In this document: positions 1 through 64,000 of the stretch, one piece after another
Position numbering within the stretch: position 1 is the stretch's first letter
Layout of the letters: every line of letters starts with the position of its first letter
Origin: Planctomycetota bacterium
GTDB taxonomy: Bacteria; Planctomycetota; Phycisphaerae; Phycisphaerales; UBA5793
Assembly (NCBI GenBank): GCA_963205185.1
Contig: CAUJHZ010000018.1
Location: 123,408 to 187,407, forward strand
Reading direction: 5' to 3'
Length of the DNA: 64,000 bases
Program-made: the position numbers and the translations under genes
The notes under the pieces: model-generated
Told to the model about the DNA's origin: nothing
The model's input: only the letters and a program-made list of their open reading frames with translations
Database searches by the model: none

Positions 1-684
1 GTGCTCGATGATCGCCGCCGGCCGGACTACGACGACGGTTCGCTGACCGAGAACACGCGCGTGACCTATCCGGTGGAGTTCATCCCCAACGCGCAACTCC
101 CGTCGATGTGCGGCCACCCCAAGAACGTGATCTTCCTGACTGCCGATGCGTTCGGCGTCCTGCCGCCGGTGTCGAAACTGACGCGCGAGCAGGCGATGTA
201 TTACTTCGTCAACGGATACACGTCGAAACTGGCGGGGACGGAAGCGGGAGTGACCGAGCCGCAGCCGAACTTCAGCCCGTGCTTCGGCGGGCCGTTCCTG
301 CCGCGCCCGCCAAAGGTGTACGCGGACATGCTCGCGGAGCGCATCGACACGCACGGCACTTCGGTGTGGCTGCTCAACACGGGCTGGTCGGGCGGGCCGT
401 ATGGCATCGGCAGCCGCTTCAAGCTCGCCTATACGCGCGCGATGGTTTCCTCGATCCTCGACGGGACGCTGAGCATCGGGCAGTTCGCGCCCGACAAGGT
501 GTTCGGCCTGGCGATTCCCGAGTCCGTCAAGGGCGTGCCCAATGACGTCCTGCACCCGCGCAGCACGTGGAAAGACAAGGCGGCCTACGACGCCAAGGCG
601 CTTGAACTGGCTCGTCGGTTCCGCGAGAACGACGCGAACTACGACCTGCCAACCGAAGTGAGGGCGGCAGGTCCGAGAGCCTGA
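1..684 (+). CDS. pckA: Phosphoenolpyruvate carboxykinase (ATP), C-terminal part; 5' end lies outside the window
   Basis: ORF is open to the window edge. Translation carries conserved ATP-PEPCK C-terminal blocks ([45 protein letters not shown]). Confidence 0.93.
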
Positions 685-793
685 CGCGATCGCCGGAAGA
701 GCGCCAAGACCGAGGAGGCTCGGCCCGAAGCGCCCAGATTCTCTCTTTCGCAGACGATTCGACGGAATAGCGAAGTTTTCATTCAGGTTAGAC

Positions 794-822
794 TTGTGCC
801 GAAGGGCAATGCGCTGTATTCT
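794..822 (+). promoter_or_regulatory. Candidate sigma70-type promoter of peptidase paralog 1
   Basis: TTGTGC (794-799), 17-nt spacer, TATTCT (817-822). The -10 element ends 108 nt before the ATG at 930, the same offset as in paralog 2. Pattern match only. Confidence 0.35.
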
Positions 823-929
823 GCGCACATGTTTGCGTGGGGTCGCTCGCAGTGGGCGGGTGATCGGCCGACGCTCGATCCGCATTCCGGCGATCGACAG
901 TTCTGAAAACCAGTAGATGGGAGTGAATC

Positions 930-3446
930 ATGGGGACCAAGGTAGTATGGATGCGGGCGCGTTTTCTTTCCGTTGGCCTGCTCCTGCCGCTCGCCGGCGC
1001 CTTCGGCTGGGCTGCAGACGGCGTCGAAACGACGATCGGTGATCAGCGTGTGGCGGCGATAGCCATCGAAGTTCCCGGGTCCGAGGCGGTTGTTCGACTC
1101 TGGGACGAGATCGACGAGTCGGGGAGTCGCACGCCGTTCTATTCCATCAGCCTCGATGGCAAGGCCGAGAACCTGCGCCGTCCGGTCGCGCCGAATATCC
1201 GCCTGCTCTACGGCTCCTTTGACCCGCTCGTCGCCGAGCCGCAGGTGCCCGAAGCGCTTCGTGCGGCGCCCGACAGCACCCTCTACCTGGTTCAGTTTCA
1301 GACGCAGATGATCGACGCGTACCGCGCGGCCATGGCCGACGCGGGCGCATCGCTGCTCAAGTTCGTGGCCGACCAGTCCTTCGTCGTGGAGATGCCTGGC
1401 GAAGTGGCGGAGGCGGTCAAGGAGATGCCGTTTGTCCGATGGGTCGGGGCGATGCACCCGGCATACAAGACGGACCCGGCCCTGCTCGCGGATCTCTTTC
1501 CGCCCGACTATGCGCACGCAGGCGGTGCTGCCGGAGATCAGGATGGTCAGGACGGAGCGGGAGTGCTCGGTGTCGAAGCGGGCCAGGCGGACGGCGTCGA
1601 ATACAGCATCATGATGACGCGGCGCGGCCCCGTGCCGCAGAACGCCGTCGCGCAGCGCATCGCCGCGATGGGCGGCGTCGTGCACCAGCAGATTCCCGAG
1701 GGCTTTCGCATCCTCGCCACGCTGACGCCGAGCCAGGTCGCCTCGGTGCTTCGCATGGACGAAGTGCTCTTCATGGATGTCCCTGGCGAGAAGGGTCTGG
1801 ACATGGACATCGCCCGCGAGATCGGCGGCGCAAACATGGTCCGCGACACGCTCGGCTTCACCGGCCAGGGTGTGCGCTGTGAAGTCATGGATGACGGCCA
1901 GCGGAGCAGCCACCAGGATTTCCAGGATCCGCCCACACTCTGGCACGGGTCTTCCGGAAGCGGCAGCCACGGCACATCGACCTCGGGAATCGTCTACGGA
2001 TCAGGCCGCGGCAACGCGCAGGCGACGGGCATGCTTCCCGACGCCGAGGCCAAGATCATGGCGCTGTGGAGCCCTTCGCCGAATCGCTATGTCCACACTC
2101 AACGGCTGGTGGATCCGAACGGCCCGTACCGAGCCGTGTTCCAGAGCAATTCCTGGGGCGACGCCCGCACCCGGTTGTACACGACCGTCTCTGCCGAGAT
2201 GGATGATCTCCTTTTCGAGAACGACATTCTGATCTGCCAGTCGCAGAGCAACGCGGGCAACCAGGATTCCCGCCCGCAGGCGTGGGCGAAGAACATCGTT
2301 TCCGTCGGCGGCGTGTACCACCGCAACACGCTCACCAAGGACGACGACGACTGGGGCGGCGGCGGGAGCATCGGCCCGGCGGCGGACGGCCGCATCAAGC
2401 CCGATCTCACGCACTTCTACGACAACATCTTCACGGTCTCGTCGAGTTGCGATACGTGCTACACCTCGTCGTTCGGCGGTACGAGCGGCGCCACGCCGAT
2501 CACGGCCGGGCACTTCGGCCTCATGTTCCAGATGTGGCATGAAGGAGTGTTCCCGGGGTTCGGCGGCGGCAACACGGTATTCGAAGACCGGCCGGCAATG
2601 GCGACCGCCAAGGCGCTCATGATCAACACCGCCATGCAGTATGAATTCAGCGGCACGAATCATGACCATTCGCGCGTCAAGCAGGGATGGGGCATGGCGG
2701 ACCTGTTCTACCTGTACGATCACGCCAATCGCATGCTCATCGTCAACCAGGATGTGCAGTTGCAGGAAACGCAGTCGCAGAGTTACCAGGTCGATGTGAG
2801 TCCCGGCTCGCCGGCGCTGAAGGTGACCATGGTCTTCCCCGACCCGATGGGCAATCCCGCGGCACAGCAGGCGCGCATCAACGACCTCTCGCTAAAGGTC
2901 ACCGCGCCCGACAACACCGAGTACTGGGGCAACAACAACATGCTCGGCAATATGTTCACCTCCCCGGGCGGAAGCGCCAACACCGTTGACACGGTCGAGA
3001 ACGTCTTCGTCGAATTGCCCATGGCCGGCACGTGGACGATCGAAGTGATCGCCTCCGAGATCAACGAAGACGGCTACCTCCCGACGCCGCAGGTTGATGC
3101 GACGTACGCCCTCGTCGCCTCGGGCATCGGCGAGATCCCGATGCGGCTGCAACTGTCGCGCTGGGTGGCGGGCGTGCAGGGCGACGCCGAGGTCTTCGCC
3201 GCGACGCCGGGTGAAGTGGTCGCGTTCCTGTACAGCGTCGGCGGCACCGGAAGCACCTACATCCCGCAACTGGACGTGACGGTGGACCTCGCCAACCCGG
3301 CTCTGGCTGGCACGCGCACGGCCGACCAGAACGGCTATGCACTGCTGCGCAAGCGCATCCCGAATGGAACACAGGGGCGGCACGTCTGGGTGCAGGCGGC
3401 TGAATTCCAGCGCAAGTCCAATGTCGTTGAGCAGGACATCGAATGA
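930..3446 (+). CDS. Secreted S8 (subtilisin/kexin-like) serine peptidase with P-domain-like region and C-terminal module, paralog 1
   Basis: 838-aa ORF with ATG preceded by GGGAG and a signal-peptide-like N-terminus. Catalytic motifs EVMDDG (Asp), GSHGTSTSG (His), FGGTSGATP (Ser). Kexin P-domain-like block INDLSLKVTAPDNTEYWGNN...GTWTIEVIASE. Confidence 0.9.
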   Translation: MGTKVVWMRARFLSVGLLLPLAGAFGWAADGVETTIGDQRVAAIAIEVPGSEAVVRLWDEIDESGSRTPFYSISLDGKAENLRRPVAPNIRLLYGSFDPLVAEPQVPEALRAAPDSTLYLVQFQTQMIDAYRAAMADAGASLLKFVADQSFVVEMPGEVAEAVKEMPFVRWVGAMHPAYKTDPALLADLFPPDYAHAGGAAGDQDGQDGAGVLGVEAGQADGVEYSIMMTRRGPVPQNAVAQRIAAMGGVVHQQIPEGFRILATLTPSQVASVLRMDEVLFMDVPGEKGLDMDIAREIGGANMVRDTLGFTGQGVRCEVMDDGQRSSHQDFQDPPTLWHGSSGSGSHGTSTSGIVYGSGRGNAQATGMLPDAEAKIMALWSPSPNRYVHTQRLVDPNGPYRAVFQSNSWGDARTRLYTTVSAEMDDLLFENDILICQSQSNAGNQDSRPQAWAKNIVSVGGVYHRNTLTKDDDDWGGGGSIGPAADGRIKPDLTHFYDNIFTVSSSCDTCYTSSFGGTSGATPITAGHFGLMFQMWHEGVFPGFGGGNTVFEDRPAMATAKALMINTAMQYEFSGTNHDHSRVKQGWGMADLFYLYDHANRMLIVNQDVQLQETQSQSYQVDVSPGSPALKVTMVFPDPMGNPAAQQARINDLSLKVTAPDNTEYWGNNNMLGNMFTSPGGSANTVDTVENVFVELPMAGTWTIEVIASEINEDGYLPTPQVDATYALVASGIGEIPMRLQLSRWVAGVQGDAEVFAATPGEVVAFLYSVGGTGSTYIPQLDVTVDLANPALAGTRTADQNGYALLRKRIPNGTQGRHVWVQAAEFQRKSNVVEQDIE
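3141..3443 (+). other. Recurrent C-terminal domain copy 1 (Cys-free type)
   Basis: Last 101 aa, MRLQLSRW...VVAFLYS...VDL...ADQNGYA...VWVQA...KSNVVEQDIE. Aligns with seven other C-termini in this window. Confidence 0.6.
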
Positions 3447-3472
3447 GCCAGCGCGATTGATCGATGCTCCAA

Positions 3473-3503
3473 CCCCCGCGGGCCTGCTTCCGCGGGGGTT
3501 TTT
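3473..3503 (+). terminator. Rho-independent terminator after peptidase paralog 1
   Basis: Perfect 9-bp stem CCCCCGCGG (3473-3481) / CCGCGGGGG (3490-3498), 8-nt loop, then TTTTT (3499-3503). Lies 27 nt after the stop codon. Confidence 0.75.
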
Positions 3504-3609
3504 CATTGGTCTCCGGTGACCGTGGCCGGCAACGGGGGGGCGCTCGGGCGACTGGAGCCTCGCCGCCGCTCCAATCCGAGCGATAAAACTGAGATTCGAT
3601 GGAATCGAG

Positions 3610-3638
3610 TTGCGTCCCCGATGGTTTTCCGGTATCTT
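3610..3638 (+). promoter_or_regulatory. Candidate promoter of peptidase paralog 2
   Basis: TTGCGT (3610-3615), 17-nt spacer, TATCTT (3633-3638). The -10 element ends 108 nt before the ATG at 3746, the same offset as in paralog 1. Confidence 0.35.
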
Positions 3639-3745
3639 GGAACGCATGGATCGGCTCTCGATCCGGCCAGGCGAGGGGGACGGCGTGAGGGCGTCGAGCG
3701 CGTGACCGTCGCGATGGCGAAATCATCACTTTCTGGAGATCTGAA

Positions 3746-6277
3746 ATGGGTACGAGGATCACGTGGACGACCAGCCGCCTGCTGTCAGTGGGGCTTCTGA
3801 TGCCGCTCGCATGCGGCTTTGGCTTTGCGGCCGATACAGTGGAACGGGCGGTGCAGTGCGGGCAGGTGCATTCGCTCACGGTGCCCGGCTCGGACGTGGT
3901 GATCAACCTGTGGGACGAAGTGGGGGAGGACGGCCAGGTCGTGCCGACCTATTCGATCAGCCTCGACGGGTGCCGCATCGCCACCCAGCAGGCCCTTCGC
4001 CCGACAGTGCGGCTCAAGTACGCATCTTTCGACCCGCTGGCGTTTGAGCCCGAGGTGCCCCAGGCGCTGCGGGCCGACGCCGATAACCAACTTTACATCG
4101 TGCAGTTCCAGACGCAGATGATCGACGCGTATCGCACGGCGATGGCTGACGCAGGCGCTTGCCTGCTCAAGTTCGTCGCGGATCAGTCGTTCGTCGTCGA
4201 GATGGAAGGCGAAGCGGCGGACGCGGTGAAGGAGATGCCGTTTGTCCGCTGGGTCGGCGCGCTGCACCCGGCGTATAAGCTCGATCCCGTGCTCATCGGT
4301 GAGTTGTTCCCGGCTGACTCGGGCCGGGCGGCCGCGGGCGCGGACGCCGGCGATGAGGGCCGTGACGCAGCAGCCGTGCTCGGAGCCGACGTCGGCCAGG
4401 GCGGCCATGGCGCCGTCGAATACAGCATCATGATGACCCGACGCGGCCCCGTGCCGCAGGCCGCGGTCGCGAATCGAATCGCGGCCATCGGTGGCGTGGT
4501 CAACCAGACCATCCCGCAGGGCTTCCGCATCCGCGCCACGCTCAATGCTGAGCAACTCGCGCAGGTGCTTCGCATGAACGAAGTGCTCTACGTCGATGAA
4601 CAGGGCGTTCAGGAAGACGACATGGACATCGCCCGCCAGATCGGCGGCGGCACGTTCCTCGAGTCCACGCTGGGATTCACCGGCCAAGGCGTGCGGGCCG
4701 AAGTGATGGACGGCGGCGTCCGCGCCACGCACCAGCAGTTCGAAGGCCAGGTCATCGTCCACTCGCAGAACACCGGCGACGCCAGCCACGGCACGTCCAC
4801 CTTTGGCATCGTGTTCGCGTCGGGCACCGGCAACGCCCAGGCCACCGGCATGATCCCCGACGCCGACGGCAAGATCTTCTGCGACTACGACCTCGTGCTC
4901 AATCAGAGTCAGAATCGCTACGGCCTCACGGCGGAACTCGTCGATCCAAACGGGCCGTATCGGGCCGTCTTCCAGAGCAATTCGTGGGGCAACAACCGCA
5001 CGCGCTCGTACACCACGATTTCCGCCGAGATGGATGACATCTCGTTCATCAACGACCTGATCATCTGCCAGTCACAGAGCAACGCTGGCAATCAGGACTC
5101 GCGCCCGCAGGCGTGGGCGAAGAACATCGTTTCGGTCGGCGGGGTGTATCACCGCAATACGCTGACCAAGGCAGATGACTCCTGGGGCCGCGGCGGCAGC
5201 ACGGGTCCGGCGGCGGATGGCCGCATCAAGCCTGAACTGACGCATTTCTACGACCAGATCTTCACCACCAGCAGCAGCAGCGACACCAGTTACACCACGG
5301 GCTTCGGCGGGACCAGCGGCGCCACGCCCATCGTGGCCGGTCACTTCGGCCTGCTCTTCCAGATGTGGCACGAAGAGATCTTCCCCGGCTTTGGCGGCGG
5401 CGCCGACGTCTTTGACAGCCGGCCGGCCATGGCCACCGCCAAGGCGCTGATGGTCAACTGCGCCGTGCCCTACAGCGGCGGAGATTTCGCTCGCTCGAAT
5501 CAGGGCTGGGGCATGCCGGATCTGACTTATCTCTACAACAATCGCGACACGATGCTGATCGTGGATCAGGCGGACGTGCTGCAGCACCTGCAAAGCGCGC
5601 AGTATGAAGTCACGGTCGGGCAGGGCGGCGGGCCGCTGCGCGTTACGATGTGCTACAGCGACCTCATGGGCAATCCCGCCGGACCGGTCGCCCGCATCAA
5701 CGACCTGTCGCTCAAGGTCACCGCGCCCGACAACACCGTGTACTGGGGCAACAACGGCCTCGGCAGCAGCAACTGGTCCACTTCGGGCGGCAATGCGAAC
5801 ACGGTCGATACAGTCGAGAACGTGCTGATCGAGGCGCCGGCTGCGGGTAACTGGACCATCGAAGTGATCGCATCCGAGATCAACGAAGACGCCTATCTCG
5901 ACACGCCGCAGGTCGATGCCGCCTTCGCCCTGGTGGCGACGGGGATTGACGGCTTCAGCGGCGGGATGCGCATCGCGACGAGCGGCACGTGCCCCGGCCA
6001 GGTTGAGGTGTCCTGGTCCGACGCCCCGCAGAACGTCACGCTGGGACTCATCTTCGCCGCGAACACCGGCAACATGGTCATCCCCGGCGGCATCTGCTCG
6101 GGCACCACGCTCGGCCTCGGGTCGCAGCAGATCCAGCTCGTGCAGACGACCAACAGCGGCAGCGGCAACGGCTCGATTTCGGGCAACGTCGGCCAGAACT
6201 CGGTCTGCAACGGCTACCTGCAGATGATTGAGACCAGCGCCTGTGCGACGAGCAACGTCGTCCGCGTGCGTCCATAA
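3746..6277 (+). CDS. Secreted S8 (subtilisin/kexin-like) serine peptidase with P-domain-like region and Cys-rich C-terminal module, paralog 2
   Basis: 843-aa ORF with signal peptide. Motifs EVMDGG, ASHGTSTFG, FGGTSGATP. P-domain-like INDLSLKVTAPDNTVYWGNN...GNWTIEVIASE. Confidence 0.9.
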   Translation: MGTRITWTTSRLLSVGLLMPLACGFGFAADTVERAVQCGQVHSLTVPGSDVVINLWDEVGEDGQVVPTYSISLDGCRIATQQALRPTVRLKYASFDPLAFEPEVPQALRADADNQLYIVQFQTQMIDAYRTAMADAGACLLKFVADQSFVVEMEGEAADAVKEMPFVRWVGALHPAYKLDPVLIGELFPADSGRAAAGADAGDEGRDAAAVLGADVGQGGHGAVEYSIMMTRRGPVPQAAVANRIAAIGGVVNQTIPQGFRIRATLNAEQLAQVLRMNEVLYVDEQGVQEDDMDIARQIGGGTFLESTLGFTGQGVRAEVMDGGVRATHQQFEGQVIVHSQNTGDASHGTSTFGIVFASGTGNAQATGMIPDADGKIFCDYDLVLNQSQNRYGLTAELVDPNGPYRAVFQSNSWGNNRTRSYTTISAEMDDISFINDLIICQSQSNAGNQDSRPQAWAKNIVSVGGVYHRNTLTKADDSWGRGGSTGPAADGRIKPELTHFYDQIFTTSSSSDTSYTTGFGGTSGATPIVAGHFGLLFQMWHEEIFPGFGGGADVFDSRPAMATAKALMVNCAVPYSGGDFARSNQGWGMPDLTYLYNNRDTMLIVDQADVLQHLQSAQYEVTVGQGGGPLRVTMCYSDLMGNPAGPVARINDLSLKVTAPDNTVYWGNNGLGSSNWSTSGGNANTVDTVENVLIEAPAAGNWTIEVIASEINEDAYLDTPQVDAAFALVATGIDGFSGGMRIATSGTCPGQVEVSWSDAPQNVTLGLIFAANTGNMVIPGGICSGTTLGLGSQQIQLVQTTNSGSGNGSISGNVGQNSVCNGYLQMIETSACATSNVVRVRP
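5966..6274 (+). other. Recurrent C-terminal domain copy 2 (4-Cys type)
   Basis: Last 103 aa, MRIATSGTCPGQ...GLIFAANTG...GGICSGTTLGLG...VCNGYLQMIETSACATSNVVRVRP. Confidence 0.6.
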
Positions 6278-6324
6278 CTCCGCATCGAGCCGTCCGGTGC
6301 GGCGACAATTCGCTCACATTTCCT

Positions 6325-6358
6325 GCGGTGCCCGGTTGTTCCGGGCGCCGCATTTTTT
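6325..6358 (+). terminator. Rho-independent terminator after peptidase paralog 2
   Basis: Stem GCGGTGCCCGG (6325-6335) / CCGGGCGCCGC (6341-6351), 11 bp with one G-U pair. Loop TTGTT, then ATTTTTT. Confidence 0.7.
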
Positions 6359-6379
6359 GCGCTCGTCACGGGTGAGGCC

Positions 6380-6419
6380 AAAAAGAATGCCCGACGATCA
6401 GCAGAGCCGAACGCCGGGC
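6380..6419 (-). terminator. Candidate terminator of the polyprenyl synthase gene
   Basis: On the minus strand: GCCCGGCG / CGTCGGGC stem (one mismatch) with a 15-nt loop, followed by ATTCTTTTT. Confidence 0.4.
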
Positions 6420-6547
6420 CTCGTGGGGGTCAGAAGAGAGTTCGTCAGAGTCATATCTCACAACCGCCGCCGGTCGGGACGTATTCCAAATCCGGAGCGA
6501 GTCTCTCCTGTTTTTTTGCGGGCTCAGTGGCCGCCTTCGCCCTGCCG

Positions 6548-7567
6548 TCAGGACGTGCGGGAGATGACCGCCAGCGCCAGGTCGTCGAGCAGTTGCCGGG
6601 CGGGCGACTCGGGGGCGGCGCTCAATTGCCCGCGAGCCTCTTCGACCAGTCCCGCGGCGACGCGGTGGGCGGAATCGACCGCCCGACTGGCCAGCAGCAG
6701 CGAGCGCACCCGCGCGGTCCAGTCGCCCTCGCGAGCCTCCGCGAGCGCTTCGAGCATGGCGAGTCGATCGTCCGGGGCGGCGGCGTCGAAGAAGTGGATC
6801 ATTGGCAGGGTGAGTTTGCCCTTCTCGAGGTCGCGGCCGAGCGATTTTCCGACGATGCGCTCTTCCCCTATGAGATCGAGCAGGTCATCCTGGATCTGAA
6901 AGGCCACGCCCAGCCGGCTGCCATAGAGCGCCAGCGCCTCGGACAGAGTCGCGTCGGCGCCGGCCTCCTCGGCGCCGAGCCGGCAGCACAGGCTGATGAG
7001 CGAAGCGGTCTTGCGCTCGACGATGGCGAAGTAGGTCGCCTCGTCGATCGACCAGTCGTCGCGGTGGTGGACCTGAAGCAACTCGCCGGAACAGAGTTCG
7101 TTCGTCGTTTCGCCGATGCGGCGACTGATTTCGGGCCGGTCCAGCGTCGAGCAGAGGTGAAAAGCGTTGGAGATGAGATAATCGCCAAGCAGAACGGCCA
7201 TCTCGTTGCCGCGCAGGTGGTTGACGGTCGCGGCGCTGCGGCGCATCTGCGAGTCGTCGAGCACATCGTCGTGCACGAGCGTCGCCATGTGGATAATTTC
7301 GCTCACTGCGGCGAGGACGCGCACGGTGTGCCGCGGCACGAGGTGGCCCGCCGAGGCTTCGCTGCCGCCGGCCAGGCCGCAGAGCAGGGTCAGGGTCGGG
7401 CGCAGCATCTTGCCCTGATAACGGGCGACGTGCCGGCAAAGTTCATTGACTGCTGGCAGGTCGCTGGCCAGTTGCCTACGGATGATCTCGTTGACGGCCT
7501 GCAGTTCGCCCGAGAGGAATTCGTGAATGGGTCGGTACCGCTGGGTGTGCTCGATCAATCCCGGCAT
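6548..7567 (-). CDS. Polyprenyl diphosphate synthase (trans-isoprenyl, IspB-like)
   Basis: Two Asp-rich motifs, LVHDDVLDD and FQIQDDLLD. GGAGG lies 7 nt upstream of the ATG at 7567 (alternative ATG at 7615). The ORF-track extension to 8311 overlaps the next gene and has no family similarity. Confidence 0.88.
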   Translation of the reverse strand: MPGLIEHTQRYRPIHEFLSGELQAVNEIIRRQLASDLPAVNELCRHVARYQGKMLRPTLTLLCGLAGGSEASAGHLVPRHTVRVLAAVSEIIHMATLVHDDVLDDSQMRRSAATVNHLRGNEMAVLLGDYLISNAFHLCSTLDRPEISRRIGETTNELCSGELLQVHHRDDWSIDEATYFAIVERKTASLISLCCRLGAEEAGADATLSEALALYGSRLGVAFQIQDDLLDLIGEERIVGKSLGRDLEKGKLTLPMIHFFDAAAPDDRLAMLEALAEAREGDWTARVRSLLLASRAVDSAHRVAAGLVEEARGQLSAAPESPARQLLDDLALAVISRTS

Positions 7568-7864
7568 CCGGAAGCCTCCACGGCGGGAGGCCCGCCGACC
7601 ATCCCCTGACGCCATGATAGCCTCTGAGTGAGGGTTACCAGCCGTTGAGACGTCCGAAGCGGGCGGCGGGGCTGCGAAACTGGGTAATCGGCTTAGAAGA
7701 ATGGGCGGGCGGCGTCCACTTTTAAGGGCGAAAATGCGGAATACGCGCGCCGGTCGGCCGGTTTGGTGTATGGTTACAGGGGCTTTTTCTACAACGCCAC
7801 CAGGCCCGTTTGACGGCGGGTGGAAGTGGGCGGTCCGGATTCTCAAAAAGGAGTGTTTCTCGTG

Positions 7865-9439
7865 ATGACCAAGATGAGGATGAGCAGTTACGTGATCGGG
7901 GCCATCGCGGCGTGTGGCGCCGTGGTGTCGTCTGCCGTTGCCAGCGACAATCGTACCGGCGGCGAGGCGCAAGCCGTGGAGTTTGTGGAGCGACCGGGCT
8001 CGCTCGAATTCAGCGGCGCAATGATTGCACGGCCGGTTCAGAACGACGCCGGCAAGAACGCCGCCGCCCGCAACCTGATTCTGAACAACTTCGTGGTCAA
8101 CAAGTACATCGACCTCAACGACGAGTACGTGTTCCAACTCCCCGAAGGCATCACAGAGAACCAGGCGGCCCGCACGCTGATGGCCACGGGCAACTTCGAA
8201 TACATCCAGCCTGACTGGATCTGCTACCCGCAACTCAATCCCAACGACCCGAGTCGCGGCAGCCAGTGGCACCACACCAAGATGGAGAGCTACGCGGGCT
8301 GGGACGTGCACACCGGTAACTCATCCACGCGCGTGGGCATCTGCGACACCGGCCTGCGAACGGCCCACGAAGAGTTCGCGCAGCATCGCGCCGACGGCTG
8401 GAATGCCGTCCGCAATCAGTGGGAAAGCCAGGGCGGCAACGTCCAGGACATCAACGGCCACGGCACGCACACCAGCGGCTGCGCCGCCGCCAACGGCAAC
8501 AATTCGCGCGGCGGCCTGGGAGTGGGTTGGAGCCTCGGCCATCGAATTCTCCGCGTCAGCGAATCCAGCAACGGAGGCGCCAACTTCTCGACGCTCACCT
8601 CCGCCGCCATCAAGGCCGCGCAGAGCGGCGACAAGTGCTCGAGCGTGAGCTACAGCGGCGCAGACAGCGCTTCGGTCCGCACGACCGGCACAACGGTCAA
8701 GAACCTCGGCGGTCTGCTCTTCTGGGCGGCCGGCAACGAGAGTCGCAACATGCCCAGCCCGAACCGCGACTCCGATGACGTGATCATCGTCGGCGCCACC
8801 ACGAGCAATGACGTTCGCGCTTCGTTCTCGAACTATGGCGTCTACGTCGATCTGTTCGCGCCCGGCGACAACATCTTCTCGACCTGGAACAGCCACAACA
8901 GCAGCTATGCCATTCTCAGCGGCACCTCCATGGCCTGCCCCATCGCGGCCGGCGTGGGCGCCATGATCTTCTCGAACAACCCGGGCATTACGCCCGATCA
9001 GGTCGAAGAACTGCTCAAGAACAGCTGCACCGACATCGGCGCCACCGGCGTCGATAGCATCTACGGCTACGGCCGCGTGAACCTCAAGAACGCGATGAGC
9101 GGCATCGGCGGTCCTCTCACTTTGGACATCAGCCCCATCCCGCTCAACGGCGGCGGCCGCGTCACCTTCAATCTCACCAACGTCCAGCCGAGCACGGACT
9201 GCGCGGTCTATTACAGCATCTCGGGCCTGGGACAGACGTTCGTATCTGAACTCAACGTCACTCTCGGCATCGCCAACCCGATCCGCGCCGGCGGCATCAA
9301 GACCAGCGACAGCAACGGCAACGCGAACTGGAGCAACCTGCCGGTTCCCACCGTCAACCGTCGCTTCTACGTCTGGTTCCAGGCGGCGGAGCGCAACGGT
9401 CGCGTTTCGGACATCATTGACACCTGGGTCGATCCCTGA
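7865..9439 (+). CDS. Secreted S8 subtilisin-like serine peptidase 3 with C-terminal module
   Basis: AGGAG at 7849-7853, then GTG 7862 / ATG 7865. Signal peptide MRMSSYVIGAIAACGAVVSSAVA. Catalytic motifs GICDTG, NGHGTHTSG, SGTSMACP. Confidence 0.9.
   Translation: MTKMRMSSYVIGAIAACGAVVSSAVASDNRTGGEAQAVEFVERPGSLEFSGAMIARPVQNDAGKNAAARNLILNNFVVNKYIDLNDEYVFQLPEGITENQAARTLMATGNFEYIQPDWICYPQLNPNDPSRGSQWHHTKMESYAGWDVHTGNSSTRVGICDTGLRTAHEEFAQHRADGWNAVRNQWESQGGNVQDINGHGTHTSGCAAANGNNSRGGLGVGWSLGHRILRVSESSNGGANFSTLTSAAIKAAQSGDKCSSVSYSGADSASVRTTGTTVKNLGGLLFWAAGNESRNMPSPNRDSDDVIIVGATTSNDVRASFSNYGVYVDLFAPGDNIFSTWNSHNSSYAILSGTSMACPIAAGVGAMIFSNNPGITPDQVEELLKNSCTDIGATGVDSIYGYGRVNLKNAMSGIGGPLTLDISPIPLNGGGRVTFNLTNVQPSTDCAVYYSISGLGQTFVSELNVTLGIANPIRAGGIKTSDSNGNANWSNLPVPTVNRRFYVWFQAAERNGRVSDIIDTWVDP
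9116..9436 (+). other. Recurrent C-terminal domain copy 3
   Basis: Last 107 aa, LTLDISPIPL...CAVYYSISG...VTLGI...SDSNGNA...YVWFQAAE... Confidence 0.55.
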
Positions 9440-9495
9440 TCGGCCGCCTCATGCACCGCGCCACATGGCGCAGTGAAATGCAGTCACGAGAAACG

Positions 9496-9531
9496 CCCGC
9501 CCCGCGCATCGCGCGGGGCGGGGTTCTTTTT
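9496..9531 (+). terminator. Rho-independent terminator between convergent peptidase 3 and sucD (possibly bidirectional)
   Basis: Perfect 12-bp stem CCCGCCCCGCGC (9496-9507) / GCGCGGGGCGGG (9511-9522), loop ATC, then GTTCTTTTT. The minus-strand reading is followed by CGTTTCT. Confidence 0.8.
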
Positions 9532-9592
9532 GGATTGGTTCGATGCAACTCGAGTCGCGCAGCAAGACTGCTCGGCCCGGCGCGCCGCGGCG

Positions 9593-10537
9593 TCAGTTCA
9601 GGCCAAGCGCCTGGCACATGGCCGATCCCATGTCGGCCGGGCTGGCGGCAACCGTGACCCCATCCGACTTGAGCGACTTAATCTTGGCCGCGGCGGTGTC
9701 GTCCGCGCCGCCGATGATTGCGCCCGCGTGTCCCATGCGCTTGCCCTTGGGGGCGGTCTGGCCGGCGATGAACGCAGCAACCGGCTTGGTCATGTGCTTG
9801 CGGATCCAGTGGCCGGCCTCGGTCTCGTCGCTGCCGCCGATCTCGCCGATCATGAGGACGCCGTCGGTGTCGCTGTCATTGTTGAACAGACTCAGCAGCT
9901 CGATGAAGTTGAGCCCCTTGACCGGGTCGCCGCCGATGCCCACGCAGGTGCTTTGCCCGACGCCGCGGCTCGAGCACTGCCACACGGCTTCGTAGGTGAG
10001 CGTGCCCGAGCGCGAGATGATGCCCACGGCCTTGCCGGTCTTCGCGTCGGCGCGGTGCATGTGGATGTAGCCCGGCATGATGCCGATCTTGCAGCCACCG
10101 CTGAATTTGGCGCTGGCCCCCTCGCCGGAGACGCGCTTGCCCGGCGTGATGACGCCCGGGCAGTTGGGGCCGATGAGTTGTGAATTGGGATAGTCGCGCA
10201 GCAACGCCTTGGTGCGGATCATGTCTGCGGTGGCAATGCCCTCAGTAATGCAGCAGATGACGCGGATGCCGGCTGCGGCGGCCTCGATGACGGCGTCACC
10301 AGCAAACGGCGGAGGGACGAAGATCATGGTGGCGTCGGCGCCCGTGGCGGCGACGGCCTCGGCCACGGTGTTGAAGATCGGCAGGCCATTGGGGTCTTTT
10401 GTGCCGCCCTTGCCGGGCGTCACGCCGCCGACCATCCTGGTGCCATACGCGAGACTGCCCTTGGTGTGGGTGGCGCCGGCGGCGCCGGTGATTCCCTGGC
10501 AGATGACCTTGGTGTCACCGGAAACGAGGATGCTCAT
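9593..10537 (-). CDS. sucD: Succinate--CoA ligase (ADP-forming) subunit alpha
   Basis: End-to-end SucD similarity: [37 protein letters not shown], phosphohistidine loop [13 protein letters not shown] at 10537; the ORF-track start at 10675 is an extension. Confidence 0.95.
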
Positions 10538-10756
10538 GATCGCGCTTTCGCTGCTGGTAGGGAAGTGCGGATCCCGCGACGCGCGGCAAGTGGTTGCGGC
10601 GCAGCGCGCTGACACAAGTTGTGAGGATATCGCAGACCCGCAAAACTTCCAACGTGCCGCCTGCCGACTCGGCAAAATGCTGTCTTGACCCGTGTCCCCG
10701 GCCCTGCATGATTGCCGTGGACGAGCACTTCATCGATTCCCAGCAGGAGCAGGCGC

Positions 10757-11548
10757 ATGCACTTTACCCAGCCGCTGTTCACCCTTATCGCCGCGTTCGC
10801 CGTTTCGATCGCGGCCGCCTGGGCGGATGCGAGCATCGAGACGCGCGAGATCACCTACACCGACGGTGAGGTGGAACTGCAGGGCTACTTCGCATGGGAC
10901 GATTCCATCTCCCGGCCCCGCGCGGCGGTGCTGATCGTCCACGCCTGGTGGGGACTGGGCGAAGATGAAAAGGCCCGGGCCCGCGAACTGGCCGGGCTGG
11001 GGTATGCGGCCTTCGCTCTGGACATGTACGGCAAGGGCAAGATCACGAGCGACCCGAATGAAGCCGGGCAGTGGGCCGGTCCATTCTACGAAGACCGCGA
11101 TCTGGCGCGCAGCCGCTCCGCCGCCGGGCTCAAGGTCCTCACGGAGCAGCCCGAAGTCGATCCGGATCAAGTCGCCGCCATCGGCTACTGCTTCGGCGGC
11201 ACGATCGTCGTCGAAATGGCCTACAGCGGAGCCGATCTCGCCGGCGTCGTGAGTTTCCATGGCAATCCGCTGCCAGCGCAGGAAGGTGATGCCGCTCGCA
11301 CGCTGGCGCCGCTGCTCATCCTCCACGGCGCTGCCGATACGCTGGTGCCGATGGAGGACATCCGCCGGTTCACCGAGGCGCTCAAGGACACCAATGTGGA
11401 CTGGCAGCTCGTTGTTTACAGCGGCGCCAAGCATGCATTTACCACGCGGAGCGTGGATGCAATGAACATTCCCGGCGCCGCCTACGACCCCGCGGCGGAT
11501 CAGCGCTCGTGGAAGCAGATGCGGATGTTTTTCGATGAGGTCTTCTGA
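10757..11548 (+). CDS. Dienelactone hydrolase family protein (exported)
   Basis: AGGAG lies 7 nt upstream of ATG 10757. Signal peptide present. Blocks LIVHAWWGLG, nucleophile elbow GYCFGG, and LILHGAAD...H. Confidence 0.85.
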   Translation: MHFTQPLFTLIAAFAVSIAAAWADASIETREITYTDGEVELQGYFAWDDSISRPRAAVLIVHAWWGLGEDEKARARELAGLGYAAFALDMYGKGKITSDPNEAGQWAGPFYEDRDLARSRSAAGLKVLTEQPEVDPDQVAAIGYCFGGTIVVEMAYSGADLAGVVSFHGNPLPAQEGDAARTLAPLLILHGAADTLVPMEDIRRFTEALKDTNVDWQLVVYSGAKHAFTTRSVDAMNIPGAAYDPAADQRSWKQMRMFFDEVF

Positions 11549-11668
11549 CCGCAGCCGGCGCGGCAAGAGTCGATTCATCGCTGGCTGGCGATGGTGAATT
11601 TGGCCCGCAGCGCGGCTACGGTTTGACCCCGCACGGATGCGTGGTGCACGGTGGGAGAAGGACGGATC

Positions 11669-12130
11669 ATGTCGATGAATCTCGCGCAGCGAACGAGCGA
11701 AACGGGCCCGGGCAGCCGCTATGGCTCGGAGACTCTCACGCACGGCATTCGCGTGCGCGTCGTGCCGGCGTTCATGCCGGGCCATTCATCGCGACTGGAC
11801 CGCAAGTTCGTCTTCGCCTATCGCATCTGCATCACCAACGAAGGCGCCAGCCGCGTGCGCCTCTCGTCGCGGCACTGGATCATCGTGGACGCGACGGGCC
11901 GCATGGAAGAAGTGCACGGCGAAGGCGTGGTGGGCCAGCAGCCGGTGCTCGATCCCGGCGAGTCATTCGAATACGCCAGCCACTGCCTGCTCAAGACAGA
12001 CTGGGGCACGATGGAAGGCACCTACCGCATGCAGCCCGAGGGCGGCAAGGCGTTCGACGTCACCATCGGCCGCTTCTACCTCGTCGCCCGCGCGCCCGAA
12101 CCGGCGAAATCGAAAAGCGAAGCTGAATAG
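11669..12130 (+). CDS. apaG: ApaG (DUF525) domain protein
   Basis: Strong ApaG signature FVFAYRICITNEG...RHWIIVDATGRMEEVHGEGVVGQQPVLDPGESFEYAS. Start uncertain (GTG 11651 or ATG 11669). Confidence 0.85.
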   Translation: MSMNLAQRTSETGPGSRYGSETLTHGIRVRVVPAFMPGHSSRLDRKFVFAYRICITNEGASRVRLSSRHWIIVDATGRMEEVHGEGVVGQQPVLDPGESFEYASHCLLKTDWGTMEGTYRMQPEGGKAFDVTIGRFYLVARAPEPAKSKSEAE

Positions 12131-12187
12131 GGTCGCGCCGCTGCGATGAGTCTCATCGCCGCGTTGCGTGGCCAGTTGCGGCCCGGC

Positions 12188-13222
12188 TCACTTCTGCTTC
12201 TCCGCCCATTCGATCAGGCGCACAAAGCTCGTGCCTCGGGCGTCGATGATCGACTCGTTCGTCACGCCGGCGTCGCGGAACATCTGGATGATGGTCTGCA
12301 ACTGCTCATGCGGCCGCGGCGGCCCTTCTTCCGAGAGCGCGAGGTAGGCGACCGGGCTCAAGCCGTTGCTTGCCTGCCTGAGCGGATCGGCTCCGGCGCC
12401 GAGCAGCCATTCGATCACCCACGGATCAGCGTACAGCATCGCGTTGTGCAGCGGCGTGTGACCCGCCTGGTCGGCGGCATTCACTTTGCAACCGGCCTTG
12501 AGCAGCGCGTCGAAAGCCGCCACCAAATCGTCGGCGCCTTCGGCGCTGCGCGGCATCGGAAAGATCGGAACATAGGCGAGCACGCTCGCGCCGGAATCAT
12601 CGACGGCCTGCGCATCGGCGCCGTGCCCGAGCAGCCACGCGACGAGTTCGGCATCGTGCTGCATCGCGGCCACGTGCAGAGCCGTGCGGCCGACGGGTCC
12701 GGGCGCGTTGACATTCGCACCGTGCTCGGCGAGCGATTCGATCACATCGCGCTGCCGCGCGGCGACGGCTTCGACCAGGGCCGTGCTGCCGTGCTCCTCC
12801 CGTGCTGCAAGATTGACGCCGGGCTGCTCGATGAGCAGCAGCGCGGCTTGCGTCTGCTCGGCCTGGATGGCGGCGATGAGCGGCGTATTGCCCTGCGGTC
12901 CGGGCGCGTTGATGTCCGCGCCCGCCGCAAGCAGCACCTTGATCGTCTCGGGCTGGCCCGACGACGCGGCGGCGACGAGCGGCGTCCTGCCGGTCGCATC
13001 GGCGGCGTTCACATCGCTGCCTGCGGCGAGATGCGCCTGAACTGCGGCGGAGTCGCGCGTGACGATGGCATCGACCAGCGACACGGTGGGCGGAGCCGAA
13101 GCACGCTTGCACGCGGAGAAGAGCAGGCAGGAACTGAGAGCCGCCACGGCGGCGAGCCACCGCAATCCGCAGAACCCGCCGCCAGTGAGTCGCTCCCGCC
13201 GGAATGTATATGGATCAATCAC
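12188..13222 (-). CDS. Ankyrin-repeat lipoprotein
   Basis: Multiple ANK repeats (GRTPLVAAASSG, GNTPLIAAIQ, GRTALHVAAMQHD, GHTPLHNAMLY). GTG at 13222 gives a lipoprotein-type signal ending LLFSAC. The ORF-track start at 13336 would run into the upstream terminator. Confidence 0.8.
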   Translation of the reverse strand: MIDPYTFRRERLTGGGFCGLRWLAAVAALSSCLLFSACKRASAPPTVSLVDAIVTRDSAAVQAHLAAGSDVNAADATGRTPLVAAASSGQPETIKVLLAAGADINAPGPQGNTPLIAAIQAEQTQAALLLIEQPGVNLAAREEHGSTALVEAVAARQRDVIESLAEHGANVNAPGPVGRTALHVAAMQHDAELVAWLLGHGADAQAVDDSGASVLAYVPIFPMPRSAEGADDLVAAFDALLKAGCKVNAADQAGHTPLHNAMLYADPWVIEWLLGAGADPLRQASNGLSPVAYLALSEEGPPRPHEQLQTIIQMFRDAGVTNESIIDARGTSFVRLIEWAEKQK

Positions 13223-13334
13223 GGCAAACTCTGAAGCAACAGGACAGCCCGCACGGCCGTTGCCATGGCCGATTGTACGGCGACGCCGGCCCCGGGCGAT
13301 CGTTGCCGTACCGAGCGTTTCGCGCAATCGAAGC

Positions 13335-13366
13335 AAAAGAGGCCCCGCACCTGTCGGTGCGGGGCC
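13335..13366 (-). terminator. Rho-independent terminator of the LVIVD gene
   Basis: Perfect 11-bp stem GGCCCCGCACC (13341-13351) / GGTGCGGGGCC (13356-13366). On the minus strand it is followed by TCTTTTGCTT. Lies 28 nt after the stop. Confidence 0.7.
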
Positions 13367-13393
13367 CCTGCGTCACTCAGGAGAACGCGGAGA

Positions 13394-15688
13394 TCAGTTG
13401 GGCGCCTGGACGACGTTGCTGGTTTCGCAGTTGGGCACCTGGACGAGCTGGAAGTAGCCGCCGCACGCGCCGTTGGGCAGTGTGGCGTTGAAGTTGCCCG
13501 CGCCGGCGCCGGAGTTGAACTGCCGGGCGATCTGCAGCTGGTTGGCGCCCAGGCCGAGCATGGTGCCGGCGCACGGCCCGCCGGACACGACGAACGAGCC
13601 GGTGTTGCGGGCGAAGACGAGTGCGAGGCTGACATTCGGATCGGCGTTGGTCCAGCCGAAGAGGCCACCACCCTGGTCGCGGCAGGTGCCCGTGAGCGTG
13701 AGGGTGAGGCCGCCGCCCGCGCCGCAGTCCACGGAGATCAGTTTGAACGCGTCGATGCCGGCTTCGGTCACCGAGTTGTTGGGATTGTCCGATGAACTGA
13801 AGCGGAAGCGCATCTGGCTGGTGAGCGGGAGATAGTCGGTGATGGTCAGCGTCTCGGTGCGCCATCCCGGCTCGTGGCCGAGGCTGCGCATGACGGTCCA
13901 GTTGCTGCCGCCGTTGTTGGACACTTCGGTAACGAGGAAATCATCGCCGTCGTCGTTGTAGAACCAGCGGTCGTAGACGAGCAGGACGCTGGACTCGCCG
14001 CTGAGATCGAAGAGAGGCGAGGTGAGGGTCGTCGGCCCGCCGTCGAGATCCTGGTTGTTGCCCAGGCCGGTGACCCAGCAGCTGCCCGAGCCGTCAGAGT
14101 CGGTCGTCGGATCGCCGCGACCGCCATTGCCGGCCGGCACGCCGCGCGCCCAGGCGCCGTCGGTGACGCTCTGGTTGACCACCGTCCAGCCGTTGTTGGT
14201 TTCGAAGTTGTCGCTGACGAGCGTGTTGAGCGCGTTGGCGCTGAAAGCCGTGTAGGTTTCGGTAGGCGCGCCCGTGGGATCGTTGACGACCTGACCGCGC
14301 GTGGTTTCAGCGCTGACGTAGAACTGCACCATGCTGCCGCAGGGCGAGGCGGGGAACGTGGCCTGATACGAGTTGGGGCCAAGGATGCCCATGGGGATGT
14401 CCACCCAGCCGCTGCCGTCGTTGAAGTGCAGTACGCCAGTGTCAGGCCGCGGGTCCGAGCCGCGGCTCGAGACGTCCACGCGCATCGTGGTGCCGCCACT
14501 GGGCCGGATCATCTCGGGCACGCCATCGGGATACGTGAAGGTCAGGCTGGCCTGCGAGGCGGTGACGTCGACGATGAACAGCCCGCGGGTGATGTCGCTG
14601 ATGATGACTGTGCCGCTGGGGAAGTAGGGGTACGTGCTCCAGGCGCCGTCGAACCCGGCGCCGTCGTCGCCCGGATATGTGTCGAACCAGCCGGTCTGCA
14701 CGACGTCGAGCGGGTCGGTGGCGTCGAAGATGCGCAGGCCACTGCGGTAATTGGCTTCAAAGACGAAGTTGCCGTTCACGTAGAGATTGTGATCGATCGC
14801 CGGCCGGCCCGAAGTGAACGTCGTCACGAGCGTGGGGTTGGTGATATCGCTCACATCAAAGACGCGCGTGAGCGTGGTGTTCGTATAGCCGTTCTGCTCG
14901 TCGAGTTCATCGTTGAGGAAGAAGTAGTTCCGATCTTCGCTGAGCCAGCCCTGGTGGCAGTAGTTCAGGCCGGGGTAGATGTTGCGACCGACGCGGAACA
15001 TGTTGGACTTGTCGGTGACATCCACAATGTCAAACGCGGTCTGGCCGTTGGAGCAGTAAGCGATCTGCCGGCCGGCGTACGGGCCCGAGTCGAACGTGAC
15101 GACCTGTACGTCGTGGCAGTAGGGGCCGCTGAACGTCCCCGCAAGAACGGGGTTGGATGGATCCGCGAGATCGAAGACGACCAGACTGCCGCTGTTGATG
15201 TTGGCGCCGCAGAGATAGAGGAAACCGCTCACCTCGTCCACATGGACATTGTGAGTGCGTGAGAGGCCGTTGTTGGTCAGGCTGCGCACCAGCGTGACGT
15301 TGCCGTTGTCCACGTCGGCGAGGCTGATGACCTGGATGCCGCCACCCTCCTCGTTGCTGACATAGCAGTGGTCGCGATAGACCTTGACGTCACCCCAGAG
15401 GCTGCCGGTGTGAGGGATCTCGGCGACCAGCACGGGGTTGACCGGGTCGGTGATCTCGACGACGGCCAGAGCCGCGCGCAGGCCCATGAGGGCATACTCG
15501 CGTCCCGAAGGCGAGACGTAGCCCCAGCAGTCGTTCCCTGACGAAGGATTGCTCGGGAAAGAAGATAAGGGCATGAACTTGAGCAGCGAGACGTTCTGCG
15601 AGTCAAACTGGGCAAGCGCGGGAGTTCCCGCGATCGCGGCAGCCACCCCGAGCACCGCCACGACATGGCGAACAAACGACCTGAACAT
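13394..15688 (-). CDS. Secreted LVIVD-repeat / choice-of-anchor-B-like beta-propeller protein with MAM-like domain and Cys-rich C-terminal module
   Basis: GGAGG lies 6 nt upstream of ATG 15688. Signal peptide ...AGTPALAQ. N-terminal block NDCWGYVSPSGREYALMG...VVEITDPVNPVLV is typical of LVIVD/choice-of-anchor B. Central MAM-like block (SDNFE...GW...DAFKLISVDC). Confidence 0.85.
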   Translation of the reverse strand: MFRSFVRHVVAVLGVAAAIAGTPALAQFDSQNVSLLKFMPLSSFPSNPSSGNDCWGYVSPSGREYALMGLRAALAVVEITDPVNPVLVAEIPHTGSLWGDVKVYRDHCYVSNEEGGGIQVISLADVDNGNVTLVRSLTNNGLSRTHNVHVDEVSGFLYLCGANINSGSLVVFDLADPSNPVLAGTFSGPYCHDVQVVTFDSGPYAGRQIAYCSNGQTAFDIVDVTDKSNMFRVGRNIYPGLNYCHQGWLSEDRNYFFLNDELDEQNGYTNTTLTRVFDVSDITNPTLVTTFTSGRPAIDHNLYVNGNFVFEANYRSGLRIFDATDPLDVVQTGWFDTYPGDDGAGFDGAWSTYPYFPSGTVIISDITRGLFIVDVTASQASLTFTYPDGVPEMIRPSGGTTMRVDVSSRGSDPRPDTGVLHFNDGSGWVDIPMGILGPNSYQATFPASPCGSMVQFYVSAETTRGQVVNDPTGAPTETYTAFSANALNTLVSDNFETNNGWTVVNQSVTDGAWARGVPAGNGGRGDPTTDSDGSGSCWVTGLGNNQDLDGGPTTLTSPLFDLSGESSVLLVYDRWFYNDDGDDFLVTEVSNNGGSNWTVMRSLGHEPGWRTETLTITDYLPLTSQMRFRFSSSDNPNNSVTEAGIDAFKLISVDCGAGGGLTLTLTGTCRDQGGGLFGWTNADPNVSLALVFARNTGSFVVSGGPCAGTMLGLGANQLQIARQFNSGAGAGNFNATLPNGACGGYFQLVQVPNCETSNVVQAPN
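13397..13708 (-). other. Recurrent C-terminal domain copy 4 (4-Cys type)
   Basis: Last 104 aa, LTLTLTGTCRDQ...ALVFARNTG...GGPCAGTMLGLG...ACGGYFQLVQVPNCETSNVVQAPN. Confidence 0.6.
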
Positions 15689-15849
15689 GCTGATCCTCCG
15701 AGTCAATGAGGCGCCCATCTTGTGAGGCTGGCGGGATGAACGATCCGCCGGCCCCGCCACGCGTGGGTCGGCCGGCGTCCGCTTCCAAGTTCAACCACGC
15801 CACGAAAAGTAGAACCGGGCCAGGTCCAAATACATTCCCAACAAAGGCC

Positions 15850-16641
15850 CTACGGCAGAATAGCCGTTGAAATCGTATTGGATTTCACGGAATCCGCTCC
15901 GTCGACGCCGCGCCGAATGACCGCCTGAAGGACGAGTTCGCGCGAGGGGGCGTTGGCGGGGATCGTCACCGTCATCGCGGCGTGACCCTGTTGGTTGGAC
16001 ACCGCACTTCCGATGACGTTGACCGGCGTGAGAATGTCGAGCGTCATGCCGCCGAGGTTGGGAATCGAGGGTCCGGCGCCCAGGCCGCTCATGCTGTAGA
16101 GGAAGTAGACGCGCTCGTTGGCTTCGGCGTGGAGGAGGTCAAAGGTGGCCCGCTGGCCGCGCGCCAGGGCCGTGGTGCTCAGCCGGGGGACGACCGTGCT
16201 CTGGCTGCGAATCTCGCCGGCCTCGAACTGCACGGTGTGGACGTTCACATACGCGCCTTCACTGAGGATGTCATCCTCGTACATCTCGTCGATGAGGATC
16301 CCCGTCGCAACGCGGCGGAGCCCATTGCCGTCGGGCATGAACATGTGGCCGTGCCCGAGGTGCGCGATCATGTCGCCGTAGAAGCCTTCCCGGCCCTGAT
16401 GGATGTGAGCGTAGAGCAGATTCTCGTGCATGAAACCTTCGATGTAGAGATCGATGTCGAGCAGGTTGGTCACATCATCGTATTTCATGATGCAATGGCC
16501 GGTGCCCTGGCTGCCGGTGGGCGGGTTGTGCTGATCGCCGGTCAGATAGGTGTCGAAGTACCAGACATCGGCGCTCGCCGCCGCCGTGCACTTCGCCGCG
16601 CCGAGCGCGGCCACCGTCAACATCTTCATCACGCCTTTCAT
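15850..16641 (-). CDS. Secreted CHRD-domain protein with C-terminal module
   Basis: GAGGAG lies 6 nt upstream of ATG 16641. Signal peptide present. CHRD-type block GTGHCIMKYD...LYAHIHQGREGFYG. Confidence 0.8.
   Translation of the reverse strand: MKGVMKMLTVAALGAAKCTAAASADVWYFDTYLTGDQHNPPTGSQGTGHCIMKYDDVTNLLDIDLYIEGFMHENLLYAHIHQGREGFYGDMIAHLGHGHMFMPDGNGLRRVATGILIDEMYEDDILSEGAYVNVHTVQFEAGEIRSQSTVVPRLSTTALARGQRATFDLLHAEANERVYFLYSMSGLGAGPSIPNLGGMTLDILTPVNVIGSAVSNQQGHAAMTVTIPANAPSRELVLQAVIRRGVDGADSVKSNTISTAILP
15853..16182 (-). other. Recurrent C-terminal domain copy 5 (Cys-free type)
   Basis: Last 110 aa, LSTTALARGQRATFDL...RVYFLYSMSG...LDIL...SNQQGHA...LVLQAV...KSNTISTAILP. Confidence 0.55.
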
Positions 16642-16726
16642 TGCCAACTCCTCTTGAGCCTTGCTCAACTCTGCTTGACTGAATTGCAACTCGCCACTAT
16701 CGACCGCGCTCGCGCGGCTTGAATCG

Positions 16727-18091
16727 TCAGAAGAAAGTCCAGATCAGAATGCTGCTCAACTCGCACGATCCAGCCTCGATCGCCTGGAAGAGCACGCCGC
16801 GATTGCGCGCGGCACGCGGCACCATGACGTCGAACAGGGCGTGCCCGGTCTCATCCGCGCGGATGCTCCGCATCAGCGTGGGAGAGCGGATGCCGAAGTT
16901 CACGCCCGAGCAGCCGGGAACGGGCGTCGTGCCGTACTGGAAGCCGTAGATCACGTGCACCATCGCCAACGGCAAGGCGCCGGCCACGTCGAAGGTGTTG
17001 ATTTCTCCCGCTCGCCCCGGGATCGGATTGGCCAGGCCGAGTTTGGGAACCAGAAGGAAGGCGTGCGTCTGGCCCGCGGTTGTCCGGCCGGTGCCGCAGA
17101 TGTGACCCGAATCGCTGATGCCCGTGGCGGTGCTGAGCGTGTCCCAGCCTGAAAGCGGCGGCAGCAGGGTGTTGATGTTCTGAATCGTCCGGCCCGGTTT
17201 CCAGAGAACCGCCTGATACTCACCTGCGGCCGGCAGGAAGGCCTCGCCCACTGCCTCGCGCAGGATGTTGACAGAGAAAGCGCGGGCGTCTCCGCCGACG
17301 GGAAAGGCGCCCAGATCGGTCATGACGTTGCTTTCCCACATGAACGGGTGCACGACTTCGTCGCCCGTGTCGCTGAAGCCCACGACCACGCCATTGCGAT
17401 TGCTGGAAGTGGCCTCGGCGTGCAGGCCACCGAGCGTGCCGATCTCGTGGATCTGATCGTTCGACCAGTACACGGCAAGGCGATTGCCCTCGCCATCTTC
17501 GGACCAGCCGGTGATCAGTCCGGAGTGGTCGATGTGCAGCGCGGCGCTGGCGGCGTGGCCCGGCAGGGCGCCGAGGTTGGTCATCACGTTGTCACGCCAG
17601 ACAAACGCCCGCCACTGGCCATCGCCGAGTTGCGATGTGCCGACGGCGTGGCGCGAGTCATTCATGCTGTAGGCGCGGGCGCTGTCGCCTCCCAGGGTGC
17701 CCAGGTCCATTCGCTGCCCGCTGCTCCAGGCAAAGGCCCTCGAATTCAGCCCGTCGGCGGTTTCCATCCGGCCAACGACCTGGCGCGTGATGTTGAGTCC
17801 GTGGGCGTAGCTCTCATCGAAGCCCGGCAGCAGGCCGAGATCGGTCATGTGGCCGTCCACCCAGAGAAAGGCGTGCCAGTCGCCGTTGGCGGTCTGGGCG
17901 GCGCCCACGACCTCGTTGTTCTTGTTGATGCCCAGAGCGATGCTCTTCTCGCCGCCCAGCGTGCCCAGGTCGAGCCCGATATAGCCCGGATCATGGCGAG
18001 CATCCGCAGGCGCGGCAGCAGCGACCAGCGCGGCCGATACGGCAACAACTCGAAACCGAAGCAGGTTTTTCAAAGAAGAAACTGTGCGCAT
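16727..18091 (-). CDS. Secreted HAF-family repeat protein with C-terminal module
   Basis: Signal peptide present. About seven repeats of the HAF type (LGTLGG..S.A.GIN..G.VVG...HAF.W). Confidence 0.8.
   Translation of the reverse strand: MRTVSSLKNLLRFRVVAVSAALVAAAAPADARHDPGYIGLDLGTLGGEKSIALGINKNNEVVGAAQTANGDWHAFLWVDGHMTDLGLLPGFDESYAHGLNITRQVVGRMETADGLNSRAFAWSSGQRMDLGTLGGDSARAYSMNDSRHAVGTSQLGDGQWRAFVWRDNVMTNLGALPGHAASAALHIDHSGLITGWSEDGEGNRLAVYWSNDQIHEIGTLGGLHAEATSSNRNGVVVGFSDTGDEVVHPFMWESNVMTDLGAFPVGGDARAFSVNILREAVGEAFLPAAGEYQAVLWKPGRTIQNINTLLPPLSGWDTLSTATGISDSGHICGTGRTTAGQTHAFLLVPKLGLANPIPGRAGEINTFDVAGALPLAMVHVIYGFQYGTTPVPGCSGVNFGIRSPTLMRSIRADETGHALFDVMVPRAARNRGVLFQAIEAGSCELSSILIWTFF
16730..17041 (-). 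other. Recurrent C-terminal domain copy 6 (2-Cys intermediate)
   Basis: Last 104 aa, LGLANPIPGRAGEINTFDV...HVIYGF...PGCSGVNFGI...ADETGHA...VLFQAIEAGSCELSS... Confidence 0.5.
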
Positions 18092-18186
18092 ACAAATCCC
18101 CGTTGCCTAATCGAATGCCTGACGAAAATGTTCCCTGAAACGGCTCTCTGGAGCCCGGATTCGCCGCTTCACCGCTACTGCGGACC

Positions 18187-19497
18187 TTAACCCCGCCGAG
18201 GATTGCGCCCTGAAGCGCCCGGCGTCCGCCGGGGCGTCCGATCCGAGCGGTGGCCGGCGGGGTCGACTCGCGTGGAAGCCGGGCTAGAAGCGCCGGCCGG
18301 CCAGCCGTTCTCGTCGCCGCTGCTCTCGGACGTTTCCGTCGCCTGGTCGGACGATGCGGCGGGTTCGGGCTCCTCGGCCACGACGACCCCGTCGCCGATG
18401 CGGTCGCCGAAGATCATCCGCCCGGCGGAGGTCTGGATGGAACTGGTCACCGAGCACTCGACGCGGTGGCCGATCAGCTCTGCCGAATGCTCGACCACGA
18501 CCATGGTGCCGTCATCGAGATAGCCCACCCCCTGCGTCTTGCCTTCACCTCGCTTGACGATCTGGATCGACAGTCGCTCGCCGGGCACGGCGGCGGTCCG
18601 CACCGCGTTGGCCAGATCGTTGATGTTGAGGACCTTTACATCATCGATCGCGGCGACTTTGTTGAGGTTGAAATCGGTCGTGACGAGGTGCGCGCGGTAC
18701 TCGCGGGCGACTTCGAGCAGCATCTGATCCACGCCCATGCCCGGTACGTGGGCATCCACGACAGAGAGGTCGATGTGCGGATTGTTCTGAAGTTTGCGCA
18801 CCATGTCGAGGCCGCGCCGACCGCGGTTGCGCTTGAGTTTGTCGCTCGAGTCGCTGAGCGTCTGAAGTTCTTCGATGACAAAGCGGGGGATGATGACCGG
18901 CGCAAGCAGAAAGCCGGTCAGCCCCACGTCGAAGATGCGGCCGTCGATGATGGCGGACGTGTCGAGAATGAGCGGCCGCGTGCCGCGCAACTGCTTGCTG
19001 AACTCGACGTAGGGAATGACCAGGCGGAACTCGTCCTGGGTGCTGTAGACGACCGAGACGCCGAGATAGCACAGCGTGATGCCGAACGCGGCCTTGATTG
19101 CCACGAGGATGCGACTGCCCGCTTCGCCAGGCTGGAAGTCGTGCGCTTCGAGAAGGAGTTCGAGAATCCAACTGATGGCGACGGTCGCAAGCAGCCCGGC
19201 GATGAGGCCGAACAGCGCTCCGGTCATTCCGGAGAGCTTCTTGTGGGGCGTGAGGGCGTCGACCGTGATTGCAGCGCTGCCCAGGAAAAGGGCCACGAGC
19301 AGTGGCAGCCACCAGTACTGCACGAAGGTCGCCGTCGTCTCGTCGTCCGAGGAACCCGACCCGCCGCGCAGCAGGCTGAGCATCACAACCGTGACGAGCA
19401 TGATGAGAAACACGCCGCGGATGATGATGAGGGCGCGGACGCGACTGCGCTCGCTGTCTTCTTCCACGTTGACGGGAGTTCGGCTCCGCTCGGACAT
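18187..19497 (-). CDS. PIN and TRAM domain-containing integral membrane protein (YacL-like)
   Basis: Four N-terminal hydrophobic helices. PIN block LILDTSAIIDGRIFD. TRAM block GERLSIQIVKRGEGKTQGVGYLDDGTMVVVE. ATG at 19497. Confidence 0.85.
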   Translation of the reverse strand: MSERSRTPVNVEEDSERSRVRALIIIRGVFLIMLVTVVMLSLLRGGSGSSDDETTATFVQYWWLPLLVALFLGSAAITVDALTPHKKLSGMTGALFGLIAGLLATVAISWILELLLEAHDFQPGEAGSRILVAIKAAFGITLCYLGVSVVYSTQDEFRLVIPYVEFSKQLRGTRPLILDTSAIIDGRIFDVGLTGFLLAPVIIPRFVIEELQTLSDSSDKLKRNRGRRGLDMVRKLQNNPHIDLSVVDAHVPGMGVDQMLLEVAREYRAHLVTTDFNLNKVAAIDDVKVLNINDLANAVRTAAVPGERLSIQIVKRGEGKTQGVGYLDDGTMVVVEHSAELIGHRVECSVTSSIQTSAGRMIFGDRIGDGVVVAEEPEPAASSDQATETSESSGDENGWPAGASSPASTRVDPAGHRSDRTPRRTPGASGRNPRRG

Positions 19498-19706
19498 GGT
19501 CCAATTGTACGGTGAGCCGGTCGAGGCTACCATCTCTTTCCGGTGTGGCGCTTCGGGTCATCCCTTGATCCGTCGGCCGGGCCCGGTGCACGGGTGGCCC
19601 ACGAACCTGGTCAGAGCCTGACCGCAGCAGCCATAAGTGGTGTTCACTCGGGGTATCGGCAACCTGGCCGGCGGATCATCGGATGATCCGGGCGGCGTGC
19701 CATCCC

Positions 19707-20753
19707 TCACCGCTTGTCGCCCGGAGCCGGCTTCTCGAACTCTTCAGGCATCCCGCGCACGCGGGTGAAAGGCAACTCAATCAATTGGCGGTATGAGCCG
19801 TTTTCTTCGAGATGCTCGAGCCGGAAGGTGTAGGCGTCGGGACCCGTGAAGTGCATGGTAACGCGGTAGCGCTGGCCGGGGCCGGCATCGGAGCGGGCAT
19901 GCCAATCCCACTCCAGCGTGTCGGCCGTAGGGCTTGTGATGGCGCCGCGCGCCACGTGGCCCTGTTCGTTGATGTTCTGGAAGCGCACCTCGTCGCGGCC
20001 GGGCTCGATCCAGATCTGCCCCTGGCCGTGCTCGAACGTGCCCTCATCGCCGCCGAGCCAGCCGCGCACCATGAAACTCCTGCCGTCCGGTCCGTCGATG
20101 AACACGTTTCGCACGCGGAAGGTTCCACCATCTTCTTCCTCTCGCTCGGCGATCCACTCTCCGCCCAGCAGACGCCGCGCAATTGCCAGCGTCGCATCCG
20201 CACTGGCGGCGTCGCCTGCGGTGCTGGCGAACTTCTCTTTGAGTTTGTTCAGCGTCCACTCGTTGCCGGCCTGGAAGAAGGTCTCGGCGGCGTCCCAGTC
20301 TGGCCCGCTGCCCCAGCCCGCGCTGACGAGGCGAATGTGCGTGCGATTCACACCGAGCGGCTCAAAGTACCACACGCCCCACGCCTGTTCGACGACCTTC
20401 GCATGCGGGAATCCGGCAGGGGCCTTCTCCACGCGCGAGGAGAGCATGCGCTGCGGCTCGAGACTGAGAATCCGATGCACGATGGTCGTCTCATCTCCGA
20501 TCGTGCCTTGCGGGTTGTAGTTGGTCTGGATCGAGCCGCCGACGCGCAGGTCAACCTCGGCCAGCGGCGTCATCCAGGATTCGATCCCTTCCTCCGTCGT
20601 GAAGGCGTCCCAGACCTGCGCCAATGGCGCATCGATTTGGGCGTTCCACTCGAGTGTGCGGCCGACGGGTGCGTCGTCCGGCGGCGCAGAGGCGGCACAG
20701 CAAAGACAAAGAGCGACGGCGAGCGAGACGGAACCGGGCAGGCGGGCGGGCAT
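19707..20753 (-). CDS. Exported SRPBCC (AHSA1-like) domain protein with second uncharacterised beta-rich domain
   Basis: ATG 20753 after GGAGA. Signal-like N-terminus. AHSA1-type block IDAPLAQVWDAFTTEEGIESWM...VDLRVGGS. Confidence 0.75.
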   Translation of the reverse strand: MPARLPGSVSLAVALCLCCAASAPPDDAPVGRTLEWNAQIDAPLAQVWDAFTTEEGIESWMTPLAEVDLRVGGSIQTNYNPQGTIGDETTIVHRILSLEPQRMLSSRVEKAPAGFPHAKVVEQAWGVWYFEPLGVNRTHIRLVSAGWGSGPDWDAAETFFQAGNEWTLNKLKEKFASTAGDAASADATLAIARRLLGGEWIAEREEEDGGTFRVRNVFIDGPDGRSFMVRGWLGGDEGTFEHGQGQIWIEPGRDEVRFQNINEQGHVARGAITSPTADTLEWDWHARSDAGPGQRYRVTMHFTGPDAYTFRLEHLEENGSYRQLIELPFTRVRGMPEEFEKPAPGDKR

Positions 20754-20803
20754 CACATGATCTCCGGAAACTTGAAAACAGCGGTGGTTCGGGCGGATTA
20801 ACC

Positions 20804-21229
20804 TCACTGCCAGGCGCCGATGATCGCGCCCATGAGCAGAAGGAAGACGAGTTGAAACAGAGCATCGATGCCGAAGATGCCGTGGCGATGATCGAATGAG
20901 ATGTGCCCGGTGGCGCCGATGGCCAGCGCAAAGCCCGCCCAAATGAGCAGCCCGAGCAGCAGGCCCTCTTCAAGCGTGTCCACGCCTGCGGCGCCGGCGA
21001 TGACGGCAAAGATCAGAGCCGTAAGCAGGTATGCCACGATCATGATCGAGAAGAAGATCGGCGGCGGCATGCGCTTCTGGACCTCGGCGAGTTTCTGCTC
21101 GTTCCAGCCGAGCAGCGCGATGCGCTGGCGGCCGAAGAGCGCGGTGTACCAGAGTCCGCCGAGCAGAAACGTTCCCAGCGCCGCCACGAGCACGGCCCAG
21201 TAGTTGATGCCCGCAAGATCGATTGCCAT
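20804..21229 (-). CDS. DUF1761 family membrane protein
   Basis: 141 aa with four hydrophobic segments. N-terminal INYWAVLVAALGTFLLGGLWYTALFG matches the DUF1761 pattern as I remember it. Confidence 0.72.
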   Translation of the reverse strand: MAIDLAGINYWAVLVAALGTFLLGGLWYTALFGRQRIALLGWNEQKLAEVQKRMPPPIFFSIMIVAYLLTALIFAVIAGAAGVDTLEEGLLLGLLIWAGFALAIGATGHISFDHRHGIFGIDALFQLVFLLLMGAIIGAWQ

Positions 21230-21256
21230 GTGAGTCCCTCGGTCCTTGAGCAGTAA

Positions 21257-21958
21257 TCAGACGGCCCGGCTGCGACCGTCGCGGCTGGGTTGAGTGTGAT
21301 CCGAAGACGGCGCGGGCGCATCGGTGCGCGGGGCGTTGGAGGTGCGGCGCGGCGCGGTCCAGTTCGTTCCATCAGAGAGCAGCCGATCGAAATAGTCGCG
21401 CAATTGGGCGACGGCGGTTTCAAACGGCTCAAGGCTCTTGTACGCCTTGGCCTGCATCATGCCGCCTTCCATCACCGTGAGGATGAACGACGCGAGCGCT
21501 TCGGGGTCGGCGCCCTCGGGCAAGCGATCGAGCGCCGCCTCGACCGAAAGGCGAATCGCGTCGCGCCACCCGGTGAAGTTGTCGGCGATCATCTGCCGGG
21601 CCGCGGGGTGAGTGTCGGCGAGTTCGAGCGCCAGATTGCCGATGGGGCAGCCGAGCCGGCATTCGGTGAAGATGAGCATCTGCCGGTAGCCGTGCAGCAC
21701 GCCGAAGATGCGCTCGATCGGATCGGTGACGCGGTTGTAGACGGGATCGATGACTTCCGGCCAGAGGTTCTGTTTGTACCACTCGAGGACGGCCAGCAGC
21801 AGGTCTTCCTTGGTGGGGAAGAAGTAGTAGAGGCTGCCACTGTTGGCCTCCGCCGCCTTGAGGATCTGGGCCACACCCGTCGCGGCGTACCCCTGGGACA
21901 GGAACAGTTGCCTTGCGGCTTCGAGGATCCGTTCTCGGGTGTCTGACTTGGGAGTCAT
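21257..21958 (-). CDS. TetR/AcrR family transcriptional regulator
   Basis: HTH block RERILEAARQLFLSQGYAATGVAQILKAAEANSGSLYYFFPTKEDLL. ATG at 21958; the ORF-track start at 22198 is an extension. Confidence 0.9.
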   Translation of the reverse strand: MTPKSDTRERILEAARQLFLSQGYAATGVAQILKAAEANSGSLYYFFPTKEDLLLAVLEWYKQNLWPEVIDPVYNRVTDPIERIFGVLHGYRQMLIFTECRLGCPIGNLALELADTHPAARQMIADNFTGWRDAIRLSVEAALDRLPEGADPEALASFILTVMEGGMMQAKAYKSLEPFETAVAQLRDYFDRLLSDGTNWTAPRRTSNAPRTDAPAPSSDHTQPSRDGRSRAV

Positions 21959-21978
21959 GGCGATCGCTTGTGCCTTAG

Positions 21979-21990
21979 TTGAACGATCAA
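21979..21990. promoter_or_regulatory. Candidate TetR operator half-site palindrome
   Basis: TTGA-ACGA-TCAA (perfect 4-bp arms with a 4-bp spacer), 21 bp upstream of the TetR start codon in an AT-rich patch. Confidence 0.3.
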
Positions 21991-22070
21991 TCAATACAGC
22001 GTAGCGGCAGGGAGGATGCGATGTCAACGCCATCGAGGGGAGATTTTTGCAAAAAACTCGACATTTGTGC

Positions 22071-22098
22071 TTGCCGATATATCTGGGTGTGATATATT
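22071..22098 (+). promoter_or_regulatory. Candidate promoter of the PadR operon
   Basis: TTGCCG (22071-22076), 16-nt spacer, TATATT (22093-22098), within an AT-rich patch. Flanked by the 12-bp palindrome TTTTTGCAAAAA (22044-22055) and a GATATAT direct repeat. Confidence 0.3.
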
Positions 22099-22181
22099 TG
22101 TCGTGGAAGGCGATTCGCTCGACCTGCGTTCGGGCGGCGTGCAGCGCTTCCTGGGCTGAGCCGCCCTCAAGGAACTGGCCT

Positions 22182-22559
22182 GTGTCCTCCAAAGTCAAGC
22201 CGCAACGCGAGTCGCTGGAGATCGTCGTGCTGAGCGTGCTCAGCGAAGAGCCGTTGTACGGCTACGCGATCATCAAGCGCGTCGCGAGCCGCAGCGGCGA
22301 TGCAATTCGCCTCACGGCGGGCGTGCTCTATCCGCTGCTGCACGAACTCGAAGCTGCGCGCCTGATTGAATCGAGCTGGGAGACGGTTCGCAGCGATCGC
22401 GCGGGCGAGAGCAGCGCTGGCCGTAAGCGCAAGTGGTACCAGATCACCGCCCGTGGTCGTCGCCGGCTCAGTCAGCGCGCCAGCGCGCTTCGCGCGTTCC
22501 AGGCGATGATCGAGGCGTTCCTGCCGCCGCACGGCGCCGACGAGGAGGCCGTAACGTGA
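22182..22559 (+). CDS. PadR family transcriptional regulator
   Basis: GTG 22182 lies 9 nt after AAGGA. PadR winged-helix blocks LSVLSEEPLYGYAIIKRV, GVLYPLLHELEAARLIES, KWYQITARGRR. Confidence 0.85.
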   Translation: MSSKVKPQRESLEIVVLSVLSEEPLYGYAIIKRVASRSGDAIRLTAGVLYPLLHELEAARLIESSWETVRSDRAGESSAGRKRKWYQITARGRRRLSQRASALRAFQAMIEAFLPPHGADEEAVT

Positions 22560-23878
22560 GCGCTCTTGACACGCAAACACCTCCCGCCGAATTGAACGAG
22601 CCGCCAAGCGATGCAATCGACTCGTGGCTCGCCGTGCTCGTGCGCCTGCTCGACGTGTCGGGCCGGCAGCGCGACGCGATTCGCGATGAAATCGAAGCCC
22701 ACCTGCGCGAGCGCGTGCGCGATCTGATGATCGCCGGTCGCGGCGAGGCAGACGCCATCCGCATCGCCATCAGCGAACTGGGTGAAGTGGCCGACCTGGC
22801 CCGACGATTCAGCCATGCTTCCAGATCACGAACCAGGAGAATCATCATGAATGCAGCAGTGCTCGGCTTTGGCGCCATCGGCGTCGCAACCGCGACGGTT
22901 TTCATTGGCGGGCCGCAGCCCGGTCCTTCGCGCCTGTCCGTCTTCGAGTCCGCCGCGCCGCCTGATGCCACAGCCATACTCGACGACAAGACCGCCAAGG
23001 TGGATTTCGAGAGTCAGACGCTCGTGGATGTGCTGGGCTATCTGAGCGCCAGCGCCGGACTCGATCTCGTGCTCGATCGGCACGCGCTCGAAGATCACGG
23101 CGTGGACCTGCAGGAGGAAATCACCCTTACGCTGAGCAAGTCCCAGCCTGTGTCAAGTATCCTCAAGATCGTCTCCGAACACGCCCGCGAGCCGTTTGCC
23201 TGGCGCGTTTCGGGTCCGATGCTCGAGGTTTCGACAGAGGATGAATTTGATCGCAGAGAAATCGTGCTCGCATCGTTCGACGTGCAGGCGATTCTCGATC
23301 TCATCTGGCAGACCACGGAAGACATGGACGAGGCGGCGGCGCGGCTCGAGTCGCTCGTCATCGAATACGTTCAGCCCGATTCCTGGTACACCAACGGCGG
23401 CGATCTGGCCAACCTGCAGATCGTCGGCGGAAAGATGTTCGTCAAAGCGCCATCGCGCTTCCACCGGCCGATCGAGTGGATTCTCGGGCAACTCGAAGAG
23501 AACGCAACCGAGCAGGCGGCGATGCCCACCGGCGCCGGGCTCATCTACTCCGACGCTCCGAGCCGGTACTACCGCCTGGGCCAACCCTCGGGCGGTGGAG
23601 GCGGAGCGGCGCCTTCAACGTGGTCGCCGCTCGCGCCCGGCGCCGCCCAGACACCCTCAGCGCCGGGCGGCGGCGCAGGCGCCAGCGGTTTTTCAGGCGG
23701 GAGCGGAGTCTCTGCCGGCTCGCCGCCCAGCGCGGCCGGACAACCCGTGTCGCCCTCGCCTGGAATGGGCAGCGGCCCTCAGAGCGCGCCCGCAATGCCG
23801 CCAGGCCAGCCGGGATCTACTCCGGCCCCGGTCGCTGAGCCTGAGCAGCCGCAGCCGCAAACCGGCGGCGGCGGCTGA
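22556..23878 (+). CDS. Membrane-anchored signalling-type protein: N-terminal helical domain, one TM, periplasmic STN-like domain, Pro/Gly/Ser-rich tail
   Basis: GTG 22556 overlaps the PadR stop (GTGA) and has GAGGAGG 8 nt upstream. N-terminal helical block DSWLAVLVRLL...RDEIEAHLRERVRDLM.AG. TM segment AAVLGFGAIGVATATVFIGG. The last ~100 aa are low complexity (P/G/S/A). Confidence 0.75.
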   Translation: MSALDTQTPPAELNEPPSDAIDSWLAVLVRLLDVSGRQRDAIRDEIEAHLRERVRDLMIAGRGEADAIRIAISELGEVADLARRFSHASRSRTRRIIMNAAVLGFGAIGVATATVFIGGPQPGPSRLSVFESAAPPDATAILDDKTAKVDFESQTLVDVLGYLSASAGLDLVLDRHALEDHGVDLQEEITLTLSKSQPVSSILKIVSEHAREPFAWRVSGPMLEVSTEDEFDRREIVLASFDVQAILDLIWQTTEDMDEAAARLESLVIEYVQPDSWYTNGGDLANLQIVGGKMFVKAPSRFHRPIEWILGQLEENATEQAAMPTGAGLIYSDAPSRYYRLGQPSGGGGGAAPSTWSPLAPGAAQTPSAPGGGAGASGFSGGSGVSAGSPPSAAGQPVSPSPGMGSGPQSAPAMPPGQPGSTPAPVAEPEQPQPQTGGGG

Positions 23879-23934
23879 GCATTGCCTGCGGGGTGCAACT
23901 CCCTGATTTGCCAAAACCTCTTTACCTTTGCGGT

Positions 23935-23972
23935 GCAGCGGGTACGCTCGAAAGAGAACCCGCTGCGCTTTT
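23935..23972 (+). terminator. Rho-independent terminator after the PadR operon
   Basis: Perfect 9-bp stem GCAGCGGGT (23935-23943) / ACCCGCTGC (23958-23966), 14-nt loop, then GCTTTTC. Confidence 0.65.
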
Positions 23973-23992
23973 CAGTGGAGAGAGGATCTGCC

Positions 23993-24622
23993 ATGAAGAT
24001 CACCAGTGAATCGTTTACCCACATGCACGCGATCCCGGATGAGTTCGCGTTCTGCGTCCCTGACAGCAAGAGCCACGTCGCGCTGGGGCGCAATCGCAAC
24101 CCGCAACTTTCGTGGAGCGAGGTCCCGAGCCAGGCGAAGTCGCTGGTTCTCATCTGCGTCGACCCCGACGTGCCCAGCGTCGGCACGGATGTGAACAAAG
24201 AAGGGCGAAGTGTTCCGGCAACGCTTCCGCGCACCGACTTCTACCACTGGGTTGTCATCGACATTCCGACCAGTTGCCGAGGGATCGCAGCCGGCGCCAG
24301 CAGCGACGGCGTCACCGCGGGCGGCAAGAAGAGCCCGCGCGGCCCCTCGGGCTCGCGGCAGGGGGTGACGAACTACACGGACTGGTTCGCCGGCGATGAG
24401 CAGATGGGCGGAACCTATCACGGCTACGACGGCCCCGCGCCGCCGTGGAACGACGAGCGGATGCACCACTATCACTTCAAACTCTTCGCGCTGGACGTCG
24501 AGCGGCTCGATGTGAAAGAAGGCTTCGGCGGGCCCGAAGTACTCAAGGCGATGCAGGGTCACATCCTCGCCGAGGCCGAAATCGTCGGCAAATACACGCT
24601 GAATCCGAAGTTGCGAAAATGA
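23993..24622 (+). CDS. YbhB/YbcL family (PEBP / Raf kinase inhibitor-like) protein
   Basis: Blocks LICVDPDVPS, FYHWVVIDIP, GYDGPAPPWNDERMHHYHFKLFALD. ATG 23993 after GGAGAGAGG. Confidence 0.85.
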   Translation: MKITSESFTHMHAIPDEFAFCVPDSKSHVALGRNRNPQLSWSEVPSQAKSLVLICVDPDVPSVGTDVNKEGRSVPATLPRTDFYHWVVIDIPTSCRGIAAGASSDGVTAGGKKSPRGPSGSRQGVTNYTDWFAGDEQMGGTYHGYDGPAPPWNDERMHHYHFKLFALDVERLDVKEGFGGPEVLKAMQGHILAEAEIVGKYTLNPKLRK

Positions 24623-24679
24623 GGCGGCGGTGAGTGTGCTCGCCATGCGGCGAAGACCATCACCCGCTTTTTCGACGAT

Positions 24680-25504
24680 TCAACGGATTCCGTGAGTGAC
24701 GAGATAGTCCTTGGTCCGGGCCAGCGGCGCCCAGAGGCGCATGTCATCGAGACTCTCGAGCGAGCGCGACTCGCTGTGGTTGTCCATGAAAGTCACGCTG
24801 ACTTTACCGGCCCATCGCGCCGCGACGTAACCGACGTCGGCAGCCGAAACGGGGTCATCCAGATCCCACTCGCGCTCGGTGTAGAACGGCGAGTGAATTT
24901 CGAAGAAGCCGTCGCCGTTCACCGGGTCGAAGCGCTGGCCCTGCGCGCTGTACACCGAGTCGGTGAAGACGATCAGCCGATCGGGCGTGCGGCAGTCTTC
25001 GATGCGGCGGGCGTAGAACGGTCCCCAGCGGTGCGTCGCATTGGGATCGAACCCGTAATAGCGCGTGTCGCCGCCGAGGAATCGGCTGTTGAGCCCGAAG
25101 CGCGGAAAGACGCTGCGCTCGTAGGTGTCGGTGGCCGGCTCGCGGTCGTAGTAGAGACTCTTCCAGTTCCAGTCGAGGTACTTGATCAGCCGCCAGGGAT
25201 AGCGGTTCGAGACCGGCGGCGTGAGGCGGTGATGCTCGCGGTCGTAGGCCACGAACGAGTCGCCGTAACCCGGCAGGAGACTGCCCTTGAAGTCGTCGGC
25301 GTAGACGTAGTACGCCATCTGCAACTGCCGGATCGCGGCAATGCCATTGAGCGAGCGCGCCGCGGTGCGCGCGCGAGACAGGGCCGGCAGCAGCAGCCCG
25401 ATGAGCAGGGCGATGATGCTGATGACCACGAGCAGTTCGATGAGCGTGAAGCCGGAGGATCGGACGGCAGCGCGGGTGGGGGTGGACGGGTCGTGAGCAG
25501 CCAT
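24680..25504 (-). CDS. Prepilin-type N-terminal cleavage/methylation domain protein (planctomycete DUF1559-like)
   Basis: AAAGGAG lies 6 nt upstream of ATG 25504. Class III signal GFTLIELLVVISIIALLIGLLLPAL. Confidence 0.8.
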   Translation of the reverse strand: MAAHDPSTPTRAAVRSSGFTLIELLVVISIIALLIGLLLPALSRARTAARSLNGIAAIRQLQMAYYVYADDFKGSLLPGYGDSFVAYDREHHRLTPPVSNRYPWRLIKYLDWNWKSLYYDREPATDTYERSVFPRFGLNSRFLGGDTRYYGFDPNATHRWGPFYARRIEDCRTPDRLIVFTDSVYSAQGQRFDPVNGDGFFEIHSPFYTEREWDLDDPVSAADVGYVAARWAGKVSVTFMDNHSESRSLESLDDMRLWAPLARTKDYLVTHGIR

Positions 25505-25685
25505 GACGAACTCCTTTCGAGATCGCGGCTCCAATTGAGACCACATCGTACTCATCGGCAGGTCACGGGCAACGGGGTCAATTCCCTGATACGCCGATCC
25601 ACTTCTGTCTGATTCCATAACTATATGTGGGTAAAGCTGTTGCGCCGCTTTATCGGGGTGATTTCCCTGATCGGCGAGGACTCCA

Positions 25686-25713
25686 TTGACTATTGAGATT
25701 GAGTCTCAACAAT
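25686..25713 (+). promoter_or_regulatory. Candidate promoter with embedded inverted repeat
   Basis: TTGACT (25686-25691), 16-nt spacer, AACAAT (25708-25713). The inverted repeat TTGAGA (25693-25698) / TCTCAA (25704-25709) sits in the spacer. Confidence 0.33.
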
Positions 25714-25858
25714 GCTTGCGCTCGTTGCAACACGGCGGCAGACCTGATGTCTTGCCGTCCGCCGAACCGCGCAGGCCGCGCCTTCACGAGCCCCGACGCG
25801 ACGAGCCGGGGGCTGTGACCGGCCCGCCGCAGAGCGGCGCCAAATTGGGAGACCCGTT

Positions 25859-26509
25859 ATGAATCGTTCACTCGCACTCTACTCGGCCGCTCTCACGGTC
25901 GCTATGGCGTCGTCCGCCGCCCTGGCGCAGTTCAATGTCGGCATCGCCACCGATGATGTCTGGGTCTACCGGCACTCGGCCAACCCCGGTGGCGATCCTG
26001 TCATTCGCATCTGGGGCGACGGCACCCACGAACTCAATCCGACGGGCTATCCGGGCACGGTCTTCTCGCAAGACTATTTCTCATACGGATTCGCATCATG
26101 GGATCTGAGCGATGTGCCCGGCAACTACCGCTGGAACGGCGCCACGGTGACCATCACCGTCGCACCCGACACGAACTACGACCCGACGACCAACGACGTC
26201 TATCTGCGCCTGCTCTCCGATTCGTTCGACGAGAGCACCTTCGTGTTCGGCGTGGGGCCGCACCCGGTCGCGGGCGAGAACAATCGGATCGTGGGCGATG
26301 ACAGCCAGGCAGCCAACGGACCCGGCTCGACGATCACGTTCCGGATTCCCCGCAACATTCCGCAAAACATCCTTCAGTCGTGGGCTCGGACGCGGCGGAT
26401 CAACTTCGTAATCACCTCCGATTGCGATTTCGCTAATGAGCGGCAGATTCTTCGAATCGGATCGTCGGAGAACGCGCTCTACGACGGACCACAACTCGTG
26501 CTCGACTGA
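25859..26509 (+). CDS. Hypothetical secreted protein
   Basis: 216-aa ORF with signal peptide ...ASSAALAQ and high third-position GC. I recognise no family. Confidence 0.65.
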   Translation: MNRSLALYSAALTVAMASSAALAQFNVGIATDDVWVYRHSANPGGDPVIRIWGDGTHELNPTGYPGTVFSQDYFSYGFASWDLSDVPGNYRWNGATVTITVAPDTNYDPTTNDVYLRLLSDSFDESTFVFGVGPHPVAGENNRIVGDDSQAANGPGSTITFRIPRNIPQNILQSWARTRRINFVITSDCDFANERQILRIGSSENALYDGPQLVLD

Positions 26510-26531
26510 TCGGACTCAACTCCAATTCGGC

Positions 26532-26588
26532 GGCTTCACCTGTGGATCGGCCCGGCATGGTCCTACCATCCGCAGGTGAAGCCGTTTC
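26532..26588 (+). terminator. Long hairpin / candidate terminator after 25859-26509
   Basis: Perfect 11-bp outer stem GGCTTCACCTG (26532-26542) / CAGGTGAAGCC (26573-26583), extended by GGAT/ATCC, followed by GTTTC. Confidence 0.5.
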
Positions 26589-26617
26589 AGCCGACGGAAT
26601 GCGTCGAAAGGCCGCTG

Positions 26618-26743
26618 ATGAGTTCTTCCAAGTGGATCGGCCGTCTGGCCACGGTGGGTTTCCTGTTCTTCTTCATCAAGGGGCTGGTCTGGCTGGCGCT
26701 GGCAGGGGCCGTGGTGCTCGGGCTGGCTGAGGCATCGGGCTGA
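26618..26743 (+). CDS. Possible 41-aa small membrane protein (not in ORF track)
   Basis: ATG 26618 after GAAAGG. Translation MSSSKWIGRLATVGFLFFFIKGLVWLALAGAVVLGLAEASG is a single hydrophobic helix pair with GC-rich third positions. No homology evidence available. Confidence 0.3.
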   Translation: MSSSKWIGRLATVGFLFFFIKGLVWLALAGAVVLGLAEASG

Positions 26744-26796
26744 TCCCGTCGGCGCCGCCGAGCCTCGCCGCGTGATTCGAGTGAAAGGGAGTATTG

Positions 26797-27447
26797 ATGA
26801 ACGCACAAACGGGCATCATGGATCGGCTGCGCAGCGGCACCTCCGAACTGCACCGGCAGGCCGAGTCGCGGCCGCTGCAGAAGCAGCTCGGCGCGGGCAC
26901 CCTGCCGCGCGCTGCGCTGGCCGCTTACATGGGCCAGTTGCTGCTGGTCCATGACTGTCTCGAATCCTGCCTCGATGCGCAACTCCACCGCGACGGCCAC
27001 GAGGCGTTCGCCGTCGCCTGGCAGTCACTGGCCCGGCATTCGGAGAACCTTCGGGAAGACCTCGTTGCGCACGGGCTCGAGCCGCACGCCGTGGCCCCGC
27101 TGCCGGCCACCTCGGCGGTGCTCGATCAACTCGGACGGTGGAGCGACGCCGGCGACCTGGCGCTCATCGGCGCGTTGTACGTCCTCGAAGGCAGCATGAA
27201 CGGCAATCGCTTCATCGCCAAGGCGCTCCAGCGCGCGTGGGGCGTGGACACAGCGGCTGGTTTGTCGTATCTCGATCCCTACGGCGAAGAGCAGCGGCCG
27301 ACCTGGGCCGCGTTTCGCAGCCGCGTCAACGCCGTTTCGTTTACCGAGGACGAAGCGTCGGCGATTCTCGCGGGAGCCGATCGGATGTTCCAGGCCATCG
27401 GCGAGATCAGCGACGAGCAGAATGAACTGCTGCGCGATGGCGAGTGA
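26797..27447 (+). CDS. Heme oxygenase-like (biliverdin-producing family) protein
   Basis: AAAGGGA lies 6 nt upstream of ATG 26797 (TTG 26794 in the ORF track). N-terminal LRSGTSELHRQAE with the proximal-His context, and LYVLEGSMNG block typical of the family. Confidence 0.72.
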   Translation: MNAQTGIMDRLRSGTSELHRQAESRPLQKQLGAGTLPRAALAAYMGQLLLVHDCLESCLDAQLHRDGHEAFAVAWQSLARHSENLREDLVAHGLEPHAVAPLPATSAVLDQLGRWSDAGDLALIGALYVLEGSMNGNRFIAKALQRAWGVDTAAGLSYLDPYGEEQRPTWAAFRSRVNAVSFTEDEASAILAGADRMFQAIGEISDEQNELLRDGE

Positions 27448-27470
27448 TCGCACGGTGTTTTGATCCGCAG

Positions 27471-28382
27471 TCAGTTGGACGATCCATCCCCTGGCGATGC
27501 GCCCGCGTCTGACGTGACGGCGCCGCGGGCGAACGCGACCAGTTCAGACATCGATGTGCCGACGAAGGCGCGCAGTCGAAGCGCCGTGCGGAATTGCCGC
27601 GCGCAGCGACCGCCGATGACGAACCTTACGCCGCGCTTGGCGAGCTGGGTGTCGAGCGCTTCCAGAGCGCCTGCGAATTCGTTCGGATTGGAAGGCGGCA
27701 TCGAGATGCTCAGCCACGCGATCCGCGATCGGTACTCCGTCACGCCCGACTCGATGGCTGCGAGCGGCGTGTCGGGCCCGAGGTTGACCGCCTTGAAATG
27801 TTCTGACTCCAGTACGATGGCTGCCGCAAGGGAAGGGATGACGTAGATGTCGCCGGATGGCGCCGCGCCCACGGCCGCGGGAGCATCGGCCTTCGGCTCA
27901 GGCAGGATTGATCGAACCTGGTTCAACGCGTGGATGCAGATGTCCGTGGCGCGATGCTCGATGTACACGCCTCGTTCCGAGTGGCGCCACAGTTCACCCA
28001 GTTGATGCATGGCCGGGGCGATCCACCGGTCGCAGATCTCAGCAACCGATGAACCCTGGAGGTAGACGGAGAGGATCAGTCCGCGGGCCAGGGCGGACTC
28101 CCCGCGGCTGAGCAGGTCGAACAGCCGCTCGGAATCCGGAAGGGTCGGCCCGCCGGCGCCAATGACCTCACCAGAGATTTCCGGCAAGCCCAAGGCGACC
28201 GCATCAGCCACATGGAGATGCTGGTCGCGAATGAAGCGAATCGCCTCGGCGCGGGCAATGCGCCGGTGTCCGCCCGCCGTTCGGGCCACGGCCAGCAGAC
28301 CGTCATCGGCCCACCGTTTGATGGATGATTCGCTGACGCCGACGGCGTGGGCGAGGTCGCGCGGGGACAAACTCGAACTCAT
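27471..28382 (-). CDS. HTH (MerR/excisionase-type) regulator with B12-binding-like C-terminal domain (CarH/LitR-like architecture)
   Basis: ATG 28382 (MSSSLSPRDLAHAVGVSESSIKRWADDGLL...). C-terminal Rossmann-like block SGDIYVIPSLAAAIVLESEHFKAVNLGPDTP...WLSISM...GGR. The ORF-track extension to 28724 covers the AT-rich control region. Confidence 0.8.
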   Translation of the reverse strand: MSSSLSPRDLAHAVGVSESSIKRWADDGLLAVARTAGGHRRIARAEAIRFIRDQHLHVADAVALGLPEISGEVIGAGGPTLPDSERLFDLLSRGESALARGLILSVYLQGSSVAEICDRWIAPAMHQLGELWRHSERGVYIEHRATDICIHALNQVRSILPEPKADAPAAVGAAPSGDIYVIPSLAAAIVLESEHFKAVNLGPDTPLAAIESGVTEYRSRIAWLSISMPPSNPNEFAGALEALDTQLAKRGVRFVIGGRCARQFRTALRLRAFVGTSMSELVAFARGAVTSDAGASPGDGSSN

Positions 28383-28570
28383 TGATGACTCCGGTGGTCG
28401 ATTTGAATGATTATACCACGGCGAAGAGGGGTATTCCAAAGCCCTGTCCCCAGGCTGATCGGCTGATTCGAGCCGCAACCACTTGAAAACATGGCGATTA
28501 CGCTGGCCAAAGCCCGGGGTCCTCAGTGCGTGCGAGCATCCCGGTGCCGATAATTCGGCGCCGGATTCAG

Positions 28571-28598
28571 TTGACATGTACGAATTGAGCGATATTCT
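28571..28598 (+). promoter_or_regulatory. Candidate promoter of the fasciclin gene
   Basis: Consensus TTGACA (28571-28576), 16-nt spacer, TATTCT (28593-28598), in the most AT-rich patch of the window. Confidence 0.45.
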
Positions 28599-28599
28599 T

Positions 28600-28635
28600 T
28601 GAACGATATGAACGAATTGAACGTATATTCGTTCA
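28600..28635. promoter_or_regulatory. Operator-like array of four contiguous 9-bp units
   Basis: TGAACGATA (28600-28608), TGAACGAAT (28609-28617), TGAACGTAT (28618-28626), then the inverted copy ATTCGTTCA (28627-28635). Units 2 and 4 form a perfect 10-bp inverted repeat ATGAACGAAT/ATTCGTTCAT. A degenerate copy, GTACGAATTGAGCGATATTC, lies inside the promoter spacer. Confidence 0.5.
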
Positions 28636-28696
28636 TTCCCCGGCGTTGTGTTTGGGGATTCCAGTTCATCTCCGCACCATTCAGAAGGATTGACCA

Positions 28697-29674
28697 ATGG
28701 CTCAGAATCTGTTCCGCTCCACACTCGCAGGCGGCCTTCTCGCCGGCCTGGCTCTTTCTGCGTTCGGTTTCACCAGTGCCCCGATGGCCGCGGGATCTTT
28801 CCGCTCGATTGCCCCCGCAACGATTTCTTCGCCGCCTTCCACGGCTTCCGCGAAAGACATCGTCGACACCGCGGTGGGCGCCGGCCAGTTCAACACTCTC
28901 GTCGCGGCGCTGAAGGCAGCCGACCTTGTTGATGCCCTGCGAGGCGATGGTCCGTTCACCGTGTTTGCGCCCACCGATGATGCATTCGCCAAACTCCCCA
29001 AGGGAACCCTCGAGAGTCTTCTCAAGCCGGAGAATGCAGGTCAGCTCAAGGGGATCCTTCTTTACCACGTCGTGCCCGGGCGATACGTCGCGCGTGACGT
29101 GATGCGCTCGACCACTGCCAGGACGCTGAATGGCCAGCGGCTGGCGTTTGAAGTGAGCGCGGGATCCGTCAAGGTGGATGGCGCAACTGTCGTTGCAGCG
29201 AACATTGAGTGCGCCAATGGCGTGATTCACGTCATTGACACGGTCGTTCTACCGCAAAGCGCAACGATCGTCGAGGTGGCGCAGAAGGCGGGCACGTTCA
29301 ACACGCTGTTGGCGGCGGCCAAGGCGGCGGGGCTGGTCGAAACGCTCAGCGGCAAGGGGCCGTTCACGATTCTGGCGCCGACGGACGCGGCGTTCGCCAA
29401 GCTGCCCACGGGCACCGTGGAGAGCCTGCTCCAGCCGGAGAACCGCGATCAACTCGCTGAAATCCTGAAGTACCACGTCATCTCAGGGCGCGTGTCGGCG
29501 CGCGATGCAATCACGGCCAACATGGCCAAGACGTTGCAGGGTCAGCAGGTGATCTTTGATCTGCGCGATGGTCAATTGCTGGTGGATGGCGTACGGGTCA
29601 TCGCGACGGACATCGATGCGAGCAACGGCGTGGTGCATGTCATCGACTCGGTTCTGCTTCCCGCGGAGATGTGA
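28697..29674 (+). CDS. Secreted fasciclin (2 x FAS1) domain protein
   Basis: Signal peptide present. Two FAS1 repeats ([28 protein letters not shown]...[17 protein letters not shown] and [27 protein letters not shown]...[17 protein letters not shown]). Confidence 0.9.
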
Positions 29675-29773
29675 TTGGTTTGGCCTACGGGGAGGGGGAG
29701 CCCGTCCCACTGGAGATCGTCTCCTCCCACGGCGCGGCTCTCCCTCCCATCTTCAAAGTCAGGGACACTTCAA

Positions 29774-31063
29774 ATGCACACTCGATTTCGAACACTCCGG
29801 CGGCTGGCGGCGATGGCGCTCGCCGCAGTCGGAAGCGGCGGCGCCGTACTGGCGCAGGGTTCGCCCGCCGACTCATTGACAACCAAGAGCGGCTGGAACC
29901 AGTGGCGGGGTCCGAATCGGGATGGGGTTCTTGACGGTCCAGCCTGGCCCGAGCATCTCAATGCCGACACACTGACTCTGATGTGGCGCGTCGAGAATCT
30001 CGGTCCGTCCTATGCCGGGCCGGTCGTCAGTGGCGCGGCGGTGTTTACGGCGGAGACCAGCGAGTCGCGAGTGGAGATCGTACGTGCGTTCGACCGGGCG
30101 ACCGGCGCTCCACTGTGGCAATCGCAGTGGGAGGGCGCCATGACGGTGCCGTTCTTTGCAGCCAAGAACGGCTCGTGGGTGCGTTCGACCCCGACGTGCG
30201 ATGGACCGCGCCTCTACGTCGCGGGCATGCGTGATGTACTGGTGTGCCTCGATGCCGCGTCGGGTGATGTGATATGGAACGTCGACTTCGTCGAGCGGTT
30301 CGGCTCTCCCCTGCCCGCATTCGGTTTTGTGAGTTCGCCCCTCGTGACGGCGGACCATGTGTACGTGCAGGCGGGCGCCGGCTTTGTCAAACTCGACAAA
30401 CGAAGTGGAGACACCGTGTGGCGCGTGCTCGTTGACGACGGGGGCATGAACGGAAGTGCGTTCTCCTCACCCACGCTCGCAACGCTTGCCGGTCGGCAGC
30501 AACTGCTCGTGCAGACTCGCACCGAACTGTGCGGCGTGTCACCGGACAGCGGGGACGTGCTGTGGCGCCGGCCGATCAAGACGTTTCGTGGAATGAATAT
30601 TCTCACGCCGGTGCTCTTCGACCAGCGCATCTTCACATCGTCCTACGGTGGACGCTCGGTGCTGCTCGATCTTGCGGCCGACGAGAGCGGCAAGCTGGCG
30701 GCGAGGCAGGTGTGGGATTCTGCGGTGCAGGGGTACATGACCTCGCCAATCGTGATCGAGAGTTGCGCCTATCTCTTTACGCGCAGCAATCGTTTCACCT
30801 GCATTGATTTGACGACCGGGGAGGTGAAGTGGACCTCCGGACCAACCGGAGACGAGTACTGGTCGCTTGTTGCACAGGGCAAGCGAATACTCGCGCTGGC
30901 CAACACGGGAATGCTGCGGCTGATTGAGGCAGACCCCGAGGCGTACCGCGTGGTTGACGAGTTTGAAATCCCCGATGCGCCGAGCTGGGCGCATCTCGCC
31001 GTCGATGGGGATGAGGTGATCATTCGCGGGCTTCGCTCGCTGGCGAGTTTTCGCTGGCGCTAG
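29774..31063 (+). CDS. Secreted PQQ-like / BamB-like beta-propeller repeat protein
   Basis: ATG 29774 gives signal peptide MHTRFRTLRRLAAMALAAVGSGGAVLAQ. WNQWRGPNRDGV motif and repeated propeller blades. Confidence 0.85.
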   Translation: MHTRFRTLRRLAAMALAAVGSGGAVLAQGSPADSLTTKSGWNQWRGPNRDGVLDGPAWPEHLNADTLTLMWRVENLGPSYAGPVVSGAAVFTAETSESRVEIVRAFDRATGAPLWQSQWEGAMTVPFFAAKNGSWVRSTPTCDGPRLYVAGMRDVLVCLDAASGDVIWNVDFVERFGSPLPAFGFVSSPLVTADHVYVQAGAGFVKLDKRSGDTVWRVLVDDGGMNGSAFSSPTLATLAGRQQLLVQTRTELCGVSPDSGDVLWRRPIKTFRGMNILTPVLFDQRIFTSSYGGRSVLLDLAADESGKLAARQVWDSAVQGYMTSPIVIESCAYLFTRSNRFTCIDLTTGEVKWTSGPTGDEYWSLVAQGKRILALANTGMLRLIEADPEAYRVVDEFEIPDAPSWAHLAVDGDEVIIRGLRSLASFRWR

Positions 31064-31147
31064 CAACGGTCGGTTTCGCGGGGGGGAGACCCGACGCTGC
31101 GGTGCTGCTGGATTCGTTCGCGGCAGTCGCGGGTCGGGCCATCGCGG

Positions 31148-31181
31148 GGCGCGTGGCGGGAAATCGCCACGCGCCCTTTCT
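31148..31181 (+). terminator. Candidate terminator after the beta-propeller gene
   Basis: Perfect 11-bp stem GGCGCGTGGCG (31148-31158) / CGCCACGCGCC (31165-31175), loop GGAAAT, then CTTTCT (weak U tract). Confidence 0.5.
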
Positions 31182-31220
31182 GATGCAGATCGAGACCGCC
31201 TGCTCTATCATCGGGGCGCA

Positions 31221-31880
31221 ATGCAGCCGAGTGAGCGCGAACCGCGACGTCGTCGCAGCACCCGATCGAGCAGCGGCAAAGGGCTGCGGCTGTTTGTCGC
31301 GATTTACCCGCCGCCGGACGTGGCCGAGCAGATGCTTCGTGTCGCCCGCGACCACCTCGACGACCACGCGGCGGCGTATGAGGGAGCAGGCGCGCAGTTC
31401 GTTCCAGTCGAGCAGGTGCATCTCACGGTCCACTTTCTGGGCAACGTGGCGCCGCGAGCGCTGAATGACACGATCGAGAGCCTCGATCGGGCTAAGAAGG
31501 GCCTGGGCGGGTTTCGATTGACGCCGCGCCAGATCATCGCGCTGCCGCGCACGACCCAGCGCGGCCGGCCGCGGCTGATCGCGATGGAAACAGACGGTCC
31601 GGCGGACCTGCTCGAACTGCAGCGGCGCCTGGCCCAGCGCTTTGCTCGCCCGGCGCGACACGAGCCGGGCGACAAGTTCTGGCCTCATCTGACGCTGGCG
31701 CGGTTCAAGTGGAGCGGCGGCGGGGAACCGCTCAAACGGCCGGCCTGGCGCGGCGCCAGCGAGCGGGCGGCCATCCCCGGCGCGTTTGAGGTGCGCGAAT
31801 TCCACCTCGTCAAGAGCGTGCTGCGCCTGCAGGGCGCGGCGCATCAGAGCGTCGCGAAGTGGCCCCTGGTGATGTCCTGA
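31221..31880 (+). CDS. thpR: RNA 2',3'-cyclic phosphodiesterase (2H phosphoesterase, ThpR/LigT-like)
   Basis: Two H-x-T/S-x motifs in the correct context (VHLTVHFLG and PHLTLARF). LRLFVAI N-terminal strand. Confidence 0.8.
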   Translation: MQPSEREPRRRRSTRSSSGKGLRLFVAIYPPPDVAEQMLRVARDHLDDHAAAYEGAGAQFVPVEQVHLTVHFLGNVAPRALNDTIESLDRAKKGLGGFRLTPRQIIALPRTTQRGRPRLIAMETDGPADLLELQRRLAQRFARPARHEPGDKFWPHLTLARFKWSGGGEPLKRPAWRGASERAAIPGAFEVREFHLVKSVLRLQGAAHQSVAKWPLVMS

Positions 31881-31935
31881 TTGTGCGCGCGGCGGCGGCG
31901 TCGCTACCATTGCCGCTGCACGCACTTCCAACCGC

Positions 31936-33645
31936 ATGGGTGAATCAATGGCGTCCTCAAAAGCCGAATCGGAAAAGATCATCTACTCGATGATCGGCGT
32001 CAGCAAGAGTTACGAGCGCAAGCAGGTGCTCAAGGACATCTACCTGTCGTATTTCTACGGCGCGAAGATCGGCGTCCTCGGCCTGAATGGCTCGGGAAAG
32101 AGTTCACTGCTGCGCATCCTCGCGGGAGTGGACACCAACTTCGAGGGCCAGGTTGCTGCGGCGCCGGGATACACGATCGGCTATCTCGAACAGGAGCCGC
32201 TGGTCGATGAGACGCGCACGGTCATTGACGTCGTGCGGCAGGGCGCGCAAGAGAGCCTCGACCTGCTCGCAGAATTCGAGCGGATCAGTGACCGCTTCGC
32301 CGAAGATCTCGATGCCGACGAGATGGACCGGCTCCTCGCGCGGCAGGGAGAAGTCCAGGAGCGCATCGACCATCTCAACGCGTGGGACGTCGACAAGCAA
32401 CTCGAAATGGCGATGGATGCGCTGCGCTGCCCGCCGCCCGAAGCGCCTGTGAACGTGCTCTCCGGCGGTGAGAAGCGGCGCGTCGCGCTCGTGCGGCTGC
32501 TGCTGCGCAAGCCCGACATTCTCCTGCTCGACGAGCCGACGAACCATCTCGACGCCGAGAGCGTCGGCTGGCTCGAACAGCACCTGCAGCGCTACGAAGG
32601 CACGGTCATCGCCGTCACGCACGACCGCTACTTTCTCGATAACGTGGCGGGGTGGATACTCGAACTCGATCGCGGCGAGGGCATTCCGTGGAAGGGCAAC
32701 TACTCCTCCTGGCTCGAGCAGAAGCAGGCGCGGCTGGCCGTCGAGGAAAAGCAGGAGAGCAATCGCCAGAAGGCGCTCAAGCGCGAACTCGAATGGGTGC
32801 GCAAGAGTCCGCAGGGCCGCCAGGCGCGAAGCAAGGCTCGCGTCAGCCGCTACGAATCGATGCTCAGCGAAGATGTGAAGGAACGCGCCAGCCAGATCGA
32901 GATCTTCATTCCGCCCGGCCCGCGGCTGGGCAACCTCGTCATCGAGGCCGACCACCTGACCAAGGCCTACGGCGACCGGCTGCTCATCGACAACCTGTCA
33001 TTCTCCCTGCCGCCGGGCGGCATCGTGGGCATCATCGGCCCCAACGGCGCGGGCAAGACGACGCTCTTTCGCATGATCACCGGCAGTGAGAAGCCCGACA
33101 GCGGCTCCATCCGCATCGGGCCGAGCGTCAAACTCGCCTACGTCGAGCAGAGCCGCGATTCACTTCCGGCCGGCAAGAACGTCTGGGAGGCAATCAGTGA
33201 TGGTGACGACGAACTCAAACTAGGCTCGCTCACCGTCAACAGCCGCGCCTACGTCGCGCGCTTCGGCTTCACCGGACAGGATCAGCAGAAGCGCGTGGAG
33301 AACCTCTCGGGCGGCGAGCGGAATCGAGTGCACCTCGCGAGGATGCTCAAGAGCGGCGCCAACGTGATCCTGCTCGACGAACCGACCAACGATCTTGACG
33401 TGAACACGCTACGTGCGCTCGAAGAAGCGCTCGAGTCGTTCGCCGGCTGCGCGGTGGTCATCAGCCACGACCGGTGGTTTCTCGATCGCATCGCCACGCA
33501 CATCCTCGCGTTCGAAGGCGACAGCGAAGTGCGCTGGTTCGACGGGAACTACACGGCGTACGAGGCGGACTACCACCGCCGCATGGGCGCCGACGCCGAC
33601 CAGCCGCACCGGATCAAGTACCGGCGGCTGACGCGGGCGACGTAA
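31936..33645 (+). CDS. ettA: Energy-dependent translational throttle ABC-F ATPase
   Basis: Full-length EttA-like protein with two ABC cassettes (GVLGLNGSGKSSLL, LSGGEKRRVAL, GIIGPNGAGKTTLF, LSGGERNRVHL). N-terminus IYSMIGVSKSY..KQVLKDIYLSYFYGAKIGVLG. Alternative ATG at 31948. Confidence 0.95.
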   Translation: MGESMASSKAESEKIIYSMIGVSKSYERKQVLKDIYLSYFYGAKIGVLGLNGSGKSSLLRILAGVDTNFEGQVAAAPGYTIGYLEQEPLVDETRTVIDVVRQGAQESLDLLAEFERISDRFAEDLDADEMDRLLARQGEVQERIDHLNAWDVDKQLEMAMDALRCPPPEAPVNVLSGGEKRRVALVRLLLRKPDILLLDEPTNHLDAESVGWLEQHLQRYEGTVIAVTHDRYFLDNVAGWILELDRGEGIPWKGNYSSWLEQKQARLAVEEKQESNRQKALKRELEWVRKSPQGRQARSKARVSRYESMLSEDVKERASQIEIFIPPGPRLGNLVIEADHLTKAYGDRLLIDNLSFSLPPGGIVGIIGPNGAGKTTLFRMITGSEKPDSGSIRIGPSVKLAYVEQSRDSLPAGKNVWEAISDGDDELKLGSLTVNSRAYVARFGFTGQDQQKRVENLSGGERNRVHLARMLKSGANVILLDEPTNDLDVNTLRALEEALESFAGCAVVISHDRWFLDRIATHILAFEGDSEVRWFDGNYTAYEADYHRRMGADADQPHRIKYRRLTRAT

Positions 33646-33713
33646 TCGGACCAGAGTAGAGCCGGGCGGGAGAGCGAGAGGCCGCTTTCCGCCCCCGCGA
33701 CCCGCCAGATTTC

Positions 33714-33742
33714 TTGTCGCTCTGTTGATTATCGTTTAGAAT
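33714..33742 (+). promoter_or_regulatory. Candidate promoter of peptidase 4
   Basis: TTGTCG (33714-33719), 17-nt spacer, TAGAAT (33737-33742), in a local AT-rich patch. Confidence 0.35.
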
Positions 33743-33805
33743 TGTGGATAGTGTCATCCGCGTTCCAGGGCGCCACCGCGGCGCCCCATCGGGAGGGAGA
33801 TCCGA

Positions 33806-35563
33806 ATGCGCCTGTGCCATTGCCTGCTCGTCACCGTTGTTGCATGCTGTCCGTTCACACTGACCGCTCGCGCCCAGGCGCCTGCTTCGCCCGCCGCCGT
33901 CGAGGCTCGGACTTCCGTGCAGTGGGTGTTCTTCAGGGACAAGGGGCTCGAATCGCCGGCTGAATTGCGCGCAGCACTGGCCGAGGTTGCGGCGGCCGCC
34001 GACCCGCACACCATTGCGCGGCGCCAGGCCCGGCGGACGCTGCCAGGGCTGTTCGACGAGCATGATGTGCCGGTCGCAGACTCGTATGTGCAGGCGGTGA
34101 AGGCGACGGGCGCGCGCGTGCGCATCACCTCGAAGTGGGTCAATGCAGTAAGCGTCGAAGCGACGGCTGAGCAATTGGCGGCGATCCGGCAACTGCCTTG
34201 CGTCAAGGCTACGCAACCGGTGGCGCGATCGCGGCGCCCCGAACCGCTGCCCGAGATCAACCCGTTGGGCGCGGCCGGGGAGGGCCAGCACACCGCAGGG
34301 TTCTACGGACGCTCGGAAGAGCAGCTCACGCAGATCAACCTCATTCAACTCCACGAAGCCGGATACACCGGCCAGGGCATTCGCATCGGCGTTCTCGACA
34401 CCGGCTTTCTCCGCACGCACGACGCGTTCAACGAGCCGAGTCATCCGCTGCAGGTCATTGCCGAGTACGACTTCGTGAACGATGATCCCAACACAGCGCC
34501 CGAGGGCGGCGATCATCCGGACCAGCACACGCACGGCACGATCATCCTCGGCACACTTGGCGGCTATCTGCCGGGCGAGTACGTCGGCGCCGCGTACAAC
34601 GCATCATTCATCCTCTGCAAGACCGAAGACATCACCAGCGAGACGCCGGTCGAAGAGGATTACTACGTCGCGGGCCTGGAGTTCATCGAGGCCAACGGCG
34701 GCGACATGGCGACTGCTTCGCTCATCTACATCGATTGGTACACGCAGGAAGACCTCGACGGGCAGACGGCGGTGTGCACGATCGGCGTGAATATGGCCAC
34801 AGCCAACGGTGTGCACTGCTGCAACGCCGCGGGCAACTCGGGCCACGATCAGAATCCGGGCACCTCGCACCTCGGCGCGCCGGCGGATGCGTTCCAGGTC
34901 ATCACCTGCGGCGCCGTCGAGCCGACGGGCGAGATCGCGGGTTTTTCATCCGACGGCCCGACCGCCGACGGGCGCAACAAGCCGGAAGTGCTGGCGCGCG
35001 GCACGCAGGTCATCAGCGTGTCGCCTGACAGCAACACGCGTTACTCCGAGTCGGCGGGCACCTCGCTTTCGACGCCGCAGATCGCCGGCGTGGTCGCGTG
35101 CCTGACCAGCGCGAGGCCGGACTGGACGGTAGACCAGCTGCGCGAAGCGCTGTTTGCATCGGGCGACTACTTCATGGGCAATGGCACGTTCGATCCGCTG
35201 TACATCCACGGCTTTGGGATTATCGACGCGTATCGTGCGCTGAACCTGCTGCAGGCGGGCGCTCCTGTACCAGGCGCGGCGGGAGCAAACAACACGCTGA
35301 GCGCGACCGCCGCCGACCCCGGCGCGCGGATTTACTTCGTGTACTCGTTCAGCGCCGGCTCAGCGAATGTGCCGAACTGCCCGGGCGTGCAACTCGAACT
35401 GAGCCAGCCGATCATCGCCGGCTCGGCGATCGCCGATGGCAATGGGCTTGCGGAGATGAGCCGGTTCGTCCCGGCCGCTGCGTCGGGTCGCACGATTCAT
35501 CTGCAGGCCGTGCAGCCCAGCGCCTGCCGCACGTCGAACCACGTGGTGTATCAGTTCCCGTGA
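33806..35563 (+). CDS. Secreted S8 subtilisin-like serine peptidase 4 with N-terminal propeptide-like region and C-terminal module
   Basis: Signal peptide ...FTLTARAQA. Catalytic motifs GVLDTGF, HTHGTIILG, SAGTSLSTPQIAG. Confidence 0.9.
   Translation: MRLCHCLLVTVVACCPFTLTARAQAPASPAAVEARTSVQWVFFRDKGLESPAELRAALAEVAAAADPHTIARRQARRTLPGLFDEHDVPVADSYVQAVKATGARVRITSKWVNAVSVEATAEQLAAIRQLPCVKATQPVARSRRPEPLPEINPLGAAGEGQHTAGFYGRSEEQLTQINLIQLHEAGYTGQGIRIGVLDTGFLRTHDAFNEPSHPLQVIAEYDFVNDDPNTAPEGGDHPDQHTHGTIILGTLGGYLPGEYVGAAYNASFILCKTEDITSETPVEEDYYVAGLEFIEANGGDMATASLIYIDWYTQEDLDGQTAVCTIGVNMATANGVHCCNAAGNSGHDQNPGTSHLGAPADAFQVITCGAVEPTGEIAGFSSDGPTADGRNKPEVLARGTQVISVSPDSNTRYSESAGTSLSTPQIAGVVACLTSARPDWTVDQLREALFASGDYFMGNGTFDPLYIHGFGIIDAYRALNLLQAGAPVPGAAGANNTLSATAADPGARIYFVYSFSAGSANVPNCPGVQLELSQPIIAGSAIADGNGLAEMSRFVPAAASGRTIHLQAVQPSACRTSNHVVYQFP
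35246..35560 (+). other. Recurrent C-terminal domain copy 7 (2-Cys intermediate)
   Basis: Last 105 aa, ...ARIYFVYSFSAG...PNCPGVQLEL...ADGNGLA...IHLQAVQPSACRTSNHVVYQFP. Confidence 0.6.
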
Positions 35564-35608
35564 GGCGGGGCGGCTGAGCGTCTGTTACTGCTTTCGCCGC
35601 TGCTGCCG

Positions 35609-36463
35609 CTACTGCGGCAACTGCACGACGTTGCTCGTCTCACACGGGCTGCCGATGACGATGATCTGCACGTAGCCGCCGCATTCCTCCGGCGGGACGC
35701 GAATGAACAATCGGCCCTGGCCTTCGGGTCCGGTGTCGAACGTTCGCACGAGTTGCAGATGATCGGTTCCGAGTCCGAGTTCGACGCCCCAGCAGGGTTC
35801 GAGAACGATGTACCGGCCACGATTGCGCGCGTAGCACACACCGGCCCACCGATCCGGCGCGCAGCGGTCCCACGTGAGCGCCAATCTGCCGGGGCAGAAG
35901 CCATCGACTTCGATGTGCGGCCGCGGATCTTCGTAGCACACCGTGCCGCTCCACATCTCATTCTCAAACGGCTCTCCCGAGAATGCCGGAAAGCGCATGC
36001 CGACGCCGGTCGTGAGTTTGAGATCATCGTTCTCGAACACCGTCGGCTCGCCACCCACCCAGCGAAGTTGCCGCACACCCACCGAGTAGGATGCCAGGTG
36101 GACGTAGATGCCGTACGTGCGTCCCTCGTAGACGATCAGGTCGCCGACATTGATGCTCGTGGGGTAGTCGCGGCCTTGCCCCTGGGTGGTGGCGCTGCCC
36201 AGCAGCGTCCATGCTGATGGGTCATTCTCGTAGCCAAGATAACCCCCCTCGCGCCAGTAAATCTCGACCGTGACGAGATCAGTCCCGGAGGTGTTGATCT
36301 GCCATCGCGTCAGATCGAGGTCTCGCTTGGGTTCGATGTCGAACATGTTGCCGGCCCAGCCGCTGTTGCTCTCGAACGACGTGGTCAGGCACCAGTGCTG
36401 CGCCAGCGCCGGCGAAGCGCAGCACAAAACGAGGACCAGAAATGCGGTCGCCTGGCGGATCAT
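35609..36463 (-). CDS. Hypothetical secreted protein: unknown ~170-aa N-terminal beta-rich domain plus Cys-rich C-terminal module
   Basis: GAAGGAGG lies 6 nt upstream of ATG 36463. Signal peptide ...CCASPALAQ. No family recognised for the N-terminal part. Confidence 0.72.
   Translation of the reverse strand: MIRQATAFLVLVLCCASPALAQHWCLTTSFESNSGWAGNMFDIEPKRDLDLTRWQINTSGTDLVTVEIYWREGGYLGYENDPSAWTLLGSATTQGQGRDYPTSINVGDLIVYEGRTYGIYVHLASYSVGVRQLRWVGGEPTVFENDDLKLTTGVGMRFPAFSGEPFENEMWSGTVCYEDPRPHIEVDGFCPGRLALTWDRCAPDRWAGVCYARNRGRYIVLEPCWGVELGLGTDHLQLVRTFDTGPEGQGRLFIRVPPEECGGYVQIIVIGSPCETSNVVQLPQ
35612..35914 (-). other. Recurrent C-terminal domain copy 8 (6-Cys type)
   Basis: Last 101 aa, IEVDGFCPGR...EPCWGVELGLG...ECGGYVQIIVIGSPCETSNVVQLPQ. 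Confidence 0.6.
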
Positions 36464-36609
36464 GGTGCGCCTCCTTCACCGGTTGTGTTTCGGATTTCCC
36501 TCTCTGAGAGAGGATACCAGATCGGCGGGGCGAGCAGGCGGGGAAACTCACCTGATCTGGAAATCTGGTTCTGCAACCTCCAGAATACCCCTGGCAGACT
36601 GATTCGCCG

Positions 36610-38361
36610 TCAGTTGCGAGCCGGCTGGTCCAGCGCGAGGTCGCTCGGCACGCCGAGGTATTCGAGGCAGCGATTCATGACCTGCGCCGCGACCGGGCCG
36701 CAGATGGCGCCGCCGAAGTGGCCCAGGCTCTTGTCGGGATCTTCGACGATGCAGAGCACGACCAGTCGCGGATTGTCGAGCGGGGCTCCGGCGATGAAAC
36801 TGATGACGTAGCGATCCTTGTAGTAGCCGCCGCCATTGGGCTTGGGCAGTTCAGCCGTGCCCGACTTGCCGAACATGCGGTAGTGCGCCACCTCATTGGC
36901 CTTGCGGCCGCTGCCGTCGGTCATCACTTTGCGCATGGTGCGGCGTGCGGTGAGGGCCGTGGATTCGAGCATCGGCTGCTGTGTGACGTAGGGCGTGATG
37001 GGCACGTTCTCGGCCGCGACGACGAACTGAATCGGCGGCATCGATCCATCGCGGCAGAACGCCGAAAAGGCGCGGACCATCTGCAGCGGGCTCACCGCGA
37101 TCTCGTGACCCATTGCGACGCTCGTCTGCGTGTACTTCGACCAATCGCCCGGCGAGGTGACCAATCCGGCTGTCTCGGCGGGCAGGCCGCCGCCGGTGGG
37201 CCGGCCGAAGCCGAAGTCGCTGACGCACTGCTGCAACTGCCGGTGCGTCAGGCGCATGGCGACCTGGGCCATGCCGATGTTGCTCGACTTGATCATCACG
37301 CCTTCCCACGAGAGTTCAGAGTAGGGATAGGCGTCGTGGATGACGCGGCCGAAGTCGGTGCGGTAGACTCCGTTGTGCGTGTTGAAGACTTCATCGAGTT
37401 CGACGAGACCCAACTCCGTCGCGCGGGCCCAGACGAACGACTTGAACGTTGAACCCGGTTCGTAAGGGTCGGTGAGGCAGCGCATGCGGCCCATGCTCAG
37501 ATCCTCTTTGCGCAGCGGATCTTCGGTGAACGGGCCGTAGCCGGGACGATCGCGGAGAATGTCCGTGATGGCCAGGATTTCGCCGCTGTGGGGATCAAAC
37601 ACGACGGCCCGGCCGCCCGCGGCGTTGACAGACTCGACGCCGGCGCGGATTTCCTCTTCCGCGATCCGCTGCATCTCGACGTCGATCGTCAGGCGCACCG
37701 CATGGCCGTCGCTGGCCGGCTCGTGGCCGTCCGCGTCCACCCACATCGCCCGCCGCCGCACGTCGCGCAGGTAGCGCAGCCTGCCGGGCGCGCCGGAAAG
37801 CGTGTCGTTGAAGATCGCTTCGGTGCCCGTCAGGCCGATGTGGCCCGTTCCGACTTTGCCGATGAGCGGCGCTGCAAGGTCGCCGTACGGCCGGTGGCGG
37901 ACGAGCACTGGTTCGAGGCCCACGCCCTTGAGATTCGCCGTCTCAATCGCCTCCACTTCCGCCTCGGTGAGCAGGTCGATGAGCACGGCATAGCGCTTGT
38001 CAAGCCGCTCGTTCACTTTGGCGTCCAGCGCCACCGGGTCGCGGCCGAGCAGTTGCGCGATGTCGATGCCGATGGTGTAGGGGTCGTTGACTTCCTGAGG
38101 ATCGACAAACAGCCGATAGCCGACGCAACTCGTGGCCAGCACGCGGCCGCGCCGGTCGAGCACATCGCCGCGGTTGGCCATCTCCGGCCGGATTGAACTC
38201 GTCGGCGGCGCGTGGTGCACGAGATTGCTGCTGGGCAGCATCTGCAATTGCGTGACCCGGCCCAATACTCCGGCGAACGCGAGGGTGAGGCAGGCGAGCA
38301 GCAGATTGAGCGCCAGGCCGAAGCGCCGCTGCTGCGTGTCGTGCACGTGATTCGTTGACAT
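36610..38361 (-). CDS. ftsI: Penicillin-binding protein 2/3 class (FtsI-like transpeptidase)
   Basis: N-terminal TM anchor and PBP dimerisation region. Transpeptidase motifs STFK (PGSTFKSF), SSN (KSSNIG), KSG (GKSGTA). ATG 38361. Confidence 0.9.
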   Translation of the reverse strand: MSTNHVHDTQQRRFGLALNLLLACLTLAFAGVLGRVTQLQMLPSSNLVHHAPPTSSIRPEMANRGDVLDRRGRVLATSCVGYRLFVDPQEVNDPYTIGIDIAQLLGRDPVALDAKVNERLDKRYAVLIDLLTEAEVEAIETANLKGVGLEPVLVRHRPYGDLAAPLIGKVGTGHIGLTGTEAIFNDTLSGAPGRLRYLRDVRRRAMWVDADGHEPASDGHAVRLTIDVEMQRIAEEEIRAGVESVNAAGGRAVVFDPHSGEILAITDILRDRPGYGPFTEDPLRKEDLSMGRMRCLTDPYEPGSTFKSFVWARATELGLVELDEVFNTHNGVYRTDFGRVIHDAYPYSELSWEGVMIKSSNIGMAQVAMRLTHRQLQQCVSDFGFGRPTGGGLPAETAGLVTSPGDWSKYTQTSVAMGHEIAVSPLQMVRAFSAFCRDGSMPPIQFVVAAENVPITPYVTQQPMLESTALTARRTMRKVMTDGSGRKANEVAHYRMFGKSGTAELPKPNGGGYYKDRYVISFIAGAPLDNPRLVVLCIVEDPDKSLGHFGGAICGPVAAQVMNRCLEYLGVPSDLALDQPARN

Positions 38362-38375
38362 TGGCTTGCGGCTCT

Positions 38376-38726
38376 TCAGGGGGTTTCGGCGATGCGCGGC
38401 GAAGCCTCCGGTCGTTGCGGATTCGCGCTTGCAAAGCGGTCGGCGTCGAGCTCGACGAGGTCGCACTCTTCAAGAAGCAGGGGCACGAGCGCCTCGCCCG
38501 TCTCGCTCTCGAGAGCCGTCGCGAGCGCGGCGACGCGGTCCTGCCGCAGACGTTCGTGAATGGCCACGCGCAGTTTCCACGAGCGCTGCTCGTGCGCCAG
38601 CAGGCGGCGGTGGGTGATGGACATCTGGTTCGCGGCGTCAATGCGATGCTGGCGGATGACCAGCAGCCCGCACGAGGCGCCGCCGGCGATGACCACGCAT
38701 GCGGCAAGTTTGGCGACGATTGCCAT
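38376..38726 (-). CDS. FtsL-like bitopic membrane protein (positional assignment)
   Basis: 116 aa with one N-terminal TM (AACVVIAGGASCGLLVI) followed by a helical segment. Occupies the ftsL slot immediately upstream of ftsI. No sequence-level identification. Confidence 0.5.
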   Translation of the reverse strand: MAIVAKLAACVVIAGGASCGLLVIRQHRIDAANQMSITHRRLLAHEQRSWKLRVAIHERLRQDRVAALATALESETGEALVPLLLEECDLVELDADRFASANPQRPEASPRIAETP

Positions 38727-38804
38727 TCGCCTTTACATCGTCCAGCGACTCGCCGCGCGATGAATGTGCGACGCGGCTTTTGCACGACGGCAACGTCCGT
38801 CGCG

Positions 38805-39674
38805 TTATCGCACGGGAATGCGGATCGTCCTGCCGATGGGCAGGACGTTTTCATTGGTGATCACGTCGCGGTTGAGCGCCAGGATCTCCTTGTAGCGGTG
38901 CCCCTTGCCCAGGTAGTGCGCCGCGAGATCCCACAGCCGGTCGTTCTCTTTGATCGTGTAGTTGATCGTCTTGACGGCAGGCGTGGATGGTTCGGAAGGT
39001 GGTTGGGTCGTGCGCTCCTGCGCAGATTCAGCGCGCCCGTTGAGCGCGCTGCGCGAAGGAATCCACAGCGTCATGCCCGTGCGGATTCGGCCATTGGACG
39101 GGACGATGTCGCCGTTGAACCGGGCGAGTTTCTCGTAGAGCGATCCGTCGCCGTAGAACTTCTTGCACAGGCCGTACAGGGTATCGCGATCGCGAACGGT
39201 ATAGGGCGCGGCATCGCCACGATCCGTCGGCTGGACCTGCGGTTCAGGAGCGGGCAGGGGCGGCGTGCCCATCTGGATTGGCTCGGGCCGGTCATCCTCG
39301 CGGCTGATCTGGCTGCCGAAGCCCGGCCCGACGAGACTCTCACCCTCGAATTGGCTGATACGGGCGATGGCGTCATCCTCGCCGCCGCGGTCCGCGTCAC
39401 TGGCATTCAAATCAGTGTTCATAGCGGTGGTGGGCGGATCGATGAGGATGGTGCGGCGATCGGCGCGCTGCGGCTCATCGTCCTGGGCGCTGCCGAACTG
39501 TCGATGCGTGGCCTGCCCGGCCGGGAGGTTGATGGTGGGGCCGTCGCCGGCGGGGGTGTCGAGCGTGGCCAGCCGATCCTGCTGTGCCGGCGAGAGGTGG
39601 TCGGCGAGCAGCACCGCCACCACGAGAAGGAGACTGAATCCAACGATCAATGCCAGTTTATTTTCGCGTGTCAT
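38805..39674 (-). CDS. Membrane-anchored protein with two C-terminal LysM domains
   Basis: ATG 39674 (MTRENKLALIVGFSLLLVVAVLL). LysM repeats YTVRDRDTLYGLCKKFYGD...GMTLWIP and YTIKENDRLWDLAAHYLGK...GRTIRIP. Confidence 0.8.
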   Translation of the reverse strand: MTRENKLALIVGFSLLLVVAVLLADHLSPAQQDRLATLDTPAGDGPTINLPAGQATHRQFGSAQDDEPQRADRRTILIDPPTTAMNTDLNASDADRGGEDDAIARISQFEGESLVGPGFGSQISREDDRPEPIQMGTPPLPAPEPQVQPTDRGDAAPYTVRDRDTLYGLCKKFYGDGSLYEKLARFNGDIVPSNGRIRTGMTLWIPSRSALNGRAESAQERTTQPPSEPSTPAVKTINYTIKENDRLWDLAAHYLGKGHRYKEILALNRDVITNENVLPIGRTIRIPVR

Positions 39675-39776
39675 GTGCGCTGAGCCAACTCCATGCCGAG
39701 CGTCTTGCGTCGTCGTGGATTCCTTCCGCGTGATTCCCCGGAGCACTCCGAACCGGGCTGACGTGCCGTCCATCCA

Positions 39777-40751
39777 TCAGGGCATCGGGGCGATACGAAT
39801 GGCTCGCAGTTTAGCCGACCTGGCTCGAGGATTCAGATCCGTTTCCTCCTCGGTGGCGATGATCGGTTTGCGGGTGATTCGTTCCGCGGCGCCGCGTTTG
39901 ACCAGCGCCGCCATTCGATGCTTGATGATGCGATCCTCCAGTGAATGAAAGCTGATGAACGCGAGACGGGCTCCGGCGCCAAGCCACCCGCCGCCGGTGC
40001 GGGCCGCGCCGATGGTGCGCTCCAGTTCATCCCACAGCGATTCGAGGCGGCCGAGTTCATCGTTCACGGCAATCCGCAGGGCCATGAACGTCTTCGTCGC
40101 CGGGTGCATTCGGGATTGCCGGGCACGCGGCCCGTACGCCTTGCGCACCACTTCGGCAAGGTGCAACGTGTTTTCTATCGGATGGTCGACTCGAATCGCG
40201 ACAATCTCGCGGGCGATTTTTCGCGACAGCGGCTCCTCGCCGTAGCGGTAGATCAGGTCCGCCAGTTCACGCTCCGAGGCCCGGTTGACCAGATCGGCGG
40301 CGGTGACGGCGGCGGTTGGATCGAGACGCATGTCCAGCGGTCCATCGCTGCGGAACGAGAACCCCCGGGCTGGATCGTCCATCTGGTTGGAGGCAAATCC
40401 GAGGTCGGCCAGAACCATGTCGGCCTGGCGGCCCGTTGTTTGCAGGATGGCCGGGGCATCGACGAAACTCGTTTGGTGGGTTTCGACCGGGCAACCGGTC
40501 GAGCGGATTCGATCCCGCGCGACGGCGGCGTTTTCCGGATCCAGATCGAAGCCGACGACGCGGCCGGAAGGGCCCAGGATTCTCGCTATCGCTTCGCTGT
40601 GTCCGCCCCGCCCGATGGTGAGATCCACGAGCGTCTCACCCGGCTGCGGGACCAGCACCTGCAGCACCTCACGGAGAAGAACGGGCACATGATTGACGCG
40701 GTCCTCGGACACGGACGCATGATAGGAATGCAGAGTTTGCGCCCGCAGCAC
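39777..40751 (-). CDS. rsmH: 16S rRNA (cytosine1402-N4)-methyltransferase
   Basis: HVPVLLREVL...LVDLTIGRGGHSEAI...DLGFASNQMD...ISFHSLEDRIIK blocks. GTG start at 40751 is uncertain (alternative GTG near 40712). Confidence 0.9.
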   Translation of the reverse strand: MLRAQTLHSYHASVSEDRVNHVPVLLREVLQVLVPQPGETLVDLTIGRGGHSEAIARILGPSGRVVGFDLDPENAAVARDRIRSTGCPVETHQTSFVDAPAILQTTGRQADMVLADLGFASNQMDDPARGFSFRSDGPLDMRLDPTAAVTAADLVNRASERELADLIYRYGEEPLSRKIAREIVAIRVDHPIENTLHLAEVVRKAYGPRARQSRMHPATKTFMALRIAVNDELGRLESLWDELERTIGAARTGGGWLGAGARLAFISFHSLEDRIIKHRMAALVKRGAAERITRKPIIATEEETDLNPRARSAKLRAIRIAPMP

Positions 40752-40755
40752 GCCC

Positions 40756-42210
40756 TCAGGCGAGAATGTCGCGCACGACTTTGCCGTGAACGTCGGTCAG
40801 GCGGAAGTCGCGACCCTGGAAGCGGTGGGTGAGGCGTTCGTGGTCGATGCCCATGCAGCGCAGGATGGTCGCGTTGAGGTCGTGGACGTGGACCGGATTT
40901 TCCGTGATGTTGTAGGAGAAGTCGTCGGTCGTGCCGTAGGTCAGCCCCGCCTTGATGCCGCCGCCGGCCATCCAGATGGTGAAGCAGCGGGGATGATGGT
41001 CGCGGCCGTAGTTTGATTTGCTGAGTTCGCCCTGGCAGTAGATGGTGCGGCCGAATTCGCCGCCCCAGATGACGAGCGTGTCATCGAGCATGCCGCGCCG
41101 CTTGAGATCCTTCACGAGTGCGGCGGAAGCCTGATCGACGTCCTTGCACTGGAGCCGGATGTCGCGCGGCAGGTTGTCGTGCTGATCCCAGCCGCGGTGG
41201 TACAACTGGATGAAGCGCACGCCGCGCTCGGCCATGCGGCGGGCGAGCACGCAGTTGGCGGCGTAGGTGCCGGGCGTGCGGGCGTCTTTCCCGTAGAGCT
41301 GGAACGTCTCGTCGGGTTCGTCGGAGAGGTCTGTGAGTTCCGGCGTCGAGGTCTGCATGCGGTATGCAAGTTCGGCGGCGGCTATGCGCGCGAGCGTTTC
41401 GGGATCGCCAAACTCATCGTGCTGCTTGAGATTGAGTCTGGCGAGGGCATCGAGCATGGAGCGGCGCGACTGCCCGTCGATGCCCGGCGGGTTGCTCAGG
41501 TAGAGAACCGGATCGCCGCTCGAGCGGAACTGCACGCCCTGGTGCTCGGAAGGCAGGAACCCGGTGCCCCAGAGTCGCGAGAAGAGCGCCTGCGACGGCC
41601 GCACCGCGCTCCCTTCGGAAATCAGCACGATGAAGGCGGGGAGGTTGTGATTCTCCGTGCCAAGGCCGTAGCTGAGCCACGCGCCGAGGCTCGGCCGGCC
41701 GGGCTGTTGGGCGCCGGTCTGAATGAAAGTGATGGCGGGGTCGTGGTTAATGGCTTCGGTGTGCAGCGTGCGGATGACGGTGATGTCGTCGACGATCGAC
41801 GCCATGTGGGGGATGAGTTCGCTGGCGATCGTGCCCGACTGGCCGTGCTTGCCGAACTTGAACATCGTCGGTGCGACGGGAAAGCGCGACTGGCCGGACG
41901 TCATGGTCGTGATGCGCTGACCCATGCGCACCGAGTCGGGCAGATCGGCGTCGAAGAGTTCGGCCATTCTGGGCTTGTAATCGAAGAGATCGAGTTGCGA
42001 CGGAGCGCCGGACTGGAAGAGGTAGATGATGCGCTTGGCGGTGGGGGCAAAGTGCGGCGCGCCAAGCGTGCCGCCCGCGCCGCCGGGCGTCTGGGCGAGC
42101 AGTCGCGGATTGAGCAGGTACGCCAGCGCGATTCCCCCGATGCCCGACGCGGCGCGGCCGAAGAACTGCCGGCGGTTGATCATCAGCAATTGTTCGTGTC
42201 GCGGGTCCAT
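40756..42210 (-). CDS. DUF1501 domain protein (sulfatase/alkaline-phosphatase-like, Tat-exported)
   Basis: Twin-arginine signal [19 protein letters not shown]. Full-length DUF1501 pattern. ATG 42210 lies 8 nt after the upstream stop (TTG 42222 in the ORF track). Confidence 0.9.
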
Positions 42211-42218
42211 GTGCGGTC

Positions 42219-45200
42219 TCAACCCTTGGTAATGGCTTCGTCGAGCGAAAGCAGAATGTTGGCCACGGTGGTCCAGGCGGCGAGTTGCGACTGGTCGAGA
42301 CTGGAATCGATCATGGCGTCACCGACGCCGAGCAGCGCGGCTGCTTTTGCGGGTTCGGCGATGAAGACGCTCAGCTGTGCTTCGAAGGCTTCCGTGAGCG
42401 TGGCGATCTCTTCGGGACCGGCCGGCCGCGCCGTCACCAGCCGGAACGCCCAGGCGATGCGTTGGGCGTTGGAATCGCCTCCTTCGGTCATGATGCGCTG
42501 GGCGAACACGCGAGACGCCTCGACGAACTGCGGATCGTTCATCAACGCGAGCATCTGCAGCGGCGTGTTGGTCCGCGCGCGGCGAACGGCGCAGGATTCG
42601 CGCGTCGGCGCGTCAAACGCGGCCAGGTTTGGTGGGGGCTGGGTCCGCTTCCAGAAGGTGTAGAGGCTGCGGCGGTACTGCGCCTGCCCGTCATCCTTCT
42701 TAAAGGAACGGGTGTCACTGTCCGGATAAGCCACGGCCTCCCATAACCCATCAGGCTGATAGGGCTTGACGCTCGGGCCCCCGAGTTGCTCGACGAGCAG
42801 GCCGCTGGCGTCGAGGGCGAAGTCCCGGATCATCTCGGCATCCATGCGAAAACGCGGCCCGCGGCTGTAGAGATGATTGCGCGGATCAGCGGCCAGCCGC
42901 TCGGGCGTGATGCGCGAACTCTGCCGATACGTGGCGCTGGTCACCATCAGCCGCATCATGTGCTTGACATCCCAGCCGGACTCCACGAATTCGACGGCGA
43001 GCCAGTCGAGCAGTTCCGGGTGAGTGGGGGGTGAGCCCTGAGAGCCGAAGTCTTCGCTCGTCTGCACGAGCCCTTCGCCAAAGAGCCGCTGCCAGAGGCG
43101 ATTGACGGTGACGCGGGCTGTGAGCGGGTGCTGCGGGCTCACCAGCCATCGGGCCAGCGCCAGGCGATCTGCCGGTGCATCGGCGGGCAGAGGAGGCAGG
43201 CACGCGGGCACGCCAGGCTCGACCGCCTCCTTCGGCTGGTCGTAGTTGCCGCGGTTGAGTACGTGCGCCGCGCGCCGCTCCATGCGCTCTTTCATGATCA
43301 GCGTCGTTGGGATCGTCGCCTCGAACGCGGTGAGTTCAGCCCGGACGGCATCGAGTTCTTCGAACAAAGCCTGACTCGCCGGCGAATACTGCTTCCGGAA
43401 AATGGTGCGTACGCCCTGCGCCTGCTGCGGCGTGCGCTGCGCCGGCTCGATCGCCAGCGTCTGAAGTGCGAGCGTTGCGGCAAACTCGTCCTCGCCGTCG
43501 AGGAGTTTGAAGTAGAACGCAAAGCCGCCGGCGAAATCGACCACCTTGAGCAGGATCTGATTGACCCCAGGCTCGAGCTGCACTTCCACGCGATCCTGAT
43601 CCGGAGCCGGCGCGCGGGGCATGAGTTGCTCGAACACTTTCTTGCCGTTCACCCAGAGAACGCAGGCATCATCACTGCCAAGGGAGATGGTGACGGTGCG
43701 AGCGGCAGGGGAGTTTATCGTGCGATAGAGATACGTCGCAGCGTAATCAACCTGGGCCAGATCGTGCAGCTCCCCGTCGGTGTACTCGGGCCTTTCGATC
43801 CACTGGATGACGCCGTTGCCGGACGTGCCGCTGAGGCTGATGGCTGCGGGGTCGAGTTCGGGTTCGAACACCGCGGCGACGGCGGCCTCCTGCGTGGGCT
43901 GATCGGCCTGGAAAGGCCCGGCTTCATGCCAGTTCGACAGCGTCGGCTCGTCGAGGCGCTCGGCGAGAGCCGCAGAGTTGCTCAGCGCGAGGCGGACGCG
44001 GCCGATCGCGTGTTGAGCGAAGCCGGTCTCGTGCCGAAGAATGAACCGAAGTTCGGTGCCACCTTCGTAGCCGAAGGGCTGCTCGGCGATGAACACTGCC
44101 GTGCGATCTTCGCGGCGCTCGTAGCCGGCCACGGCCCAGCCGGAGTTGTCATCGGTGACGCCGTCGATGGCCTTTTCAATCGGAAAGCCACCTTGCAGTT
44201 GTGAGTAGTCAGCCAGGGCCCGGCGGAACTTCACCGGCCGGGACTGTGTCGGATCGCGCTTCGACACTGCGACGAGTTCAAGCTCACTGAGCACAAAGTT
44301 GGCGTTCTCCGCGCGGCCGGGACCGCCAAATGGCAGCGAGGGATGCGTGAGCGCTTCGAGCCGCACGAGTCGGACGTCCGTCAGGTCGGTTTCGCCGATG
44401 AGGATGTAGTCATCCGTGGCGGGGTTGGCGCCGCCCGCGAGGATCGAACCGTCGTCCAGAGCCGTCAGCGTGCTCCCGCCCGTTGATATCGTCTGCGCCG
44501 GCGTCCACGCCCGCCACCAGGCGACCACCTGCGGGCGCAGCGTCGACTCCCACTGAGCCTGCGCGGCATCGATTTCGGGATCGGGCGCGGCGACTTTCTT
44601 CTCCAGCGCTGCGACTCTCTCGGCCAACTCGCCAAGTCGGGCCTGCTGCCCGGGAGTCGGCGCCTTGACGACCGGAGCCGGGTCCTTCTGGTTGCCGTCC
44701 AATCCCGTCTCATCCACGTTGTTGAAGAACGCAAAAAGCTGGTAGAACTCCTTCTGCGAGATCGGGTCAAACTTGTGATCGTGGCATGCGGCGCAACCGG
44801 CCGTGAGGCCCATCCAGACGGTGGATGTGGTCTCCACGCGGTCGATGGCGTAATGCACGAGATACTCTTCGGCAATCGCTCCGCCCTCGCTCGTCGTCAC
44901 GTGGTTGCGGTTGAACCCGGTGGCGATAAGCTGATCGAGCGTCGGGTCGGGGAGCAGATCGCCGGCGAGCTGTTCGACGGTGAACTCGTCAAAGGGCATG
45001 TTCGCGTTGAACGCATTGATGACCCAGTCGCGCCAGCGCCACATCTCGCGGTAGTTGTCCAGGTGCAGGCCGTGCGTGTCGCCGTAGCGCGCTGCGTCGA
45101 GCCAGTAGCGCGCCATGTGCTCGCCGTAACGCGGCGAGGCGAGCAATCGATCGACGGCGTGCTCATAAGCGTCGGTTGAGTCATCGGCGAGAAAGGCGTC

Positions 45201-45905
45201 GAGTTCCGCCAGCGTCGGCGGCAGTCCCGTGAGATCGAGCGTCACCCGCCGAAGCAGGCGCGCCCGGTCCGCCTCCGGTGACGGCGCAAGCCCCGCCGCG
45301 TCGAGCCGATGCGTGATGAACGTGTCGATGGAGTTGTGCGGCCAGTCTTCACGACTCACCGCCGGAAGCTGCGGCCGCACCGGAGCTGCGAAGGACCAGT
45401 GCTGCTCATATCGGCCGCCCTGCTCGATCCATCTGCGGACGAATTCGATCTGGGCCGGCGTGAGCGACTTGCCGAACTCGGCCGGCGGCATGCGGTCGTC
45501 TGGATCGGCGGCCGTGATGCGCGCGTACATCTCGCTCCGCTCGGGGTGGCCGGGTACGACCGCCACCTTGCCGTCTCTGGCCGGCGTGATCGGTCCGGAG
45601 GGGATGTCCAGACGCAGGCCCGCCTTCCGCGCTTGGCCGTCCGGGCCATGACAGGCGTAGCAGTTGTTGGAAATGATCGGGCGGATGTCACGGTTGAAGT
45701 CAATGCGCTCCGCGAGGCGGGCGGGATCGGCGCCGTCGCCATCGACCAGAATCGTCGAGGGAGCGGCGCTGCCCGTTGGGAACGCGATGGCGCCAAGCGC
45801 CGCCATGGCCATGGCGGCGATGGCCAGCAATTGCCGGGCGGCCTGAAGCGAGCGCCTTTGGTGCCGGTGAGCCATGCGCCACAGTGTACCCGATCTCAAG
45901 TGCAT
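42219..45905 (-). CDS. PSCyt (planctomycete cytochrome c) / DUF1549 / DUF1553 domain protein
   Basis: 1228-aa ORF. Heme-binding CYACHGPD in the PSCyt context ([15 protein letters not shown]...RKAGLRLD). DUF1549 block (WSFAAPVRP...IDTFI) and C-terminal DUF1553 block. Alternative ATG 45875. Confidence 0.9.
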
Positions 45906-45956
45906 TGCAGCCTCGAAGCCGCCGGTTTCGTTGTCAATGATGCAGAAATCCCGCGC

Positions 45957-47000
45957 TCACATCTTCCTGAGAAGCGTGATCCGGCCGATGGGCACCCACT
46001 CGGCCACGAGGATGTCGCCGTTGGCCAGCCAGATCGCATCGTGCGGGTGGATGAACTTTCCGGGGATGAACTGTTCGCGCAGTGCGCCGCGCAGGCTTGA
46101 AGGGAATCCATCACCGAGTTGGGCGATCACTTTATTGGCGCCGTCGAGAATCATGACCACGCTGTCAAGGTCGGGAACAAGCAGCAGTTGGCCGCGCGTC
46201 TTGAAGTGGCACGGCTGGCGGATGCCCTGAGTGATGATCTCCTGCGGCTGACCGTCGAGTGAGAAGTATTGCAGGCGCCGGTTGCCGCGATCGGCCACGA
46301 GCAGGCGCGGCGTGGCAGAGCGGCTGTCAACCCACAGGCCGTGCGGGCAACTCAGTTGGCCGCCCTCGTTGCCGGGCGAGCCGATGGTGCGAAGGTATTC
46401 GCCCTTGATGTTGTACTGGTGGATGTAACTCGAGCCATAGCCGTCGCCCACGTAGAAGTCGCCGTTGGGCGCAAACGCGACGTTGGTCGGCCGCCACTGG
46501 TTGGCGGATTCATACTTGTGCGATTCGAGTGGAACGCTCTTTTCCCAGAGCACCTCACCATCGAGCGAGGTCTTGACGATCAGCCGCCGGTTGATGTCGC
46601 AGTGATAAATGAACTCGTCGCCGTCTTCTTCGCGCAGGTCCAGACCGTGGGCCCCGTTGCGAAAGGCGGCGCCCCAGGAAGTGATGCACTTGCCTTCGGG
46701 GTCGTAGACGACGACGGCATCGGGCGAATCGCTCGTGGGATGCACGGTGTGCGCGACGTAGATGCGGCCGGCTTTGTCCTGGCACAGGCCGTGCGTGTCG
46801 CCCCACTTGAGACCGGGCGGCGGCGCGAGCCAGTCGTGGATGGCTTCGTAGGTGTGCTCGCCTTCGCCGAGGATCGGGTTGAACAAGCCCGACTTGACCG
46901 TCGCACGGACGTACGGCGCGGCCAGCAGGCCCGCTGCGCCGGCTGCGACTGATTTGAGCAGTGTCCGTCGACTCGTCGCACTTCTACGTTCCTGCATCAT
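45957..47000 (-). CDS. Tat-exported NHL-repeat six-bladed beta-propeller protein (amidating-lyase-like fold)
   Basis: AAGGAG lies 6 nt upstream of ATG 47000. Twin-arginine signal SRRTLLKSVAAGAAGLLAAPYVRA. Repeated blades with HGL/DR.N.R motifs. Confidence 0.8.
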   Translation of the reverse strand: MMQERRSATSRRTLLKSVAAGAAGLLAAPYVRATVKSGLFNPILGEGEHTYEAIHDWLAPPPGLKWGDTHGLCQDKAGRIYVAHTVHPTSDSPDAVVVYDPEGKCITSWGAAFRNGAHGLDLREEDGDEFIYHCDINRRLIVKTSLDGEVLWEKSVPLESHKYESANQWRPTNVAFAPNGDFYVGDGYGSSYIHQYNIKGEYLRTIGSPGNEGGQLSCPHGLWVDSRSATPRLLVADRGNRRLQYFSLDGQPQEIITQGIRQPCHFKTRGQLLLVPDLDSVVMILDGANKVIAQLGDGFPSSLRGALREQFIPGKFIHPHDAIWLANGDILVAEWVPIGRITLLRKM

Positions 47001-47043
47001 GCGCTGCTCCTTGCCGCGGTTCGTCTTCGCCTGTTGGTCCGAC

Positions 47044-48690
47044 TCAGGGTTCGTCGGCGGATGGCGGGGCGCCCTGATCGGTCCCGCCGCTGAATGGTGA
47101 TGACACCGCCACGTCAGGTCGGGCCGCGGCAAACGCCGCGACGCCTTCGGCGCTCACTTTCGTCTGCCACAGGTAGAGTTCGCGCAGCGTTGTGCAGGCG
47201 ATCAGCGCCTGGAGGCCCGCGTCGGTGATTGCCGTGCCGTAGAGGTTGAGATACTCCAGACGGGGAATCGCCGCGATGGAGACCAGACCGGCATCAGTAA
47301 CGGCGGTGCGCTGCAGGTGCAGGCGGCGCAATTGCGAGAATGACGGCAGCGCCGCCAACCCCGCATCGGTGATCGACGTGCCTGCGAGGTTCAGCCACAC
47401 GAGCGTATCGCGCAGGTCAGAGAGCAGATCGAGATCGCTATCCGAAACCGATTCGCCGGCAACGCTGAGATTCACATCAACGGCATCGCTGTCCTGTTGA
47501 ATACGTGCAGCCGCGGCGCCGCGCTCGCTCAGTGCATCGAGAGCCTGAGCAAGCCGCGCCCCATCCGCGGCAACAATCTCGCTCCACGGCACGTCGATCG
47601 GCGCGGGCACGGTGAAACCAGCGGGTCCATCGACCGGCTCCTCATCCGCTTCAACGAGCTGCTCATCCTCACCGGGTTCGATCGGTTGCGGCGCCGGTTG
47701 CTCTCGCGGCGCGCCTTGCGCGATCCACATCTCGATGAGCGCAATCTGCTCGCTGCTCAGTCGCTCTCCCTTGGGCGGCATTGCGTCGTCATCGCTTTCG
47801 GGAAGTCGAACGCGACGGAGCATTTCGCTGTGCTGGGGATCGAACGGCTGCACCACCCAGAGCGCCTCGTCATCGCCGAACAATCCTTCGTATTGATCGA
47901 GTCGCAGGCCGCCGCGCTGCTTCGTCGAACCGTGGCAGCTGGCGCACCGCTCGGTGATGATCGCGACGATATCCGGGTCGAAGAACACGCCGGCTGCGGT
48001 CTGGTCGGACGCGGGATCCGGCGGAGCGCTCGTTGGATTCGCTTCGTCAAGAGGCTCGCTTGCGCGATCGCTCGTATTCGGCTCGCGCGATTCGGGCCAC
48101 AGCAGGCTCGTGAGGTAATCGTCTCCGTAGACGAGCGAACCGCCGAGGTGGCCGGTGATGCCGGTCGCCGCCGCCGTGAGCAGCAGTGAAAGTGCATAGG
48201 CCGCGCGCCAGCCGCGCCGCGTGCTCTTGAGATTGATGAGTCCGAGCAGCAGCGCGGCGGCGCCGATCGCGCCAGCCGCGATTCCGAGCAGCTGGTGGCG
48301 ATCGATCGCGGGCGCCAGTGCCCGGCCGTGCGACTCGAACTGCTCATTGGCCAGCCCGGTGGCGATGGCCGCGGCGGCGAAGGCGACGCCGAAACCCAGG
48401 CAGGTCAGCGCGGTGGGCGAAGGGCGCGGTTTGCGGCGAATCAGTCGAAACGCCTCGACGAACACCGCTGTCAGCAGCAGCGCGATCGGAAAGTGGATCA
48501 CCAGCGGATGAAGTCGCCCCACCACGCGGAGCCAGAGATCCGCGGGCGCGATGGCGGCGTCCACCGCGGCGGCATACGCGGCTGATGCGGTCACGAACGT
48601 GCAGACGCCTGCAATGAAGGCCGGCCGGCGCCTCGAGCGACCGCTCGACGCAACGGAGCCTGACTCTCGCGATTCTGGTGGCTGGATCAT
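47044..48690 (-). CDS. Membrane protein: DUF2231-like N-terminal TM domain, PSCyt c-type heme domain, C-terminal leucine-rich repeats
   Basis: N-terminal helices (HPLVIHFPIALLL...). Heme motif CASCHGSTKQRGGLRLD. C-terminal repeats L.L.GT.ITDAGL. Confidence 0.75.
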   Translation of the reverse strand: MIQPPESRESGSVASSGRSRRRPAFIAGVCTFVTASAAYAAAVDAAIAPADLWLRVVGRLHPLVIHFPIALLLTAVFVEAFRLIRRKPRPSPTALTCLGFGVAFAAAAIATGLANEQFESHGRALAPAIDRHQLLGIAAGAIGAAALLLGLINLKSTRRGWRAAYALSLLLTAAATGITGHLGGSLVYGDDYLTSLLWPESREPNTSDRASEPLDEANPTSAPPDPASDQTAAGVFFDPDIVAIITERCASCHGSTKQRGGLRLDQYEGLFGDDEALWVVQPFDPQHSEMLRRVRLPESDDDAMPPKGERLSSEQIALIEMWIAQGAPREQPAPQPIEPGEDEQLVEADEEPVDGPAGFTVPAPIDVPWSEIVAADGARLAQALDALSERGAAAARIQQDSDAVDVNLSVAGESVSDSDLDLLSDLRDTLVWLNLAGTSITDAGLAALPSFSQLRRLHLQRTAVTDAGLVSIAAIPRLEYLNLYGTAITDAGLQALIACTTLRELYLWQTKVSAEGVAAFAAARPDVAVSSPFSGGTDQGAPPSADEP

Positions 48691-48910
48691 GTCGCGAACA
48701 TCGTAGAGCGGCCGCGCTGCCTCGGGGCGACGATCGACATGGTGAGTGAAGAAGAGTCCTGATACAACACCCGTGACTTCAGGAAAGCGATTCCGGCGAG
48801 CCCCGCGGTCGGTTGCGTCGTGACAATCCTTTCGCGCCTCGACCTGCTGTTGGCTTTCGACCTATGGTCCCCGGTCCCGCCGATGACGCGTGGCGGAAGG
48901 TGCTCTTTGC

Positions 48911-49264
48911 ATGCCCAGTTACCATCTTTATTCGACCATCCGAGGCCGATTCTTCTTTGCGCTGTTTTCTCCGAGCGGTCAGCGGCTGCTGCAGAGCGTC
49001 ATGTACCGCTCCCGCGATACCGCCGCCGCGGCCGTCGACGACTGCCGGCAGTGCTCGCCAATCGACGATCGATACCAGCGCCTCGAGACGGCTCGCGGCT
49101 GGCTCTACTTTGATCTCCAGACGCTTGCCGACTCGCTGCTCGCCTCCAGCGAGACCTACCTGACCGAGGCTCATCGCGAAGATGGCATCTTCCAGTGCCG
49201 GAGATACGGCCCGGTCGCCCGATTCGACCGCGACAGCGCCGGCGGCCCGCCTTTGCGAACATGA
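48911..49264 (+). CDS. YegP-like (2 x DUF1508) protein
   Basis: Two repeats with the DUF1508 pattern (FFFALFSPSGQRLLQSVMYRSRDTAAAAV and WLYFDLQTLADSLLASSETYLTEAHREDGI). ATG 48911 is preferred to the ORF-track start 48890. Confidence 0.7.
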   Translation: MPSYHLYSTIRGRFFFALFSPSGQRLLQSVMYRSRDTAAAAVDDCRQCSPIDDRYQRLETARGWLYFDLQTLADSLLASSETYLTEAHREDGIFQCRRYGPVARFDRDSAGGPPLRT

Positions 49265-49293
49265 GCGGCGCTTGGGCGTTACGCACAAAGCGC

Positions 49294-49322
49294 GACGCCC
49301 GCAGCGCGGTGCTGCGGGCGTC
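49294..49322. terminator. Strong hairpin between convergent genes (possible bidirectional terminator)
   Basis: Perfect 12-bp stem GACGCCCGCAGC (49294-49305) / GCTGCGGGCGTC (49311-49322), 5-nt loop. U tracts are weak on both strands. Confidence 0.4.
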
Positions 49323-49370
49323 GGTTGATCGAATCTTCCGCCGGCGCGATGCGCCGCGGATGGCGCTGAT

Positions 49371-50573
49371 CTACTGCTTGCGACCGAGTTCGCCGCTGAC
49401 GCCGTGTTGCGAAAGCCCATGCGCGGTCAGGTCGACGCTGCTCAGGCCGACGAGATCGATGTCCGCCTGAAGCGCGGCGGCTCGGTCGTCCGCTTCCATC
49501 AGCACCTGCAGCATCGACTCGGTCGTCTCATTGTGCGGCGTGACGGCGGCCACGCACACGTTGGTGACGGTGTTCACTCCGTCGCTGGCGGTGACGACGA
49601 CGAGGTAGACGCGGCCGTTACCTGGTCCCTGGCGCTCGGAGCGAAGGAAGAAGCCGCTGGCGCCGCTGGCCAGTTGCGTCTTGAAGTCCGGCGCGTGCTT
49701 GCCCGTGCCGTCTCCGGTTTCGGGAACCTCCGTTTCATCCGAGACCACCATGACATCCACGGTGAGTTCCTCGGCAGGCGTGTCGGGATCGGCGACGCTG
49801 AAAAGCGAACTGCTGATGTCCACGAACTCATGGTTGGGTGACCAGAGCACGGCGGCCGTGCCGCAGGTGATGACGGGCGGCTGATTCGCTTCGGCGAGGC
49901 GGATGGTGATGGCTTGGGAATAGTTTACGGCAATGAAGGAGTAGAACCCGACGCCCGCCCAGATGCCGGCAACCGTCGAACCCACATCGGGCGCTGCGGG
50001 CGCACCCAGAAAGACCGGTCCGGCGTAACTCATGAGGGCACCGTTACGGGCCTGTGGAGTGGTCACACTCACCCAGATGTCCTGCGGCACTGCAACAGGC
50101 GTGGTCAAATCAGTCGTGATCGTCCACACCGTTCCGAACGAGTCCAACGGAGCCGGGATTTCTACGTGATACTCGGCGAGCAGACTGCCTCCCGGGAAGC
50201 CGACGCCGGAAATCGGCGCGGCGCTGTAGAACTGCACGAGCGCATCGACGGGAACGTACGTTCCTGAAGTTCCGTTGAATGCAGGATTCGCTGATGCATT
50301 GAAAACCGAAATCGTGAAGCACACCAGGTTGCCGGCGCGCGAGAGGTGCAGGTCGTCGATGTAGCCGGGAGTGTATTGGCCCATGAAACGCGGATAGGCG
50401 TCGCTGTAGGTGACGTTGTACACGATCTCCCCGATCGTTCCATGCCCCTGGGCGCTGCCGGCTTCGGCTGGGATTGCCATCGGTTCGGGTGGACTTTGCG
50501 CCAGCAGTTGCGGGGCGCACACCACGCCTGCTGTGGCTGCAATCGTCTTGAGCATCGAGTTCCTCGAAAACAT
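49371..50573 (-). CDS. Hypothetical secreted protein
   Basis: AGAGGAGG lies 6 nt upstream of ATG 50573. Signal peptide ...VCAPQLLAQ. Internal block LWSPNHEFV...FLRSERQGPGNGRVYLVVVTASD...VTPHN. Confidence 0.68.
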   Translation of the reverse strand: MFSRNSMLKTIAATAGVVCAPQLLAQSPPEPMAIPAEAGSAQGHGTIGEIVYNVTYSDAYPRFMGQYTPGYIDDLHLSRAGNLVCFTISVFNASANPAFNGTSGTYVPVDALVQFYSAAPISGVGFPGGSLLAEYHVEIPAPLDSFGTVWTITTDLTTPVAVPQDIWVSVTTPQARNGALMSYAGPVFLGAPAAPDVGSTVAGIWAGVGFYSFIAVNYSQAITIRLAEANQPPVITCGTAAVLWSPNHEFVDISSSLFSVADPDTPAEELTVDVMVVSDETEVPETGDGTGKHAPDFKTQLASGASGFFLRSERQGPGNGRVYLVVVTASDGVNTVTNVCVAAVTPHNETTESMLQVLMEADDRAAALQADIDLVGLSSVDLTAHGLSQHGVSGELGRKQ

Positions 50574-50963
50574 GCCTTGCCTCCTCTTGCTCTGGCGGGA
50601 CGGGACAGTGCGGCCGATCGACGTGACTCAGCCGCTCAACAATCATGGTTGCGCGGCGCAACTGCCACAAACAGTCGGCTGCTTGTACCGCCGGGCTGCA
50701 AATCATGGCCGCGTGCGCGCGGGTTGGCATACTTGTGATAAACTGGGCAGCCTGAGAAGACGCGGCCGACATCGAAGTTGACAGGCGGGCACGCTCCGTC
50801 AGCCAGTGAAGCGCCGCGGCCGTGGCGGCGCTCCGTTGCAGTTCGGCTGCAACCTCCAGAGGAGCATCCTACTCGAAATGGGAACGGAATCGGTCTCGCT
50901 CGCGAGGATCTTTGGCAGTTTTGTCGAGTTTTTTTGAGGCGGCGGCGTGCGGACCGGTCGCCA

Positions 50964-51000
50964 AGAAAAGCAACGCTCCACGACCCGAAGGTCATGGAGC
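50964..51000 (-). terminator. Candidate terminator of the DUF1328 gene
   Basis: On the minus strand: GCTCCATGACC / GGTCGTGGAGC stem (11 bp with one G-U pair), loop TTCG, then GTTGCTTTTCTT. Confidence 0.45.
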
Positions 51001-51083
51001 GTGTAGGCTTCGCAAGCAACCTTAGCGCAGCGGCGTATGGCTGCTCGAGCGAAGAGTGTGGCTCGTGCGGAGCAGCGCGCCGA

Positions 51084-51260
51084 TCAGGCCGGCGGGTGCT
51101 GCCCTCTGAATGCCTGAGCCAGCAAACTCACAATGAAGAGAACCAGGAACACCACGAAGAGGAGCTTGGCGACAGTCGCGGCGACACCCGCCACGCCCCA
51201 GAAGCCGAGCAAACCTGCGAGCAGTGCGATGACCAGGAATGTAATGGCCCATCCGAGCAC
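51084..51260 (-). CDS. DUF1328 (UPF0391, YtjA-like) small membrane protein; not in ORF track
   Basis: GTG 51260 lies 6 nt after AAAGGAGG. The 58-aa product [58 protein letters not shown] closely follows the YtjA/DUF1328 pattern (..W..IFLVIALIAA.LGF.G.AG.AA..AKI.F.V......S). Confidence 0.78.
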
Positions 51261-51520
51261 GGCACGCCTCCTTTCTGCCCATGCGCAGCCGGGATTCGGC
51301 CGCGCTCTCGTCCAAATCGGAGGACCGTCCGCCCGCCCGAGGGAGAGCCGACGGCCTGCAGCGCGGCGCCGTCAACCAAACGGCGATGTGCCGCGCGTAC
51401 CGTCAAATCTAGATTCACTTCCGCAGGTCTTCGCCGGGCAACCGTCTCGCCGGCATCTTTGATCCTCCCTCAGCGCTCCCTCAGCACTTCACCGACGGTC
51501 GAGCCGGCGCGACAAAGGGC

Positions 51521-52648
51521 TCACAGACCAAGGCTCGTGTGAACGGAGGCGTCCGGCCGGGCCGGCGCCTCCTGCTGCAGGCGCGAAGGCAGCGGCAGGT
51601 GGTTGCGCTCGTACCACCGCCGCGGCTCGGCCTTGAGCCGCCGCACCATCAGGGGCAATGTGTCGCTCAGACGGCGCTGGGGCGACCAGCCGAGACGTTG
51701 CTGCGCGCGGCTGATGTCGAGTTCGTAATGGTCGTCGGCCACGTCGATCATCCACGGCTTGATGAAGGGATCCTCGATGCCCGGGATCTCGCTGTGAATC
51801 CACGACCCCGTTCGGGCGAGCGCCTTGGGAATGTGGCGCGTCTTCCAGTCCGACTCGTTGTGGATCAGCTGCCCGAGGCGGCGCTGCATCCAGTCGTAAC
51901 TGAGCGTTTCCGGTTCGCCGATGAGAAGCGTCTCGGTATCATCGAGCATTCTGCGATGCTCGATGGTCAGTTCGATGGCCTTCACGACGTCGTCCAGGTG
52001 AACGAACGCCTGCCCATGCGAGGTGTCGCCTGGGTAGACGTGACTGGTCAACTTGCGCTGAGCAATACGATCGATCTGGTGAGCGATCGGGATCGACTGG
52101 CACCAGTCGGTGTAGACGCCGGCGATTCGGAGAATTGCCGCGGGAATGCGGTGCCGCTGCGCCTCGATGACCTGTTCCGTCTTTACCTTTGACTTCGGAT
52201 AAGCCCACTTCGGTTCCAGCGGAGACTGCTCGTTGATGGGCGTTCCCGGCCGCGTAGACCTGTGCACGAGCATGGTGCTCGAGAAGATGAACCGATCGAC
52301 GTCGAAGGGCTGCAGAAAGCGAAGCAGTCGCTCCGTGCCGCGCACGGTGACTTTCTCGTACAGCTCACTGGGCTCACCTGAGAAGTCGTAGTAGGCGGCG
52401 AGGTGAACGACCGCCGCGATCCGGTGGCCGTAGGCATAGCGCACGCGATCAAGGCCGCGCTGCACGCTCCTGTCGCTCGTGAGATCGACGCAGACGCACT
52501 CGACCTCGGGCGGGGGTTGCGGTTGGCCGTCTCTGTCGAATCCCACCACCTGCACGCGTTTGCGCAGCGCTTCGATCAGAGCCGTGCCAAGCAGCCCGCT
52601 GCTGCCCGTCACGAGCACGATCTGTTCGCGATTTCCAATGAGGATCAT
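51521..52648 (-). CDS. NAD-dependent epimerase/dehydratase family (extended SDR) protein
   Basis: Rossmann motif VLVTGSSGLLGTAL. 375 aa. The ATG overlaps the upstream stop (ATGA). Confidence 0.85.
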   Translation of the reverse strand: MILIGNREQIVLVTGSSGLLGTALIEALRKRVQVVGFDRDGQPQPPPEVECVCVDLTSDRSVQRGLDRVRYAYGHRIAAVVHLAAYYDFSGEPSELYEKVTVRGTERLLRFLQPFDVDRFIFSSTMLVHRSTRPGTPINEQSPLEPKWAYPKSKVKTEQVIEAQRHRIPAAILRIAGVYTDWCQSIPIAHQIDRIAQRKLTSHVYPGDTSHGQAFVHLDDVVKAIELTIEHRRMLDDTETLLIGEPETLSYDWMQRRLGQLIHNESDWKTRHIPKALARTGSWIHSEIPGIEDPFIKPWMIDVADDHYELDISRAQQRLGWSPQRRLSDTLPLMVRRLKAEPRRWYERNHLPLPSRLQQEAPARPDASVHTSLGL

Positions 52649-53049
52649 GGCGTGTGCTTGTGCAGATCGGCGTTCGTCGTCGGGCCGCGCCCCGGCGCGG
52701 AGGGGTCATCGCGCTCATGCAGCAGGGCCATCCACCCGCCGCCGTATTGGTGTTGCACCCGGCCGCGCACGAAGCAGAGCGCCAGGCTCGCGCCGCCTGC
52801 GGTGATCGAGTTGATCATGACGGCCTCCGGCGTAGCCATCGTGAGCGGAGAGCACAGCAGCCAGAGGGCCAGCGGCACGTTCCAGAAGCGCACGCTTCGC
52901 GTGCACTCACCCGCCGCGACGCCGCCCAGCGCTGCGATGATGGGGCCGACGATGTGGTAGTTCGTCGCGGCGGGATCGGTCATGCCGAGCACAGCCGGCG
53001 CGGCCATGAGCCAGACTCCAACGCCGACCTGGATCAGTTGCGCGATCAC
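52645..53049 (-). CDS. Hypothetical four-helix membrane protein
   Basis: 134-aa hydrophobic ORF. GTG 53049 overlaps the VKOR-like stop (GTGA), and its own stop overlaps the epimerase start. Confidence 0.6.
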   Translation of the reverse strand: MIAQLIQVGVGVWLMAAPAVLGMTDPAATNYHIVGPIIAALGGVAAGECTRSVRFWNVPLALWLLCSPLTMATPEAVMINSITAGGASLALCFVRGRVQHQYGGGWMALLHERDDPSAPGRGPTTNADLHKHTP

Positions 53050-53645
53050 GCGGCCACTCTCCCTTCCGCAGCCGGTCGTTGCTGCAATCCCCAGAACGCC
53101 CTCCAGGCCGACCGCCCGGGCTGCTCGCGAACGCGCTTGAGATGTTGCAGGCTGGCGAGCGCTTCATCCATCGCCGGCGCCATCATGGCGACCGACACCC
53201 CGGCGGACGCAAGGCACAGCGTGCACCACGAGTCATACATCACCGGCTGCGCGATGACGAGTCCAATGCTGATGACGCCCAGCGGCCCGACGAGTATCGC
53301 AAACAGAATAACGATCCACGGCATGGAGCGCCAGCGATCGACCCCGCCGATGAGGCCGGCAACTGCGTCGGCGAGGTACCCCAGCGCGCCCAGGGCCGCA
53401 TCGGAGATCGGAAGCACGAATGAGAGCCTGGAACTGAGCACGCGGCGCGTGCCATTGCCGAAGAAAGGCTCCCAGACGCGCTCGACCACGCCATACTGCC
53501 ACAGCGCCAGATAAGATGCGATGACAAAGCCGAGGGTCGCCAGGCCGACGATCGGCAGCCGCTGCGACCACTTCGCCGGGTTGTAATCCCAGCCGGGCGG
53601 AATGCCTGCATCGCGTGCTTCCATCCACAATCTCCCCTGAAGCAT
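53046..53645 (-). CDS. Vitamin K epoxide reductase (VKOR)-like membrane protein
   Basis: Four or five hydrophobic helices with a CxxC (WCTLCL) at the start of the last helix, as in VKOR. No other cysteines in the protein. Confidence 0.68.
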   Translation of the reverse strand: MLQGRLWMEARDAGIPPGWDYNPAKWSQRLPIVGLATLGFVIASYLALWQYGVVERVWEPFFGNGTRRVLSSRLSFVLPISDAALGALGYLADAVAGLIGGVDRWRSMPWIVILFAILVGPLGVISIGLVIAQPVMYDSWCTLCLASAGVSVAMMAPAMDEALASLQHLKRVREQPGRSAWRAFWGLQQRPAAEGRVAA

Positions 53646-53942
53646 CCGGCGATCCTAGTGGTGGTCCCCGCGCCAGCGGTGGGGGACGGATGCCCGTTGC
53701 CCACAGGGTGATTGGCTCAGGTTCTGCTGAGGGTTTGGCCGGCCGGGCGCATGGAGGCATGGCGTGGATGCCCGCAGCGACTGCCTGAGGCGCCTGCTTA
53801 CAGGCGCGCGAGCGATTTCCTCACTCGCCGGCGGGCAGACTTCACCCCCATCGTCCGTGGTTTCTTTCTAACACTCGATTACTGGATGGGCGCGCGGGGC
53901 CCCGTCGTGGCATTTCACCATGAACACCGAATCAGCGTGCCA

Positions 53943-54596
53943 ATGGGACAGGTTTTCCATCCGAGCGCCAACAGTCTTGTGCGTGCGGGCCTCGGGCTGC
54001 TCGTGATCCTGGCGCTGCTCGTGCTATCGTCAGCGCTGCTCGTCGAGCGATCGCCGATCAACACGCTGGTCGGTGTGGCGCTGTCGCAGCCGGTGCCGTT
54101 CAGTCACGCGCATCATGTGGACGAAATCGGGATCGACTGTCGCTACTGCCATTCGTCGGTCGAGGATGAAGCCTTCGCTGGCGTGCCCGCCACGGAGCGC
54201 TGCATGCACTGCCACTCGCAGATCTGGGCCGACAGCCCGATGCTGGCGCCGGTGCGCGAGAGTTTTGCGACCGGCGTTCCGCTGCAATGGGCGCGCGTTC
54301 ACGACCTGCCCGACTACGTCTTTTTCAACCACAGCATTCACGTGAGCAAGGGCATCGGCTGCGCGACGTGCCACGGCCGACTGGACCAGATGCCGCTGAC
54401 CGCCAAGGCGGAGTCGCTCAACATGGATTGGTGCCTCGCCTGCCATCGCCATCCAGCTCCTTCGCTGCGGCCGGTGGGCGCGGTCTTCGACATGGACTGG
54501 AGGCGGAACATCGATACTCCGACCGCCCCCGGGCTTATGGAACGCAACGGGGTGGAAACGCGGGGTCTGACCAACTGTTCGGCGTGCCACCGATGA
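53943..54596 (+). CDS. actA: Alternative Complex III subunit ActA (pentaheme cytochrome c)
   Basis: N-terminal TM anchor, then five CxxCH motifs (CRYCH, CMHCH, CATCH, CLACH, CSACH). Start uncertain (ATG 53943 preferred; 53886 possible). Confidence 0.85.
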   Translation: MGQVFHPSANSLVRAGLGLLVILALLVLSSALLVERSPINTLVGVALSQPVPFSHAHHVDEIGIDCRYCHSSVEDEAFAGVPATERCMHCHSQIWADSPMLAPVRESFATGVPLQWARVHDLPDYVFFNHSIHVSKGIGCATCHGRLDQMPLTAKAESLNMDWCLACHRHPAPSLRPVGAVFDMDWRRNIDTPTAPGLMERNGVETRGLTNCSACHR

Positions 54597-57500
54597 CGAC
54601 ACCGAGCATCCATCTTCCTGTCCTGGGCCGGAACGAATGCGGCGACCACCCGGACTTGGGCGCGGTGCGCGCTGCGCCGCAGTTCTGGCGCAGCCTGGCT
54701 GAACTCGAAGATGCCAACTGGGCGCCGCACTGGCTCGTGAACGAGTTCTCCGCTGCAGCCGCCGAGTGGCGCGACGGCCCCAGCCGGCGACGATTTCTGC
54801 AACTCATGGGCGCGTCAATCGCGCTGGCCAGCTTTCCGGGATGCCGGCGGCAATCGGAGGAGAAGATCGTTCCATACGTTGATGATCCGGAGCGCACCGC
54901 CGTCGGCAAGCCGCAGTTCTTTGCCACGGTCTTCCGCCATCGCGGATTTGCGCAGGGGTTGCTTGTTGAAAGCCACGAGGGCCGCCCGACAAAGATCGAA
55001 GGCAATCCCGATCATCCATCCAGCCTTGGCGCGACGAGCACGCTTGCGCAGGCGCACGTGCTGTCGCTCTATGACCCTGACCGCTCCGAGGCGGTGCGGC
55101 AACTCGGCGAGATTCGCAAGTGGGAGTCGTTCGTGGCGGCGATCCGGGCCGCTATGAAACAGGAAGAGCCCAGCGGCGGCGCGGGCATCCGATTCCTCAC
55201 CGAGACGAGTACTTCACCCACCCTGGCCGCCCAGATGCGCTCGCTGCTGCAGCGCTATCCACAGTCAAAGTGGCACTACTACCAGCCGGTCAATTCCGAT
55301 CACGTGCTTGCCGGCGCCGAACTGGCGTTCGGTCAGCGCCTGCGGCCGCACTACCACCTTGAGCACGTCGCGGTCGGCCTGGCGGTGGATGATGATTTTC
55401 TCTTCGCGCACCCTGACAACATCCGCCTGGCGCGCGAGTTTTCCGCCGGGCGGCGCGTGCGGCGGGGAACAACGCGGATGAGCCGGTGGTACGCGCTGGA
55501 TACCCACTGCACCATTACCGGCGCTGCCTGCGATGAGCGCCTGCCGGCGCCTCGCCGCCACATCTCCAGCCTCCTCGCGGCGCTGGCGGATCGGCTCGGC
55601 ATGCGGGGCGAAAGACCCGAGAGTGAGAGCGCGCCCAGCGATGCTCAGGCGCGCTGGCTCGATGCGCTGGCTGCGGACCTCAAGGCGAATCGAGGCGCTT
55701 GCGTGGTCACTGTCGGCGATGCGCAGCCGCCGCAGGTGCACGCACTGGCGCATCGCATTAACGAACACCTCGACTCCATCGGCCGGACGGTCACGCTCAT
55801 CGAGCCGGCGGAGGCGACCGCTGGATCGCATTTCAACTCAATCCGCGACCTCGTCAGCGACATCAACTCCGGCCAGGTAAACCTGCTCTTCATTCTCGGC
55901 GGCAATCCGGCGTATGACGCGCCGGGTGAACTCGAGTTTGCCAAAGCCATGGATCACGTCGAAAGGGTGATCCACGTCGGGCAGTACGTGGATGAAACGG
56001 CGCGGCGCAGCGAATGGCACATCCCGCTCTCGCACGATCTGGAAGCATGGTCCGACGCTCGCGCGGCAGATGGCACGGCGAGCATCGTTCAGCCGCTCAT
56101 CGAGCCGCTCTACTTCTCGAGATCGCTCCACCAGATGCTGGCAATGCTCATGGATGAGCCCTCCGACGACGGGCACGCCATCGTCCAGAACTACTGGCGG
56201 CAGTGGTGGGAGAGCGGCAAAGGCGCCGGGGAGGAGGGCGAGGGCGAGACGCAGACCGACGGCGGTCCGACTGCGTTCACTCTGCGCTGGCGGCGATGGC
56301 TGCACGATGGATTCATTCCGGGTACCGCCGCTGAGCACGTGCGGCCGGCGCTGCAGGCAGTTGAAGCACAGACGAGTGAGCCGGCCGGACTTTCGGGCAT
56401 GGCGGGTGCGCGAGGAGGGTCGGGCATCCTGCTCGACGTGCAACTGGCACCCGATTACTCGGTGTGGGACGGGCGATTCTGCAATAACGCCTGGCTGCAG
56501 GAACTGCCGCGCCCTTGGACCAAGATCACCTGGGACAACGCGCTGCTCATCGCGCCCGCCGACGCGGAGGAACATGAACTCGAGACCGATGACGTCGTGG
56601 AGATTTCCGTCGGCGGCCGAACCGTCGCGGCGGCCGTAGCGGTGGCGCCGGGCCACCCGCGCGGCGCGGCGACGCTGCAACTGGGTTACGGCCGCGGAGC
56701 GGCCGGGCGCGTTGGGAACGACGTTGGCTCGAACGCCTATCCGATCTTTCCAGCGAGCGGCACATTCGTTCAGCCCGCTGCGGTCGTGCGGCGCACCGAC
56801 CGCCGCCATCGACTCGTCGTGACGCAGGAACATCATTCGATGGAGGGGCGCGACCTCGTCCGCGTCGCGAGCCTTGAGGAGTTCATGCGACTCGGCGGCG
56901 CCATCGGGGCACAGCCTCACGGCCGTTCCGCGCCCCTCTACCCCGAGGCGCCCGAAGGCCTGGGGCAGTCGGAGAACGCCTGGGGCATGTCGATCGACCT
57001 GAGCGCCTGCATCGGTTGCAATGCGTGCACCATCGCGTGCCAGGCGGAGAACAACATCCCGGTGGTCGGCCGCGAGCAGGTGGACATGGGCCGCGAGATG
57101 CACTGGATCCGGGTGGACGGCTATTTTGAGGGACACCGCGACAACCCGCTCGTGCACCATCAGCCCGTGCCGTGCATGCACTGCGAAAGGGCGCCGTGCG
57201 AGGTCGTGTGTCCCGTGGCCGCGACGGTGCACAGCAATGACGGGCTCAACGAGATGGTGTACAACCGCTGCGTCGGAACGCGCTACTGCTCGAACAACTG
57301 CCCGTACAAAGTGCGCCGGTTCAACTTCCTTCTCTACAACGACTGGGATGATCCACTCGCGGCGATGCAGCACAACCCGAATGTTTCGGTGCGCAACCGC
57401 GGGGTGATGGAGAAGTGCACCTACTGCGTGCAGCGCATCCGATCGGCGGAGATCGAAGCGCGAAAGGACAACCGGAGAATCCGAGACGGCGAAGTAGTTA

Positions 57501-57703
57501 CCGCGTGCCAGGCTGTCTGCCCGACGCAGGCGATCGTGTTCGGCAACCTGCGCGATGAGGACAGTGCGGTGAGCCAGGCCAAGGCGCAGCCGCACGACTA
57601 CGCGCTGCTGGAGGAACTGAACACCCGGCCGCGCACGACGTATCTGGCGCGGGTCCGCAATCCGAACAGCGATGCGCAGACGGGCGGCGGGCATGGCCGC
57701 TGA
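54593..57703 (+). CDS. actB: Alternative Complex III subunit ActB (fused molybdopterin-like and Fe-S domains)
   Basis: ATG 54593 overlaps the actA stop (ATGA). Tat motif SRRRFLQLMGASIALA. Ferredoxin-type clusters CIGCNACTIAC, CMHCERAPCEVVCP, CVGTRYCSNNCP, CTYCVQR. Confidence 0.92.
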   Translation: MTTPSIHLPVLGRNECGDHPDLGAVRAAPQFWRSLAELEDANWAPHWLVNEFSAAAAEWRDGPSRRRFLQLMGASIALASFPGCRRQSEEKIVPYVDDPERTAVGKPQFFATVFRHRGFAQGLLVESHEGRPTKIEGNPDHPSSLGATSTLAQAHVLSLYDPDRSEAVRQLGEIRKWESFVAAIRAAMKQEEPSGGAGIRFLTETSTSPTLAAQMRSLLQRYPQSKWHYYQPVNSDHVLAGAELAFGQRLRPHYHLEHVAVGLAVDDDFLFAHPDNIRLAREFSAGRRVRRGTTRMSRWYALDTHCTITGAACDERLPAPRRHISSLLAALADRLGMRGERPESESAPSDAQARWLDALAADLKANRGACVVTVGDAQPPQVHALAHRINEHLDSIGRTVTLIEPAEATAGSHFNSIRDLVSDINSGQVNLLFILGGNPAYDAPGELEFAKAMDHVERVIHVGQYVDETARRSEWHIPLSHDLEAWSDARAADGTASIVQPLIEPLYFSRSLHQMLAMLMDEPSDDGHAIVQNYWRQWWESGKGAGEEGEGETQTDGGPTAFTLRWRRWLHDGFIPGTAAEHVRPALQAVEAQTSEPAGLSGMAGARGGSGILLDVQLAPDYSVWDGRFCNNAWLQELPRPWTKITWDNALLIAPADAEEHELETDDVVEISVGGRTVAAAVAVAPGHPRGAATLQLGYGRGAAGRVGNDVGSNAYPIFPASGTFVQPAAVVRRTDRRHRLVVTQEHHSMEGRDLVRVASLEEFMRLGGAIGAQPHGRSAPLYPEAPEGLGQSENAWGMSIDLSACIGCNACTIACQAENNIPVVGREQVDMGREMHWIRVDGYFEGHRDNPLVHHQPVPCMHCERAPCEVVCPVAATVHSNDGLNEMVYNRCVGTRYCSNNCPYKVRRFNFLLYNDWDDPLAAMQHNPNVSVRNRGVMEKCTYCVQRIRSAEIEARKDNRRIRDGEVVTACQAVCPTQAIVFGNLRDEDSAVSQAKAQPHDYALLEELNTRPRTTYLARVRNPNSDAQTGGGHGR

Positions 57704-59105
57704 GAGCCAGTTCCAACCGCACCCGGCTCAAATGCAGCCTGCCAAGCCGCGGCGGAGCGGGTCGCGCGTCATCCGCCCGGGGATGACGTACGCGTCAGTC
57801 ACGGACAAGATCAGTTCCATCGTGCTGACGCGACCGGTGGACTGGATCTGGCTGCTGGGCTTCGCGGTCTCGTTCCTGCTGACGATGATGCTCATCGGCG
57901 CGATTTCCTACCTGCTGGCGGTCGGAGTCGGCGTATGGGGCATCGACATTCCGGTGGCATGGGGATTTGCGATCATCAACTTCGTCTGGTGGATCGGCAT
58001 CGGCCACGCCGGCACGCTCATCTCCGCCATCCTGCTGTTGCTGCGACAGGATTGGCGCACGTCCATCAACCGGTTCGCCGAAGCGATGACGATCTTCGCG
58101 GTGGGCTGCGCGGCGCTGTTTCCGCTGCTGCACCTCGGGCGGCCGTCGCGCTTCTACTGGCTGCTGCCATACCCCAACACGCTGGGGCTCTGGCCGCAGT
58201 GGCGCAGCCCGCTCGTGTGGGACGTGTTTGCCGTGAGCACGTATGGCACGGTTTCACTCATCTTCTTTTACTTCGGGCTCGTGCCCGACCTGGCGATGCT
58301 GCGAGACCGCTCGACGAGCAAACTCGGGCAGATCGTCTACGGGCTGCTCGCTCTGGGCTGGCGCGGCTCGGCGGTGCACTGGAAGCGCTACCACCGGGCC
58401 TACGTGCTGCTGGCGGCGCTCGCCACGCCGCTGGTCATCTCCGTGCACAGTATCGTCGGCCTCGATTTTGCCGTCGCCATTGTGCCCGGCTGGCACAACA
58501 CGCTCTTTCCGCCCTATTTCGTCGCCGGGGCGATCTACTCGGGCTTTGCCATGGTGCTCACGCTCACCATTCCGCTGCGCTGGATGTACGGCCTGCATGG
58601 CTTCATCACCGAGCATCACCTCGACAACATGGCCAAGGTCATGCTCGGCACCGGCCTGATCGTTGCGTACGGCTACGCGATGGAAGTGTTCATGTCGTGG
58701 TACTCGGGCAGCGAGTTCGAAACCTACATGATGCACAATCGCGCTACGGGTCCCTATGCGCCGCAGTTCTGGCTGCTGGTGTCGTGCAACGTGATTGCGC
58801 CGCAACTGCTCTGGTTCAAGCGTTTCCGCACGAACGTGCCGGCTCTGTTCATCATGTCGCTGATCGTGAACGTGGGCATGTGGCTCGAACGCTACATCAT
58901 CGTCGTGACGAGCCTGCACCGGGATTATCTTCCCTCGTCGTGGGGCATGTACTCCGCCACGAAGCACGACTGGATGCTCTATGTCGGCACGATCGGCCTG
59001 TTTGTCTGTCTCGTGTTTCTGTTTATTCGCTTCCTGCCGATGATCGCGACGTTCGAGATGCGCGAGTTGTTGCATGGCCATTCACAGGCTGAGGAGGAGC
59101 ATTGA
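57693..59105 (+). CDS. actC: Alternative Complex III subunit ActC (NrfD/PsrC-like quinol-interacting membrane subunit)
   Basis: About 10 predicted TM helices with the NrfD-like pattern. Overlaps the actB 3' end by 11 nt. Confidence 0.9.
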   Translation: MAAESQFQPHPAQMQPAKPRRSGSRVIRPGMTYASVTDKISSIVLTRPVDWIWLLGFAVSFLLTMMLIGAISYLLAVGVGVWGIDIPVAWGFAIINFVWWIGIGHAGTLISAILLLLRQDWRTSINRFAEAMTIFAVGCAALFPLLHLGRPSRFYWLLPYPNTLGLWPQWRSPLVWDVFAVSTYGTVSLIFFYFGLVPDLAMLRDRSTSKLGQIVYGLLALGWRGSAVHWKRYHRAYVLLAALATPLVISVHSIVGLDFAVAIVPGWHNTLFPPYFVAGAIYSGFAMVLTLTIPLRWMYGLHGFITEHHLDNMAKVMLGTGLIVAYGYAMEVFMSWYSGSEFETYMMHNRATGPYAPQFWLLVSCNVIAPQLLWFKRFRTNVPALFIMSLIVNVGMWLERYIIVVTSLHRDYLPSSWGMYSATKHDWMLYVGTIGLFVCLVFLFIRFLPMIATFEMRELLHGHSQAEEEH

Positions 59106-59695
59106 TGGCTGAGCATCCGGCTCATCGTCCTCCCACGGACACCCTGCTGCCGGGCATCGTCGGGTTGTACGGCTTGTTGGCTGAATACGCCGAGCCGGAT
59201 GAGGTCGTTGCGGCGGCGCGGCGGGCGCATGACGCGGGCTACCGCCGGCTTGATGCGTTCGCGCCGTTTCCGATTGACGAACTCTCGCATGCGGTCGGAA
59301 AGCCGCGCACGCGCCTGCCGCTGATCACGCTCGCGGGCGGCGCGGTGGGCGCGCTGGGGGGTTACGGAATGCAGTACTGGACGTCCGTCTTCGACTTTCC
59401 GCTCAATGTGGGCGGCCGGCCGCTGCACAGTTGGCCGGCTTTCATTCCAATCACGTTCGAACTCACCATCCTGTGCGCAGCGATCGCCACAGTCGCCGGC
59501 ATGTGCATTCTGAACCGGCTGCCCACGCCGCATCATCCGCTCTTTGACGTACCCGCGTTTGCGCGCGCCACGCAGGATCGTTTCTTCCTGTGCATCGAGA
59601 GCACGGATGAGCAGTTCGATAAGGCCGGGACGCGGCGATTGCTTGAATCGACGAATCCGGTGGACATCTACGAGGTGCCGTCATGGCGCACGTGA
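59105..59695 (+). CDS. actD: Alternative Complex III subunit ActD (DUF3341)
   Basis: ATG shares one nucleotide with the actC stop (TGATG). Blocks GLLAEY..PDEVVAAARRAHDAGYRRLDAF.PFPI and two TM helices. Confidence 0.85.
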   Translation: MAEHPAHRPPTDTLLPGIVGLYGLLAEYAEPDEVVAAARRAHDAGYRRLDAFAPFPIDELSHAVGKPRTRLPLITLAGGAVGALGGYGMQYWTSVFDFPLNVGGRPLHSWPAFIPITFELTILCAAIATVAGMCILNRLPTPHHPLFDVPAFARATQDRFFLCIESTDEQFDKAGTRRLLESTNPVDIYEVPSWRT

Positions 59696-60321
59696 ACATG
59701 ACCGGCTGCCGTAGGAGTCTGATGCAGCCGTCAGGATGGCTCGCCGCCATGGTGCTGCTGACGCTCTCTGCGTGCGACGATCCGATGGCCAACCAGCCGC
59801 ACCACGAGCCGCTCGAGCGCAGTGCGTTCTACGCAGACCAACGCGCCTCGCGTCACACTGTCGAAGGAACCGTCGCGCGCGGACAACTGGACGATGATCG
59901 CTATCTCACCGACTATCGCGGCCCGGACGATCCGCTGCCCATCGACGTCAGCCTGGCGACTCTGGAGCGCGGCCGTGAGCGCTTCGAGATCAACTGCATC
60001 ATGTGCCACGGCGGGGCGGGAGACGGGCGGGGCATCGTGCCGGCGCGGGGATACACGACGCCCACCTCGTACCACATTGATCGCTTGCGCGAGGCCCCGC
60101 TGTCGCACTTTGTGCGCGTCATGGAAAAGGGCGCCGGCAACATGCCTTCCTACGCAGCGCAGGTCGCCCCGCGCGACCGATGGGCCATCGCGCTCTACAT
60201 CCGCGCCCTGCAACTCAGCCAGCACGCGCCGGCATCGGCACTCTCGCCCGAGGATCTGGAGGCAATCGAAACAGGCGCTGCAGCAGCAGCCAATGAAACG
60301 CCGGAGTCGAGTGAGCCGTGA
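59683..60321 (+). CDS. actE: Alternative Complex III subunit ActE (monoheme cytochrome c lipoprotein)
   Basis: Lipobox LLTLSAC. Single heme motif CIMCHG and MPSY block. Overlaps the actD 3' end. Confidence 0.85.
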   Translation: MAHVNMTGCRRSLMQPSGWLAAMVLLTLSACDDPMANQPHHEPLERSAFYADQRASRHTVEGTVARGQLDDDRYLTDYRGPDDPLPIDVSLATLERGRERFEINCIMCHGGAGDGRGIVPARGYTTPTSYHIDRLREAPLSHFVRVMEKGAGNMPSYAAQVAPRDRWAIALYIRALQLSQHAPASALSPEDLEAIETGAAAAANETPESSEP

Positions 60322-61496
60322 CGATCGAAACCGCACAACATCAGCAGCACCAGGATCGCTGGAACCGCCTTCGCCTCCCGGCGCTGATGGTCGGCGGAGT
60401 TGGAGTGATCTCGCTGGCGATTCTTGCGTGCTTCGATGGGCGCGCTGCGGCCGAGGGCTGGCTGGTCGGCACGATCTTCTGGTGGTCGGCATCCATAGGC
60501 GCCCTGGCGATTCTCGGCCTGCATCACCTGACCGGTGGCGCGTGGGCGGCGGCAATCCGCACCGAATTGCGATGCGCCGCCGTGTGTACGCTGGTCGCGG
60601 CGGTCGCATTCATTCCGTTTCTCATTGCGCCAGGCGCCGTCTACGAATGGGCGACTGAAGAAGGCAGCGCAGGGCTGCCGCCGGAGCGGGCGGCCTGGCT
60701 CTCGCCCTGGTGGTTCCGCCTGCGTGTGATGATCTACTTCGCATGCTGGGGCGGCTTTGCCATGCTGCTGATGTCGCGGCGACTCCGGCCTGCAATGACG
60801 CGTTTTGAGTACCGGCGGCCGATGCGGGCGGCCATCGGCCTGGTGGTTCTCGTCTTCGCGACCTCGCTGGCGGCGGTGGACTGGCTCATGTCTCTCGATG
60901 CGCATTGGTACTCCACCGGCTTCGGGCTCTACATCCTCGCCGGCTGCGCGCTGAGCGGCTATGCGACGACCCTTGCCGCCATCGGCCTCGATCCCGGCGG
61001 CGCGGCGCTGCTCCGAAGCGAATCGCCCCAGTTGCGGCGCGACCAGGGCAACTTCCTGCTCGTGCTCGTGATCTTCTGGGCGTACATCGCCTTCACCCAG
61101 TACCTGATCATCTGGTCGGGCGATCTGCACGAAGACGTGGCCTGGTTCGTAGCGCGAACCACTGGAAACTGGAAATACATCGGCATCGGCCTGATCGTGA
61201 TGCACTTTGCCGTGCCTTTCCTCGTGCTGCTGTCTGATCACATCAAGGAGTCACCGCGCGCACTCGGCTGGGTGGCGCTGGGCGTGCTCGGGCTTCATTT
61301 CATCGAGACGCTCTGGATCATCGCGCCGTCGCTGCCGCGGCATGACGAGATGGCTGTGCAGTGGCAGGACCTCGTTGCCGTGCTGGCCCTGGGAGGCTTC
61401 TGGTTTGCCGCGTTTGCCTGGCAGATGGGTTCGGCGCCGCGATTCGAACCGCAGTTGGTCCCGCAGAGAGAGCCGGCCTGGGAGGCGACCAAGTGA
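60318..61496 (+). CDS. actF: Alternative Complex III subunit ActF (NrfD-like membrane subunit)
   Basis: GTG overlaps the actE stop (GTGA). Polytopic membrane protein in the canonical position. Confidence 0.85.
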   Translation: MTIETAQHQQHQDRWNRLRLPALMVGGVGVISLAILACFDGRAAAEGWLVGTIFWWSASIGALAILGLHHLTGGAWAAAIRTELRCAAVCTLVAAVAFIPFLIAPGAVYEWATEEGSAGLPPERAAWLSPWWFRLRVMIYFACWGGFAMLLMSRRLRPAMTRFEYRRPMRAAIGLVVLVFATSLAAVDWLMSLDAHWYSTGFGLYILAGCALSGYATTLAAIGLDPGGAALLRSESPQLRRDQGNFLLVLVIFWAYIAFTQYLIIWSGDLHEDVAWFVARTTGNWKYIGIGLIVMHFAVPFLVLLSDHIKESPRALGWVALGVLGLHFIETLWIIAPSLPRHDEMAVQWQDLVAVLALGGFWFAAFAWQMGSAPRFEPQLVPQREPAWEATK

Positions 61497-61969
61497 TGTC
61501 TTCTCCAGCGCCCGCCAGCCACGAGCCACGCACGGCGCGCGAGTACGCGACGCAGTCCAGCCACGCGCCGGAGGGGACTGAGGTGCCCGTGGTATACATC
61601 ACTGCGGCGGCGCTGCTCACGCTGGTCATCCTGACGCTGCTTGGCGTCGGACTGCTGACGCGGCTGTTCGCCGCCCGATTGCCCAGTGCCGCAGATTCAC
61701 TCCAGCAGTGGGAGTCGCCGGCTCCGCAACTTCCCGGCCAGCCCGCGGCCGGATTCGTGCGCCGCCGTCTCGAGCAGCGCGCCGATGCGCTGCTGAGCGG
61801 GTACGCGTGGCTCAGCGAAGAGCACGAAGCGGCGCGGATTCCGATCGATCGAGCCATGCGCCTGATTGCCCAAGACGCCTCGCTCATCGGGCCGGTGAAT
61901 GGACCGCCCCCCGTAGATCAGATGCAGCCGCAACCTGAGCAGAGCCCAGTCGAGGAGCAATCGCCATGA
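61496..61969 (+). CDS. Hypothetical single-TM protein coupled between actF and SCO1
   Basis: ATG shares one nucleotide with the actF stop (TGATG), and its stop overlaps the SCO1 start (ATGA). One TM (VVYITAAALLTLVILTLLGVGLL) and a Pro/Gln-rich C-terminus. Confidence 0.55.
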   Translation: MSSPAPASHEPRTAREYATQSSHAPEGTEVPVVYITAAALLTLVILTLLGVGLLTRLFAARLPSAADSLQQWESPAPQLPGQPAAGFVRRRLEQRADALLSGYAWLSEEHEAARIPIDRAMRLIAQDASLIGPVNGPPPVDQMQPQPEQSPVEEQSP

Positions 61970-62856
61970 GCCACACTCGCAGGCATCTTCAGTGCAGCCT
62001 GGCGGCTGCTGCGCTCTTCAGCCTGGCCGGTTTGACGCGCGGCCAGGATGTCGGCGCGACCGGCACTGCGGATCGGACGATCGCCAATCGAGCTACGACG
62101 GATATCCGCTTCGAGCAGCGCCTGGGCCAGACGATACCGGCCGGACTCACGTTTGTGGACTGCACCGGTGAGAGCGTCGAACTCGACTCCCTGCTGAGCG
62201 CCAGACCCACCGTGCTCATGATGGCGTACTACCGCTGCCCGATGCTCTGCACGCTCGTGCTCAATGCCGCGGTGGATGCGCTCAAGGAGATCTCCCTCCA
62301 GCCGGGCGATGACTACTCAATTGTGGTGATCTCGATCGATCCGCGCGAAACACCTGAACTCGCGGCTCAGAACCAGCGGGTATTCGTCGATCGGTTCGAC
62401 GGCGACGTCGATGCACAAGGCGTGCACTTTCTGACCGGGCGCAAGGCGGAAATCGACGCCGCGGCAAGCGCCGTCGGCTTCCGCTACGTGTTCGATCCCG
62501 ACTCGGGGCAGTTTGCCCACCCAAGCGGCATCGTCATCGTCACGCCGCAACGCACCGTTTCGAAGTACTTTCTCGGAATCGACTATGCGCCGCGCGACGT
62601 GCGGCTCGGATTGGTCGAGGCATCGCAGGGCCGCACCGGCACCGTCGTGGACCAGGTGCTGCTTCTGTGCTACCAGTACGACCCCACGACGGGCAAGTAC
62701 GGCCTGATCATCACCAATGTGTTGCGTCTGGGCGGGATGCTGACAGTCGTGGTCATCTTCGGCGGCGTGTCGCTGCTGCTTTGGCGCGAGCACCGGCGCC
62801 GCCCCGATGATCCCGATGCACCCACTGCTCTGCAAGTCGAAGGGCCGGTGGCCTGA
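61966..62856 (+). CDS. SCO1/SenC family copper chaperone (thioredoxin fold) with C-terminal TM
   Basis: Signal sequence and CxxxC copper motif (YYRCPMLCTLV). Position immediately upstream of cox genes. Confidence 0.85.
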   Translation: MSHTRRHLQCSLAAAALFSLAGLTRGQDVGATGTADRTIANRATTDIRFEQRLGQTIPAGLTFVDCTGESVELDSLLSARPTVLMMAYYRCPMLCTLVLNAAVDALKEISLQPGDDYSIVVISIDPRETPELAAQNQRVFVDRFDGDVDAQGVHFLTGRKAEIDAAASAVGFRYVFDPDSGQFAHPSGIVIVTPQRTVSKYFLGIDYAPRDVRLGLVEASQGRTGTVVDQVLLLCYQYDPTTGKYGLIITNVLRLGGMLTVVVIFGGVSLLLWREHRRRPDDPDAPTALQVEGPVA

Positions 62857-63872
62857 TGTGGGATTTTCCGCTGTTTCCGGAGTCGGCTTCCAACCTCGCC
62901 GGGCGCGTGGACGCGGTGTACTTCGCCCTGGTGCTCTTCATGGCGGTGATCATTGCGCTGGTCTGCTTCCTGGTCGTGTTCTTCTCGGTGCGCTACCGCA
63001 AGGGTTCGCGCCACAACCGCGCCATGAAGCCGGCCTCGGCGCTGGTGGAACTCGTCTGGTCAATTCCGCTGTTTACCGTCGCGCTGGGGATCTTCACCTG
63101 GGCCGGGAAAGTATATTTCGACATGCGCACCATGCCGGATTCGGCGCTGCAGATCTACGTTTTCGCCAAGCAGTGGATGTGGAAGTTTGAACACGCCGAC
63201 GGCCGGCGCGAGATCAACGACCTGCACCTGCCCGTGGGCGAGGCGGTGCGCCTGACCATGACGAGCGAAGACGTGATTCACAGCCTCTACATCCCCGCCT
63301 TCCGCGTCAAGATGGATGTGCTGCCCGACACCTACCACGAGCAGTGGTTCACGCCCACGCGCGTGGGCACGTATCACCTCTTCTGCGCCGAGTACTGCGG
63401 CACCGAGCACTCGCAGATGCGCGGCCGGGTGATCGTGATGTCGCGCGGCGACTACCAGGAGTGGCTGGCGGGGCGCGGCATCGCCGCGGGCAACGAGGTG
63501 CTCGGCGAGATGACCGGCGCCGACCTGCTCGATCACTTCAGGTGCCTGACGTGCCACGAAGCCGGCGGGGCGATTCAGGCGCCGTCGCTGACGGGAATCT
63601 GGGGCCGCCGCGTGCCGCTCTCCGACGGCACCTCAGTGATTGTGGATGAGCAGTACGTGCGCGAATCCATTCTCGAACCGCAGGCCAAGGTCGTGGCGGG
63701 ATATCCGCCGGTTATGCCGACTTATCGCGGCCAGATTTCGGAATCGCAGATCTCCCAACTCATCGAGTTCATCAGGAAGTCCGGCGTCAACCGAGCCACC
63801 GCCGAGACTTCACCGGCGCCAGTGGACGGGAATGTCGGCGGCGGACAGTCAGACACGGGGGAGAGGAAGTGA
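62856..63872 (+). CDS. coxB: Cytochrome c oxidase subunit II with fused C-terminal cytochrome c domain (caa3-type)
   Basis: Two TM helices. CuA site H...CAEYCGTEHSQM. C-terminal heme motif CLTCH. ATG shares one nucleotide with the SCO1 stop. Confidence 0.92.
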   Translation: MWDFPLFPESASNLAGRVDAVYFALVLFMAVIIALVCFLVVFFSVRYRKGSRHNRAMKPASALVELVWSIPLFTVALGIFTWAGKVYFDMRTMPDSALQIYVFAKQWMWKFEHADGRREINDLHLPVGEAVRLTMTSEDVIHSLYIPAFRVKMDVLPDTYHEQWFTPTRVGTYHLFCAEYCGTEHSQMRGRVIVMSRGDYQEWLAGRGIAAGNEVLGEMTGADLLDHFRCLTCHEAGGAIQAPSLTGIWGRRVPLSDGTSVIVDEQYVRESILEPQAKVVAGYPPVMPTYRGQISESQISQLIEFIRKSGVNRATAETSPAPVDGNVGGGQSDTGERK

Positions 63873-63882
63873 GCGCAGTCCC

Positions 63883-64000
63883 ATGAGCGTGGTCTCACCC
63901 GCGCCGCCGTTGCGGCTCAAGGAGAGTTATCTCAGCGTCAGTTTCACGATTCGCTCGTGGCTGCTGAGCACTGATCACAAGCGCATCGGCATTCTGTATC
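63883..64000 (+). CDS. coxA: Cytochrome c oxidase subunit I, N-terminal 39 codons (continues beyond the window)
   Basis: MSVVSPAPPLRLKESYLSVSFTIRSWLLSTDHKRIGILY contains the conserved W..T.DHK.IG.LY start of subunit I. Confidence 0.85.
   Translation, partial: MSVVSPAPPLRLKESYLSVSFTIRSWLLSTDHKRIGILY

Follow-up and report, generated by a model that had tools for sequence, protein, structure and literature searches.

Tandem KP-43-type peptidase genes of a Phycisphaerales planctomycete end in different subtypes of one C-terminal domain

Two adjacent genes for secreted S8 peptidases in a Phycisphaerales planctomycete match along most of their length and then end differently, one in a tail without Cys and the other in a tail with four. 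The locus raises the question of whether one copy exchanged its C-terminal module for another or diverged there in place. We present here a computational analysis of this pair within a 64,000-nucleotide stretch of DNA from a metagenome-assembled genome (the window), together with its homologs, its upstream regions, and the module family itself. Our overall reading, to which we give a probability of roughly 0.78, is that the pair is an old tandem duplicate in which the module of copy B was swapped, the bodies underwent gene conversion, each copy is a separate transcription unit, and the module may serve in sorting or anchoring.

The peptidase pair

The two open reading frames (Table 1) encode proteins, p1 and p2, that are 63% identical across 789 amino acids. 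An earlier note on this DNA had them aligning residue for residue; they are collinear, but the 19 gap positions in the BLASTP alignment preclude the strict wording. Both exceed the cutoff of 21.8 bits for PF00082 (Peptidase_S8), with 56.7 bits for p1 and 52.5 bits for p2. The catalytic residues D321, H347, and S519 (p1 numbering), assigned from the motifs DxG, HGT, and GTSxA, are invariant in 34 aligned homologs, p2 included. Residues 293 to 709 of p1 align to positions 2 to 419 of the 434-residue chain of the KP-43 structure 1WMD (E = 2.3e-26). The region once called a P-domain is instead a KP-43-type C-terminal beta-barrel, with beta strands throughout p1 603-731 in the structure model; the PF01483 (P_proprotein) matches of the two copies reach 13.6 and 14.5 bits, under the gathering cutoff of 21. 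A weak PPC (PF04151) match in p2 (E = 0.095) lies in this barrel, outside the module.

Each protein consists of a signal peptide, a small beta domain, two I9-like propeptide domains, the S8 catalytic domain, the beta-barrel, a 6-residue linker, and a C-terminal beta-sandwich of ~100 amino acids. The C termini read ...SNVVEQDIE and ...SNVVRVRP and lie inside a predicted beta-strand. KP-43 (Bacillus KSM-KP43 protease, 1WMD; SubHal, 5FAX) has the same catalytic domain plus beta-barrel, the D/H/S triad, and an N-terminal propeptide, to which the window proteins add the two I9-like propeptide domains, the N-terminal beta domain, and the C-terminal module.

Table 1. Features of the peptidase pair and its flanks, in window coordinates.
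Feature	Coordinates	Strand	Basis or remark
Motif GATTCGACGGAAT, copy A upstream, 26 nt before the -35-like hexamer	756..768	+	Exact match; candidate regulator site or UP-like element
Copy A promoter-like element: TTGTGC, 17 nt, (TG)TATTCT	794..822	+	Seen in sequence
Predicted copy A leader, 107 nt from -10-like hexamer to ATG, GGGAG Shine-Dalgarno	823..929	+	
Copy A (p1): secreted KP-43-type S8 peptidase, 838 aa, Cys-free C-terminal module	930..3446	+	
First I9-like propeptide domain of copy A, aa ~103-182	1236..1475	+	Donor or partner of conversion tract with copy B
Breakpoint/linker of copy A, aa G734-P737	3129..3140	+	Change point, modeled secondary structure
Cys-free beta-sandwich module of copy A, aa 737-838	3138..3443	+	AF2 model, module family alignment A2
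Copy A intrinsic terminator, 12-bp stem then T-run	3471..3500	+	Predicted
Motif GATTCGATGGAAT, copy B upstream, near-palindromic, ends 4 nt before the -35-like hexamer	3593..3605	+	Exact match
Copy B promoter-like element: TTGCGT, 17 nt, TATCTT	3610..3638	+	Seen in sequence
Predicted copy B leader, 107 nt from -10-like hexamer to ATG, GGAG Shine-Dalgarno	3639..3745	+	
Copy B (p2): secreted KP-43-type S8 peptidase, 843 aa, 4-Cys C-terminal module	3746..6277	+	
4-Cys module of copy B, aa ~739-843	5960..6274	+	Module HMM, phmmer, module tree
Copy B intrinsic terminator, between convergent genes, 12-bp stem then T-run	6324..6352	+	Predicted

The breakpoint

A single change-point model fitted by maximum likelihood divides the alignment after p1 residue 733 (...ALVASGI; 2-lnL support interval, 730 to 739). 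Its likelihood ratio statistic is 76, and 500 permutations of the columns never exceeded 16.5. Identity falls from 0.67 on the left of the break to 0.22 on the right, and the lowest 100-aa window within the body still has 0.49. The break is therefore discrete and falls at the residue first proposed, with no gradual drift across the C terminus. The divergent tail comprises the last ~105 residues and holds no Cys in p1 and four in p2, as had been read from the sequence. In the structure model, the beta-barrel has its last strand at 724-731 and the module its first at 738-742, with the 6-residue linker in between, and matches to the module HMM begin at aa 737 in p1 and aa 739 in p2. Because the break coincides with this inter-domain linker, the N-terminal edge of the module can be fixed at about p1 G734-P737, as the earlier note had held. 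The linker shows no conserved cleavage motif.

Probable replacement of the copy B module

The two tails are homologous along their whole length (alignment A2). Cys-column patterns among 176 domains were -C-C in 137, CCCC in 26, and ---- in 10; the 2-Cys form is thus the commonest, and it bridges the other two, so the Cys-free and 4-Cys forms are versions of one domain. The tails are distinct, as their description as different subtypes implied, but they are not separate modules. The modeled copy A module has nine strands (AF2, pLDDT 95.7), and the 4-Cys subtype probably contains two disulfides.

The trees of body and module, both built by neighbor joining on short alignments, disagree. In the body tree, copies A and B are sisters (90% bootstrap) nested among homologs that all carry the Cys-free module; this type is found in every A-clade member (P0002 to P0011 and the mosaic P0012) and in the outgroups P0021 to P0024 and P0026 to P0031. 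In the module tree, the copy B modules fall in a 4-Cys clade (98% bootstrap) with modules of unrelated proteins, among them a choice-of-anchor B protein, an unrelated 284-aa protein, and stand-alone small proteins. This comparison had been set beforehand as a refutation test, and its outcome is incongruence. Bootstrap values are 58% for the copy B body clade and, in the module tree, 38% for the donor of the 4-Cys module. With phmmer, the p2 module matches the module of an unrelated protein encoded at 13394-15760 with E = 2e-23 and gives no match to the p1 module; the p2 module is 43% identical to unrelated 4-Cys modules versus about 20% to the p1 module. The copy B modules also share non-Cys traits with unrelated 4-Cys modules, namely a 4-residue deletion after CPG, a W in strand 3, LGLG, and a GxGxG loop. 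Together with the finding that the same family terminates eight different proteins in the window, the incongruent trees bear out the proposal that the module is an independently exchangeable unit.

The alternative to a swap is that, with selection relaxed or positive, the copy B domain diverged fast in place and acquired the 4-Cys pattern by convergence. Full-length homology of the subtypes makes this formally possible, and the 2-Cys form indicates that Cys pairs have been gained and lost within the family. Convergence on Cys positions would nevertheless have to account for the many shared non-Cys characters, the identity and phmmer match to unrelated 4-Cys modules in place of p1, the strongly supported 4-Cys clade, and an identity step located exactly at the domain linker. 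We regard in-place divergence as very unlikely; judging from these sequence comparisons, the module of copy B appears to have been replaced and not to have drifted in place.

Tandem A/B pairs occur on the same contigs in five other Phycisphaerales assemblies, and the gene order PEPCK, S8-A, S8-B, polyprenyl synthase, small S8 is kept in L001 to L005. Tandem paralogs are easily misassembled, and the window comes from a metagenome-assembled genome, so a chimeric contig of two peptidase genes or a collapsed repeat, arising in assembly or binning, had to be weighed; recurrence of the same A-then-B order, module types, and flanking genes in five independent assemblies from different projects makes the chance of such an artifact negligible and rules it out for practical purposes. 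The swap is old: at least six genomes have it in common, so it is no peculiarity of the window genome.

Gene conversion in the peptidase bodies

The bodies are gene-conversion mosaics and not plain diverged duplicates, with the first propeptide domain homogenized. In this tract, p2 is 78 to 88% identical to p1 versus 51 to 64% to its own orthologs, and the propeptide-region tree joins p1 with p2 (91% bootstrap) and P0012 with P0008 (88% bootstrap). A beta-alpha-beta-beta-alpha-beta fold is predicted over residues 118-174. P0012 is a mosaic whose 3′ junction lies near aa 560-585, at the border of the catalytic domain and the beta-barrel and away from the module linker; the linker was for this reason rejected as a unique recombination hotspot.

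The history of the pair is probably as follows. An old tandem duplication of a gene for a Sec-exported KP-43-type subtilase would have produced the two copies, of which copy A would have retained the ancestral Cys-free module. Recombination at or near the linker would have exchanged the copy B module for the 4-Cys subtype, which ends dozens of unrelated exported proteins in the same genomes. The bodies would subsequently have stayed collinear and been partly rehomogenized by conversion, the clearest case being the first propeptide domain, while the boundary would have stayed sharp because the tails, being non-orthologous, could not be converted. The conversion tracts, in which paralogs within a genome are closer to each other than to their orthologs, and the terminal exchange at a linker are those of concerted evolution and domain shuffling in other tandem paralogs; the difference is that what was exchanged here is one subtype of a terminal domain that has expanded in this lineage.

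The module family

The family comprises ~4,000 clusters at 50% identity in public data, and homologs are labeled Phycisphaerales or Planctomycetota. All eight carriers in the window have signal-peptide-like N termini as read from the sequence. In 147 of 149 top representatives, no more than 8 aa separate the end of the module from the C terminus. Copies in genomes were counted with a degenerate DNA pattern: strict 4-Cys matches number at least 10 to 21 per genome in six metagenome-assembled genomes, and all 113 reach a stop 3 to 5 codons after SNV and span 38 unrelated cargo clusters. The carriers are mostly non-peptidase cargo, enriched in HAF repeats and "choice-of-anchor" families, and the C-terminal slot is occupied in choice-of-anchor B and Q, NxxGxxAF, HAF-repeat, and rhombotarget-like proteins. 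Tandem arrays of two or three modules occur in 23 of the 149 representatives, and some carriers consist of a signal peptide and a module alone.

The module has no Pfam or NCBIfam match and no close PDB counterpart. Searches of isolated modules against Pfam at E ≤ 10 gave chance matches only, a profile search of the PDB gave no match, and Foldseek against the PDB returned only generic Ig-like matches, the best being neocarzinostatin (E = 3.8e-3, TM 0.6). Profile searches of a 5.8-billion-protein index returned short proteins alone and were thus no guide to taxonomy. The entry P0123 sits on a 1.8-kb contig and provides no context for stand-alone modules.

The terminal position, diverse exported cargo, high copy number per genome, and signal peptides suggest that the module targets exported proteins to the envelope or anchors them there ("sorting"), a suggestion that also draws on the presence of a type IX secretion system (T9SS) C-terminal domain (CTD) at the same position in Bacteroidota KP-43 relatives (PMC11982257). 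These relatives, SpBcA-C of Bergeyella cardium, are T9SS cargo with the same order of signal peptide, propeptide, S8(kp43), beta-sandwich, and terminal ~100-aa domain (PMC11982257); they differ in that their terminal domain is a T9SS CTD, whose models the module here does not match, and in their host, the window coming from a Phycisphaerales planctomycete. Like the T9SS CTD (PMC4804311), the module is an Ig-like beta-sandwich of similar size, strictly C-terminal, on diverse Sec-exported cargo and in many copies per genome, but it lacks a sequence or close structural match to that domain and has disulfide subtypes, tandem copies, and stand-alone forms. The likeness, a beta-sandwich at the extreme C terminus of Sec-exported cargo, is one of function only. 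The Por_Secre_tail and type B CTD profiles of Pfam and NCBIfam found no match in the 8 window proteins, 8 isolated modules, or 91 representatives, and the T9SS is described as limited to Bacteroidetes and not expected beyond the Bacteroidota lineage.

Short sorting signals were compared as well. Like PEP-CTERM, GlyGly-CTERM, MYXO-CTERM, and LPXTG, the module holds the C-terminal slot, here on cargo that includes the NCBIfam choice-of-anchor families, and MYXO-CTERM is reported likewise to occur dozens of times per genome (PMC11980579). Those signals are tripartite tags of ~20 to 35 aa that include a transmembrane helix and a basic tail, whereas the module folds as a 100-aa domain, has a beta-strand at its end, and contains no hydrophobic helix; NCBIfam sorting-signal models found no match on module carriers. 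The analysis turned up no candidate processing enzyme or translocon for the module, and no described C-terminal sorting domain of Phycisphaerae or Planctomycetota was found in the literature.

Alternatively, the swap may be real and the module a generic accessory domain for binding or adhesion (lectin-, CBM-, PKD-, or PPC-like) by which secreted enzymes are held to a substrate or to other cells, its subtypes differing in ligand or stability. The predicted Ig-like beta-sandwich fold is compatible with this, homologs of the same peptidase end in FG-GAP, dockerin, Ig, or CarboxypepD_reg domains, and the tandem copies and secreted signal-peptide-plus-module proteins suit a secretion signal no better than they suit a binding domain. 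PPC (PF04151) and PKD are likewise C-terminal accessory beta-sandwich domains of secreted peptidases, but the module lacks a Pfam match and sits chiefly on non-peptidase cargo. Binding modules of the ordinary kind vary more in their position. The very strict terminal position in representatives and DNA matches alike speaks against a binding domain, as does cargo dominated by families that are defined by alternative C-terminal sorting signals. We consider this account a serious contender that falls somewhat short of an even chance. A more specific version of the sorting or anchoring reading, by analogy with the T9SS CTD, would make the module the recognition or attachment domain of an undescribed Phycisphaerales-type envelope pathway, with the Cys-free, 2-Cys, and 4-Cys subtypes specifying routes, partners, or redox niches; in this specific form we hold it to be tentative and on balance unlikely.

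Predicted transcription units

Each copy is followed by its own predicted intrinsic terminator, as had been claimed. The copy A hairpin is kept in seven inter-copy regions with compensatory changes at 5 pairs, and the copy B hairpin in six loci with compensatory changes at 6 pairs. Upstream, TTGTRM-17-TATTCT is present in all six A-type regions (window included), and the copy B element is present in the window and four of five orthologous B-type regions, the fifth having the variant TGGCGT...TATGTT. The general pattern TTGnnn-17-TATnYT occurs in 11 of 13 upstream regions of the window and its orthologs, with a variant in a 12th, at 106 to 122 nt from the ATG; its chance expectation, estimated from base composition, is about 0.004 per region. 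The hexamers match the E. coli consensus at 7 of 12 positions, and a consensus scan reports none. This conserved element and the two covarying terminators support separate transcription, as proposed earlier, with each copy predicted from sequence to have a promoter-like element, a leader of about 100 to 115 nt, and an intrinsic terminator. For copy A, the leader would be about 100 nt if transcription starts ~7 nt downstream of the -10-like hexamer.

The duplication had also been said to include the leader, and this the evidence does not support. The shared motif is where it was reported, GATTCGACGGAAT before copy A and GATTCGATGGAAT before copy B being the sole exact matches in the window, and each -10-like hexamer (TATTCT ending at 822, TATCTT at 3638) does end 108 nt before its ATG. 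These two facts could mean that the gene was duplicated together with its promoter and leader and that a single factor regulates both copies. The 12/13 match at these two sites alone in 64 kb, the recurrence of a GGAAT core upstream of orthologs, and the TTGnnn-17-TATnnT form of both promoters are in keeping with that account, and the leader alignment z-score of 2.0 may be counted with them. That value compares with 5.9 for the first 120 coding nucleotides, however, and represents no detectable duplication of the leaders; the upstream regions align only at the motif and hexamers. When the upstream region was shuffled 300 times, a shared 13-mer with ≤1 mismatch arose in 14 cases (about 5%), and the distance from motif to -35-like hexamer differs by 21 nt between the copies. 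Conservation is confined to half of the motif: GGAATA of GATTCGACGGAAT lies at -30 from the -35-like hexamer in four of six A-type regions (window included) and in two B-type regions, whereas the GATTCGAC half is not conserved in orthologous upstream regions. AGATT-N5-7-GGAA(A)TC is found at the equivalent copy B position in L001 and L005. Allowing ≤2 mismatches, the motif has 5 matches in the window versus 3.2 expected, giving no regulon-like enrichment. The equal spacing is a coincidence, in that ortholog leaders range from 106 to 122 nt; this length range is kept, but the leaders are unstructured and their sequence is not conserved. Duplication of promoter and leader along with the gene, under control of one factor, is rather doubtful.

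A riboswitch or attenuator in the leader was considered and dropped, with folding z-scores near 0 in 11 of 12 leaders (MFE z-scores of -0.24 for copy A and -0.06 for copy B). Scanned against Rfam at E ≤ 1, the region 600-6600 yielded nothing beyond a sub-threshold match to a togavirus frameshift element on the opposite strand, which we take as chance.

Implications

Duplication, gene conversion, and exchange of a terminal domain come together in this pair in textbook fashion; the swap amounts to ordinary domain shuffling by a mechanism that is not unusual, and a specialist would find nothing surprising in the pair alone. What makes it valuable is that it naturally delimits the N-terminal edge of the module, to within about 6 residues. 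The module family is large and uncatalogued; its members almost always come last in their proteins, and in each genome dozens of unrelated exported proteins carry one. On the sorting or anchoring reading, the swap would give two near-identical peptidases different destinations, partners, or redox-dependent stability. Should the module indeed serve in sorting or anchoring, it would open up the poorly understood placement of proteins on or beyond the envelope in this planctomycete lineage, and the A/B pair would be a natural swap experiment that sends nearly the same enzyme to two destinations, as well as a source of ready-made swap constructs.

The genes for p1 and p2, the S8 peptidases encoded by copies A and B, lie head to tail downstream of a PEPCK gene's 3′ end. 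The window has a G+C content of 64.8%, and the nearest relatives of its proteins are found in MAGs labelled Phycisphaerales or Phycisphaerae. The catalytic domain and beta-barrel match PDB entry 1WMD, the KP-43 protease (E = 2e-26; p1 residues 293 to 709 with chain residues 2 to 419), so the region that the earlier note called a P-domain is a KP-43-type beta-barrel; its Pfam P_proprotein match is sub-threshold. The full-length AlphaFold model (mean pLDDT, 69) is of low quality in the catalytic core but good in the remainder. Within the catalytic domain, p1/p2 similarity is lowest at p1 residues 305 to 345 and 372 to 386 as compared with p2 (nucleotides ~1842 to 2090 in copy A and 4658 to 4920 in copy B), stretches that are clade specific and contain a B-specific insertion, IFCDYDLVLNQS, kept in all B orthologues. 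Long open reading frames (ORFs) antisense to or overlapping both peptidase genes (783-1970, 2892-3647, 3061-3906, and 3785-4789, all on the minus strand, and others) were not counted as genes; their translations are low-complexity and rich in Arg, Ala, and Gly, as expected at 65% G+C.

Features of the peptidases, of the third tandem copy P0012, and of other module-bearing proteins in the window
Feature	Position	Strand	Remarks
p1, 838 aa	930-3446	+	ORF; Peptidase_S8 above Pfam cutoff
p2, 843 aa	3746-6277	+	ORF; Peptidase_S8 above Pfam cutoff
Small beta domain	aa 44-97		AlphaFold model
Two I9-like beta-alpha-beta-beta-alpha-beta domains	aa 118-174 and 223-283		AlphaFold model
Beta-barrel	aa 603-731		AlphaFold model
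Terminal beta-sandwich	aa 738-836		AlphaFold model
P0012, N-terminal propeptide	aa 72-225		About 100% identical to A-type neighbour P0008
P0012, catalytic core	aa 235-440		B-like
P0012, beta-barrel and Cys-free module	about aa 570 to end		A-like
Small S8 peptidase	7820-9439	+	Cys-free or 2-Cys module
Choice-of-anchor B protein	13394-15760	-	4-Cys module
279-aa protein	15850-16689	-	Cys-free or 2-Cys module; no NCBIfam match
HAF-repeat protein	16727-18091	-	Cys-free or 2-Cys module
Another S8 peptidase	33806-35563	+	Cys-free or 2-Cys module
284-aa protein	35609-36463	-	4-Cys module; unrelated cargo

By BLASTP, p1 and p2 are 63% identical across 789 aa, with 19 gap positions. A single change-point model placed a break after p1 residue 733 (support interval, 730 to 739), with an LRT value of 76 against a maximum of 16.5 among 500 permutations. 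Identity falls from 0.67 on the N-terminal side to 0.22 on the C-terminal side, the lowest value for any 100-aa window of the body being 0.49, and nucleotide identity falls at this same point from 0.5-0.9 to about 0.4. The break lies within a linker of 6 residues that connects the final strand of the beta-barrel (724 to 731) to the first strand of the C-terminal module (738 to 742); matches to the module HMM start at residue 737 in p1 and 739 in p2. The finding of the earlier note, two collinear paralogues that part sharply before differing modules, is real and was largely read correctly, including the position and sharpness of the breakpoint.

The module ends eight different window proteins (p1, p2, and six others), all with signal peptides by inspection. 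These eight carriers lie in 64 kb, with three next to each other on the minus strand and two forming a convergent pair. The eight modules can be aligned over their full length, so the Cys-based subtypes represent variants of a single domain. Searching 1.84 billion representatives with a profile yielded 3,978 clusters at an E value of ≤1e-3 and 1,297 at ≤1e-10. Among the 149 best representatives, the module ends ≤8 residues from the C terminus in 147, and 23 carry two or three tandem copies. The cysteine columns of 176 domains read -C-C in 137, CCCC in 26, and ---- in 10, with three exceptions; this co-occurrence points to two putative disulfides, C2-C4 and C1-C3. Modelled in isolation, the module is a nine-strand sandwich (pLDDT, 95.7) whose structural neighbours in the PDB are generic Ig-like only (best E = 3.8e-3); sequence searches of the PDB gave no match, and no model was found in Pfam or NCBIfam. 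Cargo among 91 representatives includes HAF repeats (20), choice-of-anchor Q (10), FG-GAP, beta-helix, and PMP repeats, and S8, M23, M28, and reprolysin peptidases.

A strict 4-Cys DNA pattern matched at least 101 stretches in species-representative genomes, confined to about ten Phycisphaerales-like MAGs, six of which have 10 to 21 or more each. A stop codon follows 3 to 5 codons past SNV in 113 of 113 such matches, and the 90 complete ORFs with a match comprise 38 unrelated cargo clusters and 7 stand-alone forms (signal peptide plus module). Stand-alone proteins from other genomes (P0122 to P0129 and P0142) are 126 to 145 aa long and made up solely of a signal peptide and a single module, in most cases 4-Cys; one 2-Cys stand-alone protein carries the label candidate division NC10. 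The MAG "Vicinamibacteraceae bacterium PLA1" (WYBR01...; loci L006, L013, L015, and others) has at least 17 matches to the strict pattern, which otherwise occurs only in Phycisphaerales-like MAGs; its acidobacterial label may be wrong, and the label of "Planctomycetaceae PE_seawater30," to which orthologous locus L001 belongs, may be similarly doubtful. Elsewhere in the window, a prepilin-type N-terminal motif, GFTLIELLVVISIIALL, was spotted by eye in the protein at 24680-25618 (minus strand); pseudopilin-like proteins with such motifs are abundant in planctomycetes.

A-type (69 to 80% identical to p1) and B-type (57 to 62%) homologues occur on the same contigs, and five orthologous loci share the gene order PEPCK, S8-A, S8-B, polyprenyl synthase (minus strand), small S8, so the A/B pair is evidently old. 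The module is Cys-free in every A-clade member (P0002 to P0011 and the mosaic P0012) and 4-Cys in each of the seven B orthologues. When the catalytic and beta-barrel region was used to build a tree by neighbour joining, A and B were sisters (90%) nested among remoter peptidases that all carry the Cys-free module, which is therefore the ancestral state. The module phylogeny, which the earlier note had proposed comparing with that of the body, is incongruent with it: B modules share a clade (98%) with those of the choice-of-anchor B protein, the 284-aa protein, and the stand-alone proteins, and A modules cluster with other Cys-free modules. A phmmer search with the p2 module found the choice-of-anchor B protein (E = 2e-23) and did not find p1. 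The disagreement between the two trees argues against divergence of the B module in place, without any swap, and supports a single module replacement at the root of the B lineage. We put the probability of the swap itself at roughly 0.8 to 0.85. The most distant homologues have a third Cys pattern in the module (CMDL...GYC...TCPSEC), which suggests that the tail of this peptidase family may have been remodelled or exchanged repeatedly. This pattern takes the form CMDLTV...GYCxxFGF...TCPxEC in the distant KP-43-like peptidases P0025, P0033, P0035, and P0043. The clade-specific stretches of the catalytic domain hint that the substrate specificity of A and B may have diverged besides the tail.

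The bodies themselves are mosaic. Over residues ~103 to 180 (first I9-like domain), p2 is 78 to 88% identical to p1 and 51 to 64% identical to its own orthologues, and in a tree built from this stretch p1 pairs with p2 (91% bootstrap) within the A clade. Synonymous identity in this conversion tract is only 0.57 to 0.74, so the event is not recent. In some related genomes the tandem array has three members, as in orthologous locus L002 (third copy at 3204-5723). The extra copy, P0012 (contig JBDIVQ010000001.1), is a mosaic of three segments. Given this mosaic and the p1/p2 tract, the tandem copies have undergone recurrent gene conversion and recombination, with junctions not confined to the module linker.

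The 13-mers shared upstream of copies A (756-768) and B (3593-3605) were confirmed as the sole exact matches within the window. Shuffling yields a comparable shared 13-mer in about 5% of cases, and the motif is separated from the -35-like hexamer by 26 nt in A and by 4 to 5 nt in B. When upstream regions of the window and orthologous loci were anchored on the promoter-like element, conservation was limited to a GGAAT core and an ATT 5 to 7 nt before it. The core lies at -30 in copy A of the window, three A-type loci, and two B-type loci (L002 and L003); in copy B of the window and in B-type loci L001 and L005 it lies at -9 or -10. With its ATT, it is a plausible candidate cis-element. Alignment of the two upstream regions and the shuffles leave unsupported the claim that the duplication included the leader. 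TTGnnn-17-TATnYT occurs in 11 of 13 upstream regions (window and orthologues), with a variant in a twelfth, against a chance expectation, estimated from base composition, of about 0.004 per region. A scan for the Escherichia coli consensus misses these sites, since only 7 of their 12 positions agree with it. The -10 element ends 106 to 122 nt before the ATG; the spacing of exactly 108 nt reported earlier is true of both copies and is a coincidence within this range. Predicted transcription starts would lie about 7 nt downstream of 822 and 3638, and predicted 3′ ends near 3505 and 6357. The leaders are unconserved except for the Shine-Dalgarno region, show nothing unusual in structure (folding z near 0), and matched no Rfam family. 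Both terminator hairpins are conserved, with 5 (copy A) and 6 (copy B) compensatory pairs; since promoter-like elements and terminators are both conserved, the predicted separate transcription of the copies is well supported comparatively.

The module is strictly terminal, is present in dozens of copies per genome, and is attached to cargo families that carry interchangeable sorting signals elsewhere; its conserved putative disulfides imply that it folds outside the cytoplasm. In Bacteroidota, related KP-43 peptidases bear a T9SS C-terminal domain at the same position (PMC11982257). Taken together with the signal peptides, these features lead us to favour, tentatively and at slightly less than even odds, an envelope-targeting or anchoring/sorting role. 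A generic binding or adhesion domain, which the tandem copies and stand-alone forms fit equally well, also has a real though below-even chance. No partner machinery for the module was found.

The history that these data support well begins with duplication of a peptidase gene, proceeds through replacement of the terminal domain of B, and includes continued conversion of the bodies. As an event, this is domain shuffling of an ordinary kind between tandem paralogues, and the more interesting object is the uncatalogued terminal domain whose edge the swap delimits.

Follow-up and report, generated by a model that had tools for sequence, protein, structure and literature searches.

A nine-base repeat array at a planctomycete fasciclin promoter as the probable operator of a divergent regulator with a BldC-like head and a CarH-like sensor domain

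The regulator–fasciclin intergenic region

The window—the whole 64-kb stretch of DNA analysed here—contains a regulator gene and, divergent from it, a fasciclin-domain gene, with nine-base units at the promoters of both (Table 1). Because the beta-propeller gene abuts the fasciclin stop codon, co-transcription of these two genes is probable, and the same gene order occurs at loci L001/L002 and L005. The hexamers TTGACA and TATTCT, their 16-nt spacer and the four contiguous units that follow with zero spacing, U1–U4 (28600–28635), lie where a preliminary description of this DNA had placed them, and the control region is, as also claimed there, the most AT-rich patch of the window: the 60-bp and 100-bp segments of lowest GC start at 28579 (GC 0.33) and 28565 (GC 0.41), against a window mean of 0.648. 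Fasciclin transcription would start near 28605, within U1. The preliminary description had further read one degenerate fifth copy in the promoter spacer; degenerate sequence is indeed found there, but it is better read as two contiguous units, d1 and d2 (28577–28594), with TTCTT between them and the main array. Likewise, its inventory of U1–U4 was sound but missed a two-unit array beside the regulator start (28395–28412), which we presume to be autoregulatory, given its overlap with the −10 and leader of the regulator itself.

Table 1. Features of the regulator–fasciclin region, numbered from the first letter of the window
Feature	Position	Strand	Evidence
Regulator gene, 303 aa	27471–28382	−	Pfam, NCBIfam; PDB sequence matches 8jbs, 5c8d, 6ama
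Proximal two-unit operator TGGTCGATT TGAATGATT (presumed autoregulatory)	28395–28412	+	Third-best tandem pair of window, score 23.3
Regulator promoter: TTGGAA, 18 nt, extended −10 TGgTATAAT	28410–28439	−	Promoter scan 10/12; −10 kept in orthologues
−35 hexamer TTGACA, fasciclin promoter	28571–28576	+	Promoter scan 10/12; 16-nt spacer
Degenerate unit d1, TGTACGAAT, within promoter spacer	28577–28585	+	Unit-matrix score 8.2; L002 counterpart TGAGCGAAT
Degenerate unit d2, TGAGCGATA, overlaps −10 start	28586–28594	+	Score 10.3; L002 identical
−10 hexamer TATTCT	28593–28598	+	Promoter scan; TAnnnT kept in four orthologous loci
Unit U1, TGAACGATA, direct	28600–28608	+	Score 14.4; GAACGAT invariant in four orthologues
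Unit U2, TGAACGAAT, direct	28609–28617	+	Score 13.2; TGAAYG kept in four orthologues
Unit U3, TGAACGTAT, direct	28618–28626	+	Score 12.5; in period-9 tandem repeat (TRF)
Unit U4, ATTCGTTCA (inverted TGAACGAAT)	28627–28635	−	TCGTYC kept in orthologues
Ribosome-binding site GAAGGA, fasciclin gene	28684–28689	+	
Fasciclin-domain gene (predicted first controlled gene)	28697–29674	+	Pfam Fasciclin E 3.9e-80
PQQ_2/BamB-like beta-propeller gene	29675–31063	+	Pfam; abuts fasciclin stop codon

Tandem Repeats Finder reports a period of 9 with 3.1 copies (28600–28628), and a repeat search returns a perfect inverted pair (28608–17/28627–36) and an abutting pair (28618–26/28627–35), with U3 and U4 together forming the palindrome TGAACG-TATATT-CGTTCA. 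TGAACG occurs four times in 36 bp, a count that 300 first-order Markov simulations of the window did not reach (maximum three, attained once), and TGAACGNAT is found six times in the window against 1.5 expected, three of the six being in the fasciclin promoter array. Matches to it at 23365, 45008 and 56764 are isolated single units and were not accepted as regulon sites. When tandem pairs were scored with the family unit matrix, the four highest scores in 64 kb all fell within the regulator–fasciclin intergenic region; the next best (37434–37451, score 16.5) falls within an open frame of 619 codons and was put down to chance. A search for further arrays, proposed at the outset for the genome and run on the 64-kb window only, found none beyond this intergenic region. 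A hairpin lies 3' of the array; an Rfam search of 28300–28800 gave no match at E ≤ 1, and the hairpin corresponds to no Rfam family at that threshold.

Recurrence of the array across loci

We compared 82 homologous loci from several phyla, each of about 8.8 kb; among the 80 genome-contig loci kept, which do not include the window's own species, the best regulator is 51% identical to that of the window, and regulator-type loci number at least 509 among species-representative genomes. At four orthologous loci (58–100% regulator identity), the intergenic region has diverged around the array, which stands out as a conserved island with fixed motif positions and free N positions. The proximal site is kept in the same manner, the positions TG..CGATT TG..TGAT being invariant in the four orthologues while N positions vary, and it recurs at an equal offset from the regulator start in many relatives and in CtMerR, a characterised relative described below. 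At 64 of the 82 loci, the best 36-bp array match lies on the strand opposite to the regulator, at most 300 bp upstream of it (1.7 expected), and strong pairs are concentrated in the same way: this upstream zone, 1.9% of positions, holds 53 of them and the remainder 11. The loci scored with the array matrix had also served to refine it, a circularity limited but not removed by an untrained regular expression, TGNNCGNNNTGNNCG, which gave 70 matches in the upstream zone where 5.6 were expected.

The geometry of these arrays is also shared. The family unit consensus is TGAACGATT. Of 50 arrays, 41 are preceded by a promoter of sigma-70 type, divergent from the regulator gene, with a TTGAC-type −35 (TTGACA-N16–18-TAnnnT), and in 26 of 41 related promoters the end of the −10 and the first strong unit are separated by −1 to +2 nt. 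Arrays in relatives comprise two to five units, and an inverted unit follows half of those with three (8/16; chance P about 2e-20). The terminal inverted unit, which had been singled out as a distinctive variant, is thus real and recurrent but not universal, two direct units being the commonest design. Proximal and distal sites stand about 110–209 bp apart in relatives, with no common helical phase, the expected sign of looping, apparent by eye. The first gene downstream is most often fasciclin (11 of 43 distant loci and all close orthologues), followed, by locus, by GTP cyclohydrolase I (7), ECF sigma (7) and NmrA/DUF2867 (5–8). Since the downstream genes vary from locus to locus, it is the regulator that is the constant partner of the array, and we consider it very probable, from these comparisons, that the array is the operator of the adjacent regulator. 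To this extent comparative genomics bears out the earlier reading of a regulatory site tied to the neighbouring regulator, lying over −10/+1 and built of units suited to a multimer.

Metagenomes supply a reason to consider that the array might instead play no part in regulation and be a satellite or short tandem repeat of generic kind, a possibility that the preliminary description had set against its own. There, promoter-less nine-base satellites that lie far from regulators also contain the bare consensus pair; those made of TGAACGNNT have three to seven units, heterogeneous neighbour genes and neither a promoter nor a nearby regulator. As the flanking genes are so heterogeneous, the scan with the consensus pair, for which chance matches were roughly estimated at about 100 per about 1e12 positions, defined no regulon, and its matches—mostly promoter-less satellites, possibly chance—were not accepted as one. 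These satellites touch the question in part, but the 64-kb window and the surroundings of the 82 regulator loci yielded none. The window holds no other array, orthologous arrays keep their motif positions while the flanks diverge, the position of the array relative to the −10 is fixed, and an inverted fourth unit recurs much more often than chance would allow, so that we regard a satellite origin as extremely improbable.

DNA-binding head and sensor domain of the regulator

The regulator consists, in order, of a BldC-like MerR/HTH_17 winged helix, a linker, a CarH-like 4-helix bundle and a Rossmann domain of B12-binding type, with Pfam matches to MerR/HTH_17 and B12-binding_2. The top Foldseek matches of its AF2 model (pLDDT 91) are TtCarH (5c8f/5c8e/5c8d) and the B12-binding domain of CtMerR, so that domain order and fold are those of class I CarH/LitR proteins (TtCarH, BmCarH and myxobacterial CarH). 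CtMerR of Chloracidobacterium thermophilum (PDB 8JBS/8JBT), an AdoCbl-binding, light-responsive tetramer that responds to green light (PMC11796333), is the closest solved relative (sequence match to 8jbs with E 1.6e-22 over residues 6–259; model against 8jbs_B with TM 0.80, rmsd 2.5 Å), and it shares the HTH_17-type head, with a recognition helix VSESSVKRW. Its divergent genes encode a hypothetical protein and a polyprenyl synthase, whereas a fasciclin gene stands here. A TGAACGTTT TGAACGTTT pair lies 27–44 bp upstream of the CtMerR start, a promoter nearby has another across its −35, and both pairs are kept in relatives at 49–89% identity; the words 'operator' and 'direct repeat' are absent from the main text of the CtMerR paper (PMC11796333). 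At the level of curated families, the regulator falls below the cut-offs of both NCBIfam HTH_BldC (E 5e-9, 35.8 bits; cut-off 77) and the CarH model NF052513 (46.3 bits; cut-off 400).

For the DNA-binding head, the resemblance is to BldC. A phmmer search with residues 1–62 retrieved BldC (6ama/6amk, at about 6e-5) and also CtMerR, but the CarH DNA-binding domain was not retrieved by these 62 residues at E ≤ 1. In Streptomyces venezuelae, BldC (PDB 6AMA/6AMK) packs head-to-tail on 9-bp direct repeats, whose number varies between targets, and bends DNA by about 50 degrees per dimer (PMC5859096); the regulator pairs a MerR-like winged helix of the same kind with an array that likewise has a period of nine and a variable number of units. 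The BldC sites TGTCCGAAT and TGCTCGGAT have a TG..CG..AT-rich skeleton, as has TGAACGAAT, and against the family matrix they score positively only in the shared register; at the centre of the unit, BldC sites have TC/CT and those here AA, in line with the replacement of BldC Lys26 by Ser19. The BldC contact residues Arg30, Trp31, His46, Arg47 and Arg48 correspond to R23, W24, H39, R40 and R41 of the regulator, invariant in 31 family members. Because the recognition helix, VSESSxKRW, is itself invariant wherever the TGAACG motif occurs, CtMerR included, no covariation between helix and unit bases could be obtained inside the family, and only the contrast with BldC is informative. We also compared the head-to-tail interface of BldC, formed by Phe21, Val23 and Trp31 against Leu11, Ile40, Thr42, Leu43 and Gly44, together with the Arg22–Glu16 salt bridge: W24, T35 and G37 of the regulator are invariant and positions 14 and 16 hydrophobic, but the salt bridge is not kept, the counterpart of Arg22 being Gly15. 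The two proteins differ further in that BldC is a 68-residue stand-alone domain lacking a sensor or oligomerisation domain, whereas the regulator has 303 residues and a C-terminal CarH-like domain; in the terminal inverted unit, present here and not described for BldC; and in setting, as BldC controls development and the array here sits at a divergent promoter pair. By analogy, we think it likely that the units are bound head-to-tail in the BldC manner.

Could the units be bound by a protein encoded elsewhere, for example a stand-alone member of the BldC family, with the neighbouring regulator a bystander? BldC homologues are said to be widespread (PMC5859096), and the consensus pair is present at many metagenome sites that have no regulator. 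On the contrary, across phyla no neighbour of promoter-abutting arrays other than the regulator gene is constant, a copy of the array lies over its own −10, and the invariance of the recognition helix follows the motif from locus to locus, all of which make a foreign binder very unlikely.

CarH operators consist of three or four tandem direct repeats over promoter elements, bound by a tetramer or two dimers (PMC9304148), and the array shares with them the overlap of tandem direct repeats with promoter elements. However, CarH repeats are of 11 bp (nnnnTnnACAn), those here are of 9 bp with no pair at 11 bp on either strand, and no 11-bp TnnACA repeats exist on either strand of the intergenic region, where the sole TnnACA is the −35 itself. 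The proposal that the nine-base period is a variant of the CarH operator therefore had to be given up; a period of nine is the hallmark of BldC-type winged helices among MerR-like proteins, and here it would follow from a DNA-binding domain that resembles that of BldC more than that of CarH. The class II LitR proteins of Pseudomonas (PplR/PmlR), MerR-type regulators of the light response, act through several sites at about −50 to +35 of sigma-70-type promoters (PMC9758184), but these sites read TGTACA-N12-TGTACA, and no TGTACA is present on either strand of the intergenic region; such proteins have a 4-helix bundle only and take their light signal from a LOV partner, whereas the regulator has a Rossmann domain.

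The sensor domain is less easily assigned. The regulator has the Wx9EH element (WRHSERGVYIEH), which in CarH proteins caps the adenosyl group; across 31 relatives E142 and H143 do not vary and W132 hardly does. From the CtMerR-like photoreceptor signature (GxxW, EH, GxxH, GxxxP) it keeps GELW, EH and GPDTP but departs at GxxH, which reads GDIY. The segment GDIYVIP aligns ungapped to GERHEIG of TtCarH and GDLHEIA of CtMerR, so that the cobalt-ligating His of these proteins (H177 and H204, respectively), the lower-axial ligand of the E/DxHxxG and GxxH motifs of CarH, is a Tyr here. Among 61 classifiable loci, 58 have Tyr and three have His; the three His-bearing relatives fall within the regulator's own family, where one at least also carries the array. 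Given that a B12-binding domain with Arg at the ligand position binds hydroxocobalamin only and is light-independent (PMC11796333), the Tyr weakens the light/B12 step. The preliminary assignment as a B12 photoregulator thus stands in its CarH-like fold and Wx9EH, both read from sequence and model, but is not secure as to the sensor itself.

These observations bear on whether the signal is something other than light on adenosylcobalamin—another corrinoid mode, another tetrapyrrole, or a domain that serves oligomerisation only and is released by a partner protein, as Myxococcus xanthus CarA is by CarS—while the array remains the regulator's operator. Beyond the Tyr and the precedent of the Arg-substituted domain, this is favoured by CarA itself, a B12-independent CarH paralogue (PMC9304148) that represses with no need of B12, binds inverted repeats cooperatively as two dimers until released by the antirepressor CarS, and offers a precedent for a CarH-like protein as a light-blind repressor; it is favoured also by a heme oxygenase gene, the tail-to-tail neighbour of the regulator both in the window and at the three orthologous loci closest to it. 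That linkage is, however, absent at 51% regulator identity, three of the four light-signature elements are kept with Wx9EH nearly invariant, and His-bearing relatives exist within the family. Targets also speak for light: folE is a light-induced target of class II LitR (PMC9758184), LitR-type light regulators are known to target folE and ECF sigma factors (PMC9758184; PMC11519972), and folE and ECF sigma targets fit light regulons. On balance, we rate a non-light signal as a real possibility, well short of an even chance, and adopt light acting through a corrinoid, by analogy with CarH and CtMerR, as a tentative choice that is close to evenly poised yet not quite probable.

A model of control and its wider reading

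From the observed anatomy, conservation, regulator linkage, promoter geometry, domain folds and conserved contact residues, we infer that the array is in all likelihood the main operator of the divergent regulator, which would bind it as a head-to-tail oligomer, repress, and be released by a signal. A single BldC-like winged-helix domain would occupy each nine-base unit: if it contacts DNA as BldC does, the invariant Arg23 would read the TpG step and the wing, His39-Arg40-Arg41, would enter the AT-rich minor groove at the unit end, and the packing of successive domains head-to-tail would give the 9-bp period. The C-terminal CarH/CtMerR-like domain would join protomers as a dimer or tetramer, leading to cooperative multimer binding in which the four units, three direct and one inverted, could engage all four heads of a tetramer and the two weaker spacer units a further pair of heads. 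So bound, the oligomer would extend over the promoter, from its spacer as far as about +30, and block RNA polymerase at the fasciclin/beta-propeller operon, and at the separate two-unit site over its own −10 the regulator would repress itself. A signal at the C-terminal domain, possibly light acting, in the manner of CarH and CtMerR, through a bound corrinoid, would dissolve or rearrange the oligomer and derepress both promoters.

The direction of control in this model is read from position only, since BldC both represses and activates. A multimer that bends DNA, as BldC does, could instead help or remodel the promoter, making the array an activator or dual-function site, and two of the units do lie inside the −35/−10 spacer, where classical MerR activators act. 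Such activators, however, combine a palindromic site and an over-long spacer of 19–20 bp with a coiled-coil dimer, whereas the fasciclin promoter has a spacer of 16 bp, the units are direct repeats mostly 3' of the −10, and the predicted model of the regulator has no coiled coil after the winged helix. With spacers of 16–17 bp and near-consensus hexamers, the promoter needs no activator; furthermore, the strongest units lie over −10 to about +30, the usual position of a repressor, and the CarH and LitR relatives are repressors (PMC9304148, PMC9758184). We therefore judge activation unlikely, and repression by the bound regulator the probable outcome.

As far as could be found, the combination of a BldC-like head with a CarH-like sensor, which recurs in several phyla, has no earlier description: a literature search on the motif (TGAACGATT and similar) returned only primers and unrelated sites, and none of the papers searched joins BldC with CarH or B12-binding. 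A bolder reading, which we put forward as possible but rather doubtful, is that these loci represent a large, uncharacterised, cross-phylum class of CarH-like regulators, joining BldC-type filament binding on nine-base arrays to a B12-type sensor with Tyr for His and controlling a regulon centred on secreted fasciclin proteins, folE, ECF sigma and NmrA/SRPBCC-epimerase proteins. If this were true, the loss of the cobalt-ligating His would imply either a new mode of cobalamin binding or photochemistry or a different ligand, for which another tetrapyrrole would be a candidate given the adjoining heme oxygenase gene in the window's clade.

Operators of B12 photoreceptors have so far been described only as 11-bp repeats, and among MerR-like proteins only BldC was said to bind direct repeats by means of the winged helix alone. 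Our results suggest that the nine-base operator in Planctomycetota, Acidobacteriota, Myxococcota and other phyla would be explained by fusion of a head of BldC type with a sensor of CarH type. They also provide a candidate DNA target for CtMerR-like proteins, a group that attracts interest for optogenetic switching by green light. The majority subgroup, which lacks the His ligand, would escape the published light-sensor signature. Fasciclin-domain proteins are a recurrent output of such regulators, and the unit motif offers a means to predict regulons in uncultured bacteria.

Array and promoters between the regulator and fasciclin genes

The preliminary description had placed a promoter and four unspaced 9-bp units, three direct and one inverted, in the most AT-rich patch of the window; these coordinates proved exact, and the intergenic region holds the lowest-GC 60-bp and 100-bp windows of the 64 kb. 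Its degenerate fifth copy, overlapping the promoter spacer, is better taken as two contiguous degenerate units. Tandem Repeats Finder returned a period of 9 with 3.1 copies, and the inverted pairs were recovered by an independent repeat search. TGAACG occurs four times within 36 bp, against a maximum of three, reached once, in 300 Markov simulations, and of all tandem pairs in the 64 kb, the four scoring highest with the unit matrix of the regulator family are in this intergenic region; a chance origin of the array is excluded. Under the 36-bp family matrix, the array also scored highest of all arrays examined.

Features of the regulator–fasciclin region (window coordinates)
Feature	Position	Strand or orientation	Remarks
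Heme oxygenase gene	26794-27447	+	Convergent with regulator; 23 nt between ORF ends as listed
Regulator gene	27471-28382	-	303 aa; MerR/HTH_17 and B12-binding_2 domains (Pfam)
Proximal pair TGGTCGATT TGAATGATT	28395-28412		13-30 bp upstream of regulator start codon; overlaps regulator's extended -10 TGgTATAAT
-35 TTGACA	28571-76	+	Promoter scan, hexamer pair 10/12; 16-nt spacer to -10
Degenerate unit TGTACGAAT	28577-85		Fills promoter spacer
Degenerate unit TGAGCGATA	28586-94		Contiguous with TGTACGAAT unit, in spacer; TTCTT between it and main array
-10 TATTCT	28593-98	+	Promoter scan, hexamer pair 10/12
Unit TGAACGATA	28600-08	direct
Unit TGAACGAAT	28609-17	direct	Abuts previous unit
Unit TGAACGTAT	28618-26	direct	Abuts previous unit
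Unit ATTCGTTCA	28627-35	inverted	Abuts previous unit
Fasciclin gene	28697-29674	+	Two-domain fasciclin protein (Pfam)
PQQ_2/BamB-like beta-propeller gene			Directly 3' of fasciclin gene (Pfam)

Directly 3' of the array, in the predicted 5' leader, lies a GC-rich hairpin (CCCCGG..N8..TTGGGG, 28637-28658) with no Rfam match; a hairpin with other stem sequences occupies the same place in two close orthologous loci (L002 and L003) and a weaker one in a third (L005). The order fasciclin, regulator, heme oxygenase is kept in the nearest relatives, which are Phycisphaerales metagenome-assembled genomes. Heme oxygenase holds the same position in these three closest orthologous loci and is not at that position in the two at 51% identity (L006, L007); the linkage might point to bilin or heme involvement, as in photocobilins.

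Conservation and array design across the regulator family

In an intergenic alignment of four orthologous loci (regulators 58-100% identical), the array and both promoters stood out as conserved islands amid diverged sequence. At the proximal site, TG..CGATT TG..TGAT is invariant while the N positions vary, a pattern that a protein-binding motif would be expected to show. Scanning species-representative genomes gave at least 509 loci encoding relatives, of which 80 were kept, with regulators at 38-51% identity and record titles naming Planctomycetota, Acidobacteriota, Myxococcota, Rhodothermia, Binatia, Eisenbacteria, Opitutales, and others. These loci served to refine a 36-bp matrix, which was run over each full locus (~8.8 kb, both strands); in 64 of 82 (1.7 expected), the best match fell on the strand opposite the regulator and no more than 300 bp upstream of it. 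Because training and scored loci were the same, the test was redone with a naive regular expression built solely from the window units (TGNNCGNNNTGNNCG), which gave 70 matches in the upstream zone against 5.6 expected, and matched at 49 of 79 distant loci. The unit consensus at the relatives' loci is TGAACGATT. Strong pairs numbered 53 in the upstream zone (1.9% of positions) versus 11 elsewhere, the latter mostly in arrays at the promoter of the regulator itself or at additional divergent promoter pairs preceding fasciclin, SDR, and SRPBCC-epimerase-DUF1731 genes. Second divergent promoter pairs with an array on each side were seen in L066 (~6690-6800), L079 (~6780-6880 and 2975-3135), and L084 (~6815-6925), followed by genes for fasciclin, SDR, SRPBCC-epimerase-DUF1731 fusions, and a 250-aa protein without a Pfam match; these genes are likely further regulon members.

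A two-site design recurs, with one or two proximal units 10-30 bp before the regulator start and a distal array 80-250 bp away. Of 50 distal arrays, 30 consist of two direct units, 16 of three, and 4 of four or five; half of the three-unit arrays (8/16) are followed by an inverted unit (P ~2e-20, given a background frequency of 0.001 for a threshold-reaching 9-mer). A TTGACA-N16-18-TAnnnT promoter precedes 41/50 arrays, and in 26 of these 41 the distance from the end of the -10 to the first strong unit is -1 to +2 nt, so that the arrays cover the transcription start. The earlier suggestion of a multimer positioned there holds as to array position, and the head-to-tail units would suit a multimer. 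First genes downstream of distal arrays (43 loci) encode fasciclin (11), GTP cyclohydrolase I (7), ECF sigma factors (7), NAD-epimerase/NmrA/DUF2867 proteins (5-8), and SDRs (3). In four Myxococcota loci (L049, L052, L059, L060), an extra unit and inverted unit, e.g., TGAACGTTT|TAACGTTCA, immediately follow the TTGACA -35 and precede the usual direct array; at the corresponding position the window carries its two direct degenerate units.

The consensus pair TGAACGWTTTGRACGWTT was also found in at least 120 metagenome stretches; among those listed, just 13 have the regulator nearby, and 63 whose upstream sequence spans 1.2 kb or more lack it. Many listed stretches are 9-bp satellites of 3-7 units, of the form ..GAACGGCT TGAACGTTT TGAACGATT GGAACG.. 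and built on TGAACGNNT or GGAACGNNT (e.g., L174 from ~1080, L109 from ~7325, L184, L104, L125), often just 3' of a GC-rich hairpin such as CCTCCCCCGCGACGCGGGGGAGG. Among the matches listed, the satellites lack both an adjacent regulator and a promoter in the expected position, and their neighbour genes are heterogeneous (80 Pfam families among 94 ORFs). The preliminary description had held that arrays at many promoter-less sites would mark a generic repeat; such sites do exist as metagenome satellites, while the best window pair outside the intergenic region (CGAACGACT TGAACGTTG, 37434-37451, score 16.5), inside a 619-codon minus-strand frame, was rejected as a further site and is probably due to chance. 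The motif alone is therefore not diagnostic; the specific feature is an array abutting a -10 beside the regulator gene.

DNA-binding domain and operator type

Searched alone against the PDB, regulator residues 1-62 matched CtMerR, the B12 photoreceptor of Chloracidobacterium thermophilum (8jbs, 1.9e-7), and Streptomyces BldC (6ama/6amk, ~6e-5), and retrieved no CarH DNA-binding domain at E<=1; NCBIfam HTH_BldC matched residues 5-47 at E 5e-9, under its curated cut-off. BldC forms head-to-tail multimers of variable length on 9-bp direct repeats, with Arg30 reading a TpG step, Trp31 kinking the backbone, and a wing (His46, Arg47, Arg48) inserted into the narrowed AT-rich minor groove (PMC5859096). 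The counterparts of its contact residues (R23, W24, H39, R40, R41) are invariant in 31 regulator family members; the head-to-tail interface is only partly conserved. BldC Lys26 is Ser19 in the regulator, which may account for the differing central bases. In its printed form, TG-TGTCCGAAT-TGCTCGGAT-TG, the whiI site of BldC shares register and skeleton with TGAACGAAT-TGAACGTAT of the window and scores positive with the family matrix solely at those two offsets, 9 bp apart. The intergenic region has neither the 11-bp TnnACA repeats of CarH operators (PMC9304148) nor the TGTACA sites of class II LitR (PMC9758184). This comparative evidence argues for a CarH-like regulator with a BldC-type operator. 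Our literature search found no paper joining BldC-type binding with CarH- or B12-domain regulators, nor the unit motif in any relevant context.

CtMerR itself is AdoCbl-binding, tetrameric, and green-light-responsive (PMC11796333); "operator" and "direct repeat" are absent from the main text of that paper. We compared its locus with those of three relatives (49-89% identity). In C. thermophilum B, the highest-ranking tandem pair in the locus as a whole, TGAACGTTT TGAACGTTT, is encoded opposite to the CtMerR gene, 27-44 bp before the GTG start that fits the crystallised construct. A second pair, TGACCGNTT TGNGCGTTT, kept in 4/4 loci, lies over the -35 (TTGACC) of another promoter at a distance of 150-190 bp. 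One operator type is thus common to the Tyr branch described below and the branch that keeps His and responds to light in experiments. The TTG start annotated for CtMerR in C. thermophilum B seems to have been set 48 nt too early (L211 3001-3048; the construct fits GTG at 3049), and the TGAACGTTT TGAACGTTT pair falls inside the annotated 5' end. In addition, a conserved element of ~80 nt (cttggaacgacgactccggggggagttttcaagtct..tgacgcttggggggtt, L211 ~2660-2740, minus strand, with equivalents in L212-L214) occupies the long leader that, in the CtMerR loci, separates the operator-bearing promoter from the genes for a hypothetical protein and a polyprenyl synthase; Rfam gave no match at gathering score, and the element might be an RNA not yet recognised as such.

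Sensor domain and a possible mode of action

The closest solved relative of the regulator is CtMerR (E 1.6e-22), followed by TtCarH. Its AF2 model is confident (pLDDT 91.2, pTM 0.88), with TtCarH and the CtMerR B12-binding domain (TM 0.80, rmsd 2.5 A for the latter) as best Foldseek matches.

We suggest that one winged helix would bind each 9-bp unit, packed head-to-tail, with the CarH-like domain linking protomers together. Such an oligomer, spanning the spacer to ~+30, may repress the fasciclin promoter and, lying separately over the regulator's own -10, that promoter as well, with release by a signal sensed in the C-terminal domain. Four units would occupy all four heads of a tetramer, and a flexible linker of ~30 residues (pLDDT lower around residues 71-80) might let one head bind inverted.

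The protein had been likened to CarH-type B12 photoregulators; its fold, Wx9EH motif, and tandem direct repeats resemble theirs, while the residue at the cobalt-ligand position and the repeat type do not. The published light-sensor signature comprises GxxW, EH, GxxH, and GxxxP (PMC11796333); three of these four elements are present, with Wx9EH, GxxW, and GxxxP retained, whereas GxxH reads GDIY. Y180 (GDIYVIP; codon near 27843-27845, coding span 27474-28382) aligns with the His that ligates cobalt in CarH (H177) and CtMerR (H204), and Tyr replaces this His in at least 90% of 31 aligned relatives and in 58 of 61 classifiable loci (His in 3). A B12-binding domain with Arg at this position bound hydroxocobalamin alone and was light-insensitive (PMC11796333); given this precedent, B12 photoreception by the Tyr clade is unproven. 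The whole Tyr clade would escape the published light-sensor signature.
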